A stretch of 36,253 bases of DNA, taken from IMG/VR virus record IMGVR_UViG_2706794674_000008. One strand, written 5' to 3'. Of the stretch, positions 1-36,253 are shown piece after piece (within the stretch, counting starts at the first letter, position 1; every line of letters starts with the position of its first letter). The position numbers and the translations under genes are program-made. The stretch is from a virus. Lineage: Duplodnaviria; Heunggongvirae; Uroviricota; Caudoviricetes. The notes under the pieces were generated by a model. That model saw only the letters and a program-made list of their open reading frames with translations, was not told where the DNA came from and made no database searches.

Positions 1-487
1 GTGTATATAAATAAATTATATACGCATAAATAATGTAAAGGCGTCCTTTTAGATATATCTTATCAAATGTTAATGACTTGAGTGGGAAATATGATTCCAG
101 CAACTTATCATGTGGCTACTTTATAAAAATAATGCCCATATAAAACAACAAGCGAAAAGGATTACGGATAAAAAAGGAGCGAGATGTGCGAACTTGTTAT
201 TTTCCATGTTTAACCACCTTAAATAATTGATGATGACGGGATGATTGCATCTGTAATGCTTTTATTGAAATGTTATGATAAAAAAGAACTTTTGCATAAC
301 ATTAAAATGTAATTTATCTAATCGTTTTTAATAATAAGTGTCGTATTTCTATCCTTGTACCAGCTATTTGATATGTAGTGTTTGTTCATGCTATGTGGGG
401 CTTTACACCATAGCCAGTTTATTTATACTTTATTCGTCAGCCTGAACAACTGGCATCTGCTGCGCTGCGCCATCGAGAGATTGAGAA

Positions 488-1087
488 ATGGCGCATATAC
501 AACTGGTCAAACAAACCTCTTCTGGTTTACTTCTCCCGGCGACGCCGGAGAGTTGCGATTTTCTGCATCAAATCAAAATAGGTGAGTGGATACACGCAGA
601 CTTTAAGCGTGTGCGTAACTACGCATTCCACAAGCGTTTTTTCAAACTCCTGCAACTGGGATTCGATTACTGGACTCCGGTCGGTGGGGCGATCACGCCT
701 CGCGAACGAGAACTGCTGTCTGGTTTCGTTGATTACCTGTGCGAATCAGTTGGTCGGGAACACACGCCAGCCCTGAGTGATGCCGCAGAGCAATACCTTA
801 ACACCGTTGCGACTCGTAGAACCCGGGATACGGCGTTGCTAAAGTCGTTTGAGGCTTTCCGCGAGTGGGTAACCATTCAGGCCGGATTTTACACCGAGCA
901 TATTTATCCGGACGGTAGCCGTGGGCGTCGGGCAAAATCCATCGCTTTTGCGAATATGGACGAAGTCGAGTTTCAGCAGGTTTATAAATCTGTACTGAAT
1001 GTGCTGTGGAACTGGATTCTGTTCCGTAAATTCTCCTCTCAGGAGGAAGTTGAAAATGTGGCCGCACAACTACTGGAGTTTGCGTAA
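488..1087 (+). CDS. lambdoid nin-region protein (YbcN/DUF1367-like), 199 aa
   Basis: Intact ORF; position immediately upstream of a Cys-rich YbcO-like ORF as in lambdoid nin regions; family assignment from memory only. Confidence 0.5.
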   Translation: MAHIQLVKQTSSGLLLPATPESCDFLHQIKIGEWIHADFKRVRNYAFHKRFFKLLQLGFDYWTPVGGAITPRERELLSGFVDYLCESVGREHTPALSDAAEQYLNTVATRRTRDTALLKSFEAFREWVTIQAGFYTEHIYPDGSRGRRAKSIAFANMDEVEFQQVYKSVLNVLWNWILFRKFSSQEEVENVAAQLLEFA

Positions 1088-1377
1088 TGGTGAATTTACG
1101 TAAAGCGGCTAAAGGCCAGATGTGCCAGATCAGAATCCCTGGCTACTGCAATCACAATCCCGAAACCTCTGTGCTGGCGCATTACAGGCTGGCGGGGACG
1201 TGCGGAACAGCGACAAAACCACATGATATGCAGGCGGCGATAGCCTGTAGCTCATGCCACGATCTAATCGACGGGCGGGTAAAAACCAGCGATTACACCA
1301 AAGAAGAATTGCGCCTGATGCATGCTGAAGGGGTTTTTCGCACACAAGAAATCTGGAGAAAGAAAGGTCATTTATGA
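1087..1377 (+). CDS. YbcO-like Cys-rich protein (DUF1364, putative nuclease), 96 aa
   Basis: ATG overlaps stop of upstream gene (TAATG); 96 aa with CxxxxxxxC ... CSSCH motif typical of lambdoid YbcO-type proteins. Confidence 0.5.
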   Translation: MVNLRKAAKGQMCQIRIPGYCNHNPETSVLAHYRLAGTCGTATKPHDMQAAIACSSCHDLIDGRVKTSDYTKEELRLMHAEGVFRTQEIWRKKGHL

Positions 1378-1395
1378 TTTACCCAACGAATACAG

Positions 1396-1663
1396 NNNNN
1401 NNNNNNNNNNNNNNNNNNNNNNNNNNNNNNNNNNNNNNNNNNNNNNNNNNNNNNNNNNNNNNNNNNNNNNNNNNNNNNNNNNNNNNNNNNNNNNNNNNNN
1501 NNNNNNNNNNNNNNNNNNNNNNNNNNNNNNNNNNNNNNNNNNNNNNNNNNNNNNNNNNNNNNNNNNNNNNNNNNNNNNNNNNNNNNNNNNNNNNNNNNNN
1601 NNNNNNNNNNNNNNNNNNNNNNNNNNNNNNNNNNNNNNNNNNNNNNNNNNNNNNNNNNNNNNN
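1396..1663. other. Run of N (268 nt), unknown/masked sequence
   Basis: Literal n characters in sequence. Confidence 1.
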
Positions 1664-1938
1664 AGAGCTGGCTGGCGCATTGTACTGATGCAGAGGCGTT
1701 ATGTATTGATCGAGTCATAAGTGAGGTGCTGGCAGAGCATCCAGGATTGATTTGCATTCTCCGGCAACGCTATGAAGGGCGGGGGATGACTAAGCGCAAA
1801 ATGGCTGAATTGCTAAATGATGCACACCCAGAGTGGTGTTTTAGCACATGCGAAAAACGGATTGCTAATTGGTTAGCTGTTGCTGAGTATGCCCTATATA
1901 TTCCCATGCGTGAATCATTTGCTGAGAAAATGGCTTGA
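1664..1938 (+). CDS. 3' part of a CDS whose 5' end lies in the N-run; putative late-gene antiterminator (Q-like) by position
   Basis: Frame open from N-run to TGA at 1936-1938; lies between nin-type genes and a strong terminator followed by the lysis cassette, which is the position Q occupies in lambdoid phages; no sequence-level confirmation. Confidence 0.35.
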
Positions 1939-2029
1939 TTTCTTACGTATAAACTGCTTCAATTTTGCTATGCTTCGCAAAGCTGTATCGCGAGGCGGAT
2001 TGCAGACATGGACATCGTAAAAAAACCGC

Positions 2030-2057
2030 TTAATGCGGTTTTTTTACGTCAGGAAAG
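2030..2057. terminator. Bidirectional intrinsic terminator (A-run, 6-bp GC stem AACCGC/GCGGTT, T-run); candidate tR'-like terminator downstream of Q
   Basis: gtaaaaaaaccgcttaatgcggtttttttacg: symmetric A7 / hairpin / T7. Confidence 0.6.
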
Positions 2058-2365
2058 CAGGGGAGAATGCTGCTAGTTGGGCAACTGGTCTTTCTGCTCC
2101 AAATTATAACAGAGACCAGTTATAGTTTCGGTGCTGTGTTTTTTTTACAATATTGTGATAACACATTGCTGGCGGGAGTTTTGATATTTCTTGGCAGGGG
2201 CTGATGATGCGTTATCCTGATGTCGTCAACTCATATAAAATGAGATGAGAGATCATTGCAGGGTGGTTTGTAATTCGCTGTTTAGCGGGACAATATGTTG
2301 TCTGATACAAGACACCCGACGCCTCAGATTACTATAATAAAGACGAAGCATCCTTTGTATTGACC

Positions 2366-2391
2366 AACCGCCTGTTTAGGCGGTTCTTTTT
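2366..2391 (+). terminator. Intrinsic terminator-like hairpin with T-run
   Basis: aaccgcc-tgttta-ggcggtt followed by cttttt. Confidence 0.4.
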
Positions 2392-2923
2392 GGGCTGGTT
2401 TATTGTATGCCAAATGATTATTAAAAAGGTTGTGTTAATAACAAGATCCGAAATAATATGCCTGCATATTTTTATCTTGCTTATATTCTGCATATTGTGC
2501 ATAGCAGGCTCATCCCTGCAATCAAAACTGTATGATGAGTATTTTTTGTTTTCCTTTTTTCCAGTCATCTGATGATGACCTGCTTCTTTTTAATCCGGAT
2601 CGACATCAGTTTTTTAAGATAATTCCTGCGAGTTATATGCATAAATGCCACAAACTCCGCATTTTATGTGGTTGGGAGTTGCCGGGCGCGCAGTGAGTTT
2701 GCTAAGAAAACTCCTGCATGGTGAATCCCCCTGTGCGGTGGGGTGATACCATTAACCTTTTCTGTCGCCGACAGGTATCACGAACATTTTGTTCACCGGG
2801 AGGCACCCGGCACCATGCACTTCAATAGATTCTCTCCACATTATGGATATTCTTTCAGAATATCCCACGCAGACTTTGTGTAAATGTTAACAAATGTGCG
2901 TTTTATTTGATCTGATTCGCTGT

Positions 2924-2953
2924 TTGAGCGTCCAAAACAACGGTATATATAAT
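2924..2953 (+). promoter_or_regulatory. Candidate sigma70 promoter for first lipoprotein gene (-35 TTGAGC, 18-nt spacer, -10 TATAAT)
   Basis: TTGAGC at 2924-2929 and TATAAT at 2948-2953, about 30 nt upstream of ATG 2983 with GAGGAAAAATG RBS. Confidence 0.35.
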
Positions 2954-2982
2954 CCTTTACTATATGACATATGTGAGGAAAA

Positions 2983-3411
2983 ATGGGTTTTCGTAGCGCA
3001 TCAATTCTTACGTTGATTATTAGTGGGATTATTATCGGGTGCACTGATGCTGTATCGACAAATTATCATGACCGTACATCATATTACTCCGATAAAGCAA
3101 TAGAGACACAGTATGTGAGTTCATCTGAACGTACTTCTGATGTTAGTGAGGATATCCGTCTGTATGCCCATCAAATCAAGAGCGCCATCGAAAAACAGTT
3201 CGGGGATGCGAGTAAGTATTCAGGAAAAGAGTGTACACTGAGAATGCATATGGCCCCGAATGGCCTTCTACTGGAGGTTAAAAGAGAAAGTGGAGACCTC
3301 GATTTATGTCGTGAAGCGATGAATGCGATAAAGAATGCTGATATACCTGCCCCCCCTTCGCCGGAAGTATATAAAGTATTTCAAAATGGGGTGCTGGATT
3401 TTAAACCCTGA
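2983..3411 (+). CDS. Lipoprotein with C-terminal TolA domain III-like region (142 aa)
   Basis: Signal peptide with lipobox IIGC; C-terminal ...YAHQIKSAIEKQFGDASKYSGKECTLRMHMAPNGLLLEVKRESGDLDLCREAMNAIKNADIPAPPSPEVYKVFQNGVLDFKP closely resembles the C-terminus of E. coli TolA as I recall it (...AGQIKSAIESKFYDASSYAGKTCTLRIKLAPDGMLLDIKPEGGDPALCQAALAAAKLAKIPKPPSQAVYEVFKNAPLDFKP). Confidence 0.8.
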   Translation: MGFRSASILTLIISGIIIGCTDAVSTNYHDRTSYYSDKAIETQYVSSSERTSDVSEDIRLYAHQIKSAIEKQFGDASKYSGKECTLRMHMAPNGLLLEVKRESGDLDLCREAMNAIKNADIPAPPSPEVYKVFQNGVLDFKP

Positions 3412-3561
3412 TATTTATTGTTTTGTAATAAACGGTTTCGGCTTAGGTTTGTTCTGACACAGCTACGGCACTGAGCTAAATTTAGCGGATAGTCAGCTCT
3501 GAGCCAGTGGCGGACGTAACAACTACTATTGCTGAGATTTTAATGGATTGAGGAGCAAGAA

Positions 3562-3957
3562 GTGGGATTAAAGAAAATCGTTATGTTGACTTTTTGGGTC
3601 GGTTTTGTTGCGGGATGCACACCTTTACACCCTTCAGATTGCCACAAAACTACTGCTACAGGTAGTTGCAGTTCAGGACGCTGGGATGATCAGGATGAAT
3701 GGGGGGCGCAAGCGCGGGGAATCAGAGCTGCAATTAATGCCAAACTTGATGAGCCGCATAACTGGAAAGGGAAAAAATGCAGGTTGCATATGGAATTCTC
3801 TCAGGATGGCACGGCGTTAAAAATATCTACCAGTAACGGTGATAAAGCCTATTGCGAAGCGATAAAGTCCGCAGCTCATAAAGCCAAATTTCCGGCCTTC
3901 AACAATCCGGAAGTCTACAGAGATTTTCAGAAATCTGGCTTTGACATGCGAGGTTAG
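3562..3957 (+). CDS. Second, more diverged TolA domain III-like lipoprotein (131 aa), GTG start
   Basis: Strong RBS GAGGAG upstream of GTG; lipobox VAGC; C-terminal KKCRLHMEFSQDGTALKISTSNGDKAYCEAIKSAAHKAKFPAFNNPEVYRDFQKSGFD keeps the TolA-III Cys...Cys and EVY..FQ pattern; paralog of 2983..3411. Confidence 0.7.
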   Translation: MGLKKIVMLTFWVGFVAGCTPLHPSDCHKTTATGSCSSGRWDDQDEWGAQARGIRAAINAKLDEPHNWKGKKCRLHMEFSQDGTALKISTSNGDKAYCEAIKSAAHKAKFPAFNNPEVYRDFQKSGFDMRG

Positions 3958-4082
3958 CTCTTCAATTACTATATCTCATTCATAGCAAACTGACAGATTT
4001 GATGATGTTCTATATACGAAACCTGTGATGTCAAGTCTGAGCTAATACAAATAAACATAATATCAGAGAAATACATTTTATT

Positions 4083-4107
4083 AGCTCGCTACGGCGAGCT
4101 TTTTATA
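4083..4107 (+). terminator. Intrinsic terminator after the lipoprotein pair
   Basis: agctcgc-tacg-gcgagct followed by ttttta. Confidence 0.5.
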
Positions 4108-4208
4108 TTGCATCGTCTCCAGCATATATATCAATTAAGGCTCTGATTGATGTGTCTGAAAGCCTACACATAATAACTATGCCATCCGTTCCGTGCGGAG
4201 GTGAGGCT

Positions 4209-4424
4209 ATGAAATCCATGGACAAAATTTCAACAGGCATTGCCTACGGCACCTCCGCAGGCAGTGCTGGCTACTGGTTTTTACAGTTGCTCGATAGAGT
4301 AACTCCGTCACAGTGGGCTGCAATCGGTGTGCTGGGTAGTCTGGTATTTGGCCTGCTGACGTACCTGACAAACCTTTATTTCAAGATTAAAGAAGATAAG
4401 CGCAAGGCTGCGAGAGGTGAATAA
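4209..4424 (+). CDS. S: Class II holin (phage 21 S-type pinholin), dual start motif MKSM (71-aa and 68-aa forms)
   Basis: RBS GGAGGTGAGG then ATG 4209 and in-frame ATG 4218; product [26 protein letters not shown]...[13 protein letters not shown] matches S21 pinholin as I recall it; two TM segments. Confidence 0.85.
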
Positions 4425-4921
4425 TGCCTCCATCATTACGAAAAGTCGTTGCTGCTGCTATTGGTGGCGGAGCAATTGCTATAGCATCAGTGTTAATCAC
4501 TGGCCCAAGTGGTAACGATGGTCTGGAAGGTGTCAGCTACATACCATACAAAGATATTGTTGGTGTATGGACTGTATGTCACGGGCATACAGGAAAAGAC
4601 ATCATGCTCGGTAAAACGTATACCAAAGCAGAATGCAAAACACTCTTGAATAAAGACCTTGCCACTGTCGCCAGACAAATTAACCCGTACATCAAAGTCG
4701 ATATACCGGAAACAACGCGCGGCGCTCTTTACTCGTTCGTTTACAACGTGGGTGCTGGTAATTTCAGAACATCGACGCTTCTTCGCAAAATAAACCAGGG
4801 CGATATCAAAGGCGCATGTGATCAGCTACGTCGCTGGACATATGCTGGCGGTAAGCAATGGAAAGGTCTCATGACTCGTCGTGAGATTGAGCGTGAAATC
4901 TGTTTGTGGGGTCAGCAATGA
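4424..4921 (+). CDS. R: SAR endolysin (T4-lysozyme-like muramidase with N-terminal signal-anchor-release domain), 165 aa
   Basis: Start overlaps holin stop (TAATG); Gly/Ala-rich weakly hydrophobic N-terminus [20 protein letters not shown] typical of SAR domains; phage 21 R-like. Confidence 0.85.
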
Positions 4922-5382
4922 ACAGAGTAACCGCGATTATCTCCGCTCTGGTTATCTGCATCATCGTCTGCCTGTCATGGGCTGTTAATCATTACCGTGA
5001 TAACGCCATTACCTACAAAGCCCAGCGCGACAAAAATGCCAGAGAACTGAAGCTGGCGAACGCGGCAATTACTGACATGCAGATGCGTCAGCGTGATGTT
5101 GCTGCGCTCGATGCAAAATACACGAAGGAGTTAGCTGATGCGAAAGCTGAAAATGATGCTCTGCGTGATGATGTTGCCGCTGGTCGTCGTCGGTTGCACA
5201 TCAAAGCAGTCTGTCAGTCAGTGCGTGAAGCCACCACCGCCTCCGGCGTGGATAATGCAGCCTCCCCCCGACTGGCAGACACCGCTGAACGGGATTATTT
5301 CACCCTCCGGGAACGACTGGTAATGATGCAGGCCCAACTTGAAGGTGCTCAGCAATACATAACCGAGCAGTGTTTAAAGTAA
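4918..5382 (+). CDS. Rz: i-spanin Rz
   Basis: ATGA overlap with endolysin stop; N-terminal TM then coiled-coil; nucleotide sequence matches lambda Rz as I recall it. Confidence 0.9.
5138..5323 (+). CDS. Rz1: o-spanin Rz1 (lipoprotein) embedded in +1 frame within Rz
   Basis: [24 protein letters not shown]...[19 protein letters not shown]; lipobox VVGC, proline-rich, fully nested in Rz. Confidence 0.85.
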
Positions 5383-5519
5383 AATCTTAACTACAATATG
5401 ATTCATTTTGATGATTGTTTCATAAGGAACAGTGAAGTAAGATCTAAGAGGAGTTAAATTTTATACAGTATAATCATAATATTGCAGCAAGGTGGTTATA
5501 ATTGAAAGAATATTTAGAT

Positions 5520-6977
5520 ATGAATACATCTCATGTAAGAGTTGTTACTCATATGTGTGGGTTCCTGGTTTGGCTCTATAGTCTTTCAATGTTGCCACCA
5601 ATGGTTGTAGCATTGTTTTATAAAGAAAAAAGCCTGTTCGTTTTCTTTATAACTTTCGTTATATTTTTTTGCATTGGTGGCGGAGCGTGGTATACAACTA
5701 AGAAATCTGGCATTCAATTACGTACCCGTGATGGGTTTATTATAATTGTAATGTTTTGGATTTTGTTTTCTGTTATTAGTGCATTCCCTTTATGGATTGA
5801 CTCAGAACTTAATTTAACGTTCATTGATGCTCTGTTTGAAGGGGTTTCTGGAATAACAACAACAGGAGCAACTGTAATTGATGATGTTAGTTCATTACCT
5901 CGGGCATATTTGTACTATCGGTCACAGTTAAATTTTATAGGTGGTTTAGGAGTTATTGTTCTGGCGGTTGCAGTATTGCCATTATTGGGTATTGGTGGTG
6001 CAAAGCTTTATCAGTCAGAAATGCCGGGGCCATTTAAGGATGACAAACTCACTCCCCGCCTGGCCGATACGTCACGGACACTGTGGATAACTTATTCTTT
6101 ATTAGGTATTGCTTGTATTGTCTGTTATAGACTTGCAGGAATGCCTTTGTTTGATGCTATTTGTCACGGGATTTCCACAGTTTCGCTTGGTGGTTTCTCA
6201 ACTCATAGCGAGAGTATCGGATATTTTAATAACTATTTGGTTGAGCTGGTGGCTGGTTCTTTTTCCCTGCTATCGGCTTTCAACTTCACTCTTTGGTATA
6301 TTGTTATTAGCAGAAAAACGATAAAACCTTTAATCAGAGATATTGAACTTCGTTTCTTTCTGTTAATAGCCTTAGGGGTGATCATTGTTACCTCTTTCCA
6401 GGTCTGGCATATAGGTATGTATGACTTGCATGGAAGTTTTATTCATTCGTTTTTTCTTGCCAGCTCCATGCTCACTGATAATGGTTTAGCTACGCAGGAT
6501 TATGCAAACTGGCCCACGCACACGATAGTGTTTTTGCTGTTGTCAAGTTTCTTTGGGGGATGTATAGGTTCAACCTGTGGTGGAATTAAGTCACTTCGAT
6601 TTCTTATACTTTTCAAACAAAGCAAACACGAGATAAATCAGCTTTCTCATCCCAGAGCGTTGTTGAGTGTAAATGTAGGAGGGAAGATAGTTACAGATCG
6701 TGTAATGAGGTCTGTATGGAGTTTCTTTTTTCTTTATACTCTCTTCACGGTGTTTTTTATACTGGTGTTAAATGGTATGGGATATGATTTTCTTACATCA
6801 TTTGCAACAGTGGCTGCATGTATTAATAATATGGGATTAGGTTTTGGGGCTACTGCATCGTCATTCGGAGTGCTTAATGACATTGCAAAATATTTAATGT
6901 GCATAGCTATGATTCTTGGTCGCCTTGAAATTTATCCTGTTATTATATTGTTTTCAGGTTTTTTTTGGCGCTCCTAA
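5520..6977 (+). CDS. trkG: TrkG/TrkH-family potassium uptake membrane protein, 485 aa (moron)
   Basis: Polytopic membrane protein starting MNTSHVRVVTHMCGFLVWLYSL, same length and N-terminus as E. coli K-12 Rac-prophage TrkG from memory; region visibly AT-rich compared with flanking phage genes. Confidence 0.85.
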   Translation: MNTSHVRVVTHMCGFLVWLYSLSMLPPMVVALFYKEKSLFVFFITFVIFFCIGGGAWYTTKKSGIQLRTRDGFIIIVMFWILFSVISAFPLWIDSELNLTFIDALFEGVSGITTTGATVIDDVSSLPRAYLYYRSQLNFIGGLGVIVLAVAVLPLLGIGGAKLYQSEMPGPFKDDKLTPRLADTSRTLWITYSLLGIACIVCYRLAGMPLFDAICHGISTVSLGGFSTHSESIGYFNNYLVELVAGSFSLLSAFNFTLWYIVISRKTIKPLIRDIELRFFLLIALGVIIVTSFQVWHIGMYDLHGSFIHSFFLASSMLTDNGLATQDYANWPTHTIVFLLLSSFFGGCIGSTCGGIKSLRFLILFKQSKHEINQLSHPRALLSVNVGGKIVTDRVMRSVWSFFFLYTLFTVFFILVLNGMGYDFLTSFATVAACINNMGLGFGATASSFGVLNDIAKYLMCIAMILGRLEIYPVIILFSGFFWRS

Positions 6978-7063
6978 TATATGGCTGATTTATAATTGTG
7001 AGTTTAATATTATGTTGACTCACTCATTGATCCAATACCTAACTTTACCAGCAACACCTCCGC

Positions 7064-7098
7064 CCCCAGTAGCACTGGCTGCTGGGGTGCGTTTTATT
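7064..7098 (+). terminator. Terminator-like hairpin downstream of trkG
   Basis: ccccagtagc-actg-gctgctgggg (one G-U pair) followed by tgcgttttatt. Confidence 0.35.
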
Positions 7099-7114
7099 CA
7101 TAAAGCAAGGCTGT

Positions 7115-7903
7115 ATGAGCGAGAAATTAAAGATAGTCTATCGCCCATTACAAGAATTGTCACCGTATGCGCACAACGCCAGGACGCACAGTACTGAGCA
7201 GGTGGCACAACTGGTAGAAAGTATTAAGCAATTCGGCTGGACTAATCCGGTGCTGATTGACGAAAAGGGCGAAATTATTGCGGGTCACGGTCGTGTTATG
7301 GCGGCTGAAATGCTCAAAATGGATTCTGTTCCGGTCATTGTTCTGTCTGGCCTGACGGATGAGCAGAAAAAGGCGTACCGCCTGGCAGATAATCGCCTGC
7401 CGATGAATGCTGGCTGGGATGAAGATCTGTTGCGGATGGAGCTGTCGGACCTAATCAATGCTGATTTTGATGTCTCCCTGACAGGCTTCATCCCGGCAGA
7501 AATTGATGAACTGTTGACGGATGTTTTGCCCGGTACAGGAAATGAGGAGGAGCCGTATACGACGAAAATTGATACGCCTGTTTATGAGCCGTCAGGCGGT
7601 AAACCGGATATCAGTGAACTGTACGACGATACGAAAACTCAGGAGCTGATCAGCCGGATACGTTCGGCGTCCCTTGATCCTGATATTGAGAAATTCCTCC
7701 TGTGTGCAGCAGAACGTCACACGGTGTTTAATTTCAGCAGAATTGCGGACTATTACGCTCATGCCCCCGCTGAAATTCAGTGCCTTTTCGAGGAGTCGGC
7801 GCTGGTGATCATTGATTATCAGCAGGCTATTGAAAATGGATTTGTCCGAATGACGCAGCGCATGGTGGAGATCATGCATGGCGGGGAGGAGGAATATGCG
7901 TGA
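7115..7903 (+). CDS. ParB-like nuclease domain protein (ParB/Srx N-terminal fold), 262 aa
   Basis: N-terminal YRPLQELSPYAHNARTHSTEQVAQLVESIKQFGWTNPVLIDEKGEIIAGHGRVMAA resembles the ParB N-terminal/sulfiredoxin-type domain; located just upstream of the packaging genes. Confidence 0.7.
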   Translation: MSEKLKIVYRPLQELSPYAHNARTHSTEQVAQLVESIKQFGWTNPVLIDEKGEIIAGHGRVMAAEMLKMDSVPVIVLSGLTDEQKKAYRLADNRLPMNAGWDEDLLRMELSDLINADFDVSLTGFIPAEIDELLTDVLPGTGNEEEPYTTKIDTPVYEPSGGKPDISELYDDTKTQELISRIRSASLDPDIEKFLLCAAERHTVFNFSRIADYYAHAPAEIQCLFEESALVIIDYQQAIENGFVRMTQRMVEIMHGGEEEYA

Positions 7904-8828
7904 TGATTTTTGCGCCTTTATTCTGACTCACGGGCGACCGGACAAAGTTCTGACTTACCGGACGTTGCGTCGTGCTGGCTATACCGGGAAAATTTTTATC
8001 GTTGTTGATGATGAAGATAAGACACGGCATCAGTACATGGCTGAATTTGGTGAACAGGTGCTGGTATTTTCCAAAGCCGATATTGCTAGTCGTTTTGACG
8101 AAGCCGATAATTTTAGTGACCGCCGCTCAATTTTTTACGCCCGTAATGCCTGTTTCGACCAGGCAAAACTGGTCGGGTGTAAATACTTCATTCAGCTCGA
8201 TGATGATTATCACGAGTTCCAGTTTCGGGTGGATCGCAACTATGACCAGGCCTATTTCCCGATAAGGAAACTGGATGAGATCCTTTCTGAAATGCTTGCG
8301 TACTACGAATCAATACCTGCTCTTTCCATCGCTATGTCGCAGGGCGGGGATTTTCTTGGTGACAATGGCGGCCATGCTTCGTGGGTGAAACGCAAGGCAA
8401 TGAACAGCTTTATCTGTTCGGTTGATCGACCGTTCTCATTCATGGGGCGCATTAACGAGGATGTGAATACGTACACGAATCTCGGTCGCTGTGGTGAATT
8501 GTTTATGACGATCGGTGCTGTCCAGTTAGGGCAGAAACAGACGCAGAAAAACAGCGGCGGAATGACCGAGCTGTATCTGGATTCCGGAACCTACGTTAAA
8601 AGTTTTTACTCCGTCATGTATGCGCCGTCGTGCGTAAAAATCTCACTTATGGGTGCCAGTCATAAACGCATTCACCATCAGGTCACCTGGAACAACGCTG
8701 CAGTAAAAATCCTTCACGAAAAATACAGGAAGAAGACACCCTGCATATCAATGGGGGTGACAAATGATTCCGTATTCGAAAGTCGAGTCTCTGGCAGCGT
8801 GCCGGATGACTGCACAACAAATCGCTGA
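7896..8828 (+). CDS. Hypothetical protein with glycosyltransferase-A-like sequence motifs (possible nucleotide-sugar transferase)
   Basis: Strong RBS GGGGAGGAGGAA before ATG 7896; motifs FILTHGRPDK, IFIVVDDEDK and DxD-like IQLDDDYHEF recall the GT-A N-terminal Rossmann core; function not established. Confidence 0.5.
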   Translation: MRDDFCAFILTHGRPDKVLTYRTLRRAGYTGKIFIVVDDEDKTRHQYMAEFGEQVLVFSKADIASRFDEADNFSDRRSIFYARNACFDQAKLVGCKYFIQLDDDYHEFQFRVDRNYDQAYFPIRKLDEILSEMLAYYESIPALSIAMSQGGDFLGDNGGHASWVKRKAMNSFICSVDRPFSFMGRINEDVNTYTNLGRCGELFMTIGAVQLGQKQTQKNSGGMTELYLDSGTYVKSFYSVMYAPSCVKISLMGASHKRIHHQVTWNNAAVKILHEKYRKKTPCISMGVTNDSVFESRVSGSVPDDCTTNR

Positions 8829-9015
8829 CGTTCTGGATGTTGATCTGAACCGACTGAAAGAAAATCGGGAAGCAATGACAGATTTTTATGCGGCCATCCG
8901 TAAGGGCAGAGCGAAAGGTGAAGCCGAGTTACGAGCGGCATTGTTTAAGCTTGCCAGAAAAGGGGATGCCTTTGCTCTGCGCGAACTACTCAGGGTGGAT
9001 AAAAATCAGGACTAA
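8764..9015 (+). CDS. Small hypothetical protein (83 aa), possible DNA-binding/packaging accessory
   Basis: RBS GGGGGTGA before ATG 8764; ends 4 nt before terminase small subunit gene; overlaps 3' end of upstream gene by 65 nt so start is uncertain. Confidence 0.4.
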   Translation: MIPYSKVESLAACRMTAQQIADVLDVDLNRLKENREAMTDFYAAIRKGRAKGEAELRAALFKLARKGDAFALRELLRVDKNQD

Positions 9016-9018
9016 CTG

Positions 9019-10113
9019 ATGAGCAGACCGGACTGGGGGGCGTTGCAGCAGGAGTATATTGCTGAATACACCCGCTCCGGTATATCTCCGGTGGCATGGT
9101 GTGAAGCAAGGGGACTGAATTACGCAACAGCCCGTCGTTACATCAAAAAAACTCCGAAAAATGCGCAGACAGAAATGTGCAAAACTGCGCAAAAAAGTGC
9201 GCAGAAAAAATCTGCGCAGACTGCACAAAAGCGGAACGAAAAATCTCAGGAAAAAAAGCCAGTATTCGATGCGGGCCTGAATGAGGGCGACGCGGAGGAA
9301 TTTTCGTTCTGTCCCGATGAATTCGGCATTTCTGACCAGCAGGCTAAGTTTGCGATGCTTGTTGCTCAGGGTAAAAAGCCGACAGAGGCGTACCGACTAG
9401 CCGGTTATGAGGGGCAAGGTGCGACAGCTAACAGCAACGCCAGTCGTATGCTTAGAAATGCCAGGGTTTTTCGCGCTATCAGCTACTTCCGCAATCAGTA
9501 CCAGAAACGCTATACCGCAGACCTGGATTTACTAGTGAGTCAGTTGATGGCTATTGTCCTGGCCGACCCCAATCAGCTTGCACAATTTCGCCGTGTTAAC
9601 TGCCGTTATTGCTGGGGCGAGAATCATCTCTACCAGTGGCGCGATATAGCAGAATTCGACAAGGCAGCGGCGCAGGCTTCCAGAGATGGCAAACCCGAAC
9701 CGGAATATGGAGGCCTCGGCTTTGTTGATAACGCCATACCCAATCCGGACTGCCCGAAGTGCTGCGGTGAGGGAACGGGACAGCTTTATATGGCTGATAC
9801 CACTCTGCTTGATGGGGATGCGCGGCAATTATATGCAGGGGCAAAATTCGGAAAATTCGGCGTTGAGATCCTGCTGGAGGATAAGGCTGCCGCCCGGCGT
9901 GAATTGTTGCGTTTGTTTTCTGCTGGCGGGGCTTTATGTGCAGATAAGCGGCTACGGGAACTGGAAATTGAACGGCGCAGAATGGAAAACCAGAAGCTGC
10001 GCAAAGAGATCGAAACGGTGGAAGATAATGAACATCCCCAGCCTGTGGCGATCAATATTAATGTGGTTGATGCCAGAGTAAGGAGTGATGAAGATGATCT
10101 CTCCGACGCTTAA
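9019..10113 (+). CDS. Terminase small subunit (Terminase_2-like), 364 aa, with Cys4 cluster
   Basis: Motif ISDQQAKFAMLVAQGKKPTEAYRLAGYEG...NASRMLRNARVFRAI typical of phage small terminase subunits; CRYCWGE...CPKCCGE putative zinc finger; directly upstream of large subunit. Confidence 0.75.
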   Translation: MSRPDWGALQQEYIAEYTRSGISPVAWCEARGLNYATARRYIKKTPKNAQTEMCKTAQKSAQKKSAQTAQKRNEKSQEKKPVFDAGLNEGDAEEFSFCPDEFGISDQQAKFAMLVAQGKKPTEAYRLAGYEGQGATANSNASRMLRNARVFRAISYFRNQYQKRYTADLDLLVSQLMAIVLADPNQLAQFRRVNCRYCWGENHLYQWRDIAEFDKAAAQASRDGKPEPEYGGLGFVDNAIPNPDCPKCCGEGTGQLYMADTTLLDGDARQLYAGAKFGKFGVEILLEDKAAARRELLRLFSAGGALCADKRLRELEIERRRMENQKLRKEIETVEDNEHPQPVAININVVDARVRSDEDDLSDA

Positions 10114-11395
10114 TGTGCCTCAGGCGCGATTTCTTTCAATGCCCCATAAATTTAAAGCCTATATTGCTGGTTTTGGCTCGGGCAAAACATGGGTTGGGTG
10201 TGGCGGCATATGCAAGGGGATTTGGGAGCATCCAGGTATAAATCAGGGATATTTTGCGCCAACGTATCCCCAAATTCGCGATATTTTTTACCCTACAGTG
10301 GAAGAAGTTGCTGCTGACTGGGGATTGAACGTAAAAATTAATGAGGGAAATAAAGAGGTTCACTTTTATTACGGACGCCAGTATCGGGGAACCACTATCT
10401 GCAGATCGATGGAGAAGCCACAAACGATCGTCGGTTTCAAAATTGGTAATGCGTTGGTGGATGAACTGGACATTTTGCCGAAGGAAAAAGCCAGAACGGC
10501 GTGGCGCAAGATAATTGCACGTATGCGTTATAAGATTGATGGACTTCGCAACGGTATTGACGTTACAACCACGCCGGAAGGATTCAAATTTGTCTACGAG
10601 CAGTTTGTTAAAGCCGTGCGTGAAAAAACAGAGCTGGCCTCACTGTATGGTCTGGTGCAGGCATCTACTTTCGATAATGAAAAGAACCTGCCAGCAGATT
10701 ACATTCCTTCGCTTCTTGAATCATACCCTCCAGAGCTGATTAAAGCCTATCTTCGAGGACAGTTTACTAACCTGACAAGTGGTACTGTTTACCATCAGTT
10801 TGACCGGAAACTGAATAATTGCGAAGAAGTGGAGCAGCCAGGGGAGCCGATTTATATTGGGATGGATTTTAACGTTGGAAAGATGGCGGGAATCGTCCAT
10901 GTGCTGCGTTTGGGGCTTCCATGTGCGGTAACTGAAATCATCAATGCCTACGATACGCCGGATATGATCCGCATCATTAAAGAACGCTTCTGGCTGTATG
11001 ATGGGAATGATTACCGGAAAGTGAGGGAAATTTATATTTATCCAGATGCTTCCGGGGATTCCAGAAAATCAAGTAACGCAAGTACGACGGATATAGCCCA
11101 GCTTAAGCAGGCTGGTTTTAACGTTGTGGTGAACAGCTCGAACCCGCCAGTAAAAGATCGCGTTAACTCAATGAATGCAATGTTCTGCAATGCCAATGGT
11201 GAGCGTCGCTATAAAGTTAATGTGAAGCGTTGCCCGTTATATGCCGAATCTCTGGAGCAACAGGTCTGGGATGAGAAGGGGGAGCCTGATAAAAAATCTG
11301 GCAATGATCACCCGAATGATGCCGGAGGTTATTTCATCGTTAAGCAATTCCCTATTGTCAAACCGACCGGAAGAGTCACATCACTTCGGATTTAA
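10085..11395 (+). CDS. Terminase large subunit (ATPase/nuclease), 436 aa
   Basis: Walker A-like AGFGSGKTW near N-terminus; size and position between small terminase and portal. Confidence 0.8.
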   Translation: MMKMISPTLNVPQARFLSMPHKFKAYIAGFGSGKTWVGCGGICKGIWEHPGINQGYFAPTYPQIRDIFYPTVEEVAADWGLNVKINEGNKEVHFYYGRQYRGTTICRSMEKPQTIVGFKIGNALVDELDILPKEKARTAWRKIIARMRYKIDGLRNGIDVTTTPEGFKFVYEQFVKAVREKTELASLYGLVQASTFDNEKNLPADYIPSLLESYPPELIKAYLRGQFTNLTSGTVYHQFDRKLNNCEEVEQPGEPIYIGMDFNVGKMAGIVHVLRLGLPCAVTEIINAYDTPDMIRIIKERFWLYDGNDYRKVREIYIYPDASGDSRKSSNASTTDIAQLKQAGFNVVVNSSNPPVKDRVNSMNAMFCNANGERRYKVNVKRCPLYAESLEQQVWDEKGEPDKKSGNDHPNDAGGYFIVKQFPIVKPTGRVTSLRI

Positions 11396-11397
11396 TT

Positions 11398-12804
11398 ATG
11401 GCTGATATATCAACACCCAACCTCGACTATAACGATATGCTGGAGGCGTGGGATATTAACGACGCACTGATGGGCGGTACGCTTGAAATGCGCAGGCAGG
11501 GGGAAAATTATCTCCCAAAATGGCCTAACGAAGATGAAGACGCTTATAAAAAACGCCTGTCTGTGGCTACGCTACTTCCTGTGTATGAAGAAAGCATCAA
11601 GCAAAATATTGGGCGCATATTTGCAGAGCCGACAGTATTGAGTGAGGAAACGCCGGCAAAAATCAGGGAATATGCAGAAAATATCGACATGGAGGGGAGC
11701 CGACTGGATGTGTGGGCGCAGCAATTTTTCAGCCTCGCATTTCAGTATGGTGTGGCACATGCGCTGGTGGACTATCCACGAACGGATATGAAAGAGATTC
11801 GGACAAAAGCCGATGAAAACGCGACCGGTGGTCGTCCGTACGTTACGATGCTGAATCCACGCCAGGTTATTGGATGGAAATCGAAAGTTGAAAAAGGGAA
11901 AGTTGTTCTCACTGATTTGCGTATAAAAGAGGTCATCATTATTGATGGTGATGATTTCGGGCAGAAGAAGGTGGAGCAGATCCGCCATATTATGCCCCGT
12001 CGAGTTGAAATTTATCGACGTAGCGAAGGCACTAATGGCGAATCTGTCTGGACGCTTCATGAGTCATGGAATACCAGCCGTGATGATATTCCTCTGGTAA
12101 CACTGTACACGAAGAAAACAGGATTTATGCGTGGTACACCGCCATTGCTTAATCTTGGCTTGCTGAATATCAAGCACTGGCAAAGCCAGAGCGAGCAGGA
12201 CAATATTCTTCATGTTGCCCGCGTTCCATTGCTGGTGGCCTACGGGCTGGACAGGAATGAAGAACTGACGGTTGGTGCATCCACCGCTACGATTTTTGAG
12301 GACAGAACAAAAAATGGCCTCGAATATGTTGAACATAGTGGCGCAGCGATAGAATCTGGCGAAACATCACTTGAGAAGCTGGAAAATCAGATGCGTCATG
12401 CCGGCGCTAAACTTCTGCGTGCTGAAAATACATCCACCAAATCTGTTGATCAGACTAATGAAGAGCGAATGCAGGAAAACTCGCCGCTTTATACAATGGC
12501 GAACTCCCTCGAAGATGCCCTCGATAATATTCTCCAGATAATGGCGGAATGGATCGGAGAGAGTTGCGGTGGCAATGTGGATGTGCGCACTGAACTGGAT
12601 GTATCTGCCCAGGTGTTTGACTCATCCTCCGCGCTGGCTGTTCAGTCATTGCGTCAGGGCGGTGATATACGTCAGATTGATGCGGTTCGGGTGTTGCAGG
12701 CGTTGAAATTTATCGATCAGGATTCCCGTCCAGAGGAAGTGATCGATGAATTAAAAAATCAGAGTGTAATGCTGATGGAAATCAATGATGCAAACCGTGA
12801 ATGA
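11398..12804 (+). CDS. Portal protein, 468 aa
   Basis: Position immediately after terminase large subunit; acidic C-terminus; typical size. Confidence 0.7.
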   Translation: MADISTPNLDYNDMLEAWDINDALMGGTLEMRRQGENYLPKWPNEDEDAYKKRLSVATLLPVYEESIKQNIGRIFAEPTVLSEETPAKIREYAENIDMEGSRLDVWAQQFFSLAFQYGVAHALVDYPRTDMKEIRTKADENATGGRPYVTMLNPRQVIGWKSKVEKGKVVLTDLRIKEVIIIDGDDFGQKKVEQIRHIMPRRVEIYRRSEGTNGESVWTLHESWNTSRDDIPLVTLYTKKTGFMRGTPPLLNLGLLNIKHWQSQSEQDNILHVARVPLLVAYGLDRNEELTVGASTATIFEDRTKNGLEYVEHSGAAIESGETSLEKLENQMRHAGAKLLRAENTSTKSVDQTNEERMQENSPLYTMANSLEDALDNILQIMAEWIGESCGGNVDVRTELDVSAQVFDSSSALAVQSLRQGGDIRQIDAVRVLQALKFIDQDSRPEEVIDELKNQSVMLMEINDANRE

Positions 12805-13900
12805 ACGGCTGCGTGATGAATCAATTGCTCATGCAGTCTGGATATCCCGCTATAGCACTGGCGTGGCTGCCAGAATGGTGAAAATACTGAATGACAGCGA
12901 TGCGGAACTTACTGCTCGCCTGCTGATAGCACTGGACAGCCTCGATCCAGGTAGTTTTACCGTTAAGCGCCTGGAGTCACTTCTGGCGAGCGTCAGAGAG
13001 GTTAACCGCACTGCTATTAACAGCATGTTTACCAGTCTCTCCGGAGAGCTGAACGAGCTGGCAATTTATGAGGCTGGTTATCAGTTAAGTCTGTTTGATT
13101 CTATGCTACCTGATTTTGTTGCTGATGTTCACCCTCTGGTTGGTATCTCTCCTGATGCACTTTATGCCGCTGCAATGGCGCGACCATTCCAGGGACGACT
13201 GCTCAGTGAGTGGGCCTCAGATCTTGAGGCGGATCGGCTCAGACGCATAACAAATACAGTGCGTCAGGGTTTTTTGCTGGGGGATACCAATGAGCAGATC
13301 GCAAGAAAAATTCGGGGACATGTCAGTAAGGGATTTCAGGATGGTGCATTGCAGATGAGCCGGGCTAATGCGGCCAGCATTGCAAAAACAGCGGTTGGAC
13401 ATCTTGCTGCTACTGCCCGTGAGAGTTTTGCCAGCGCGAATAATGATTTGATTAAGGGTAAGCAATGGTTATCAACGCTTGATAATCGTACTACGCCACA
13501 ATGTCGAATCAGGGATCGCCTCAAATATACGCTGAATAATAAACCTGTAGGTCACAGCGTGCCTTATTTGCAGGGGCCGGGAAAAATTCATTTCTGCTGC
13601 CGCTCAACGGAAACGTTCATTCTGAAATCAGCGAAGGAACTGGGTATTGATGTTCGCGATATTTCCCCGGCTGAGCGGGCCAGCATGGATGGCGTGGTGG
13701 CCGGAGATACAACCTACAGGGAATGGTTTTTGCGTCAGCCTTACACCAGACAAAAACAGATTGTGGGGGAAAGCCGAGCAAAGCTGATTCGGGATGGTGG
13801 TATGTCGCCAGATGAATTTTACACCGATAAAGGCGAATGGCTGACGCTGAAGCAGCTCCGTGAGCGTGATGCACAGGTATTCAGAAAAGCAGGGATTTAA
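12785..13900 (+). CDS. Head morphogenesis / minor head protein, 371 aa
   Basis: Position after portal; overlaps portal gene end. Confidence 0.55.
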   Translation: MMQTVNERLRDESIAHAVWISRYSTGVAARMVKILNDSDAELTARLLIALDSLDPGSFTVKRLESLLASVREVNRTAINSMFTSLSGELNELAIYEAGYQLSLFDSMLPDFVADVHPLVGISPDALYAAAMARPFQGRLLSEWASDLEADRLRRITNTVRQGFLLGDTNEQIARKIRGHVSKGFQDGALQMSRANAASIAKTAVGHLAATARESFASANNDLIKGKQWLSTLDNRTTPQCRIRDRLKYTLNNKPVGHSVPYLQGPGKIHFCCRSTETFILKSAKELGIDVRDISPAERASMDGVVAGDTTYREWFLRQPYTRQKQIVGESRAKLIRDGGMSPDEFYTDKGEWLTLKQLRERDAQVFRKAGI

Positions 13901-13919
13901 ATAAATCATTTATTACAAC

Positions 13920-13946
13920 AGGCTACCTTCGGGTGGCCTTTTTTAT
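13920..13946 (+). terminator. Terminator-like hairpin with T-run
   Basis: aggctacc-ttcg-ggtggcct followed by tttttatt. Confidence 0.35.
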
Positions 13947-14004
13947 TGCTGCGATCCGGATGGTGAGCAGCGTAACTGTCGGAAGACTTAAACCAGGTAC
14001 TAAT

Positions 14005-14769
14005 ATGAAACTGAAAACGGTCGAGATTAACGGAAAACAATACGCAGAAATTGATACTGCTGGCCTGCCAGTTTATGTGCACGACGATGGTAAAGAAATT
14101 GGCTTCGATGCACCGCTGGCGACAAAAAAAATTACAGAGCTTAATGGCGAGGCAAAAAATCATCGCCTGGCTAAAGAAGCTGCAGAGGAAAAACTGGCTA
14201 AGTTTGCCGCTATCGAAGACCCGAAGAAGGCGATCGAGGCACTGGAAATGCTGTCAAAAATCGACCAGAAAAAGCTGCTCGATGCGGGACAGGTTGACCA
14301 GGTTAAGGCAGAAATTACGAAAAATTTTCAGCAGCAATTAGATGAAGAAAAGCAACGCTCTCAGATGCTGGAGAAGCAGCTTTACGATTCTATGATTGGC
14401 GGTAGTTTTGCGGGTTCAAAATATATTGCCGATAAAATTGCGATTCCGGCAGATTTATTACAAGCCCGCTTCGGGCAGGCATTCAAAGTGGAAGAAGGGA
14501 GGATCGTTGCTTATGACGCTTCCGGCAACAAAATTTATTCCCGCGCGAAGCCTGGCGAACTGGCGCAGTTTGATGAGGCGCTGGAGTTCCTTGTCGAAAA
14601 TTACCCTCAGAAAGACTACATCCTGAAAGCCAGTGGCAACAATGGCGGCGGCTCCCGTCCGACACAGCATGATATTGGTCAGAAAACGATGAAACGCTCT
14701 GCTTTTGATGCACTGGATGTTGCAGGTAAGCAAAACGCATTGAAAGACGGTATCACAATCGTTGATTAA
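14005..14769 (+). CDS. Putative scaffolding protein (254 aa from ATG 14005)
   Basis: Charged, Lys/Glu/Ala-rich predicted coiled-coil protein immediately upstream of major capsid gene; start chosen downstream of the terminator hairpin. Confidence 0.5.
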   Translation: MKLKTVEINGKQYAEIDTAGLPVYVHDDGKEIGFDAPLATKKITELNGEAKNHRLAKEAAEEKLAKFAAIEDPKKAIEALEMLSKIDQKKLLDAGQVDQVKAEITKNFQQQLDEEKQRSQMLEKQLYDSMIGGSFAGSKYIADKIAIPADLLQARFGQAFKVEEGRIVAYDASGNKIYSRAKPGELAQFDEALEFLVENYPQKDYILKASGNNGGGSRPTQHDIGQKTMKRSAFDALDVAGKQNALKDGITIVD

Positions 14770-14867
14770 CACATTTGTCAGCTTCCGGATGGGAGCTGGT
14801 GTCAGGGCTGGATAGCTCATTACTCCATCTATTCACAATTACGCAAATTTTTAAGGAATATTTAATT

Positions 14868-16007
14868 ATGGCTGGAAATACCCTGACCGGGTTGATCCCG
14901 ACTATTTATACCGCCCTGGATGTTGTATCCCGTGAGCAGGTAGGTTTTATCCCTGCGGTAGCAAAAAACGCAAAAGCTGACGCCGCAGCAAAAGATCAGA
15001 CGGTAACCGCGCCAGTTGCGCCTGAGGCGAAAACCGAAGATATCGTACCGGGGCCGTCAGCTCCGAATACCGGTGATCAAAATATTGGCACTGTTGATGT
15101 AAAAATTACTAAATCCAAAATGGCACCGGTTAAATGGAATGGTGAAGAACAACTGGCTCTTGGCCCTTCAGGGACTTACAACACCATTCTGGCTGATCAG
15201 TTCAAGCAGGCTTTTCGCGCCCTTGCAAACGAGGTTGAGGCTGATCTTGGTGCGTTGTATTTCGGTGCTTCCCGCGCCGTGGGAACCGCAGGGACAACGC
15301 CGTTTGGTGTTAAAGATGATCTTTCTGATGCTGCTCTGGCTCGTCAGGTTCTGGAGGATAACGGCGCACCGACAACCGATCTGCAGATGGTGCTTGGCTC
15401 CACTGCCATTGCTAATTTGCGCGGAAAACAGTCTGTATTGTTTAAAGTGAATGAATCCGGCACTGAACAGCTACTGCGTGAGGGCGTGTTGGGGCGTCTG
15501 GAGGGATTCAATATTCACAGTTCGGCAGGTGTGAAACGAGCGCCAAAGGTTGCTGCAACTGGTTATCTCGTGAATGGAGAGAAAAAAGAAGGCGATGTTC
15601 TTATTTCCATTGATACTGGTTCGGGGAGTATTTCTGCAGGTCAGATTGTTACGTTCGCTGGTGATCCGAATCAGTATGTTGTGGCAGCAGCGACCAGCAA
15701 TCTGATTACTCTTGCAGCGCCCGGACTGCGTCAGGATCTGGCCGATGATACTGCCATCACAGTTGTTGGGGCCTTTACTGCAAATATGGCGTTTGATCGC
15801 AACGCGTTTCTGCTGGCATCCCGTACTCCGGCAATGCCGGAAGGTGGCGATAATGCTGATGATGTAATGAATGTTACGGACCCGATTTCAGGGATTACGT
15901 TCCAGATTGCACTGTATCGTCAGTATCGCCAGGTGCGCTATGAAGTTGGACTGGCATGGGGTGTTTCATCAGTGAAGCCGGCACATGGTTGTCTGATTCT
16001 TGGTTAA
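14868..16007 (+). CDS. Major capsid protein, 379 aa
   Basis: RBS TAAGGAA then ATG 14868; position after scaffold, followed by terminator; size typical of HK97-fold capsid proteins. Confidence 0.7.
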   Translation: MAGNTLTGLIPTIYTALDVVSREQVGFIPAVAKNAKADAAAKDQTVTAPVAPEAKTEDIVPGPSAPNTGDQNIGTVDVKITKSKMAPVKWNGEEQLALGPSGTYNTILADQFKQAFRALANEVEADLGALYFGASRAVGTAGTTPFGVKDDLSDAALARQVLEDNGAPTTDLQMVLGSTAIANLRGKQSVLFKVNESGTEQLLREGVLGRLEGFNIHSSAGVKRAPKVAATGYLVNGEKKEGDVLISIDTGSGSISAGQIVTFAGDPNQYVVAAATSNLITLAAPGLRQDLADDTAITVVGAFTANMAFDRNAFLLASRTPAMPEGGDNADDVMNVTDPISGITFQIALYRQYRQVRYEVGLAWGVSSVKPAHGCLILG

Positions 16008-16017
16008 ACATTCAAAC

Positions 16018-16038
16018 GGGGCTTCGGCCCCATTTTTA
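16018..16038 (+). terminator. Intrinsic terminator/attenuator after capsid gene
   Basis: ggggc-ttcg-gcccc followed by atttttaat. Confidence 0.5.
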
Positions 16039-16049
16039 ATGGGGGGCAT

Positions 16050-16226
16050 ATGGCCGGATTAACTAAAGAGCAAAGAGCACAGCGTGAAGCCGCACAAAAA
16101 ACGCAAATTGAGTTAGTGGTTATGGTGACCGATTATCAGATGTTTCCCGGCGCACCAACTATCGCTAATGTTCATCCTGATGAAGTTGACAACTGGAAGG
16201 CTATGGGCTGGAAAACTCAGGAGTAA
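16050..16226 (+). CDS. Small hypothetical protein (58 aa), not in ORF track (below length cut-off)
   Basis: ATG 16050 preceded by GGGGGG; in-frame to TAA 16224-16226; fills gap between capsid and head-tail genes. Confidence 0.35.
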   Translation: MAGLTKEQRAQREAAQKTQIELVVMVTDYQMFPGAPTIANVHPDEVDNWKAMGWKTQE

Positions 16227-16229
16227 CAC

Positions 16230-16625
16230 ATGATCACTTACGTGACCTGTGATGACGTTGATAATGCGTTTGGGAACGCCTGGACGAGTGAGAACGCTAA
16301 AAATAAAGCTGTTTTAATGGCTAATGCCTGGCTTAATGGCTTCAACCTGAAAATTAACCCATCCCGTATTCCGGAAGAGGTAAAACTTGCGGGAGCATAT
16401 GCAGCCAGAATTGCCTCATTCGGTAAGTTGTTTCAGCAGAAAAATGATTCTGGCGTTGTTATCAGTAAAGCCGTGTCGGCTGACGGGGTCAGTGTATCGA
16501 AATCATTTTCTGAGTTGCCAGCAAACAGCACTGCATTGCTTGAACCCGATTTACAGCTTGCGATAGCACTGCTGAAACCGTACGGACTTAGTCGCTCACA
16601 AGTCAGGGTTGTGAGGGGGGGATAA
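16230..16625 (+). CDS. Head-tail connector / head completion protein, 131 aa
   Basis: Position in head-to-tail joining block; tight spacing to neighbours. Confidence 0.55.
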   Translation: MITYVTCDDVDNAFGNAWTSENAKNKAVLMANAWLNGFNLKINPSRIPEEVKLAGAYAARIASFGKLFQQKNDSGVVISKAVSADGVSVSKSFSELPANSTALLEPDLQLAIALLKPYGLSRSQVRVVRGG

Positions 16626-17008
16626 TGGGGCTTCGTGAAGAGATTCAGTCAGAGGTTGCCGCTGCTTTTGATGAGGATTTAGCGGACGCCGTGAGTGATT
16701 TTTCTGGTTCTTACGTTACGCACCGGCACTGGGATCCTGTGACGGAAACTGGCGGCGAATCAACCGCAATCTATACCGGGCGAGGCGTGTTGACACGTTA
16801 TAAGCTGGGCAGAATTGATGGGATTAATATTTTGCATGGTGACCTTAAATTAACCGCTCTGGTATGCGAGGTTACGGATAAACCAGCTGTCGACCATATT
16901 ATTGAGATTTATGATCCTGTATCAAGGCAGTTACAACGATACGAGGTAATTACAGCAAGTGTAGATCCTTCCGCATCAGTTTACTCTATCCAGTTAAGGA
17001 GAGCGTAA
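16625..17008 (+). CDS. Head-tail joining (head closure) protein, 127 aa
   Basis: ATG overlaps upstream stop; position. Confidence 0.55.
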   Translation: MGLREEIQSEVAAAFDEDLADAVSDFSGSYVTHRHWDPVTETGGESTAIYTGRGVLTRYKLGRIDGINILHGDLKLTALVCEVTDKPAVDHIIEIYDPVSRQLQRYEVITASVDPSASVYSIQLRRA

Positions 17009-17389
17009 ATGGCAAAGGCATGGGATATAGAACCGTCAATATTTGCCGGGATGATTGAGGAAGATGTAGGGCTGAAGATTCGCTACATCGCTATGCAGAT
17101 TCTTACTGCTATTGATATTGCTGCTCCGGTTGATACCGGACGTTTCAGAAATAACAACCTGGTGTCGTTACAGCATCCCGATTTTGGTATATCTGATAAC
17201 GTGGATCCGAACGGTACGATTGCTGTTCAGCGTGGGATCGGGGTTATTTCGAAAGCTGCAAATTACGGGGTTATTTATATCCAGAATAACCTTCCTTATG
17301 CAGAGGCTCTTGAAAACGGTCATTCACAACAAGCGCCAACTGGCGTGTATGCCAACGCTTTTCATGGTGTTTTACAGGCTTACAAATGA
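17009..17389 (+). CDS. Tail completion / minor tail protein, 126 aa
   Basis: Position; ATG immediately after upstream stop. Confidence 0.55.
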   Translation: MAKAWDIEPSIFAGMIEEDVGLKIRYIAMQILTAIDIAAPVDTGRFRNNNLVSLQHPDFGISDNVDPNGTIAVQRGIGVISKAANYGVIYIQNNLPYAEALENGHSQQAPTGVYANAFHGVLQAYK

Positions 17390-17778
17390 AGTTTACTGAA
17401 ATCAGAAATACGGTTATTTCCAGAATGACGGCACAGACGATTATTGATGGAAAAGACGTATTGTATCCGAACGGGCCAACGTTCGATCCTTCCGGTAAGT
17501 TAATCTGGGCGCGGTTAAGTAATATTCCCGGGCAGGCTGGAGTTAATGAAATTGGCGCGGGGCCGGTTGTTTATCGCACGGGGATAATCATTATTCAGTT
17601 ATTTGTCCCCGCAGGTTCTGGTTCAAAACTCATTACTGAGACAGCCGATAAATTGCGGGAACTGTTTGAGTTTCAGGATGACGATCGTCTCAGTTACCAG
17701 GCTGTTTCCTCAATAGCCGTTGGCGAAAAGAATGGCTGGTTCCAGCTTAATCTTCAAATTCCATATCGCGCGCTCTAG
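17386..17778 (+). CDS. Tail terminator-like protein (gpU-like), 130 aa
   Basis: ATGA overlap with upstream gene; immediately upstream of major tail protein. Confidence 0.5.
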   Translation: MKFTEIRNTVISRMTAQTIIDGKDVLYPNGPTFDPSGKLIWARLSNIPGQAGVNEIGAGPVVYRTGIIIIQLFVPAGSGSKLITETADKLRELFEFQDDDRLSYQAVSSIAVGEKNGWFQLNLQIPYRAL

Positions 17779-17804
17779 CGCAATTAATGACATAGGAGGC
17801 TCCT

Positions 17805-18767
17805 GTGAGTTCAGGTGCAAAGGTTATCTCGGCATTTATCCGGGAGACGGTTGCAGGCACTACGCCAGCAAGTGGTGACTGGAGTTTATTAAAACGCACA
17901 AGCTGGGGAGTAAAACCCACCCAGAATAAAGGCGAAAATAATGAGATTGGTGGCTCCCGGATGGCTCAGGGGGCGACGCCTGGCACTGTGGATGTCGGCG
18001 GTGATGTTGGTACCAAATTTCGCTGGGGTCAACATGATGATTTTCTTGCATCCTGTTTCGGCGCGGAATGGTCAGGCGATTCTCTGACAATGGGGAATGA
18101 GCGAATAACATTTTCTCTGGCGACCTATGCGTCCGATGTCGGAATTGCCTCTGTCGTCAGAGGAGCGCAGGTTGGCTCATGGAAAATGCAGATCCCTAAC
18201 GACGGCGATATTACAGCGACCGTAACCTTTGCCGGACTGGACTGGGAATCAAAGGCCGATGATACGAATTTTATCAAAGGCGAACCTGTGGATAGTGCAG
18301 GAAAGCTACGTTATTCGTTTAAGGAGGTTTCAGCAGTAAGCCTGAATGGTGTTGCCGGAGGTAACGGTTTTTGTATCGACAGTTTTGATATTCAGTTCGA
18401 TAACAAACTCCAGACACAGCGTTGTATCGGGACTGGCTCGCCTTATGCAGGAGCAAATATTCCGACTACTTTTACACCGTCCGGTACGGTGACGCTTTCA
18501 TGGTCTAAAGCCGCGTGGGAAATCTGGAGTAAAACACTGACTGGAGAAACAGTTCCGTTCAGCTTCACGCTTTCGAATGGAGAGGGGGCATACACTTTCA
18601 GTTTCCCGAAGGTTCAGGTGTCAGGTGAATGGCCTGATGGGGGTAATAGCGACATTATCCAGGTTCAATTGAGCATTACCGCAGCAGATGAAGCACCTAC
18701 GATAACCAGAAAAAAAAATTCCCCGGCTGCCGTGATCGCAAAAGCCAGTGCTGAGGCGATTAGTTGA
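17805..18767 (+). CDS. Major tail (tube) protein, 320 aa, GTG start
   Basis: RBS AGGAGG 5 nt before GTG; position before G/T chaperones and tape measure; Thr/Ser/Gly-rich. Confidence 0.65.
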   Translation: MSSGAKVISAFIRETVAGTTPASGDWSLLKRTSWGVKPTQNKGENNEIGGSRMAQGATPGTVDVGGDVGTKFRWGQHDDFLASCFGAEWSGDSLTMGNERITFSLATYASDVGIASVVRGAQVGSWKMQIPNDGDITATVTFAGLDWESKADDTNFIKGEPVDSAGKLRYSFKEVSAVSLNGVAGGNGFCIDSFDIQFDNKLQTQRCIGTGSPYAGANIPTTFTPSGTVTLSWSKAAWEIWSKTLTGETVPFSFTLSNGEGAYTFSFPKVQVSGEWPDGGNSDIIQVQLSITAADEAPTITRKKNSPAAVIAKASAEAIS

Positions 18768-18815
18768 TTTTCCGTTATTCCTCCTGTGGTACTGCCCTAC
18801 AGGGGGACGCATTGA

Positions 18816-19277
18816 ATGAGGTTATGGATGTTTATTCTTAATCAGAAAATTATCATTGGTGGAGAACGCTGGTTTACGCCAATGAAGGACTTAAAACCTG
18901 TAGACGGGTTAAAACTGTTGGTGGCAAGCAGCGATAACGATCAGTATCGCTCCCGTAATGCATTAATCCGTCGCCACATTGAGAAAATGGATGCCAGTTT
19001 GCACGTCGGAACGAAGGAGTTTGATATTTCAAAGGTTTCCGAGGTGGATTCTGTTGATGATTTACTCATTGATAATGCCGCTCGTTATCTGCTGAAAGAC
19101 TGGAAAGGGGTTGGTGAACTGGTTAATGGTGTTGAGGTTGCACTGGAATATACGGCAGAACGAGGGATCGCGCTGCTTAAGCAGAATCCAGAGTTGTACT
19201 GGCAGATCCTTGCAGAAGCAGCCAGCATCGCCCAGGGTAAAGAGCAGCAGAAGCAGGATACGATAAAAAAGCCATAG
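18816..19277 (+). CDS. Tail assembly chaperone (gpG-like)
   Basis: Position upstream of tape measure; ends ...DTIKKP* with slippery heptamer at its 3' end; alternative start ATG 18882. Confidence 0.6.
   Translation: MRLWMFILNQKIIIGGERWFTPMKDLKPVDGLKLLVASSDNDQYRSRNALIRRHIEKMDASLHVGTKEFDISKVSEVDSVDDLLIDNAARYLLKDWKGVGELVNGVEVALEYTAERGIALLKQNPELYWQILAEAASIAQGKEQQKQDTIKKP
19265..19271 (+). promoter_or_regulatory. Candidate programmed -1 ribosomal frameshift site A_AAA_AAG
   Basis: Heptamer a aaa aag in the G frame 4 nt before the G stop; the -1 frame is open from here through 19585. Confidence 0.55.
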
Positions 19278-19585
19278 CTGCCCAGCGGTGGTTATCGGAG
19301 TTCGGGGGAGAAAGGGGGGAAAAGGCAAGATGGAAGCGAGAAAAACTCAGGTTGCCACCGATACCGGAACCAGAAATAGACCCGGTGCTTAAGGAGTTGT
19401 TGTACGCCTATTCGGTAATATCCCGTGCCCGACGTTATGCTGGAATGGCTGGGGTGCCTTTGCCTTTATCTCTGACAGAGATAAATGAATATTTAGCCAC
19501 TCATCCGGTATTGATTGAGCGCGATGAATTTGAAGCAGTGATCTTTGCACTGGATGACCAGTATTTTCAGGAGCAGTGTGTGTAG
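19265..19585 (+). CDS. gpT-like extension expressed as G-T fusion via -1 frameshift
   Basis: -1 frame open from slippery site to TAG 19583-19585, no canonical start with RBS of its own. Confidence 0.5.
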   Translation, partial: KKAIAAQRWLSEFGGERGEKARWKREKLRLPPIPEPEIDPVLKELLYAYSVISRARRYAGMAGVPLPLSLTEINEYLATHPVLIERDEFEAVIFALDDQYFQEQCV

Positions 19586-19705
19586 TTGTTAATTACGTAC
19601 ACTCTGTTACAGAGATGTGATGGTGTCTTTAATTAAATCGATGATGCTCCTGGAGAAAAGCATTGCGTGGCCTCGTAATCGCTATATCTACTATTATGTC
19701 GCCTG

Positions 19706-19733
19706 AAACCCACTTCGCGGTGGGTTTTTTGTT
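19706..19733 (+). terminator. Terminator-like hairpin in the T-to-tape-measure spacer
   Basis: aaacccac-ttcgcg-gtgggttt followed by tttgttg. Confidence 0.4.
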
Positions 19734-19750
19734 GTCAGGAGTTTTAATAA

Positions 19751-22700
19751 ATGGCAGAGCAAACCTCGCGTCTCGCAATAATTATTGATAGCACTGGAGC
19801 GAAAAATAATGCTGACAATCTGACCTCCTCATTAGTCAAAATGACGCAGGCTGGGGAAACTGCTGCAAATAGCGCAGGGAAAGTGACTAAGGCAACAGAA
19901 GATGAGAAGAACGCGCTCGCAAAATTAAAAGCAGCTATTGATCCAGTTGGTGCCGCAATTGATACTGTCGGTCGACGCTATTCTGAATTAAAGAAATTTT
20001 TCGATAAAGGGCTTATTGATAAAGAAGAATATGAATTTCTTGTCCGTAAACTTAATGAAACCACAGAGGAATTGAGCGGGGTTGCGCAAGCGCAGAGAGA
20101 AGCCGAGAAGGCCGGAAAACTTGCTGCCGCCCAGCAGGAAGCGCAGGCTCAGGCCTTTCAAAGAATGCTGGACAAGATCGACCCTCTGGCTGCGGCGCTA
20201 AGAAATCTTGAACAACAGCATGATGAACTTAATGCTGCGTTTGCATCCGGGAAAATAAATGGTTCTCAGTTTGAGAATTATAGCCGAAAAATACAGGAAA
20301 CACGGCGAGAGCTTACCGGAGAGGCTCAGGCAGAGCGAGAAGCAGCAAAAGCGCATGATGAACAGGTTGTTGCTTTGCAACGTCTGATTGCTCAACTTGA
20401 TCCTGTCGGAACTGCTTTTAATCGTCTGGTAGAACAACAGAAACAGCTCAATGAAGCAAAAGCTAAGGGGATGCTTTCTCCTGAAATGTATGAGGAGCTT
20501 TCTGGAAAACTTCGTGCTATGCGGAGTGAGCTTGAGGTTACTCAATCACAATTAAGCAAAACCGGAATGTCGGCAAAACAAACGGCTTTTGCTATGCGCA
20601 TGTTGCCTGTACAAATGACGGATATTGTTGTTGGGTTGTCCACTGGTCAGTCGCCATTTATGGTGTTAATGCAGCAGGGCGGCCAGCTAAAAGATATGTT
20701 CGGTGGGATTGGCCCGGCGATCAAAGGTGTAGGTTCTTATGTGCTGGGATTAATTAATCCTTTTACCCTGGCCGCAGCAGCCGTTGGGGTCTTAGGACTG
20801 GCTTACTATAAAGGCTCTCAGGAGCAGGACGAATTTAATAAATCTCTTATTCTTACCGGAAATCAGTTGGGGACAACCAGCGGGCAATTGGGCGATATAG
20901 CTCAACGTGCCGGGAATGCGGCTGATTCGACAACTGGTGCTGCGGCGGCAGTATTAAATCAGCTTGTGCGTTCGGGAAAGGTAGCGAGCAGTTCGCTGGA
21001 GCAAGTGACGACAGCGATAGTAAAAACGAGCGAAGTAACAGGAATATCAACCGAACAACTGGTTAATGACTTCAATGAAATTGCAAAGGATCCTGTCAGT
21101 GCCATATCAAAACTTAATGATCAGTACCATTTTCTGACACTTGCGACTTATAACCAGATTAAGGCGCTACAGGATGAAGGGAACCAGCAGGAGGCCGCCC
21201 GCATTGCGACAGAAGAATACTCATCCTCAATGATCCAGCGCACCAACCAGATTAAAGAAAATCTTGGTTATCTTGAGACTGCATGGAAAGCTGTCGCAGA
21301 CTCCGCAAAATGGGCATGGGATTCCATGCTGGATATTGGCCGTGAGGCCTCCCTTGATCAAAAAATCTCAGATGTTCTCCGTCAAATTGATGAAATAGAA
21401 AAAAATACCCGACCCGGAGTTTTCGGGTTAGGTGGCATTGGAGATGGCGGAGCTCAAAATAAAAGGCTGGCACGATTAAAGCAGCAATTGGGCGTACTTC
21501 AAGCAGAAAAAATTGCTCAGGACGTACTAAATTCATCAATAAACGATTACAACAAGCGACAACAGGAAGGAATTGAACTCAGACAGAGAGCAGATGCCTT
21601 TTCAAAACAATATCAGACCCGGGAGCAGCAGAGAGCTAGTGAACTTGCAAAACTGGAAAAGCTAAAGAATCAGTATTCAAAGGAAGAATATAATAATCTT
21701 ATCGCTCAAATAAATGAGCGTTATAAAGATCCAAAGCAACCAAAGGCGAAAGGTTATTCTGATGATGCAGCCCAACGAATGATTGATCATCTGAATCAAC
21801 AGAATGCGTTACTAAGTTCACAAGCTGAGTTGACCGTTAAATTAAGTTCCTCTGAACAGGAACTGGTTAAGTGGCGTCAGCGGATTGCCGACCTAGAGTC
21901 ACGACCATCATCGAAATTAACCCAGGATCAGAAATCGCTTCTCTTACACCGGGAAGAAATAACCACGTTGATGGAGAAAAATGTTGCGATTGAAAAAAAT
22001 AACAGGCTAATCAAGGAATCCGCCGAAATAACAGCATGGCGTGATTCATTGCAGGCTTCGATTGATAATCGTCAGCAGGGGTATGATATTCAGATTGCTG
22101 GTTATGGGGTTGGCGATAAAAATCAGCAACGCCAGCAGGAATTACTGCGGATTGAACATGGATATAACAATCAGCGTCTGCAACTTGAACGTGACTATGC
22201 AGATAAATCCCGTGGAATGTCAGATCATGTTTTTCAAGAGAAAATGCAGGCTCTGAATGATGCTCTGGAACGGGAAAAAGAAATTGTCAGACAGAAAAAC
22301 GAGCAGCTCGATATTCAGGCAGGAGACTGGGTTAGTGGTGCCTCCCAGGGATTCAATAACTGGCTGGATGACACTAAGGATATCAGTGAGCAGATAAAAT
22401 CAACCACGACTCAGATGTTTGATGGGATGACCGATGCGCTGGGTGATTTTGTCACGACAGGCAAGGCAAATTTTCGTTCTTTCGCTACTTCCGTGATTTC
22501 GGATCTTAGTCGAATAGCATTAAAGGCTTCAATTACTGGGATTTTCGACAGCATTAGTAACAGTTCTTCTGGGGGGATTTTAGGAACTATCGGGAGTGCT
22601 ATTAGTAAATTTATTCCGAATGCAAAGGGCGGTGTTTATGAGTCTCCGTCATTGAGCACGTATTCGAACGGTATTTATGATTCCCCGCAATTTTTTGCTT

Positions 22701-22984
22701 TTGCAAAAGGGGCTGGTGTTTTTGGTGAGGCTGGACCGGAAGCCATTATGCCATTAACACGAACTTCCGATGGTTCTCTTGGTGTCAGAGCTATTAATAG
22801 TAAAAGTGGTAATGGAGGCGGAGATATTACCTATGCCCCTGTATACCAAATCACTATTCAAAATGACGGCCAGAATGGAGAGATTGGCCCTCAGGCAATA
22901 AAAGCACTTATGGGGATGGTTGATCAGCGGGTGCAGGGCAATCTGTTAAATATGCGACGTGATGGGGGAATGTTAAGTGGCTAA
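19751..22984 (+). CDS. Tail tape measure protein, 1077 aa
   Basis: Very long Ala/Gln/Glu-rich coiled-coil protein with central hydrophobic segment, between G/T and gpM. Confidence 0.85.
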
Positions 22985-23315
22985 TACGGAAGAATTTCAC
23001 TGGTTACCAGAGGATGGAATGAAAACAGAAAATAAACCATCGATAAAAACTGTAAGATTTGGTGATGGTTATGAGCAACGAAGTCCAAATGGACTTAATC
23101 ATTCTCTGCGCGTTTTCACCTGTGATTTCAAAGTTGAGGCGAATGAACGTGATTCATTTGAAAAATTTTTAGCCCGGCATGAAGGCTATAAATCTTTTTT
23201 TTGGCGCCCGCCGGGTATTAACAGAAAAATCAGAGTGGTGTGTCGAACGTGGTCAGCGACAGAACATATCACCTATACCGATTTTTCGTGTCAGTTTGAC
23301 GAAGTGGTGATCTGA
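22977..23315 (+). CDS. M: Minor tail protein M (lambda gpM-like), GTG start
   Basis: ...[12 protein letters not shown]...KSFFWRPP... resembles lambda M from memory; overlaps tape measure stop. Confidence 0.8.
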
Positions 23316-24013
23316 TGCAGGACATACAACAGGAAACGCTGAATGAATGCATTCGTGCGGAGCAGTCGGCCAGCGTGGTGCTCTGGGAAATCGACCTGAC
23401 CGAGGTAGGCGGGGATCGCTACTTTTTCTGCAATGAGCAGAACGAGAAAGGAGAGTCTGTCACCTGGCAGAGTCGGCAGTATCAGGCCTATCCCATTCAG
23501 GGGAGTGGATTTGAGATGAACGGCAAAGGTGCCAGTGCAAGGCCAACGCTGAAAGTCTCTAATCTGCACGGCATGGTCACCGGGATGGCGGAAGACCTGC
23601 AGAGTCTGGTCGGCGGAACGGTGGTCAGGCGTAAGGTTTACGCCCGTTTTCTGGATGCGGTGAACTTCGTCAACGGAAACAGTGACGCCGATCCGGAGCA
23701 GGAGGTGATCAGCCGCTGGCGTATTGAGCAGTGCAGCGAACTGAGCGCGGTCAGTGCCTCCTTTGTACTGTCCACGCCGACGGAAACGGACGGCGCTGTT
23801 TTTCCGGGGCGCATCATGCTTGCTAATACCTGCACCTGGACCTATCGCGGTGATGAGTGCGGTTATCACGGTCCGGCTGTCGCGGATGAATATGACCAGC
23901 CAACGTCCGATATCACGAAGGATAAATGCAGCAAATGCCTGAGCGGTTGTAAGTTCCGCAATAACGTCGGCAACTTTGGCGGCTTCCTTTCCATTAACAA
24001 ACTTTCGCAGTAA
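23315..24013 (+). CDS. L: Minor tail protein L (lambda gpL-like), 232 aa
   Basis: Same length as lambda L; TGATG overlap with M; C-terminal Cys cluster. Confidence 0.85.
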   Translation: MQDIQQETLNECIRAEQSASVVLWEIDLTEVGGDRYFFCNEQNEKGESVTWQSRQYQAYPIQGSGFEMNGKGASARPTLKVSNLHGMVTGMAEDLQSLVGGTVVRRKVYARFLDAVNFVNGNSDADPEQEVISRWRIEQCSELSAVSASFVLSTPTETDGAVFPGRIMLANTCTWTYRGDECGYHGPAVADEYDQPTSDITKDKCSKCLSGCKFRNNVGNFGGFLSINKLSQ

Positions 24014-24017
24014 TCCC

Positions 24018-24761
24018 ATGACAGAGACAGAATCAGCGATTCTGGCGCACGCCCGGCGATGTGCGCCAGCGGAGTCGTGCGGCTTCGTGGTGAGAACACC
24101 GGAGGGGGAAAGATATTTTCCCTGCGTGAATATTTCCGGTGAGCCGGAGGAGTATTTCCGGATGGCTCCGGAGGACTGGCTGCAGGCAGAGATGCAGGGT
24201 GAGATTGTGGCGCTGGTCCACAGCCACCCCGGTGGTCTGCCCTGGCTGAGTGAGGCCGACCGGCGGCTGCAGGTGCAGAGTGATTTGTCGTGGTGGCTGG
24301 TCTGCCGCGGGGCGATTCACAAGTTCCGCTGTGTGCCGCATCTCACCGGGCGGCGCTTTGAGCACGGGGTGACGGACTGTTACACGCTGTTCCGGGACGC
24401 TTACCATCTGGCGGGAATTGAGATGCCAGATTTTCATCGTGAGGACGACTGGTGGCGTAATGGTCAGAATCTCTATCTGGATAATCTGGAGGCTACAGGG
24501 CTGTATCAGGTGCCGTTGTCAACGGCGCAGCCGGGCGATGTGCTGCTGTGCTGTTTTGGTTCATCGGTGCCGAATCATGCCGCCATTTACTGTGGTGACG
24601 GCGAGCTGCTGCACCATATTCCTGAACAACTGAGCAAACGAGAGAGGTACACCGACAAATGGCAGCGACGCACACACTCCCTCTGGCGTCACCGGGCATG
24701 GCACGCATCTGCCTTTACGGGGATTTGCAGCGATTTGGCCGCCGCATCGACCTTCGTGTGA
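24018..24761 (+). CDS. K: Tail tip assembly protein K (lambda gpK-like, NlpC/P60 + JAB-like)
   Basis: MTETESAILAHARRCAPAESCGFV...HSHPGG motif; 3' end overlaps I by about 100 nt so exact end is uncertain. Confidence 0.75.
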   Translation: MTETESAILAHARRCAPAESCGFVVRTPEGERYFPCVNISGEPEEYFRMAPEDWLQAEMQGEIVALVHSHPGGLPWLSEADRRLQVQSDLSWWLVCRGAIHKFRCVPHLTGRRFEHGVTDCYTLFRDAYHLAGIEMPDFHREDDWWRNGQNLYLDNLEATGLYQVPLSTAQPGDVLLCCFGSSVPNHAAIYCGDGELLHHIPEQLSKRERYTDKWQRRTHSLWRHRAWHASAFTGICSDLAAASTFV

Positions 24762-25306
24762 AAACGGGGGCCGAAGCCATCCGGGCACTGGCCACACAGC
24801 TCCCGGCATTTCGTCAGAAACTGAGCGACGGCTGGTATCAGGTGCGCATTGCCGGGCGTGATGCAGGCGAAAATGAATTATCTGCCCGTCTTAATGAACC
24901 GCTGGCAAATGGTGCCGTGATCCACATCGTTCCGCGTCTGGCGGGTGCCAAAAGTGGCGGTGTGTTTCAGGCGGTGCTGGGTGCGGCGCTGATTGCGGTG
25001 GCATGGTGGAACCCTGTGGGCTGGCTGGGGGCCGCGGCTGTATCGGGTATGTATGCAGCAGGGGCCAGTATGATCCTGGGTGGTGTGGCGCAGATGCTGG
25101 CACCGAAAGCCAGGACGCCCACGGCAGCCAGTACAGATAACGGCAAACAGAACACGTATTTCTCGTCACTGGATAACATGGTTGCCCAGGGTAATGTTCT
25201 GCCTGTTCTGTACGGGGAAATGCGCGTGGGGTCACGTGTGGTTTCTCAGGAGATCAGCACGGCAGACGAAGGGGATGGTGGTCAGGTTGTGGTGATTGGT
25301 CGCTGA
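24659..25306 (+). CDS. I: Tail tip assembly protein I (lambda gpI-like)
   Basis: MAATHTLPLASPGMARICLYGDL... and C-terminal ...GEMRVGSRVVSQEISTADEGDGGQVVVIGR match lambda I as I recall it. Confidence 0.8.
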   Translation: MAATHTLPLASPGMARICLYGDLQRFGRRIDLRVKTGAEAIRALATQLPAFRQKLSDGWYQVRIAGRDAGENELSARLNEPLANGAVIHIVPRLAGAKSGGVFQAVLGAALIAVAWWNPVGWLGAAAVSGMYAAGASMILGGVAQMLAPKARTPTAASTDNGKQNTYFSSLDNMVAQGNVLPVLYGEMRVGSRVVSQEISTADEGDGGQVVVIGR

Positions 25307-25324
25307 TGCAAAATGTTTTATGTG

Positions 25325-25344
25325 AAACCGCCTGCGGGCGGTTT
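25325..25344 (+). promoter_or_regulatory. Stem-loop in I-J intergenic region
   Basis: aaaccgcc-tgcg-ggcggttt (8-bp stem); no clean T-run. Confidence 0.3.
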
Positions 25345-25359
25345 TGTCGTTTATGGAGC

Positions 25360-28888
<3,529 letters not shown>

Positions 28889-28906
28889 ATTTTATAACCC
28901 AGAACG

Positions 28907-28932
28907 GGCGTCAGAAATGACGCCTTTTTTAT
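28907..28932 (+). terminator. Intrinsic terminator after J
   Basis: ggcgtca-gaaa-tgacgcc followed by ttttttatt. Confidence 0.55.
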
Positions 28933-28954
28933 TGCAGAAAAGCGAGAGGTAATT

Positions 28955-29554
28955 ATGCGTAAACTTTATGCCGCCATTTTGTCCGCAGCCATTTGTCTGG
29001 CCGTATCCGGTGCGCCTGCATGGGCGTCTGAACATCAGTCCACGCTGAGCGCGGGGTATCTTCATGCCCGGACGAACGTTCCCGGCAGTGATGATCTGAA
29101 CGGGATTAACGTGAAATACCGTTATGAGTTTACGGACACACTGGGGATGGTGACGTCGTTCAGCTATGCAGGAGACAAGAATCGCCAGCTGACCCATTAC
29201 AGCGATACCCGCTGGCATGAAGATTCCGTGCGTAACCGCTGGTTCAGCGTGATGGCGGGGCCGTCTGTACGCGTGAATGAATGGTTCAGCGCGTATGCGA
29301 TGGCGGGTGTGGCTTACAGCCGTGTGTCGACTTTCTCCGGGGATTATCTCCGCGTAACTGACAACAAGGGGAAAACGCACGACGTGCTGACCGGAAGTGA
29401 TGACGGTCGCCACAGCAACACGTCTCTGGCGTGGGGAGCTGGCGTGCAGTTTAACCCGACCGAATCCGTGGCCATTGATATTGCTTATGAAGGCTCCGGC
29501 AGTGGCGACTGGCGCACTGACGGTTTCATCGTGGGTGTCGGTTATAAATTCTGA
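28955..29554 (+). CDS. lom: Lom-family outer membrane protein (Ail/Lom beta-barrel), 199 aa
   Basis: Signal peptide, alternating-residue beta strands, C-terminal ...GVGYKF; position between J and stf as in lambda. Confidence 0.85.
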   Translation: MRKLYAAILSAAICLAVSGAPAWASEHQSTLSAGYLHARTNVPGSDDLNGINVKYRYEFTDTLGMVTSFSYAGDKNRQLTHYSDTRWHEDSVRNRWFSVMAGPSVRVNEWFSAYAMAGVAYSRVSTFSGDYLRVTDNKGKTHDVLTGSDDGRHSNTSLAWGAGVQFNPTESVAIDIAYEGSGSGDWRTDGFIVGVGYKF

Positions 29555-29580
29555 TTAGCCAGGTAACACAGTGTTATGAC

Positions 29581-29608
29581 AGCCCGCCGGTTCAGGCGGG
29601 CTTTTTTG
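29581..29608 (+). terminator. Intrinsic terminator after lom
   Basis: agcccgcc-ggttca-ggcgggct followed by tttttt. Confidence 0.55.
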
Positions 29609-29618
29609 TGGGGTGAAT

Positions 29619-32600
29619 ATGGCAGTAAAGATTTCAGGTGTACTGAAAGACGGCACAGGAAAACCGGTACAGAACTGCACAATCCAGCTGAAAGCAAAAC
29701 GTAACAGCACCACGGTGGTGGTGAACACGCTGGCCTCAGAAAATCCGGATGAAGCCGGGCGTTACAGCATGGACGTTGAGTACGGTCAGTACAGCGTTAT
29801 TCTGTTGGTGGAAGGATTCCCGCCGTCACATGCCGGGACCATCACCGTGTATGAAGATTCCCGACCCGGTACGCTGAATGATTTTCTCGGTGCCATGACG
29901 GAGGATGATGCCCGTCCGGAGGCACTGCGACGTTTTGAACTGATGGTGGAAGAGGTGGCGCGTAACGCGTCCGCAGTGGCACAGAACACGGCAGCCGCGA
30001 AGAAGTCAGCCAGCGATGCCAGCACATCAGCCCGTGAGGCGGCAACCCATGCGACTGATGCTGCAGGCTCAGCACGCGCAGCCAGCACGTCAGCCGGACA
30101 GGCCGCGTCGTCGGCTCAGTCAGCGTCATCCAGCGCAGGAACGGCATCAGCAAAGGCCACTGAAGCATCAAAAAGTGCTGCCGCTGCAGAGTCCTCAAAA
30201 AGCGCGGCGGCCACCAGTGCCGGTGCCGCGAAAACGTCTGAAACGAATGCGGCAGCGTCACAACAATCAGCAGCCACTTCTGCATCCACCGCGACCACGA
30301 AAGCGTCAGAAGCTGCCACCTCAGCCCGGGATGCGTTGGCTTCAAAAGAGGCGGCAAAATCATCAGAAACGAGCGCAGCCTCGAGCGCCAGTAGTGCAGC
30401 TTCCTCGGCTACGGCGGCAGGCAATTCCGCGAAGGCGGCAAAAACGTCCGAGACGAACGCCAAGGCTTCTGAAACAGCAGCGGAACAGAGTGCCTCCGCA
30501 GCAGCAGGCTCAAAAACAGCGGCTGCGTCGTCCGCCAGTGCCGCGTCAACAAGTGCCGGGCAGGCCTCAGCCAGTGCTAGCGCCGCCGGAAAATCGGCAG
30601 AAAGCGCCGCATCGTCCGCTTCAACAGCCACAACGAAGGCTGGCGAAGCCACTGAACAGGCCAGTGCAGCAGCGAGGTCTGCTTCCGCAGCGAAGACATC
30701 CGAGACGAACGCGAAAGCGTCGGAAACCAGCGCAGAATCCTCAAAAACGGCTGCCGCATCGTCCGCCAGTTCGGCGGCGTCATCGGCCTCATCGGCGTCT
30801 GCTTCAAAAGATGAGGCGACCAGACAGGCGTCCGCAGCGAAGGGCAGCGCCACGACAGCATCCACGAAGGCGACAGAGGCAGCTGGTAGTGCGACGGCAG
30901 CAGCTCAGAGCAAAAGTACGGCGGAATCCGCGGCAACGCGCGCTGAGACAGCGGCAAAACGGGCAGAGGATATTGCATCCGCCGTGGCGCTTGAGGATGC
31001 GAGCACGACGAAAAAGGGGATAGTCCAGCTAAGCAGCGCGACCAACAGCACATCTGAAACGCTTGCCGCGACACCAAAGGCAGTAAAATCAGCCTATGAC
31101 AATGCAGAGAAACGTCTGCAGAAAGACCAGAATGGCGCTGATATACCCGATAAGGGACGCTTCCTGAACAACATTAACGCGGTCAGTAAAACAGACTTTG
31201 CTGATAAGCGTGGTATGCGTTATGTGCGGGTTAACGCTCCTGCAGGTGCAATATCTGGAAAATATTACCCTGTTGTTGTTATGCGTTCTGCTGGCTCAGT
31301 AAGCGAACTGGCATCAAGGGTCATTATCACCACGGCAACGCGAACCGCAGGCGATCCGATGAATAACTGCGAGTTTAACGGATTTGTTATGCCTGGTGGC
31401 TGGACTGACAGGGGGCGTTATGCTTATGGCATGTTCTGGCAATATCAAAACAATGAACGAGCCATCCACTCAATAATGATGAGTAATAAGGGCGATGATT
31501 TGCGCTCTGTGTTCTATGTTGATGGCGCTGCTTTCCCTGTTTTTGCGTTTCTCGAAGATGGCCTGTCAATATCCGCACCTGGTGCTGATCTCGTTGTTAA
31601 TGATACGACCTATAAGTTTGGGGCAACAAATCCGGCGACTGAATGTATCGCGGCGGACGTTATCCTTGATTTTAAGAGTGGGCGTGGTTTTTATGAGTCC
31701 CATTCGTTAATCGTTAACGATAACTTGTCGTGCAAAAAACTTTTTGCCACAGACGAAATTGTAGCGCGTGGTGGTAATCAGATTCGAATGATAGGTGGGG
31801 AGTATGGGGCATTATGGCGTAATGATGGCGCTAAAACTTACCTGCTGCTTACCAATCAAGGTGATGTTTATGGTGGATGGAATACATTAAGACCGTTTGC
31901 TATTGATAACGCAACCGGCGAACTGGTTATTGGAACCAAACTGTCTGCAAGTCTGAACGGTAACGCATTGACAGCAACAAAGCTGCAAACGCCAAGACTG
32001 GTTTCTGGGGTTGAGTTTGATGGTTCAAAAGATATTACTTTAACCGCCGCGCATGTGGCTGCTTTTGCCAGAAGGGCAACGGATACATATGCCGATGCGG
32101 ATGGTGGCGTTCCCTGGAATGCCGAATCAGGCGCTTACAATGTCACCCGCTCTGGCGACAGCTATATTCTGGTTAACTTCTATACCGGAGTCGGAAGTTG
32201 CCGGACCCTGCAGATGAAGGCGCATTACAGAAATGGAGGTCTGTTCTACCGTTCCTCAAGAGATGGCTATGGTTTTGAGGAAGGCTGGGCAGAAGTTTAT
32301 ACCTCGAAAAATCTTCCACCAGAAAGCTACCCAGTCGGCGCACCAATCCCGTGGCCATCAGATACCGTTCCGTCTGGTTATGCCCTGATGCAGGGGCAGA
32401 CTTTTGACAAATCTGCTTACCCGAAACTTGCAACCGCTTATCCGTCAGGCGTGATCCCTGATATGCGTGGCTGGACGATTAAGGGCAAACCTGCCAGTGG
32501 TCGGGCCGTATTGTCTCAGGAACAGGACGGCATTAAATCGCATACCCACAGCGCCAGCGCATCCAGTACGGATTTGGGGACGAAAACCACATCGTCGTTT

Positions 32601-33017
32601 GATTACGGCACTAAATCCACGAATAACACTGGTGCGCATACCCATAGTTTAAGTGGCAGCACGAATGCAGCTGGTAATCACAGCCATAGAGATGGCCGTC
32701 GATTTAACCCCAGTGTTTTTAAAGATACTTATCAATATGGTTATACAAGCTCAGGTCAAAATACCTGGGGTGTACAAGGCTCAGTAGGTATGTCTACGGG
32801 GTGGTTAGCTAATACCAGTACAGATGGTAATCATAGCCACTCACTGTCCGGCACAGCAGCATCTGCAGGTGCACACGCGCATACTGTCGGTATTGGTGCT
32901 CATACGCACTCCGTTGCGATTGGTTCACATGGACACACCATCACCGTTAACGCTGCTGGTAACGCGGAAAACACCGTCAAAAACATCGCATTTAACTATA
33001 TTGTGAGGCTTGCATAA
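29619..33017 (+). CDS. stf: Side tail fibre protein (Stf/StfR-like), about 1132 aa
   Basis: [26 protein letters not shown]... N-terminus as in lambda Stf; long Ala/Ser/Thr-rich repeat region; C-terminal His-x-His repeats ([53 protein letters not shown]). Confidence 0.9.
29960..31010 (+). repeat. Low-complexity Ala/Ser/Thr-rich coding repeats inside stf, with three near-identical AAKTSETNA(A/K)AS units
   Basis: Repeated KTSETNA-containing blocks in translation; source of multiple spurious ORFs in other frames/strand. Confidence 0.7.
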
Positions 33018-33592
33018 TGGCATTCAGAATGAGTGAACAACCACGGACCATAAAAATTTATAATCTGCTGGCCGGAACTAATGAATTTATTGGTGAAGGT
33101 GACGCATACATTCCGCCTCATACAGGTCTGCCAGCAAACAGTACCGATATTGCACCGCCAGATATTCCGGCTGGCTTCGTGGCTGTTTTCAACAGTGATG
33201 ATGCATCGTGGCATCTTGTTGAAGACCATCGGGGTAAAACAGTTTATGACGTGGCATCAGGGGACGCGTTATTTATTTCTGAACTCGGTCCGTTACCGGA
33301 AAATGTTACCTGGTTATCGCCGGAAGGGGAATATCAGAAGTGGAACGGCACAGCCTGGGTGAAAGATGCAGAAGCAGAAAAACTATTCCGGATCCGGGAG
33401 GCGGAAGAAACAAAAAACAGCCTGATGCAGGTAGCCAGTGAGCATATTGCGCCGCTTCAGGATGCGGTAGATCTTGAGATCGCAACGGAGGAAGAGAAAT
33501 CGTTACTGGCCGCATGGAAGACATATCGGGTGTTGTTGAATCGTGTTGATACATCACTATCTCCAGATATCGAGTGGCCAAGTCAACCATAA
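33017..33592 (+). CDS. tfa: Tail fibre assembly chaperone (Tfa-like), 191 aa
   Basis: TAATG overlap with stf stop; [48 protein letters not shown]... typical of lambda Tfa. Confidence 0.85.
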
Positions 33593-33598
33593 ATCAAT

Positions 33599-33619
33599 AT
33601 CCCCTGCAATGCAGGGGAT
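33599..33619. terminator. Hairpin between convergent tfa and sopB (possible bidirectional terminator)
   Basis: atcccctgc-aat-gcaggggat, perfect 9-bp stem. Confidence 0.45.
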
Positions 33620-33624
33620 AATTC

Positions 33625-34590
33625 TTAATTATCAGTAGATTGTTCCTCTAGTAACAACTCAATTTTGCTTAGTATTTCTTTAGATATTTTGCGGCTATCA
33701 ATTTTTATAGTTACAAAATTCCCTTTATATCTAGCCGTGATCCCTTCCCCATATTTTTTCTCGTCTTTTGTTTTTTCCTCGTCGCCAACCAGAACAGAGT
33801 CAGATAATATTTGTATAATCCGTGAAGCTTCTAAATCCTCGCCGTTTTTTTTTATTGTCAGAAGATGATGAGCAGCATTGCTCATGGCAGCCATGTTTTT
33901 TTTGTAAATCTTAAACAAAGAATCTCCAGCACGAGCTGACAGTTCTCCTGGATGATTGAAGATAGCTAATATATCTTTTGGTAGACCAGCTGTATTAATA
34001 CAGCGAGTGATAATATTTCTATCTATATTTTCAGCCTCGGCCAATGCTTTAACGTTACCATCAAAGTCATTTAGCTTGCGTAAGTATCTCTTTCCTCTTT
34101 CGTATGCACTAATAGGCCTATAATCGTTACCAATTTGGGATAACCAATGCATCTGTTCATCGTCGAGATCACCAATTAAGACGCGATAGTCACATCCTGT
34201 TAATATCGCTGCTTTTCTTCTACGTGAGCCGTCAGCGACTTCAACGATTCCAGATACTTTTCTGGCGAAAGCTGGATTTTGTTGTCCAGACGTTAGAAAA
34301 GATGGGATTAAATCGGCTAGAGAGGATTCATTTAATAAATCTTGATCGCGTTCATTACCTAGCCATACCATTGTTGCCATTTCAACTTTATCTGCGGGAA
34401 TTGTCTCTAACTTAAAGTTAACATTACGTCCGCATACTGGCAAAGTTATGCTGTTACCGGTTAATGAACTCAGTTGACGTTTTAAATCACCAACCATAGG
34501 TGATACGGGCTGATGTTCAGGGGCATGATGATTATTACTCATAATGCGATTAATATCTGGAGCATTTTTTAGAAGAGAGCGCTGTTTCAT
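33625..34590 (-). CDS. sopB: Plasmid partition protein SopB (ParB-type CBP), 321 aa
   Basis: ...ITLPVCGRNVNF...WLGNERDQDLL...LIPSFLTSGQQNPAFARKVSGIVEVADGSRRRKAAILT...NDYRPISAYERG... closely parallels F-plasmid SopB from memory. Confidence 0.85.
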   Translation of the reverse strand: MKQRSLLKNAPDINRIMSNNHHAPEHQPVSPMVGDLKRQLSSLTGNSITLPVCGRNVNFKLETIPADKVEMATMVWLGNERDQDLLNESSLADLIPSFLTSGQQNPAFARKVSGIVEVADGSRRRKAAILTGCDYRVLIGDLDDEQMHWLSQIGNDYRPISAYERGKRYLRKLNDFDGNVKALAEAENIDRNIITRCINTAGLPKDILAIFNHPGELSARAGDSLFKIYKKNMAAMSNAAHHLLTIKKNGEDLEASRIIQILSDSVLVGDEEKTKDEKKYGEGITARYKGNFVTIKIDSRKISKEILSKIELLLEEQSTDN

Positions 34591-35756
34591 TATTCGTTCT
34601 CCCAGCGAGGTTTTATTAGATCATCAAAAATTTCTCTGCAAACAGGGTCCCATATAGAAACAGCATTTCTCCATGCATTCAATGTTGAACGTTGGTTTGC
34701 TGCTTGTTCAAATACTGTTCTCATTTTTATCTGGCCTTTACCTACTTCATCGGTAACGCGTACAACCTGACGTAATACCATTGATCCCCATGTATTTCTT
34801 ATTTGTTCTTCCATCCATCGTGATTGATTCCCTGTAGTGAGACTATATTTAGTCAGAAGTAAGCGAACGGTTGGCTCAAATCCACCTAGGTCAACGCTTT
34901 CCAATAGATCGAGAAGCATTGTGAAAAACTGTAGAACAGAAGCGTAATCAAATAATTCTGCAGGTGTAGCAACAACAATAACGTCAGCGGCACAAACAAC
35001 GTTAATGGTTCCTGTACCGAGGTTCGGAGCACTATCTATAACGATAACATCGTAGTTATCCCAAACTGATTCAATAGCTGCGCGCAGCATAAGGTGTGGA
35101 GGATGAGGCAATTTACCCTGAGCATGATATTGCATGAGATCTGTTTCTATACGATGTAAAGCTAGGCAGCTAGGGATAATGTCTAGCCCAGGCCAACATG
35201 TTGGCTTTATAGCATATTCAGCGTTATCGCGTTCTCCTAAGTAAAATGGCAGTAAAGTATCCTCGGCATGGATATGTAAATCAGGAACATAACCGTGATA
35301 CATAGAGGCTGTACCTTGAGGATCGTTACCTTCAACCAAAAGAACACGATGACCTTGTAATGCTAACCATTGAGCTTGATGTACCGCAGACGATGTTTTA
35401 TAAACGCCGCCTTTGTGTGACATAACGGCAAGAACAACAGGGTTTTTATCTTGTGGTCGTTGGTTTGGGTTGCCAAAAACTGCTCGCATACTGTTGATTT
35501 GATCTATGGTATAACCAGCACGACGTTCAATTCTTCCTCTCATTTCAAAGTCAGGTGCAGGTAAACGCCCGCTCTTCTCAGCATCTCTAATTGCTTGAGG
35601 AGTTACACCAATTAAATCTGCTACTTCAGTAATACCCCATCGGCGGGTGATACGCCGAGCTTCAGGACTATCATCACCGAATTGAGCGATAGCAATTGCT
35701 TGGGTCATTTCTTGACCTCTCGTAACACAATCTTGCAATAGCTTTTTCAAAGACAT
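34590..35756 (-). CDS. sopA: Plasmid partition ATPase SopA (ParA-type, Walker-type), 388 aa
   Basis: Same length as F SopA; deviant Walker A box in SHKGGVYKTSSAV, IDSAPNLG, NDPQGTASMYHG; RBS GGAGA before ATG. Confidence 0.9.
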   Translation of the reverse strand: MSLKKLLQDCVTRGQEMTQAIAIAQFGDDSPEARRITRRWGITEVADLIGVTPQAIRDAEKSGRLPAPDFEMRGRIERRAGYTIDQINSMRAVFGNPNQRPQDKNPVVLAVMSHKGGVYKTSSAVHQAQWLALQGHRVLLVEGNDPQGTASMYHGYVPDLHIHAEDTLLPFYLGERDNAEYAIKPTCWPGLDIIPSCLALHRIETDLMQYHAQGKLPHPPHLMLRAAIESVWDNYDVIVIDSAPNLGTGTINVVCAADVIVVATPAELFDYASVLQFFTMLLDLLESVDLGGFEPTVRLLLTKYSLTTGNQSRWMEEQIRNTWGSMVLRQVVRVTDEVGKGQIKMRTVFEQAANQRSTLNAWRNAVSIWDPVCREIFDDLIKPRWENE

Positions 35757-35764
35757 ACTGTCAT

Positions 35765-35858
35765 CTCCAGCTTGTAACTTTGCTTAATAATTAAATCTTT
35801 GCTTATTTCTAGCAAATTTGCATGAAAAAGGCAAAGCAAAAAGAAAAACGCAAAGGAG
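35765..35858 (-). promoter_or_regulatory. sopA promoter-operator with four CTTTGC/GCAAAG hexamers
   Basis: CTTTGC at 35768-35773 and 35787-35792, GCAAAG at 35831-35836 and 35850-35855, immediately upstream of sopA; F SopA is reported to bind CTTTGC repeats in its operator. Confidence 0.5.
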
Positions 35859-36043
35859 AATTTTTAAGCTAAATCATCTTTTGTTCCCCTCCCGAAATGC
35901 ATAAAACGAACAACAACATAATCATAAGTAATTGATATTTATTATATTTTTTGAAGAAAGGAAATCATGTAAAACTAGGGAAACATGATAAGAATCATCA
36001 ATGAGATACGTTTTCTCTATTAGTTCTCCCAACCTTACCAATA

Positions 36044-36175
36044 CAAGAACACAAATAAAGAACACAAAAACTAAGTAATGATGCAAACATAATAAAGAAC
36101 ACAAATAAAGAATTAAAGCTAAATGTTAAATAAAGCAGTACACAAAATGAGAATATTACACTAAATAAGAACACT
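36044..36175. repeat. AT-rich direct repeats of AAGAACA(C) motif (two identical 16-mers aagaacacaaataaag) leading into the terminal palindrome
   Basis: 16-mer at 36045-36060 and 36095-36110; further AAGAACA copies at 36167 and inside palindrome arm (36179). Confidence 0.45.
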
Positions 36176-36253
36176 AATCAAGAACATAACGAAACATAAT
36201 TCCCCATTATACGCGCGTATAATGGGGAATTATGTTTCGTTATGTTCTTGATT
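36176..36253. repeat. Perfect 78-bp palindrome (2 x 39 bp) with alternating-CG centre; candidate protelomerase target site (telRL/tos-like)
   Basis: aatcaagaacataacgaaacataattccccattatacgc|gcgtataatggggaattatgtttcgttatgttcttgatt; the central CCATTATACGCGCGTATAATGG matches the phage N15 telO core as I recall it; palindrome runs to the last base of the window. Confidence 0.7.

Follow-up and report, generated by a model that had tools for sequence, protein, structure and literature searches.

Tandem prophage lipoproteins with a TolA domain III as possible decoys for Tol-dependent colicins and filamentous phages

To enter the cell, filamentous phages must bind domain III of TolA (TolA-III), a hub in the periplasm, through g3p-N1, and group A colicins must do so through their translocation domains. 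The receptors of one such phage, If1, are I-type pili. Overproduced in the periplasm, TolA-III is harmful; engineered periplasmic TolAIII has been reported to give colicin tolerance, and work by Levengood-Freyermuth et al. in 1993 is said to have found periplasmic TolA-III to cause both colicin tolerance and leakiness. g3p-N1, colicin N and TolB all dock on the beta3 strand of TolA by strand addition (PMC4339652, PMC7391070), the TolA–TolB interaction being weak, with a Kd of 40-200 µM (PMC7391070), and colicin A contacts TolA-III via three cation-pi lysines that include K379 and K396 (PMC3365938).

In the engineered construct of Wan and Baneyx (RBP signal sequence-TolAIII, pTA3Y), a free TolA-III domain is exported, as it would be here, and E. 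coli with the signal-peptide fusion releases periplasmic proteins (Wan and Baneyx 1998, via PMC6195910). That protein is soluble, strongly overexpressed and man-made, whereas the prophage proteins studied here are diverged, predicted to be lipid-anchored and presumably made at a low level. Exclusion by the g3p of a resident filamentous phage uses the same g3p-N1/TolA-III interaction: periplasmic g3p-N1 sequesters TolA and the cells become tolerant to Ff phages and colicin A, with a 4-log drop in phage uptake (PMC10424213). In that exclusion the host receptor is saturated with the phage's ligand; the decoy proposed below would be the inverse, a receptor copy that saturates the ligand.

Llp of T5, Cor of phi80 and N15, and TraT of F are likewise small phage or plasmid lipoproteins of the inner face of the outer membrane that shield their carrier, a location predicted and a role proposed for the proteins described here. 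FhuA, a receptor in the outer membrane, is what Llp and Cor block; in the mode that we propose, a mimic of a periplasmic co-receptor would instead catch the ligand. None of the three is related to our proteins in sequence, and none of our searches returned similarity to superinfection-exclusion lipoproteins of the Llp/Cor type. In position, the closest parallel is the Q-to-lysis cargo of lambdoid prophages, stx1/stx2 in Stx phages and nmpC in DLP12, which occupies the same slot with the same cassette logic, being present or absent among related prophages and read through by late transcription, as the genes studied here would be. Its products are a toxin or a porin, unrelated to the host-domain copies encoded here.

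The slot between Q and the lysis genes

The window, the whole stretch of 36,253 nucleotides that was analyzed, derives from an E. coli prophage with the Rac-type genes trkG and ynaK. The first-pass annotation had placed a tandem gene pair between Q and the holin, and we found both open reading frames, ORF1 and ORF2, there, with a Q-like antiterminator gene (DUF1133, PHROG 753) upstream and holin, endolysin and Rz genes downstream. The features of the region are as follows.

2016-2050, plus strand: strong hairpin terminator just 3' of the Q-like antiterminator gene (-19.6 kcal/mol, z-score -8.0, flanked by A and T runs)
2309-2338, plus strand: weak candidate late promoter AAGACA-18-TATAAT from a consensus scan
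2366-2385, plus strand: terminator-like hairpin and T run within the element 2309-2392 (-13 kcal/mol, z-score only -1.7)
2686-2872, plus strand: match to STnc100, an Rfam family of gammaproteobacterial sRNAs (86.6 bits, gathering score 47, E 2e-17)
2924-2953, plus strand: sigma-70 promoter-like site TTGAGC-18-TATAAT, 30 nt before the ORF1 start (10/12 consensus matches)
2975-2979, plus strand: ORF1 ribosome-binding site GAGGA
2983-3411, plus strand: ORF1, 142 aa
3454-3482, plus strand: promoter-like site CTGACA-17-TAAATT in the ORF1-ORF2 spacer (9/12 consensus matches)
3550-3555, plus strand: ORF2 ribosome-binding site GAGGAG, 6 nt upstream of the GTG
3562-3957, plus strand: ORF2, 131 aa, GTG start
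4083-4110, plus strand: intrinsic terminator-like hairpin (4083-4100) followed by UUUUUAUAUU, after ORF2 and before the holin gene (-13 kcal/mol, z-score -4.35)
4209-5382, plus strand: lysis cassette bounding the slot downstream, with PHROG matches to holin, endolysin and Rz-like spanin; RefSeq names in the cassette are essD and rrrD
4209-4424, plus strand: holin (PHROG match)
4424-4921, plus strand: endolysin (PHROG match)
4906-5382, plus strand: Rz, an Rz-like spanin (PHROG match)
5138-5323, plus strand: Rz1, an embedded open reading frame assigned by position only

Two candidates exist for the "Q-side terminator" mentioned in the first-pass annotation, the hairpin at 2016-2050 being one; the promoter and hairpin at 2309-2392 form a possible pR'/tR' pair, on the weak evidence of the consensus match and the fold. 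The STnc100 match lies about 110 nt upstream of ORF1, and its 2780-2872 part was conserved upstream of a 91%-identical ORF1 variant and aligned poorly upstream of a 66% variant. Upstream of the 91% variant, the promoter-like site at 2924-2953 was largely kept, with two substitutions, one per hexamer, and an element CTGACA...TAA(A/G)TT was common to the prophage spacer and an IncK plasmid copy of the ORF2-type gene. Promoter-like sites in the region did not exceed the count expected from shuffled sequence, and our calls are consensus matches only. A hairpin fold scan of the spacer detected no terminator between ORF1 and ORF2, and the two genes form a cassette with a promoter-like site in front and a good terminator hairpin behind.

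The analogy to the stx slot was borne out by relatives of ORF1 that occupy the exact place of stx, in the order Q, gene, nanS-p-like esterase, DUF1378, DUF826, holin. Stx phages have tRNA genes in the slot, whereas we found none in the Q-to-holin slot of this prophage. For ORF2, RefSeq places the start at the ATG at 3583; we favored the GTG at 3562 because it aligns with the ATG of the plasmid homologues and has GAGGAG 6 nt upstream.

Two lipoproteins with a TolA-III domain

Using the lipobox pattern [LVI][ASTVI][GAS]C, we found IIGC20 in ORF1 (Cys20 codon 3040-3042) and VAGC19 in ORF2 (Cys19 codon 3616-3618), each followed by Thr and preceded by a charged and then hydrophobic N-terminus. Both proteins are thus predicted to carry lipoprotein signal peptides, and the lipoboxes were kept in all full-length relatives; pattern and conservation both agree with the lipoprotein assignment made at first reading. 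In the wider family, 49 of the 72 short representatives had a lipobox, and the +2 position was Thr or Ala, with Asp in none of these 49 related short lipoproteins. By the +2 sorting rule for lipoproteins, this predicts an outer-membrane anchor for ORF1 and ORF2.

The C-terminal parts of both proteins matched the Pfam TolA_C profile (PF06519; 96 model positions, gathering threshold 25 bits), ORF1 at 82.6 bits (E 2.4e-23, model positions 4-96) and ORF2 at 54.6 bits (E 1.3e-14, positions 10-92), as the claim of a TolA-III mimic had implied. They share this family and the fold with E. coli TolA-III (residues ~325-421; 1s62, 3qdp, 1tol, 2x9a). Neither is TolA proper: only the C-terminal model positions 293-386 of 387 (PRK09510) and 265-362 of 362 (TIGR02794) were matched, and the PRK09510 scores of 107.8 (ORF1) and 53.7 (ORF2) stand against a cut-off of 213. 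TolA has an inner-membrane domain I and a long helical domain II; in the prophage-borne proteins, a lipoprotein signal peptide replaces both, so that they lack coupling to TolQR and the proton motive force and have instead a short tether and a predicted outer-membrane anchor.

In ORF1, a linker of 34 residues, rich in Ser, Thr and Asp and predicted with low confidence, leads to a TolA-III domain at residues 55-142 (3145-3408). This domain aligned with E. coli TolA 334-421 over its whole length and without gaps, at 59% identity (52/88), in agreement with the collinearity first noticed; the comparison of the C-termini made at first reading was exact (ORF1 ends ...EVYKVFQNGVLDFKP, TolA ...AVYEVFKNAPLDFKP). 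The PDB chains 1s62, 3qdp, 2x9a and 1tol (TolA 334-421) were matched at E 5e-28, 2x9a being the solved complex of If1 g3p with TolA-III. The beta3 strand LDFKP is that of TolA (L417, D418, F419, K420, P421), and among ten ORF1 variants L138 and D139 were invariant and F140 and K141 nearly so. Also conserved in ORF1 are Y340, I344 and I348 of TolA and two of the three lysines that pair with colicin A (K379, K396). For ORF1, AlphaFold with a 10-sequence alignment gave a poor model (pLDDT 52).

ORF2 is more distant. Its residues 50-129 matched TolA 340-419 with E 5e-9 and 34% identity, within a domain spanning residues 49-131 (3706-3954). Its AlphaFold model had a core pLDDT above 90 and the element order alpha1-beta1-beta2-alpha2-alpha3-beta3, that is, the TolA-III fold; the top PDB match in Foldseek was TolA-III itself (3qdp; rmsd 1.1 Å, TM 0.92), and a structure search of the BFVD viral structures found no match with this type of fold. 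The disulfide cysteines C363 and C388 of TolA are conserved in both proteins. ORF2 has Q for Y340 and E, S and H in place of the three colicin A lysines, and its beta3 strand reads FDMRG where TolA has LDFKP; judging by these replacements, ORF2 may bind partners other than the TolA ligands. The first-pass annotation took it for a diverged paralogue of ORF1 with extra cysteines. The extra cysteines, C27 and C36, are there and are invariant in the clade, while close paralogy was not supported, ORF2 being 31% identical to ORF1 and 34% to TolA.

Both genes are under purifying selection. For ORF1, dN/dS was 0.09-0.34 in the TolA-III domain as against 0.4-0.8 in the N-terminal part; the gene was intact in 78 of 80 prophage loci, and full-length relatives with 66-91% identity keep the lipobox and the domain. 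For ORF2, dN/dS was ~0.1 overall across genera and 0.01-0.10 in the highly conserved Cys-rich segment at residues 20-48. This N-terminal segment is the most constrained part of ORF2, and the decoy model leaves it unexplained.

Full-text literature searches returned no paper on such proteins, in line with the initial impression that no phage system of this type has been characterized. PHROG 5772, to which the family belongs, is labeled "unknown function", and with the cut-off relaxed to E 1 no known or candidate defence family in PADLOC-DB matched ORF1 or ORF2.

Distribution of the two families

The families of ORF1 and ORF2 behave as independent, horizontally spread single-gene cargo. The tandem had been read as one system; each of the two types was found singly in other prophages, on plasmids or in chromosomes, which rules out an obligate two-gene system. 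The slot shows moron-like presence and absence, holding ORF1 and ORF2 here and an ORF1-type gene alone in prophages with other Q and holin types. Among 50,697 genomes of isolated phages searched by tblastn, one carries the genes, mEp460_ev081, and its homology starts at window position 2792, 3' of a different Q gene. A scan of IMG/VR yielded only near-identical E. coli prophage copies, and 771 of 5426 complete E. coli genomes, about one in seven, have these genes.

Relatives of ORF2 occur alone on 611 plasmids of PLSDB, including IncI-complex plasmids and pO157, as against 875 with the type of nikB concerned. The plasmid copies inspected follow nikB on IncI-complex plasmids and a truncated nikB on pO157. 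The gene is not part of the IncI backbone: on pESBL, nikB ends at 73493 and trbC follows from 73530, with no intervening gene (PMC4288162).

In chromosomes, ORF2 relatives are scattered orphans in ~49 Enterobacterales species, in at least 34 different neighborhoods, and many of the ORF2 clade sit among ordinary metabolic genes of environmental Enterobacterales. In Serratia, a copy adjoins GmrSD-N and HEPN genes. The dS of only 0.22 between Serratia and Citrobacter copies points to recent transfer. An exhaustive search brought the short lipoproteins with a TolA_C-type domain to dozens of clusters at 50% identity. In the Klebsiella oxytoca group and Raoultella, a gene for a short secreted protein with a TonB C-terminal domain adjoins that for the TolA-III lipoprotein, an arrangement that puts two import hubs side by side. 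A TonB_C match near a TolA-III gene in Lelliottia, considered as another short decoy-like protein, was full-length tonB (282 aa). Searched by tblastn, plasmids gave only partial matches below 60% identity to the short Klebsiella TonB_C protein, and the annotated ones among the matches listed were all tonB.

Candidate functions and their significance

We tentatively read ORF1 and ORF2 as outer-membrane-tethered TolA-III decoys against Tol-dependent colicins and filamentous phages, a reading to which we give a little less than an even chance. Each small lipoprotein would be expressed in the lysogen and exported, would receive its lipid at Cys20 (ORF1) or Cys19 (ORF2), and would be sorted to the periplasmic face of the outer membrane, where it would show a free TolA domain III on a tether of ~30 residues. 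Uncoupled from the TolQR motor, the tethered copy would catch g3p-N1 and colicin ligands as they emerge and so render the lysogen or plasmid host tolerant to colicins and filamentous phages. In this prophage, two genes of different lineage are stacked as a cassette running from promoter-like site to terminator; Q-driven late transcription would also read through both, and strong expression at lysis might further weaken Tol-Pal.

The intact strand LDFKP, which in TolA binds g3p, colicin N and TolB, lends this reading indirect support for ORF1, and an outer-membrane anchor would suit a decoy, since incoming ligands first appear at the outer membrane. Because TolA binds TolB weakly, a decoy made at a low level could trap tight-binding invaders without crippling Tol-Pal. 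Further points in its favor are the single-gene spread on mobile and variable DNA, the purifying selection, the neighboring TonB C-terminal-domain proteins and the laboratory precedents with periplasmic TolA-III and g3p-N1. Against it stand the altered contact residues and the Cys-rich segment of ORF2, the harm done by overproduced periplasmic TolA-III, the absence of PADLOC matches and the rarity of the genes in isolated phages, and the chromosomal orphans of environmental Enterobacterales would suit a physiological role in the envelope just as well.

It seems to us unlikely that these are envelope lipoproteins whose partner has nothing to do with the known TolA ligands, although this is worth weighing for the ORF2 clade especially, which would then be a host envelope protein that phages and plasmids acquired for an advantage unconnected to colicins or filamentous phages. 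The C-terminal fold of TolA and TonB serves generally as a module for binding by strand addition, found here in dozens of short-lipoprotein clusters and at many ordinary chromosomal sites, and ORF2, with its low identity to TolA-III and altered contact residues, has an invariant Cys-rich N-terminal segment specific to its clade. Such a partner is hard to reconcile with ORF1, 59% identical to E. coli TolA-III and with an identical ligand-binding strand, and the scattered, nonsyntenic sites, low dS between genera and recurrence on mobile elements indicate mobile cargo and not a core gene of the envelope.

It is rather improbable, in our estimate, that the pair instead modulates Tol-Pal, with the tethered domain binding the TolB N-terminus (or Pal), competing with TolA and loosening the outer membrane. 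The pay-off would be faster or fuller lysis and virion release under Q, or vesicles and leakiness in carriers, and not the exclusion of invaders. The pair does lie in the late transcription unit, directly 5' of holin, endolysin and spanin, the predicted tether would set the domain beside TolB-Pal, ORF1 keeps the TolB-binding strand (PMC4339652), and TolAIII overproduced in the periplasm frees periplasmic proteins (PMC6195910, citing Wan and Baneyx 1998). A role in lysis only is weakened, however, by the same families at plasmid and ordinary chromosomal sites that lack lysis genes, and the cassette has a promoter-like site and a terminator of its own. The affinity of TolA for TolB is also weak (PMC7391070), and chronic envelope damage would be costly, yet purifying selection is strong in nonlytic contexts.

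That the genes are nonfunctional remnants, ORF1 a captured tolA fragment and ORF2 a decaying copy, is highly improbable: PGAP does mark ORF1 as a pseudogene in RefSeq genomes ("tolA, incomplete, missing N-terminus"), but the gene comes with a start codon, ribosome-binding site, signal peptide and lipobox of its own, and its conservation and dN/dS, below 1 and lowest in the domain, together with the ORF2 value across genera, make that annotation an artefact. The "tolA pseudogene" label thus hides a conserved gene.

Extended to the wider family, the decoy reading would make co-receptor decoys, some of them beside a free TonB C-terminal domain, a widespread and unrecognized single-gene defence that gives tolerance to Tol-dependent (perhaps Ton-dependent) colicins and pilus-specific filamentous phages; we consider this broader claim possible but doubtful. 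If Tol-Pal tuning were the true function, the proteins would be natural tools for studies of outer-membrane stability and vesiculation. K-12 Rac keeps the flanking trkG and ynaK but, by its gene map, is not known to have the Q-to-lysis region, which would explain why laboratory work never met these genes.

If the decoy reading is true, about one in seven complete E. coli genomes, ~600 plasmids, IncI-complex ones among them, and the O157 virulence plasmid would carry a one-gene shield against two classic Tol-dependent invaders, the group A colicins and the filamentous phages. Such a shield would matter for gut colicin ecology, for antibacterial or anti-plasmid uses of colicins and Ff-type phages, and for phage display in hosts other than K-12. 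It would also be a natural defence that works by copying a host co-receptor domain, a principle unlike the receptor masking of Llp and Cor.

ORF1 and ORF2 as predicted lipoproteins with a TolA-III domain

2983–3411, + strand: ORF1, 142 aa, ATG start
3562–3957, + strand: ORF2, 131 aa, GTG start
3619–3705, + strand: Cys-rich segment of ORF2 (residues 20–48), separating the lipobox Cys from the TolA-III domain

The ORF listing of the window has both genes where the first-pass annotation had placed them, and a profile search assigns their products, as it had proposed, to the TolA_C domain family (Pfam PF06519): ORF1 scored 82.6 bits and ORF2 54.6 bits, far above the 25-bit threshold. In the NCBIfam models of full-length TolA, both match the last ~100 positions only and are therefore not TolA proper. 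In a comparison with sequences of solved structures, residues 55–142 of ORF1 aligned without gaps to E. coli TolA 334–421 (E 5e-28; 52 of 88 residues identical, 59%), and the C-terminal strings given in the annotation for ORF1 and TolA proved exact. The AlphaFold model of ORF1 was poor because of the shallow alignment; judged from the gapless identity to a solved domain, its TolA-III fold is not in doubt. ORF2 residues 50–129 aligned to TolA 340–419 with 34% identity (E 5e-9). Its AlphaFold model has a core pLDDT >90 and the helix and strand order of TolA-III, and the best PDB matches were all TolA-III: 3qdp (rmsd 1.1 Å, TM 0.92), 2x9a and 1tol. ORF2 had been taken for a diverged paralog of ORF1, which is not borne out, its identity being 31% to ORF1 vs. 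34% to TolA; on these identities, the genes are two lineages stacked in one slot, with no recent duplication.

The lipoprotein signals were likewise recovered. Both N-termini are charged and hydrophobic and end in a lipobox (IIGC20 followed by T in ORF1, VAGC19 followed by T in ORF2), which is kept in all full-length relatives. By the +2 rule, Thr or Ala at this position should direct both proteins to the outer membrane. Searched exhaustively with HMMER, 1.8 billion cluster representatives gave 130 matches, 72 of them 100–170 aa long. A clear lipobox was present in 49 of these 72, and the "lipoprotein plus TolA-III" architecture is therefore a broad family; none of the 49 has Asp at +2. The Cys-rich segment of ORF2 is without counterpart in TolA or ORF1 and contains the motif CHKTTATGSCSSGRWDDQDEWG; C27 and C36 are unchanged even in relatives of 37% identity.

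The Q-to-lysis slot

1396–1663 and 25360–25612: runs of N (268 and 253 bases)
Upstream of ORF1: Q-like antiterminator gene (DUF1133, PHROG 753), partly N-masked in the window
2016–2050, + strand: very strong hairpin terminator, directly after the Q-like antiterminator gene
2309–2392, + strand: weaker promoter and terminator pair
2686–2872, + strand: full-length match to STnc100 (Rfam; sRNA family of gammaproteobacteria), 86.6 bits vs. gathering score 47
Ending 30 nt 5' of the ORF1 start, + strand: promoter-like site agreeing with the consensus at 10 of 12 positions
Between ORF2 and the holin gene, + strand: good intrinsic terminator (−13 kcal/mol, z-score −4.35), then a U run
Downstream of ORF2, + strand: holin, endolysin and Rz genes with embedded Rz1 ORF (Rz1 by position)
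5502–6977, + strand: trkG potassium-transporter gene, directly 3' of the spanin genes
7115–7903, + strand: ParB-like nuclease gene of the ynaK type (262 aa, full length)
33360–33558, + strand: full-length match to Rfam IS009 (199 bits), inside ORF 33017–33592

Rac-type genes (trkG, ynaK) are present in the window, as is an entire late region. In the RefSeq genome that matches it, uspF and ompN come after the element, which, from the K-12 map, we take to occupy the Rac locus. The proposed Q-to-lysis position holds, with the Q-like antiterminator upstream of the two genes and holin, endolysin and Rz downstream. The first N run masks most of the antiterminator gene, which was read from an identical RefSeq locus. 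No terminator was found between ORF1 and ORF2. The layout is that of a cargo cassette ("moron"), with promoter-like sites that are consensus matches occurring no more often than in shuffled sequence.

The STnc100 match lies in the Q-to-lysis spacer ~110 nt 5' of ORF1 and could be a late leader or an sRNA; the part compared (2780–2872) is conserved 5' of a 91% identical ORF1 variant and aligns poorly 5' of a 66% variant. trkG is a second cargo gene of the prophage, as in K-12 Rac, with G+C of 0.32–0.43 vs. ~0.5 in the flanking phage genes. The RefSeq genome matches the region except that the ynaK-type gene is there annotated as truncated. The ORF containing the IS009 match adjoins a long tail-fibre-like ORF (29613–33017).

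Constraint and distribution

By the usual sequence tests, both genes appear functional. Of 80 prophage loci from IMG/VR, 78 have an intact ORF1; its dN/dS is 0.09–0.34 in the domain vs. 0.4–0.8 in the signal peptide and linker. ORF2 has dN/dS ~0.1 across genera and plasmids, and its most constrained part is the N-terminal Cys-rich segment (0.01–0.10). RefSeq PGAP labels ORF1 a pseudogene ("tolA, incomplete, missing N-terminus"; L002:8452-8712 and L024:3661-3921, RefSeq NZ_CP033250.1), a call produced by matching to a full-length TolA model, and starts ORF2 at an internal ATG (window 3583), which cuts the positive charges off the signal peptide; the pseudogene label and the late start both look like annotation artefacts.

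The 1.5 kb spanning ORF1 and ORF2 was covered to at least 80% in 771 of 5,426 complete E. coli genomes and found in only one of 50,697 isolated phage genomes, mEp460_ev081, in which the Q gene is a different one and homology sets in downstream of it, at window position 2792. The genes do not form the single tandem unit that had been suggested, as relatives of each occur alone elsewhere. ORF1 versions (91% and 66% identical) occupy the Q-to-holin slot by themselves in other lambdoid prophages, whose Q and holin genes are of other types, and one relative, in the order Q, gene, nanS-p-like esterase, DUF1378, DUF826, holin, supports the proposed equivalence to the stx position.

A near-identical plasmid copy of ORF2 (~88% to the window gene) is present on 611 PLSDB plasmids. 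Of the six plasmids examined, five are IncI-complex plasmids that have it after nikB, and pO157 has it after a truncated nikB. In pESBL, nikB abuts trbC with nothing between (PMC4288162), and the ORF2-type gene is thus accessory on IncI plasmids. The pO157 copy, which comes directly after the truncated nikB (IncI type) and has IS elements and toxB downstream, is:

pO157 of E. coli O157:H7 Sakai, 53756–54187 (comparison locus L111:7001-7432): pO157p55, annotated "hypothetical protein"

pO157 explains many of the ~300 non-mobilizable plasmids in the set of matches. ORF2 relatives are also chromosomal orphans in Citrobacter, Serratia, Enterobacter, Klebsiella and Raoultella, and a scan of one genome per species placed the clade in 49 Enterobacterales species and at least 34 unrelated neighbourhoods. 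Serratia and Citrobacter copies differ by a dS of only 0.22, a value that suggests recent horizontal transfer. In a Serratia marcescens locus (L012:6957-8736), the homologue lies ~550 nt upstream of GmrSD-N (DUF262) and HEPN genes, a gene pair characteristic of defence islands. The TolA-III lipoprotein gene has, ~60 nt upstream, a gene for a short secreted protein consisting of a TonB C-terminal domain (Pfam TonB_C, E 1e-15) in the Klebsiella oxytoca group, in a Klebsiella "plasmid" and in a Raoultella MAG; Raoultella terrigena has a 111-aa TonB_C version 750 nt downstream. Judged by their domains, these are free copies of both import hubs side by side in the K. oxytoca group and Raoultella.

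Comparison loci with neighbouring TonB_C and TolA-III genes: L150:5517-5942 and 6001-6393; also L148, L149, L151–L153; L109:8140-8475

Ligand sites and candidate functions

Two ligand sites of TolA-III are known from structures and mutants in the literature. One is β3 (A415–K420) with its adjoining cavity, where g3p-N1, colicin N and the N-terminus of TolB dock by strand addition; D418P and K420P abolish colicin N and TolB binding in vitro (PMC4339652, PMC7391070). The other, for colicin A, comprises β2 (L375–P380) with K368, K379 and K396 (PMC3365938). ORF1 is identical to TolA at L417, D418, F419, K420 and P421 as well as at Y340, I344 and I348, and retains two of the three colicin A-site lysines. 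In ORF2, β3 reads FDMRG, Y340 is replaced by Q and all three lysines are absent.

We tentatively suggest that the two proteins are outer-membrane-tethered TolA-III decoys. Sorted to the outer membrane, they would hold TolA-III beneath it, uncoupled from TolQR and well placed to catch TolA-binding epitopes emerging from a porin or a retracting pilus. TolA–TolB binding is weak (Kd 40–200 µM; PMC7391070), and a decoy at low level could therefore trap tight-binding invaders without disabling Tol-Pal. Exported TolAIII causes leakage of periplasmic proteins (PMC6195910, citing Wan and Baneyx 1998 and Levengood-Freyermuth 1993), and periplasmic g3p-N1, which blocks the g3p-N1/TolA interaction from the side opposite to a decoy, makes cells tolerant to colicin A and lowers phage uptake by 4 logs (PMC10424213). 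By analogy, these precedents and the TolA–TolB affinity point the same way as the decoy. The 1993 study of Levengood-Freyermuth reportedly described colicin tolerance as well. Carriage on conjugative IncI-complex plasmids, whose pili are the receptors of filamentous phage If1, fits protection better than a lysis-specific role, as does the TonB_C protein beside the TolA-III lipoprotein in the K. oxytoca group and Raoultella. The structure of the complex between If1 g3p and TolA-III is available as PDB 2x9a.

An envelope lipoprotein with an unrelated partner is a doubtful reading of the pair, hard to hold for ORF1, and a serious possibility for the ORF2 clade, where the contact residues are altered and the Cys-rich segment is unexplained. 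We consider a modulator of Tol-Pal or lysis helper unlikely: the Q-to-lysis position and the intact TolB site would suit it, the copies on plasmids and chromosomes would not. That the genes are dead remnants is contradicted by their conservation and highly improbable. The decoy and a lysis-time role are not exclusive, as late Q-driven read-through could add an effect on Tol-Pal at lysis.

PADLOC had no model for ORF1 or ORF2, their family PHROG 5772 is annotated "unknown function", and a full-text literature search that also covered accession numbers and locus tags turned up no paper about these proteins. The nearest systems in predicted placement and logic are the exclusion lipoproteins Llp, Cor and TraT, which share no common sequence with ORF1 and ORF2 and act by masking, whereas ORF1 and ORF2 would act by mimicry. 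We class the two as putative exclusion or tolerance lipoproteins of mobile elements. The TolA-III sequence observation is not new, since databases already annotate the domain; if the decoy reading is true, the functional class would be.

Follow-up and report, generated by a model that had tools for sequence, protein, structure and literature searches.

What is the function of the two overlapping genes that open the packaging operon of a Rac-type E. coli prophage and, if the second of them encodes a glycosyltransferase, what does that enzyme glycosylate? In the contest between phages and the restriction enzymes, type IV nucleases, CRISPR and DNA glycosylases ranged against them, glycosylation of phage DNA is a central device, and it has been a source of enzymes for epigenetic sequencing. 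Stand-alone glycosyltransferase genes of the TAGT type, with no assigned role, occur in 288 of 753 phage genomes (PMC13216743), and the stand-alone share has been put at ∼65% of the contigs carrying a glycosyltransferase (bioRxiv 10.1101/2023.12.21.572611). The locus described here lies in a window of 36,253 nucleotides, by which we mean the whole stretch of DNA analysed. It indicates that many such genes are not alone, being accompanied by a dedicated, so far unnamed partner domain that is often fused to a ParB NTPase domain, in a module that needs no recognisable hydroxymethylase.

An ORF check recovered both plus-strand reading frames as first noted, ynaK and the glycosyltransferase gene (hereafter GT), with an overlap of 8 nt. 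Their position directly before the terminase genes, as described in the earlier note, holds up: the pair opens a packaging operon in the order ynaK, GT, orf83 (encoding a TerS-like protein), TerS, TerL, in which neighbouring genes overlap or abut and orf83 covers the last 65 nt of GT. In the late operon, GT has the lysis genes on one side and the terminase genes on the other. A representative of the orf83 family matches Pfam HTH_Tnp_1_2 and Sf6_terminase. The longest frame for GT (7878–8828) encodes 316 amino acids, and the 310-residue form starts at the ATG at 7896. This ATG is preceded by a strong Shine-Dalgarno sequence (GGGGAGGAGG, 7883–7892), overlaps the ynaK stop codon as ATGCGTGA, is the annotated start in RefSeq WP_001614535.1 and is also the start kept among homologues. 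The two genes are translationally coupled, and overlapping or abutting junctions of this type are usual among related loci. Further upstream, a consensus scan picked out, as a pattern match only, a terminator-like hairpin through which a late transcript would have to read in order to enter ynaK. The coordinates are collected in Table 1.

Table 1. Features of the ynaK–GT locus, in window coordinates
Feature	Position	Strand	Remarks
Terminator-like hairpin and T-run	7064–7087	+	Between the trkG moron and ynaK; consensus scan, pattern match only
ynaK, full-length, 262 aa	7115–7903	+	ParB/Srx-fold N-terminal domain, acidic helical segment, linker, conserved C-terminal partner domain
GHGR motif, YnaK aa 57–60	7283–7294	+	In place of ParB Box II (GERR), from alignment to Noc/ParB chains
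C-terminal ‘TAGT-partner’ domain, YnaK aa ∼141–262	7535–7900	+	Acidic, pI 4.4, no Pfam family
Motif PYTTKIDTPVYEPS, YnaK aa 147–160	7553–7594	+	Start of partner domain; consensus YTxKIxxPxYxP
Coupling junction	7883–7903	+	Shine-Dalgarno GGGGAGGAGG, then ATGCGTGA; GT start over ynaK stop, 8 nt
Putative TAGT-family GT-A glycosyltransferase (GT), 310 aa	7896–8828	+	Profile, fold and motif evidence
HGRPD motif of GT	7929–7943	+	
VVDDEDK motif of GT	8001–8021	+	
QLDDDY motif of GT	8193–8210	+	
NEDVNTY motif of GT	8454–8474	+	
orf83, terminase-small-subunit-like protein, 83 aa	8764–9015	+	PHROG 309, E 8e-23
Terminase small subunit (TerS), 364 aa	9019–10113	+	Pfam Terminase_2, PHROG 51
Terminase large subunit (TerL), 436 aa	10085–11395	+	Pfam Terminase_6N, Terminase_6C

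The earlier note had called the second protein transferase-like and had proposed profile and fold searches as a check; these searches place it in a transferase family. GT matches the Pfam family TAGT (PF20691) over profile positions 4–205 of 205, with E 4.1e-34 and 118.8 bits against a cut-off of 27.5, and PHROG 842 with E 8e-104. With its AF2 model as query, Foldseek returned GT-A enzymes, namely SpsA (E 3.6e-5), SunS/ThuS and TarS, over a range of E 4e-5 to 2e-3, together with glycogenin; the TM-scores were 0.3–0.4. Confidence in the GT model is limited to residues 1 to ∼155, and the C-terminal halves of both AF2 models (mean pLDDT ∼65) are unreliable and were left out of the conclusions. 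NCBIfam gave nothing useful for GT, and PADLOC returned no defence-system match for GT or orf83.

The three GT motifs picked out beforehand are real. R20 (HGRPD), D44-D45-E46-D47 (VVDDEDK) and D108–D110 (QLDDDY), numbered on the 316-residue form, are invariant or nearly so in homologues down to 58% identity. R20, D108–D110 and E194–D195 are invariant in the close family, and of these the Arg, the three consecutive Asp and the position of D195 are kept throughout 12 sequences with identities as low as 26% to the first sequence of the alignment (HHTV-2). The pattern R...DDD...ED has been described as the signature of JGT and of the GT-A DNA glycosyltransferases of phages (bioRxiv 10.1101/2023.12.21.572611), and this catalytic signature is intact in GT. 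The TAGT family takes in the second glucosyltransferase of T2/T6 and the GT-A glycosyltransferases that accompany phage TET enzymes, and its characterised members glycosylate modified bases in DNA (PMC13216743; bioRxiv 10.1101/2023.12.21.572611).

The first gene encodes Rac YnaK in full length. This protein has matches to Pfam ParB_N (PF02195; E 8.7e-7, 29.3 bits, cut-off 26.3) and, over its full length, to PHROG 620, ‘ParB-like partition protein’ (E 1.7e-90). The ParB/sulfiredoxin-type domain noticed at its N-terminus was indeed found, as a ParB/Srx fold spanning residues 1 to ∼100, but the ‘nuclease’ label attached to it is without support: the domain is closest to ParB/Srx domains that bind NTPs and to the ParB domains found in fusion with DNA methyltransferases of phages (PHROG 498, E 6e-51; PADLOC MTase_II, E 1.5e-38). 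Within GHGR, His58 stands where GERR has the Glu required to hydrolyse CTP, and a Gly stands in place of the first Arg, while G57, G59, R60 and the Box III Asn, N93, are invariant. Judged from these residues, NTP binding by the domain is plausible and NTP hydrolysis uncertain. YnaK carries a net charge of ∼−24, and no DNA-binding domain was seen in it. A canonical partition ParB was considered and rejected, there being no match to the HTH or ParB dimerisation families of Pfam, a TIGR00180 score of 38 bits against a cut-off of 58, and no adjacent ParA; a separate SopA/SopB-type pair lies elsewhere in the window, at 33625–35756.

The C-terminal domain of YnaK gave chance-level matches only when compared with Pfam and PDB sequences, and it is matched by 1,194 clusters (50% identity) at E ≤ 1e-3. 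Near its start, residues Y148, T149, K151, P155, Y157 and P159 of the PYTTKIDTPVYEPS motif are invariant, and the motif is present also in proteins made of the C-terminal domain alone; in YnaK, residues 136–166 have pLDDT <50 in the AF2 model and are predicted to be disordered. Such stand-alone forms, of 129–148 residues, lie upstream of GT in some loci.

How closely the two proteins belong together was assessed from their neighbourhoods in viral contigs. A first scan yielded mostly near-identical E. coli prophages and was redone from a divergent first sequence. A partner homologue precedes GT in all 71 non-redundant viral loci with upstream DNA. Across the 73 non-redundant loci, a full-length partner lies directly upstream in 64 and a partner reduced to its C-terminal domain in five; the rest comprise one partner cut by the contig end, one locus with a radical-SAM gene between partner and GT, and two without upstream DNA. 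Conversely, the gene adjoining the ParB-like gene is GT in 70 of 71 loci, and a reverse search found the partner domain followed by GT in 77 of the 77 loci with enough downstream DNA, a sample chosen by similarity to the stand-alone partner domain and not screened for dioxygenases. Partner and GT therefore form an obligate module, whose constant element is the acidic C-terminal domain and not the ParB domain, the latter being dispensable in many loci.

These pairing statistics largely refute the idea that the genes are functionally unrelated, with YnaK a partition protein or nuclease and GT an envelope enzyme of lysogenic conversion. That idea would fit the labels that databases attach to ynaK, for instance ‘chromosome (plasmid) partitioning protein’, and TarP, a prophage-encoded GT-A enzyme, does modify teichoic acid. 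However, besides being translationally coupled and obligately paired, the genes have no ParA beside them, no HTH or parS-binding domain was detected in YnaK, and GT is without a membrane segment, belongs to the late operon and is shared by phages whose hosts have unrelated envelopes; we regard this explanation as extremely improbable. O-antigen conversion of the gtrABC type was likewise rejected, as GT has no hydrophobic stretch longer than six residues and no GtrA or GtrC neighbours, in addition to its late-operon position. The argument already made against it in the earlier note was sound, since GT is also not near the integrase and its relatives serve phages whose hosts have unrelated envelopes.

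The surroundings of the module are of two kinds. The ParB-bearing form is found before TerS and TerL, and the ParB-less form among DnaB, DnaC-like and YqaJ replication genes, far from virion genes. Within the 73 loci, the orf83 family (neighbour cluster 3) directly follows GT in 32 and lies within two genes of it in 35, and TerL (cluster 2) occupies the second or third position after GT in 34. The order ynaK–GT–terminase also occurs in the Lactobacillus phages phi jlb1 and c5 (the module of c5 being directly beside cos), in Nocardia phage NTR1, in a Porphyromonas phage and in many IMG/VR contigs, and partner and GT stand in the same order in HHTV-2, a haloarchaeal virus; hosts of the module include E. 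coli, Yersinia, Lactobacillus, Nocardia, Porphyromonas and a haloarchaeon. GT identity is 39–47% across phages of Gram-negative, Gram-positive, actinobacterial and haloarchaeal hosts, and 27.5% for the Porphyromonas GT. Elsewhere, a His-phosphatase–cytidylyltransferase fusion, NTP-transferases, SAM methyltransferase-like proteins or radical SAM enzymes are inserted between partner and GT, the last two kinds in a minority of loci, and sugar epimerases are nearby in five. We read the inserted genes as donor diversification, which favours a glycosylation module.

Since GT is shared by viruses whose hosts, an archaeon among them, have unrelated envelopes, its acceptor must be universal rather than envelope-specific. 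A universal acceptor need not be DNA or protein: an RNA, or a small-molecule or nucleotide signal common to the hosts, might be modified for anti-defence or metabolic purposes, with the ParB fold acting as an NTP-dependent enzyme and not as a DNA clamp. The ParB domain is nevertheless dispensable in many loci, its closest sequence relatives are fused to DNA methyltransferases, and the steady position of the module in packaging or replication modules points to DNA, all of which makes this proposal improbable.

We see about an even chance that the pair is a late-expressed, partner-dependent DNA glycosylation module acting on phage DNA around packaging. The two genes would then constitute a single, self-contained unit expressed late. 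GT is a soluble GT-A enzyme of the TAGT family with a basic C-terminal half, and the partner domain would bind GT and activate or position it. Charge complementarity may favour such contact, the C-terminal half of GT, which is also the half left unplaced by AF2 in the monomer, having a pI of 9.7 against 4.4 for the partner domain. The NTP-binding ParB/Srx domain of YnaK could load the pair onto double-stranded DNA. Given that the genes are translationally coupled and lead the packaging operon, phage DNA that has just been replicated and awaits packaging would be the likeliest substrate, and the likeliest benefit would be an anti-restriction one, in which the injected DNA would be shielded from host nucleases.

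By analogy, ParB-fold helpers of DNA-modifying enzymes offer precedents for such a role of YnaK: ParB-dependent thymine dioxygenases need ParB only on double-stranded DNA (PMC13229309), DpdB is a ParB-fold ATPase with activity enhanced by DpdA–DNA (PMC10164549), and ParB–methyltransferase fusions have been described (PMC12704722). If the module works in this way, ParB-fold activation of DNA-modifying enzymes would extend from dioxygenases to glycosyltransferases. Against DNA as the acceptor stand the strongly acidic character of YnaK, the change of the Box II Glu to His, and the lack of a hydroxymethyl-pyrimidine enzyme.

The last of these is the central puzzle, and one that the earlier note overlooked: the prophage has no source of hydroxymethyl-pyrimidine. 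We know of no nucleotide-sugar transferase that glycosylates canonical DNA bases, and every characterised DNA-acting relative needs a hydroxyl from 5hmC, 5hmU or a sugar already on the DNA. The annotation of the Rac-type prophage contains no TET/JBP, no thymidylate-synthase-like hydroxymethylase, no cytosine methyltransferase and no first glucosyltransferase. Nor did blast clusters and Pfam scans of their representatives bring out a recurrent acceptor-making family among the 1,560 neighbour proteins of the 73 loci, although the Pfam scans listed only the 25 commonest families and left out a batch of 93 proteins, so that rare dioxygenases could escape. In the literature we found no report of modified DNA in any module-bearing phage, and no functional study of ynaK, HHTV-2 or pairs of a ParB-like protein and a glycosyltransferase.

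One way round the puzzle is to read the module as the later half of a hydroxymethyl-pyrimidine pathway whose 5hmC/5hmU enzyme is elsewhere or lost, so that here it is idle or acts only on foreign modified DNA. TAGT is named for its association with TET/JBP, the commonest neighbours on 5mYOX contigs are glycosyltransferases (31%), ParB (27%) and terminases (19%) (PMC13229309), and the radical SAM or methyltransferase-like inserts also speak for such a pathway. However, no 5mYOX or hydroxymethylase appears in the prophage annotation or recurs in the neighbourhoods, and the partner domain was followed by GT throughout the stand-alone-like sample. Moreover, the pair has stayed whole and its catalytic residues invariant across hundreds of divergent clusters, as well as in 867 of 5,426 complete E. 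coli genomes, which is unlike an idle remnant, and we consider a half pathway quite unlikely.

A second way is that the partner domain and the TAGT enzyme together form a self-sufficient two-protein enzyme that places a sugar directly on DNA without hydroxymethyl-pyrimidine, using a canonical base or some other universal feature of DNA. We put this forward tentatively, as possible rather than probable; if true, bacterial and archaeal viruses and about one-sixth of complete E. coli genomes would harbour an undescribed kind of DNA modification. Glycosylation of the DNA 3′-OH end made by the terminase was set aside, on reasoning alone, as cos phages such as c5 could then no longer ligate their cos ends.

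The missing-acceptor problem would vanish altogether if the acceptor were a protein, with GT adding a sugar to its own partner at the Tyr/Thr residues of YTxKIxxPxYxP, or to an adjacent packaging or virion protein, for regulation or protection. The partner motif is invariant, predicted disordered and rich in hydroxyls, and the pairing is obligate even where there is no ParB domain. In addition, the animal TAGT relative GREB1 O-GlcNAcylates a protein (PMC7968844), and the Foldseek matches include the peptide glycosyltransferases SunS and ThuS as well as glycogenin. At their TM-scores, however, these matches reflect only the common GT-A fold, the ParB-less forms are found among replication genes, at a distance from those for the virion, a docking peptide would show a conserved linear motif just as well, and DNA is the substrate of every viral member of the family characterised so far. 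A protein acceptor is therefore unlikely. As the prophage is of an inducible E. coli type present in those 867 genomes, the glycosylation target is answerable by standard genetics and nucleoside mass spectrometry, and either outcome would be informative, revealing new DNA modification chemistry or the first viral TAGT enzyme to act on protein.

Comparison with characterised systems helps to place the proposed DNA glycosylation module. The β-glucosyl-HMC-α-glucosyltransferase of T2/T6 shares PF20691 and PHROG 842 with GT, and the T6 enzyme has been modelled by AlphaFold3 as GT-A (PMC13216743). The T-even enzyme acts on glucosyl-5hmC, the product of a dedicated pathway, and attaches a second glucose to it, whereas the prophage is without an hmC pathway; the T-even enzymes are also too distant to be found by tblastn with GT, which matched only T4-like Aeromonas phages, at 23% identity. 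The GT-A enzymes of phage methyltransferase/5mYOX (TET) clusters and the trypanosome JGT have the R...DDD...ED signature and GT-A fold in common with GT, and those of the 5mYOX clusters act after replication, as is proposed for the prophage module, and likewise have terminase and ParB genes nearby. Unlike GT, near which no dioxygenase was found, these 5mYOX-cluster enzymes and JGT use 5hmC or 5hmU from an adjacent one.

YnaK resembles in layout the ParB176 helper of 5mYOX176, which has a ParB nucleotide-binding domain, a short helix, a disordered linker of ∼50 residues and a C-terminal domain and, like YnaK, is without a recognisable DNA-binding domain (PMC13229309). ParB176 works with a cognate post-replicative DNA-modifying enzyme, a dioxygenase, and YnaK would do so with a glycosyltransferase. 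Whilst ParB176 requires both of its domains, the partner domain of YnaK also exists alone, with GT next to it in every locus of the reverse search. The locus does not qualify as a ParB-dependent 5mYOX system, no dioxygenase being present in the prophage annotation or among the scanned neighbours.

DpdB/DpdA and the ParB–methyltransferase fusions similarly couple a ParB-fold NTPase domain to a base-modifying enzyme (PMC10164549, PMC12704722), but the reaction there is transglycosylation or methylation, compared with the predicted sugar transfer here. DpdB has a different helical C-terminal domain from that of YnaK, and in the methyltransferase proteins ParB is fused to the enzyme, whereas YnaK is separate and translationally coupled. 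Finally, the ParB-Tls loci, defined together with TAGT by Iyer et al. (2013 NAR) and recounted in PMC4738411, have a ParB gene and the gene for a DNA-modifying enzyme directly before the terminase. That source presents these loci of Aravind's group as predictions only, for DNA modification during packaging, and the prophage locus has the same gene order.

The 310-aa protein encoded directly 3′ of ynaK is a member of the TAGT glycosyltransferases (Pfam PF20691) by profile (E 4e-34; PHROG 842, E 8e-104), fold and motif. Foldseek searches with its AF2 model returned the GT-A enzymes SpsA, SunS/ThuS and TarS, which together with the profiles bear out the earlier note's proposal of a GT-A sugar transferase; the three motifs picked out there are all conserved in the homologues. 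The pattern R...DDD...ED is the catalytic signature reported for phage GT-A DNA glycosylases and the trypanosome JGT (bioRxiv 10.1101/2023.12.21.572611), and in our alignment Arg, DDD and D195 (the second acidic residue) did not vary, even in sequences only 26% identical to the first one, HHTV-2. The protein (GT), which RefSeq names 'GREB1-related protein', is soluble, its longest hydrophobic run being six residues. It is an intact TAGT-family enzyme, with catalysis predicted from the conserved residues.

The ParB domain of the 262-aa protein, full-length YnaK, is nearest in sequence to the ParB domains that occur as fusions with phage DNA methyltransferases (PHROG 498, E 6e-51; PADLOC MTase_II, E 1.5e-38). 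Of Box II the Gly and Arg (GHGR) are retained, as is the Asn of Box III, and a His occupies the position of the Glu used by canonical ParB for CTP hydrolysis. A Pfam search detected no HTH domain, the protein scored below the partition-ParB model TIGR00180 (38 bits against a cut-off of 58), and no ParA gene lies beside the ORF. The ynaK of E. coli K-12 is a truncated remnant of this gene; both the 536-nt partial matches and the PGAP label 'pseudogene, missing C-terminus' on the intact ORF are consistent with this. The RefSeq/PGAP pseudogene call in NZ_CP058571.1 apparently arises from a reference model that is the truncated 87-aa K-12 YnaK, and as a result of such calls the full-length protein is absent from many genome annotations.

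The window represents the late region of a lambdoid, Rac-type E. coli prophage. Its 2.1 kb spanning ynaK and GT is 100% identical to chromosomal prophages among the E. coli genome matches; these have recET, kilR, sieB and ydaSTUV to one side and tail genes like those of lambda to the other. GT starts at an ATG with GGGGAGGAGG just 5′, this start codon overlaps the ynaK stop codon as ATGCGTGA, and the 83-aa ORF starts 65 nt inside the GT gene tail. Given the tight packing and the overlapping starts and stops, both genes almost certainly share a transcript with the packaging genes and are coupled in translation, as predicted from the gene arrangement. The tail of ∼20 aa that creates the 65-nt overlap is missing in most GT homologues. 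The potassium transporter gene trkG, a moron flanked by the lysis cassette and the packaging operon, has a GC content of ∼0.39–0.41 against ∼0.48 for its neighbours; in a Yersinia relative its place is taken by genes for an A subunit resembling that of heat-labile enterotoxin (Enterotoxin_a/Scabin-like) and for an LT-IIB subunit.

Features of the window and of the contigs compared
Feature	Coordinates	Remarks
Two adjacent TolA C-terminal-domain genes	2983-3411, 3562-3957	Pfam TolA E 2e-23, 1e-14; 5′ of lysis cassette
Lysis cassette	4152-5382	
trkG, low-GC moron	5502-6977	Pfam TrkH E 1e-144
Terminator-like hairpin	7064-7087	3′ of trkG, 5′ of ORF 7115-7903
262-aa ORF (ynaK)	7115-7903	First of tightly packed gene run
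Pseudogene call, NZ_CP058571.1 (L001)	L001:20116-20373	Window 7115-7372
GT ORF	7896-8828	Second of run
83-aa ORF, terminase-small-subunit-like	8764-9015	PHROG 309
Terminase small subunit, 364 aa	9019-10113	Terminase_2
Terminase large subunit	10085-11395	
DUF4055-annotated ORF, presumed portal	11398-12804	
SopB-type and ParA/SopA genes	33625-35756 (-)	SoPB_HTH E 8.5e-25; just beyond tail-fibre genes
Enterotoxin-like genes, Yersinia relative	L005:2180-3332	Same slot as trkG
Inserts between partner and GT, other viral contigs	L106:936-1904, L245:4351-5331, L234:4323-5309, L204:4377-4793, L205:4344-5111, L229:3107-5477	One or two genes each
Two Glycos_transf_2 genes, phage with ParB-GT pair	L002:15837-16894, L003:8659-9716	Just 3′ of capsid gene
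320-aa hypothetical protein, early region of Rac-type prophage	L001:9758-10720	Weak sub-threshold HEPN/RES N-terminal-domain match (E 2e-4)

By tblastn, GT homologues in GenBank phages are 39–47% identical (27.5% for a Porphyromonas phage), and occur in Lactobacillus gasseri and L. delbrueckii phages, Nocardia phage NTR1, Porphyromonas phages, 190-kb Vibrio phages and the haloarchaeal virus HHTV-2. A ParB-like gene overlaps the GT start in each GenBank phage record examined except those of the Vibrio phages, which have only the C-terminal domain of YnaK (the partner domain) 5′ of GT. Terminase lies within a few genes 3′ of the pair in the phages of Lactobacillus, Nocardia and Porphyromonas, and beyond eight small ORFs in HHTV-2; in phage c5 the pair comes immediately after cos. 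Collapsing the GT-queried viral contigs at 85% identity left 73 loci, with a whole-length YnaK homologue directly 5′ of GT in 64 and a shorter protein in five; one partner was cut by the contig end, one was separated from GT by a radical-SAM gene, and two loci had no DNA 5′ of GT. Wherever upstream DNA was present in this set, GT never occurred without the partner domain. The PHROG 309 family is the commonest gene directly 3′ of GT elsewhere, at most two genes away in 35/73 loci; in the window its member is the first of two terminase-small-subunit-type genes.

This pairing, together with the gene coupling, contradicts the barely credible reading of a partition gene and an envelope-conversion gene with no functional link. 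So do the lack of membrane segments in GT, its conservation across domains of life and the SopA/SopB-type genes that the window carries elsewhere. Those genes, for a SopB-type centromere-binding protein and a ParA/SopA ATPase, lie in a segment (32900-36253) for which all eight E. coli records covering at least 80% are 46–68 kb, five being confirmed plasmids; the best carries a protelomerase and the CyRepA1 replication protein, like N15-type phage-plasmids. From these matches the right end of the window looks phage-plasmid-derived and the left end Rac-like.

The five short proteins (129–148 aa) correspond to residues ∼135–262 of YnaK only, and carry an invariant YTxKIxxPxYxP followed by a helical domain (FLxxAAxRHxxFNY..IADYYAH...LMExSALVIID). 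Sequence searches found no Pfam family or PDB relative for the partner domain, which matches 1,194 clusters at 50% identity among 1.84 billion representatives, ∼1,000 of them at E ≤ 1e-10. Used as query, it gave 78 further viral loci; in all 77 with enough downstream DNA a GT gene follows on the same strand, overlapping or abutting in 66 and one or two genes away in 11. Since ParB-less partners also occur, the partner domain and GT form the core of the module, and a ParB domain is often added at the N terminus of the partner. The ParB-bearing pair precedes terminase: in 32 loci the next gene (+1) belongs to a TerS-like family, and of the 38 loci with the commonest TerL cluster, 34 have it at +2 or +3, where further TerL-type clusters also occur. 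The ParB-less pair sits amid DnaB, DnaC-like, YqaJ and phosphoesterase genes. Both settings, packaging and replication, are DNA-handling modules.

The hosts of module-bearing viruses share only nucleic acids and central metabolites, and the module lies in packaging or replication gene blocks; the acceptor would therefore be universal, and most simply DNA. A universal target other than DNA would fit the same host range, and we regard it as very unlikely. Our best reading, held with moderate confidence, is that the module modifies DNA about to be packaged, as late expression alongside terminase would suit. The acidic partner domain (pI 4.4; 4.1–5.1 in 11/12 family members) may bind the basic C-terminal half of GT (pI 9.7), a half left unfolded by AF2 in isolation. 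By analogy, the ParB domain could be an NTP-gated DNA-loading device: a thymine dioxygenase depends on its ParB helper, ParB176, for double-stranded DNA only (PMC13229309), DpdB, an ATPase of the ParB fold, works alongside DpdA and has its ATPase activity enhanced by DpdA–DNA (PMC10164549), and ParB–methyltransferase fusions are known (PMC12704722).

The chemistry is the weak step of the DNA reading: all characterised DNA-acting relatives require a hydroxyl group, carried by a hydroxymethyl-pyrimidine or a sugar, which nothing in the Rac-type prophage provides. Whilst an acceptor-supplying enzyme is the contextual hallmark of TAGT, this locus is without one: the prophage annotation includes no TET/JBP dioxygenase, thymidylate-synthase-like hydroxymethylase or C5-methyltransferase. 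Nor was any of these families recurrent among 1,560 neighbour proteins of the 73 loci, by blast clustering and Pfam scans of cluster representatives (all but one batch of 93 proteins, with the 25 commonest families listed); rare dioxygenase neighbours may exist. This problem would not arise if GT glycosylated a protein, which might be its own partner at the Tyr/Thr motif, and GREB1 is a precedent (PMC7968844); we consider this alternative unlikely. That the module is the orphaned half of a hydroxymethyl-pyrimidine pathway is more doubtful still, and fits poorly with the strong conservation of the two-gene core across hundreds of apparently dioxygenase-free lineages.

In other viruses, the genes that separate partner and GT encode a histidine phosphatase–cytidylyltransferase fusion, a cytidylyltransferase alone, SAM-methyltransferase-like proteins, radical SAM enzymes, and a CofD-like/HAD protein together with an NTP-transferase; NAD-dependent sugar epimerases lie near the module in five loci and a DegT-type aminotransferase in one. 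These enzymes look like makers or tailors of donor sugars, a diversification typical of DNA hypermodification clusters (bioRxiv 10.1101/2023.12.21.572611). The radical SAM enzymes are the sole candidates observed for an acceptor-generating step.

The ParBs associated with TET/JBP-type dioxygenases (5mYOX) have the same domain layout as YnaK, but YnaK serves a different enzyme and its C-terminal domain can stand alone. The ynaK–GT locus fits the predicted ParB-Tls class (Iyer et al. 2013, as cited in PMC4738411). 'Solitary' TAGT homologues of unknown function were reported in 288/753 phage genomes in a 2026 T4 paper (PMC13216743), and a 2023 preprint set aside the ∼65% of GT contigs without a 5mYOX or ThyS neighbour (bioRxiv 10.1101/2023.12.21.572611). 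In the literature covered, which did not extend to the defining 2013 paper on these loci, we saw neither the partner domain nor the obligate pairing described. Among 5,426 complete E. coli genomes, 1,607 match part of the region and 867 contain 80% or more of it; the module is common in this species and directly testable there.

In a phage with a ParB–GT pair, two Glycos_transf_2 genes may serve virion glycosylation and seem separate from the module. The gene for the 320-aa hypothetical protein in the Rac-type early region, which has a frameshifted hypothetical gene after it, could encode a defence protein or toxin carried by the prophage. The two TolA-domain proteins of the window might interfere with Tol-dependent colicin or phage uptake.

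Follow-up and report, generated by a model that had tools for sequence, protein, structure and literature searches.

The window, which is the whole 36,253-nucleotide stretch of DNA analysed here and corresponds to the complete draft scaffold CWTO01000036.1, ends with a tail-fibre assembly gene, two partition genes that converge on it and a hairpin telomere. The features of this end are as follows.

33017-33592, plus strand: tfa, tail-fibre assembly gene that closes the late (virion) operon; ORF of 191 aa, with Pfam Caudo_TAP matched in identical sibling loci
33598-33620, both strands: terminator-like hairpin that separates the convergent tfa and sopB, with a 10-bp stem, a 3-nt loop, six G-C pairs and T-rich tails on each strand
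33625-34590, minus strand: sopB, 321 aa, ParB-type centromere-binding protein
34590-35756, minus strand: sopA, 388 aa, type Ia ParA ATPase with an N-terminal DNA-binding domain
35778-35855, minus strand: sopAB promoter/operator, with CTTTGC hexamers and a putative promoter
36040-36186, plus strand: AT-rich sub-telomeric repeats in direct orientation, 13-bp period (AATAAAGAACACA), not sopC-like
36176-36253, unstranded: hairpin telomere at the sop end of the linear prophage, a 78-bp perfect palindrome that ends the record

SopA matches the NCBIfam SopA equivalog NF010259 with 734.3 bits (cut-off 725) over residues 1-387 of 388, and SopB matches the NCBIfam model PRK13698 with 408 bits (cut-off 274) over residues 2-317. 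The structure PDB 3MKY, which contains the DNA-binding and dimerisation domains of the F SopB, aligns to SopB with E = 1e-38, and Pfam SoPB_HTH is matched on a protein identical to the window SopB. The TAA stop codon of sopA shares one base with the ATG of sopB, a 1-nt overlap that is likewise found in F, and F SopA is also a type Ia ParA with an HTH domain. The first-pass annotation described both proteins as parallels of those of the F plasmid; the genes are indeed present and intact, but their products are closer to those of N15, with identities of 93% for SopA and 73% for SopB, against 74% and 50% for the F proteins, SopA being aligned end to end in both comparisons. Judged by these identities, SopA and SopB are N15-type, not F-type. 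The window SopB is 21 aa shorter than that of N15 at the C-terminus and differs from it in the recognition-helix segment (RNIITRCINTA), which is nearer to that of F (RKIITRCINTA) than to that of N15 (RNIVNRCMNTA), and we infer its specificity for the N15-type palindrome GTGCGACCNNGGTCGCAC from their co-occurrence, not from the protein.

The four CTTTGC/GCAAAG hexamers that had been reported upstream of sopA, as in the F operator, are all found (35778, 35797, 35831 and 35850), and their spacing is near that of F: relative to the sopA ATG they lie at -99, -80, -46 and -27, and those of F at -100, -81, -62 and -28. Two one-mismatch copies within GCAAATTTGC (35812-35821), which include the -61 position, complete the remaining slots, and three hexamer pairs with 28-bp spacers are present once these copies are counted. 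The four-hexamer cluster appeared in none of 300 whole-window shuffles and in 1 of 5000 local shuffles. On the sop strand the elements are read as follows.

35855-35850 and 35836-35831, minus strand: CTTTGC, exact hexamers
35821-35816, minus strand: GCAAAT, one-mismatch hexamer
35817-35812, minus strand: ATTTGC, one-mismatch hexamer
35815-35810, minus strand: TTGCTA, putative -35 element
35802-35797 and 35783-35778, minus strand: GCAAAG, exact hexamers
35792-35787, minus strand: AATTAT, putative -10 element
35768-35765, minus strand: GGAG, ribosome-binding site

The -35 and -10 elements are read from the letters and fall below the threshold of a consensus scan. The CTTTGC operator, with its 19-bp period, 28-bp inverted spacing and near-equal distances to the ATG, resembles that of F sopABC (ParABS-F), and its geometry equals the one described for the ParA operators of F, N15 and phiKO2 (PMC8465637). 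N15 also has a hexamer operator and, like the window, no array beside sopB, but its inverted hexamers are degenerate, whereas the window has two perfect ones.

The end of tfa is separated from the sopB stop codon by 32 bp, and the hairpin between them folds with a dG of -17.2 kcal/mol (z = -4.2; none of 200 shuffles is as stable). The convergence of sopBA on tfa across a hairpin, as first described, is upheld, while the stem measures 10 bp and not 9; a terminator stem-loop is annotated at the corresponding place of N15 (22085-22113). The tfa gene is 100% identical to that of N15-like plasmid contigs and only 92% identical to the chromosomal tfaR of NB4833, and the tfa-sopB junction is found in at least 17 PLSDB records and in many draft contigs. 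Virion and plasmid-maintenance modules thus stand back to back as had been noticed, which is the canonical N15 layout and no peculiarity: in N15 the late tail genes are likewise succeeded by a terminator hairpin, then by sopB and sopA (genes 27 and 28) and the telomere (telRL), and the centromere sites are IR1-IR4 (Ravin and Lane 1999, cited in PMC7205306). The gene ahead of sopB is a lambda-type tfa in the window, whereas it is gene 26 (UmuD-like) in N15.

The sopBA genes end the element because a hairpin telomere, which the earlier annotation did not mention, lies beyond sopA, 459 bp past its start. The tip of the telomere falls between 36214 and 36215, and 36215-36253 is the fold-back copy of 36176-36214. 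The telomere core CCATTATACGCGCGTATAATGG is equal to the telRL core of N15, and the homologous bases of PhiR46_1 are annotated as 'telR site'. An intact telRL was considered as the origin of the palindromic end and rejected, since in contigs with the order sopA-telRL-telN the second arm ceases to match at about 21 bp from the centre; as assembled, the window end is one arm plus its own complement, not telRL. The N15-like telomere phages are temperate lambdoid phages that persist in the prophage state as a linear, hairpin-ended plasmid, and the telO-type hairpin telomere that characterises N15-like telomere phage-plasmids (Ravinvirus-like) is found here. The sub-telomeric repeats, which have AGAACA cores at 36046, 36059, 36096, 36168 and 36181, have an N15 equivalent, GGAACATA. 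Neither telN nor a RepA-type replication gene is found in the window, by the ORF list and by synteny with Rac-type prophages, which yields prophage genes only; both genes stand beside an identical sop module in four sibling contigs (L006, L007, L019 and L025) and in the plasmid pCAVP367-48.

The absence of sopC after sopB, as first reported, is confirmed over the whole window: a 43-bp tandem array occurs nowhere in it, and the F-type site GGGACCNNGGTCCC is absent from it at up to 2 mismatches, whereas in F the tandem 43-bp sopC repeats directly follow sopB and nine GGGACCNNGGTCCC sites were found. An adjacent sopC-like array, which had been named beforehand as evidence against dispersed sites, is therefore not present in the window. 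The search of the whole element for N15-like inverted repeats, which had been proposed as a check, also returned none: the palindrome GTGCGACCNNGGTCGCAC is absent from the window at up to 3 mismatches, as is the shared core GACCNNGGTC. The sole TGCGACC half-site of the window stands alone at 26411. Recurring palindromes collected de novo (arms of at least 7-8 bp, spacers of 0-4) were tried as centromeres and rejected, as the only small family, AAACCGC...GCGGTTT (2023, 2366 and 25325), resembles G+C-rich terminator hairpins. From the set that defines a type Ia ParABS system of the Sop subfamily (F/N15), the window therefore holds SopA, SopB and the operator features, and a cognate centromere on the replicon is not found in it.

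Two public E. coli linear plasmids, pCAVP367-48 (NZ_CP145143.1) and pB16EC0268-3 (CP088810.1), encode the same partition proteins, with no amino acid differences from the window in the former and 100% DNA identity in the latter, and their tfa-sopB-sopA-sub-telomere DNA is 99.8-100% identical. The sopBA system is therefore already known and annotated in public plasmids. In both plasmids the head and tail genes are lambda-type, and telN, repA and five GTGCGACCNNGGTCGCAC palindromes are present in each. The palindromes lie in repA, downstream of Q and in the late-regulatory region, and the tail-sop arm of both plasmids holds none of the N15 type; the window lacks all these features and is Rac-type to the left of 26.3 kb. 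The positions of the palindromes match those of N15, whose IR1-IR4 (sequences from PMC7205306) map to its repA, Q-downstream and late intergenic positions, though the plasmids have five sites and N15 four. The proposal that centromere sites lie elsewhere, dispersed as in N15, is thus borne out by plasmids with an identical SopB. The centromere is missing from the window because the site-bearing part of the plasmid is absent from the scaffold, and by this comparison the absence is a failure of scaffold content, not of the Sop system.

A centromere could also be adjacent after all if the 13-bp-period AT-rich repeats at 36040-36186 were a SopB binding array, as five to seven direct repeats do lie about 290 bp upstream of sopA. 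This is very improbable, because these repeats are unlike sopC or the N15 palindromes and lack the GACCNNGGTC core, because the analogous GGAACATA repeats beside the N15 telomere, on the sopA side, point to a telomere-associated role, and because the sibling plasmids with the same SopB hold five bona fide N15-type palindromes. Equally hard to credit is an orphan or decaying, non-functional sopBA, which had been named earlier as a reason to abandon the dispersed-site proposal and would fit a scaffold without centromere site, telN and repA: both ORFs are full length against the equivalog profiles, the sopA operator is intact, the proteins are the same as in complete linear plasmids, a contig collection has 1474 indexed blocks with exactly this SopB, and the fold-back end shows that the DNA was once part of a hairpin-ended replicon.

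The scaffold itself has two parts. Positions 1 to about 26344 belong to a Rac-type lambdoid prophage of the chromosome (with trkG and a P22-like capsid), and 26345-36253 is plasmid-type DNA, which comprises the 3' part of J, lom, stf, tfa, sopB, sopA and the telomere. The features that bear on their connection are the following.

1396-1663, unstranded: second N gap
25360-25612, unstranded: scaffold gap of 253 N, in the original record and within the Rac-type part
26345-26562, plus strand: switch interval in tail gene J, 218 bp common to both elements; Rac type on its left, and 26345-36253 identical to N15-like plasmids

Against the plasmid contigs L010 and L013 there are no mismatches from 26345 to the end and 23 in 25843-26344, and against the NCTC9082 prophage there is one mismatch in 25843-26562, with divergence from 26563. 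Further upstream, window 11000-25359 is 99.75% identical to the chromosomal prophage of NCTC9082. At least 80% of window 11254-36253 is found in one place in 289 E. coli genomes, which are chromosomes among the matches listed. The gap at 25360-25612, at whose end the gene call of the NCBI record opens J (exactly at 25613), was rejected as the chromosome/plasmid join, since its flanks are collinear and 99.6% identical in NCTC9082, where the real distance is 130 bp, and since the switch lies in contiguous sequence away from it. The N gaps were likewise rejected as places that hide centromere sites: they stand in the original record, their lengths are unlike the true distances, and the closest relatives of both have no centromere motif there.

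The join of Rac-type prophage and plasmid in J is probably an assembly artefact (chimera). Typical paired-end inserts are longer than the 218-bp repeat, and the assembly could have resolved the join correctly; the scaffold would then be real, a product of recombination in J between an N15-like linear plasmid and a Rac-type prophage. Two crossovers would yield a hybrid telomere phage with trkG and with head and tail genes of Rac type, and a single one with the chromosomal prophage would leave a chromosome arm that has a hairpin telomere at its end. The contiguous switch within 218 bp of shared identity agrees with such an event, as does the notorious mosaicism of lambdoid and N15-like tail genes, and the patchwork of plasmid, Rac and plasmid type in 25613-26562 could represent gene-conversion tracts. 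We nevertheless consider a real join unlikely. Short-read assemblers that collapse bubbles produce such a patchwork from two copies that are 96-98% identical. The Rac-type head module of the window is absent from every PLSDB plasmid, the J segment that spans the crossover is absent at 99% identity or more from closed E. coli genomes, the N gaps sit in repeat-prone prophage regions, and in the sibling draft contig L010 the same 100%-identical arm continues into tail genes and a backbone of the normal N15-like kind.

The region is very probably the plasmid-maintenance module at the end of an N15-like telomere phage-plasmid whose centromere sites lie on the other part, a membership that is assigned through identity to the sibling plasmids. 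In the proposed model, sopA and sopB are a single operon that is read in the direction away from the telomere, and the hairpin between sopB and tfa would end both convergent transcripts. In F, SopA has been demonstrated to repress its own operon at CTTTGC hexamer pairs. By analogy with this F-like geometry, SopA dimers would bind the hexamer pairs that overlap the promoter and repress the operon. SopB would bind the 18-bp palindromes GTGCGACCNNGGTCGCAC as dispersed centromeres, and SopA-ATP on the nucleoid would segregate the SopB-bound plasmid copies, both the binding and the function of the two proteins being carried over from the known systems. The centromeres of this plasmid lineage lie in repA, directly after Q and in late-regulatory intergenic spots, 25-40 kb from sopBA.

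The biological weight of the locus is small, as it is a further copy of a well-studied partition module, and its apparent lack of a centromere stems from the composition of the scaffold and the known dispersal of the N15 centromere sites. The scaffold, which probably fuses chromosomal prophage and linear-plasmid DNA via a shared tail gene, calls for caution with drafts, and its palindromic record end is a hairpin-telomere signature that can be used to spot such ends in draft assemblies. New biology would follow only if the J junction were real. A double crossover would then mean a hybrid telomere phage that uses P22-like head genes for packaging, has trkG and is without the three late-region centromere sites, which it has lost. 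A single crossover with the chromosomal prophage near the terminus would mean that the E. coli chromosome had become linear naturally, with a phage hairpin telomere closing its end and sopBA at a distance of 0.46 kb from that tip.

The sopBA pair of the window, which lies directly after tfa as the first-pass annotation had placed it, is a member of the Sop family of N15, the linear phage-plasmid with hairpin telomeres.

Features of the window (positions, strand where assigned, description)
1396-1663 and 25360-25612: N runs, scaffold gaps in the original draft record
about 5502-6977: trkG, potassium transporter cargo gene, Rac-type part
about 7115-7903: ynaK-like gene, ParB/Srx N-terminal domain, Rac-type part
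26345-26562: switch interval in the tail gene J, 218 bp identical in both lineages
33017-33592, plus: tfa, with 32 bp separating its stop codon from that of sopB
33598-33620: hairpin of the tfa-sopB spacer, 10-bp stem and 3-nt loop
33625-34590, minus: sopB, ORF of 321 aa
34590-35756, minus: sopA, ORF of 388 aa
36040-36186: AT-rich sub-telomeric array between the sop operator and the telomere, 13-bp period, AATAAAGAACACA, 5 to 7 copies
36176-36253: perfect palindrome of 78 bp, the terminal bases of the window

The stop codon of sopA and the start codon of sopB have one base in common. The NCBIfam SopA equivalog covers SopA end to end with 734 bits against a cut-off of 725. SopB scores 408 bits with the plasmid ParB model PRK13698, whose cut-off is 274, and its residues 152-316 align (E = 1e-38) to the domains for DNA binding and dimerisation in the F SopB structure PDB 3MKY. 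Identity to the N15 proteins is 93% for SopA and 73% for SopB, whereas identity to the F plasmid proteins is 74% and 50%, respectively. The presumed recognition-helix segment of SopB (residues ~190-215, window 33945-34020), which is DRNIITRCINTAGLPKD, is nearer to SRKIITRCINTAKLPKS of F SopB than to DRNIVNRCMNTAGLPRE of N15 SopB, yet the sites that co-occur with this SopB are of the N15 type (GCGACC) and not GGGACC. The amino acids that decide between F and N15 sites must be located elsewhere.

The hairpin described by the first-pass annotation is present between tfa and sopB, its only correction being a stem of 10 bp instead of 9; it folds with -17.2 kcal/mol (z = -4.2) and has a T-rich tail on either strand. 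In N15, gene 26 (UmuD-like) precedes sopB, while here this place is taken by a lambda-type tfa, an arrangement that is common within the E. coli clade. An Rfam IS009 match (199 bits, above the gathering score) is found inside tfa at 33360-33558 on the plus strand. The operator hexamers announced upstream of sopA are four exact copies of CTTTGC/GCAAAG at 35778, 35797, 35831 and 35850, corresponding to -99, -80, -46 and -27 relative to the sopA ATG, as compared with -100, -81, -62 and -28 in F. The remaining two positions are filled by one-mismatch copies within the palindrome GCAAATTTGC (35812-35821), and the operator totals three hexamer pairs with a 28-bp spacer in each, the same architecture reported for the ParA operators of F, N15 and phiKO2 (PMC8465637). 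Shuffling produced a cluster of this size 0 times in 300 whole-window trials and once in 5000 local trials.

The terminal 78-bp palindrome was omitted from the earlier account of the sopBA end. It is built round CCATTATACGCGCGTATAATGG, which in N15 is the telO core of the telomere site telRL, and the homologous bases are annotated as 'telR site' in phage PhiR46_1. Four sibling contigs (L006, L007, L019 and L025) extend from sopA across telRL to the protelomerase gene telN, and in them the telRL arms diverge beyond ~21 bp from the centre, whereas the window ends in a telomere arm followed by the exact reverse complement of the same arm. This exact self-complementarity identifies the window end as reads passing round a covalently closed hairpin, whose tip is between 36214 and 36215. 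A distance of 459 bp separates the tip from the sopA start codon, so sopBA is the last gene pair on one arm of the linear prophage. N15 has the same order, which is tail genes, an annotated stem-loop (22085-22113), sopB, sopA and telRL, and has GGAACATA repeats at the place equivalent to the 13-bp array; such sub-telomeric repeats may be associated with the protelomerase or help to protect the telomere.

The N15 centromere is formed by four dispersed palindromes, IR1 to IR4 (sequences in PMC7205306). In the N15 genome one of them falls within repA (33481), one in the interval from Q to gene 41 (35932), one immediately before an annotated promoter (41126) and one in an annotated stem-loop that follows gene 58 (45563). 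The window-wide search for N15-like inverted repeats suggested by the first-pass annotation returned no site: GTGCGACCNNGGTCGCAC was not found in the window with up to 3 mismatches, the GACCNNGGTC core is absent too, and the de novo hunt for recurring palindromes gave terminator-like hairpins only. The absence of a sopC array beside sopB was borne out, as neither an F-type site nor a 43-bp array occurs across the window, and the J-to-telomere arm of ~20 sibling loci also holds 0 palindromes. The N15-like E. coli plasmid pCAVP367-48, whose SopB is identical, has five N15-type palindromes, at 7873 in repA, at 10316 after Q, and at 15526, 18536 and 18756 in late-region intergenic segments; the same five are present in pB16EC0268-3. 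The proposal that the sites lie elsewhere, as in N15, is thus correct for this plasmid lineage, and the window lacks them because it is a draft scaffold made mostly of Rac-type prophage, with plasmid DNA only from 26345.

The window corresponds in full to CWTO01000036.1, a record of 36,253 bp in the draft assembly GCA_001250535.1. Reading its N runs as masked features was rejected, since the gaps belong to the original record and their sizes are inaccurate against close relatives (268 N versus ~246 bp, and 253 N versus ~130 bp); the gene call on this record starts J at 25613. A Rac-type lambdoid prophage makes up positions 1 to ~26344; its genes include trkG, the ynaK-like gene, ydaY and one for a P22-like capsid. 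The ynaK-like gene adds a second ParB fold to the window and has no relation to SopB partition; this region also gives an Rfam match to the sRNA STnc100 (2686-2872, plus strand, 87 bits, above the gathering score). The stretch 11000-25359 has 99.75% identity with the chromosomal prophage of NCTC9082, and 289 E. coli genomes hold at least 80% of 11254-36253 in one place, these being chromosomes among the matches listed. The Rac-type module is carried by induced Rac-like phages and by 0 plasmids of PLSDB.

Against the N15-like plasmid contigs L010 and L013, positions 26345-36253 show 0 mismatches. The switch from chromosomal Rac to plasmid within J is either an assembly chimera, which is likely, or a recombination junction. 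The 218-bp shared repeat is longer than any short-read k-mer, and the patchwork to its left (25613-25842 plasmid-like, 25843-26344 Rac-like) resembles collapsed bubbles, which makes a chimera the favoured reading, held with fair confidence. The crossover-spanning J segment occurs at 99% or more in none of the closed E. coli genomes, and in the draft contig L010 the identical arm is joined to normal N15-like tail genes; a true recombinant is rather improbable, and a real J junction is the only non-trivial possibility remaining.

The 3.25 kb of tfa, sopB, sopA and subtelomere are 100% identical to pB16EC0268-3 and 97-99.8% identical to more than 12 further PLSDB records, all of them non-mobilisable plasmids with N15-like gene content. 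The SopA and SopB of pCAVP367-48 (47.6 kb, deposited as linear) have 0 amino-acid differences from those of the window, and 1474 indexed blocks of the contig collection contain the identical SopB. The sop module is already known: public plasmids carry annotated modules of which it is an exact copy. SopA and SopB are counted among the hallmark genes of telomere phages (PMC12042878), and N15-like phage-plasmids of Escherichia and Shigella are described as having a conserved layout with mosaic tail genes (bioRxiv 10.1101/2025.09.12.675607). pCAVP367-48 has a macro-domain gene between stf and tfa (43567-44469 of its locus L027) that is not in the window. Several N15-like PLSDB plasmids of 61-94 kb, including CP088810.1 (pB16EC0268-3; L002/L003), are deposited as 'circular' at 1.3 to 2 times unit length, with mirror-image duplications in which two telN, and two sopA-sopB pairs, stand head to head, evidently because long-read assembly continued through the hairpin ends. 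L019 (GCA_964019885.1, CAXHUB010000001.1, 3.767-3.788 Mb) is a complete-looking N15-like element with repA, telN, telRL, sopA, sopB and tail genes, ~45 kb or less from the end of a 3.8-Mb contig (3.81 Mb); possible readings are that a plasmid was concatenated with a chromosomal contig, or something of greater interest.

The family assignment, operator geometry, telomere identity and co-occurrence of the identical SopB with N15-type palindromes are observed directly; the mechanism that follows is extrapolated from F and N15 biology. SopA dimers on the hexamer pairs over the promoter would autorepress sopAB with the aid of SopB, a mode of repression already described (PMC8465637). As in type Ia partition systems generally, SopB dimers on the dispersed palindromes would nucleate partition complexes, nucleoid-bound SopA-ATP would segregate them, and the tfa-sopB hairpin would terminate both the late operon and sopAB. 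From the terminal fold-back it follows that, in the culture sequenced, the element existed as a linear plasmid with hairpin ends.

Follow-up and report, generated by a model that had tools for sequence, protein, structure and literature searches.

What does a perfect palindrome represent when it ends exactly at the last base of an assembled phage sequence: a protelomerase target, the end of a linear molecule or an accident of assembly? Telomere phages of the N15 type are maintained as linear plasmid prophages whose hairpin ends are made by TelN. The window, i.e. the whole stretch of 36,253 nucleotides analysed here, closes with such a palindrome. A preliminary description read it as the mark of a telomere phage, took the 78 bp for the protelomerase target and expected the protelomerase gene just past the window end. 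By exact-protein look-up, the window was identified as a complete database scaffold (CWTO01000036.1, 36253 bp, assembly GCA_001250535.1), and the palindrome reaches its last base. Since the scaffold stops 39 nt past the dyad, the length of 78 bp is set by the contig end and is not a property of the site.

The palindrome itself is real. Its left arm (36176-36214) and right arm (36215-36253), both given on the plus strand, form a perfect inverted repeat of 39 + 39 nt, 100% complementary and with a spacer of 0 nt. As single-stranded DNA, the 78 nt have a folding energy of -39.1 kcal/mol compared with -5.7 +/- 1.9 in 200 shuffles (z = -17.6), and a perfect inverted repeat with 39-nt arms in 36 kb cannot arise by chance. 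The centre TACGCGCGTA occupies positions 36210-36219 and is flanked by CCCCATTA and TAATGGGG. The annotated telRL sites of N15 (AF064539 24775-24830, 'cut at 24802/3') and phiKO2 (AY374448 29121-29170) were aligned with the window on the dyad. This ungapped comparison delimits a 22-bp telO core, CCATTATACGCGCGTATAATGG, at 36204-36225. In the N15 telRL centre, 22 of 22 positions are identical and the dyad coincides to the base with the annotated cut 24802/3, so that the core match proposed in the preliminary description is confirmed. Judged by this identity, the 22-bp core is presumed to be the cleaving-joining site of TelN.

Inwards from the palindrome lie two partition genes, both on the minus strand. 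The gene sopA (34590-35756) encodes a ParA-type partition ATPase 93% identical to N15 gp28 (NCBIfam NF010259, 734 bits against a cut-off of 725). Its neighbour sopB (33625-34590) encodes a ParB-type partition protein 73% identical to N15 gp27 (NF010252, 408 bits against a cut-off of 274), and both proteins score above the NCBIfam equivalog cut-offs. The sopA start codon is 458 bp from the dyad compared with 487 bp in N15; the palindrome thus sits at the sopBA end, as in the N15 map. The F/N15-type neighbourhood noticed earlier thus holds. Further inwards, on the plus strand, 25613-33592 carries the genes for the tail-tip protein J (its 5′ end is lost in a gap), Lom, the side tail fibre Stf and the tail fibre assembly protein Tfa, colinear with two whole-plasmid contigs (L027, L024). 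The exact Stf protein is found on many contigs of 46-47 kb with sopBA and telN. Upstream of sopA, the segment 35780-35860 is rich in CTTTGC / GCAAAG-type inverted motifs (ttgctttgcttatttctagcaaatttgcatgaaaaaggcaaagcaaaaag) and, from its sequence, looks like a sop promoter-operator. A search of the window for the F-plasmid sopC repeat (TGGGACCACGGTCCCA) with up to 3 mismatches gave no match.

How much of the window belongs to the element that carries the palindrome? Two runs of N, at 1396-1663 (268 nt) and 25360-25612 (253 nt), make the window a scaffold of three contigs. The second run, a scaffold gap, delimits the plasmid-derived contig on the left. The sequence of positions 1-25359 is not N15-like and matches the late region of Rac-type lambdoid prophages. 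Their content comprises a T4-type terminase, a DUF4055 portal, a P22-like coat, a tape measure of 1077 aa, DUF1367, lysis genes, trkG (5502-6977), two ORFs with a TolA C-terminal domain (2983-3411 and 3562-3957) and a ParB_N gene with a TAGT glycosyltransferase gene. Among PLSDB plasmids, coverage of the first 20 kb of the window never exceeds 14%. The last two genes form a pair at 7115-8828, shortly upstream of the genes for the terminase: the first encodes a ParB_N-domain protein of 262 aa and the second a TET-associated glycosyltransferase (TAGT) of 316 aa. From its domain content, this pair is possibly a DNA-modification module.

The exact gpI of the left contig recurs elsewhere. Sibling assemblies from the same project, like two complete chromosomes, have it ahead of J-lom-stf-tfa, beyond which come chromosomal genes, either ABC-transporter genes or a Mn-catalase gene, with counterparts annotated sitDCB in a related E. 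coli chromosome. For this reason, it is almost certain that 1-25359 and 25613-36253 were joined in error during scaffolding, within the I/J repeat, which is common to the chromosomal prophage and the plasmid. Similarity to N15-like plasmids rises from 89% directly left of the gap at 25360-25612 to about 95% over the next 500 nt to its right and to 100% thereafter. All 23 mismatches to the two plasmid contigs (L024, L027) fall within 25843-26344, the 5′ part of J by the gap, and identity is 100% from 26345 onwards. This mismatch cluster may reflect either a consensus in which the chromosomal and plasmid copies of J are collapsed or mixed, or a local recombination patch. Two further readings of this region were tried and rejected. 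J had appeared to be a unique mosaic gene, as an exact look-up matched the window contig alone; the gene is truncated by the run of 253 N. Multiple crossovers had been suggested by an alternating best match between one plasmid and one chromosome; compared with L024 and L027, the third piece is wholly plasmid-like.

Were the join genuine, the window would be a recombinant telomere phage-plasmid with an N15-type sopBA-telR end and tail-fibre genes, in which the lambda-like head/tail module is replaced by a Rac-type one (T4-like terminase, DUF4055 portal, P22-like coat, 1077-aa tape measure, trkG). Such a combination is absent from the plasmid, phage and complete E. coli genome records searched, and we consider this recombinant improbable. 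Two sibling assemblies (L034, L036) contain other odd joins between this Rac-type prophage and lambda-like or N15-like modules.

On the plasmid-derived contig, the right arm of the palindrome repeats the sop-side flank as its reverse complement; the telN-side flank ...GTGCTGATTTTCAGAAC is absent. Past +21, the right arm of the window reads TTCGTTATGTTCTTGATT, the complement of the left flank. All relatives with telN downstream carry GCTGATTTTCAGAAC past +21, among them four (L015, L020, L021, L002) which are 99-100% identical to the window on the sop side. Genuine telRL right arms (N15, phiKO2, the E. albertii plasmid pEA8_3 and two 46-kb contigs) continue with GTGCTGAT(T/A)..., which is the telN-side flank, and the intact telRL of the relatives diverges into GTGCTGATTTTCAGAAC after +12 to +21.

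The symmetry of these sites is accordingly limited. The telRL is perfect to ±11 in N15, ±14 in phiKO2, ±21 in pEA8_3 and ±12 in the two 46-kb contigs, whose sop side is 99% identical to that of the window. The base pair at ±13 varies (L020 16597, L021 14869, L002 8715): the telL and telR arms of one element may differ, with C on the left and A on the right in L020 and L021, and different elements have G, A or T. As a result, native telRL sites are symmetric to between ±12 and ±21. In contrast to the native N15 site, the window is perfect to ±39 because its sequence is a fold-back and not a telRL. By comparison with the relatives, perfect symmetry beyond about ±21 and the 39-nt arm would be a product of assembly or, equivalently, a telRR replication junction. 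In the N15 nomenclature, the window sequence corresponds to a telRR junction since its right arm mirrors the sop-side arm. The claim that the 78 bp are the protelomerase target telRL thus has to be abandoned, and we hold it highly probable that they represent the telR hairpin end, read around its tip.

The position of the dyad recurs in other records. Short-read contigs with this sequence, assembled independently, end at +39 (the window), +34, +9, -18, -22, -22 and -28 from the dyad. In long-read records and in 'circular' records of 50-91 kb, CP088810.1 among them, the sequence continues past the dyad as its own mirror image for 6-14 kb. Unit-length records of 45-49 kb connect the sop-side arm to an unlike arm on the telN side, with symmetry reaching no further than ±12-21. 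A break, a mirror or a telN-side join at one nucleotide position is what a covalently closed hairpin end would produce, and is indirect evidence for it. Furthermore, the deposited record of phage PhiR46_1 is linear, and telL and telR are annotated at its ends.

Plasmid CP088810.1 (PLSDB, 81 kb, labelled circular) is one of these records. It is 100% identical to the window over 33500-36253. Past the dyad it continues as a mirror of more than 6 kb, a second and inverted sopA-sopB-tfa-stf and not telN, and many other contigs do likewise. Its mirror centres lie at 17441 and 64408, i.e. 46,967 bp apart; a gene for a telomere resolvase of 635 aa adjoins the first and sopAB the second. The two ends have only the inner 42 bp in common. 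In the window this 42-bp segment spans 36194-36235, and its inverted copy at the telL end is a 100% match (CP088810.1 17421-17462) which sits between two mirrored telomere-resolvase genes. Several short-read contigs end at the outer edge of this segment, at -22.

Public 'complete' records of the N15-like family contain fold-back duplications across telL or telR. In YDC107_1 (L006, CP025712.1, 33222-40263), the duplication includes a second, inverted copy of the protelomerase gene, split into three ORFs. Such fold-back records (YDC107_1, and CP088810.1 with 81 kb for an element of about 47 kb) are mis-assembled hairpin-ended DNA labelled as circular or complete.

Taken together, 25613-36214 (J, lom, stf, tfa, sopB, sopA, telR) is in all likelihood the right-hand end of an N15-like phage-plasmid, and the palindrome a read-through of its telR hairpin. 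On this reading, 36176-36214 would be the terminal 39 bp of the telR arm, with the duplex ending in the hairpin turn 36214|36215, and 36215-36253, an exact reverse complement up to the scaffold end, would be a fold-back copy of the same arm and not the telL, or telN-side, arm. As in N15, replication of which produces telRR and telLL junctions, TelN resolving telRL, telRR and telLL into hairpins (PMC12624138; PMC10612081), the element would pass through several forms. After infection, the cos-circularised genome would carry telRL. A TelN dimer would bind the tel palindrome, i.e. telRL after infection and telRR or telLL after replication, and make staggered cuts around the dyad via a phosphotyrosyl intermediate, as is inferred from N15 and TelK. 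Each strand would then be resealed by TelN onto its own complement, yielding the telL and telR hairpins. The lysogen form would be a linear duplex of about 47 kb, its two strands joined by a hairpin at each end and the plasmid partitioned by SopA and SopB; covalently closed ends are thus predicted for the molecule represented in the window. The genes telN and repA would lie near the other telomere, outside the window scaffold.

The sequencing of such a molecule may explain the geometry of the palindrome. A denatured hairpin would be one continuous strand, and reads would run from the sop-side flank across the tip into their own reverse complement. A de Bruijn assembler would follow this fold-back until the k-mer is self-complementary and then stop, leaving a perfect palindrome of about k+1 bases. 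We infer that the stop at +39 is due to the k-mer size of the assembler; 78 bp fits a k of about 77-79. Other assemblies, with their varying overhangs, are compatible with this explanation of the contig stop.

Three other explanations of the palindrome were weighed. The best of them holds that it is a real, double-stranded telRR junction, i.e. a head-to-head replication intermediate which was sequenced before its resolution by TelN. N15 replication does make telRR and telLL (PMC12624138), and the sequence of a telRR junction would equal that of the window. However, only a minority of the molecules in a resting lysogen should be in such an intermediate state, and the hairpin alone suffices to give the same reads; the two cannot be separated by sequence. 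We regard a replication intermediate as a distinctly improbable source.

It is less probable still, indeed very unlikely, that the 78 bp are an intact internal telRL, unusually long and perfect, of a circular or phage-form genome, with the contig breaking there and telN directly downstream. In the phage-form map of the relatives, telN does follow about 190 bp past the dyad, and long perfect tel sites exist, e.g. the 42-bp perfect palindrome reported for PY54 (PMC3540006). This reading is contradicted by the sop-side complement past +21, where the telN-bearing relatives have their own sequence, and by the identical record CP088810.1, which runs into the mirrored sopA-sopB-tfa and not into telN. 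Finally, a pure artefact (a chimeric fold-back read or mis-assembly in a circular or integrated element lacking any telomere) is scarcely credible: the scaffold is unreliable elsewhere, with two N gaps and a probable mis-join, and obvious fold-back mis-assemblies occur in public records of the N15-like family, but the dyad is the mapped TelN site of N15 to the base, dozens of independent assemblies from different technologies break or mirror at the same point, no integrase or attP adjoins the palindrome and the N15-like family encodes TelN. In particular, a library chimera falling by fold-back on the dyad is very unlikely because the same fold-back recurs in many assemblies.

The telR hairpin also determines where the protelomerase gene is to be sought. 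No such gene was found in the window, where the left 25.4 kb match Rac-type prophages and the ten proteins scanned against Pfam have no protelomerase domain. The expectation of telN just past the window end is correct for the phage or telRL-joined map, as in the intact telRL of the relatives telN starts about 190 bp past the dyad. It fails for the linear prophage, whose DNA terminates at the dyad and leaves no sequence past the window end; in CP088810.1 telN is located at the other telomere. Linear plasmids with telL and telR hairpins are circularly permuted by about 50% with respect to virion DNA (PMC10612081; PMC3540006). In relatives which are 99-100% identical to the window on the sop side, a protelomerase of 631-639 aa is present, with the Pfam domains TelK_N, TelK_muzzle, ResT-TelK_cat and TelK_stirrup; the TelN of CP088810.1 is 77% identical to that of N15. 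The telomere-phage reading of the preliminary description is thereby upheld by the exact telO core, the sopBA neighbourhood and near-identical relatives with a TelN-type protelomerase.

The suggestion of a distinct telomere-phage lineage is overstated. The arms do differ from N15 outside the core, but the last 9.9 kb (26345 to the contig end) are 100% identical to AAXQQC010000013.1, a whole-plasmid contig of 46.8 kb, and to another contig. The sop-tel region matches 46 PLSDB plasmids from Escherichia, Klebsiella, Enterobacter and Lelliottia, 20 of them at an identity of at least 95%, and the protein-position collection lists the identical SopA protein in 6510 blocks. Among the relatives are the phage PhiR46_1 (PV340565.1, 89% identical) and YDC107_1 (CP025712.1), which is classified in Ravinvirus. 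The same telR arm is found in public records of N15-like linear plasmids and phages from E. coli and E. albertii, namely pB16EC0268-3 (CP088810.1), pEA8_3 (NZ_CP117561.1), contig AAXQQC010000013.1, PhiR46_1 and YDC107_1. These elements carry telN and repA; they show no substantial difference from the window in its plasmid-derived part, and none has the Rac-type segment. N15-like phage-plasmids have been surveyed in Escherichia and Shigella (bioRxiv 10.1101/2025.09.12.675607; PMC12042878). The database matches of the window point to Escherichia/Shigella. Within the literature collection searched, no paper describing PhiR46_1 / ECOR13 was found. Judged by its DNA, the element is a known and common N15-like phage-plasmid which is already in public databases, and the lineage is not new.

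Beyond the core, the telomere-flanking sequence contains repeats of the motif AGAACAYWA. Five direct copies lie within 36046-36189 on the plus strand, at -169, -156, -119, -47 and -34 from the dyad. In the whole window the motif has 7 matches compared with 0.98 expected, and 6 of the 7 fall in the last 210 nt. Members of the motif family also surround the telRL of N15, PhiR46_1 and pEA8_3, some of them inverted and on the telN side. The natural N15 site comprises 310 bp and contains L1/L2, degenerate copies of the L3/R3 TelN-binding motif (PMC12624138). By analogy, the AGAACAYWA repeats are plausibly the counterparts of these L1/L2-type, tos-like accessory TelN-binding repeats.

The outer L3/R3-type repeat of N15 is a 10-bp motif (TATCAGCACA / TGTGCTGATA) about 15-24 bp from the dyad. 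At the outer L3 position of the window (36187-36196, -28 to -19), TAACGAAACA replaces the TATCAGCACA of N15 and of the PhiR46_1 telR, with 6 of 10 positions identical to N15. The telL arm of the relatives keeps the canonical outer repeat TGTGCTGAT. Likewise, AGCACAYAA is present at -24 in N15, phiKO2, PhiR46_1 and the telL arm, whereas the telR arm of the window has GAAACATAA. Since L3 is degenerate on the telR arm, the native telRL of this lineage is asymmetric beyond ±21. A telRR junction of this lineage is without the canonical motif on both sides, yet it must be resolved; recognition of the telR arm by TelN, with 4 of 10 L3-type positions unlike N15, is assumed here.

The biology of hairpin-ended linear prophages of the N15 type is textbook knowledge and the element is already represented by identical public sequences, so that these findings add nothing new on telomere resolution. 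Their use lies in reading assemblies. Where a perfect palindrome has a tel core at its centre and ends exactly with the contig, it is the mark of a read-through hairpin and does not give the size of the site; telN is then to be sought at the other end of the replicon and not downstream of the palindrome. Hairpin read-through also explains many double-length, mirrored 'circular' records of N15-like plasmids in PLSDB and GenBank. The same logic of hairpin ends marks the window scaffold as chimeric, part chromosomal prophage and part plasmid.

The window and N15 agree in organization. Both maps have the same order, i.e. tail fibre genes, sopB, sopA, a spacer of about 460-490 bp and tel, and both sites are flanked by AGAACAYWA-type repeats. 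Outside the core, the arm of the window reads ...AAGAACATAACGAAACATAATTCCCC and that of N15 ...CGGAACATATCAGCACACAATTGCCC; the base at ±13 differs, and N15 DNA is too diverged from the window to be detected by megablast. In Klebsiella relatives, the sopAB region shows only about 77% DNA identity to the window. The phiKO2 site has the identical 22-bp core in the dyad alignment and also has CCCATTATACGCGCGTATAATGGG in common with the window. The central TACGCGCGTA is common to the window, phiKO2 and PY54, the latter compared by literature statements only (PMC3540006), whereas the outer arms and flanks of both phages are unlike those of the window. The outer L3/R3 repeat, which differs in phiKO2 and PY54, is thus a feature of the N15 minimal site and not of the whole family. 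With their protelomerases TelK and Tel, phiKO2 and PY54 use the same mechanism and are maintained as linear plasmid prophages with hairpin ends (PMC10612081).
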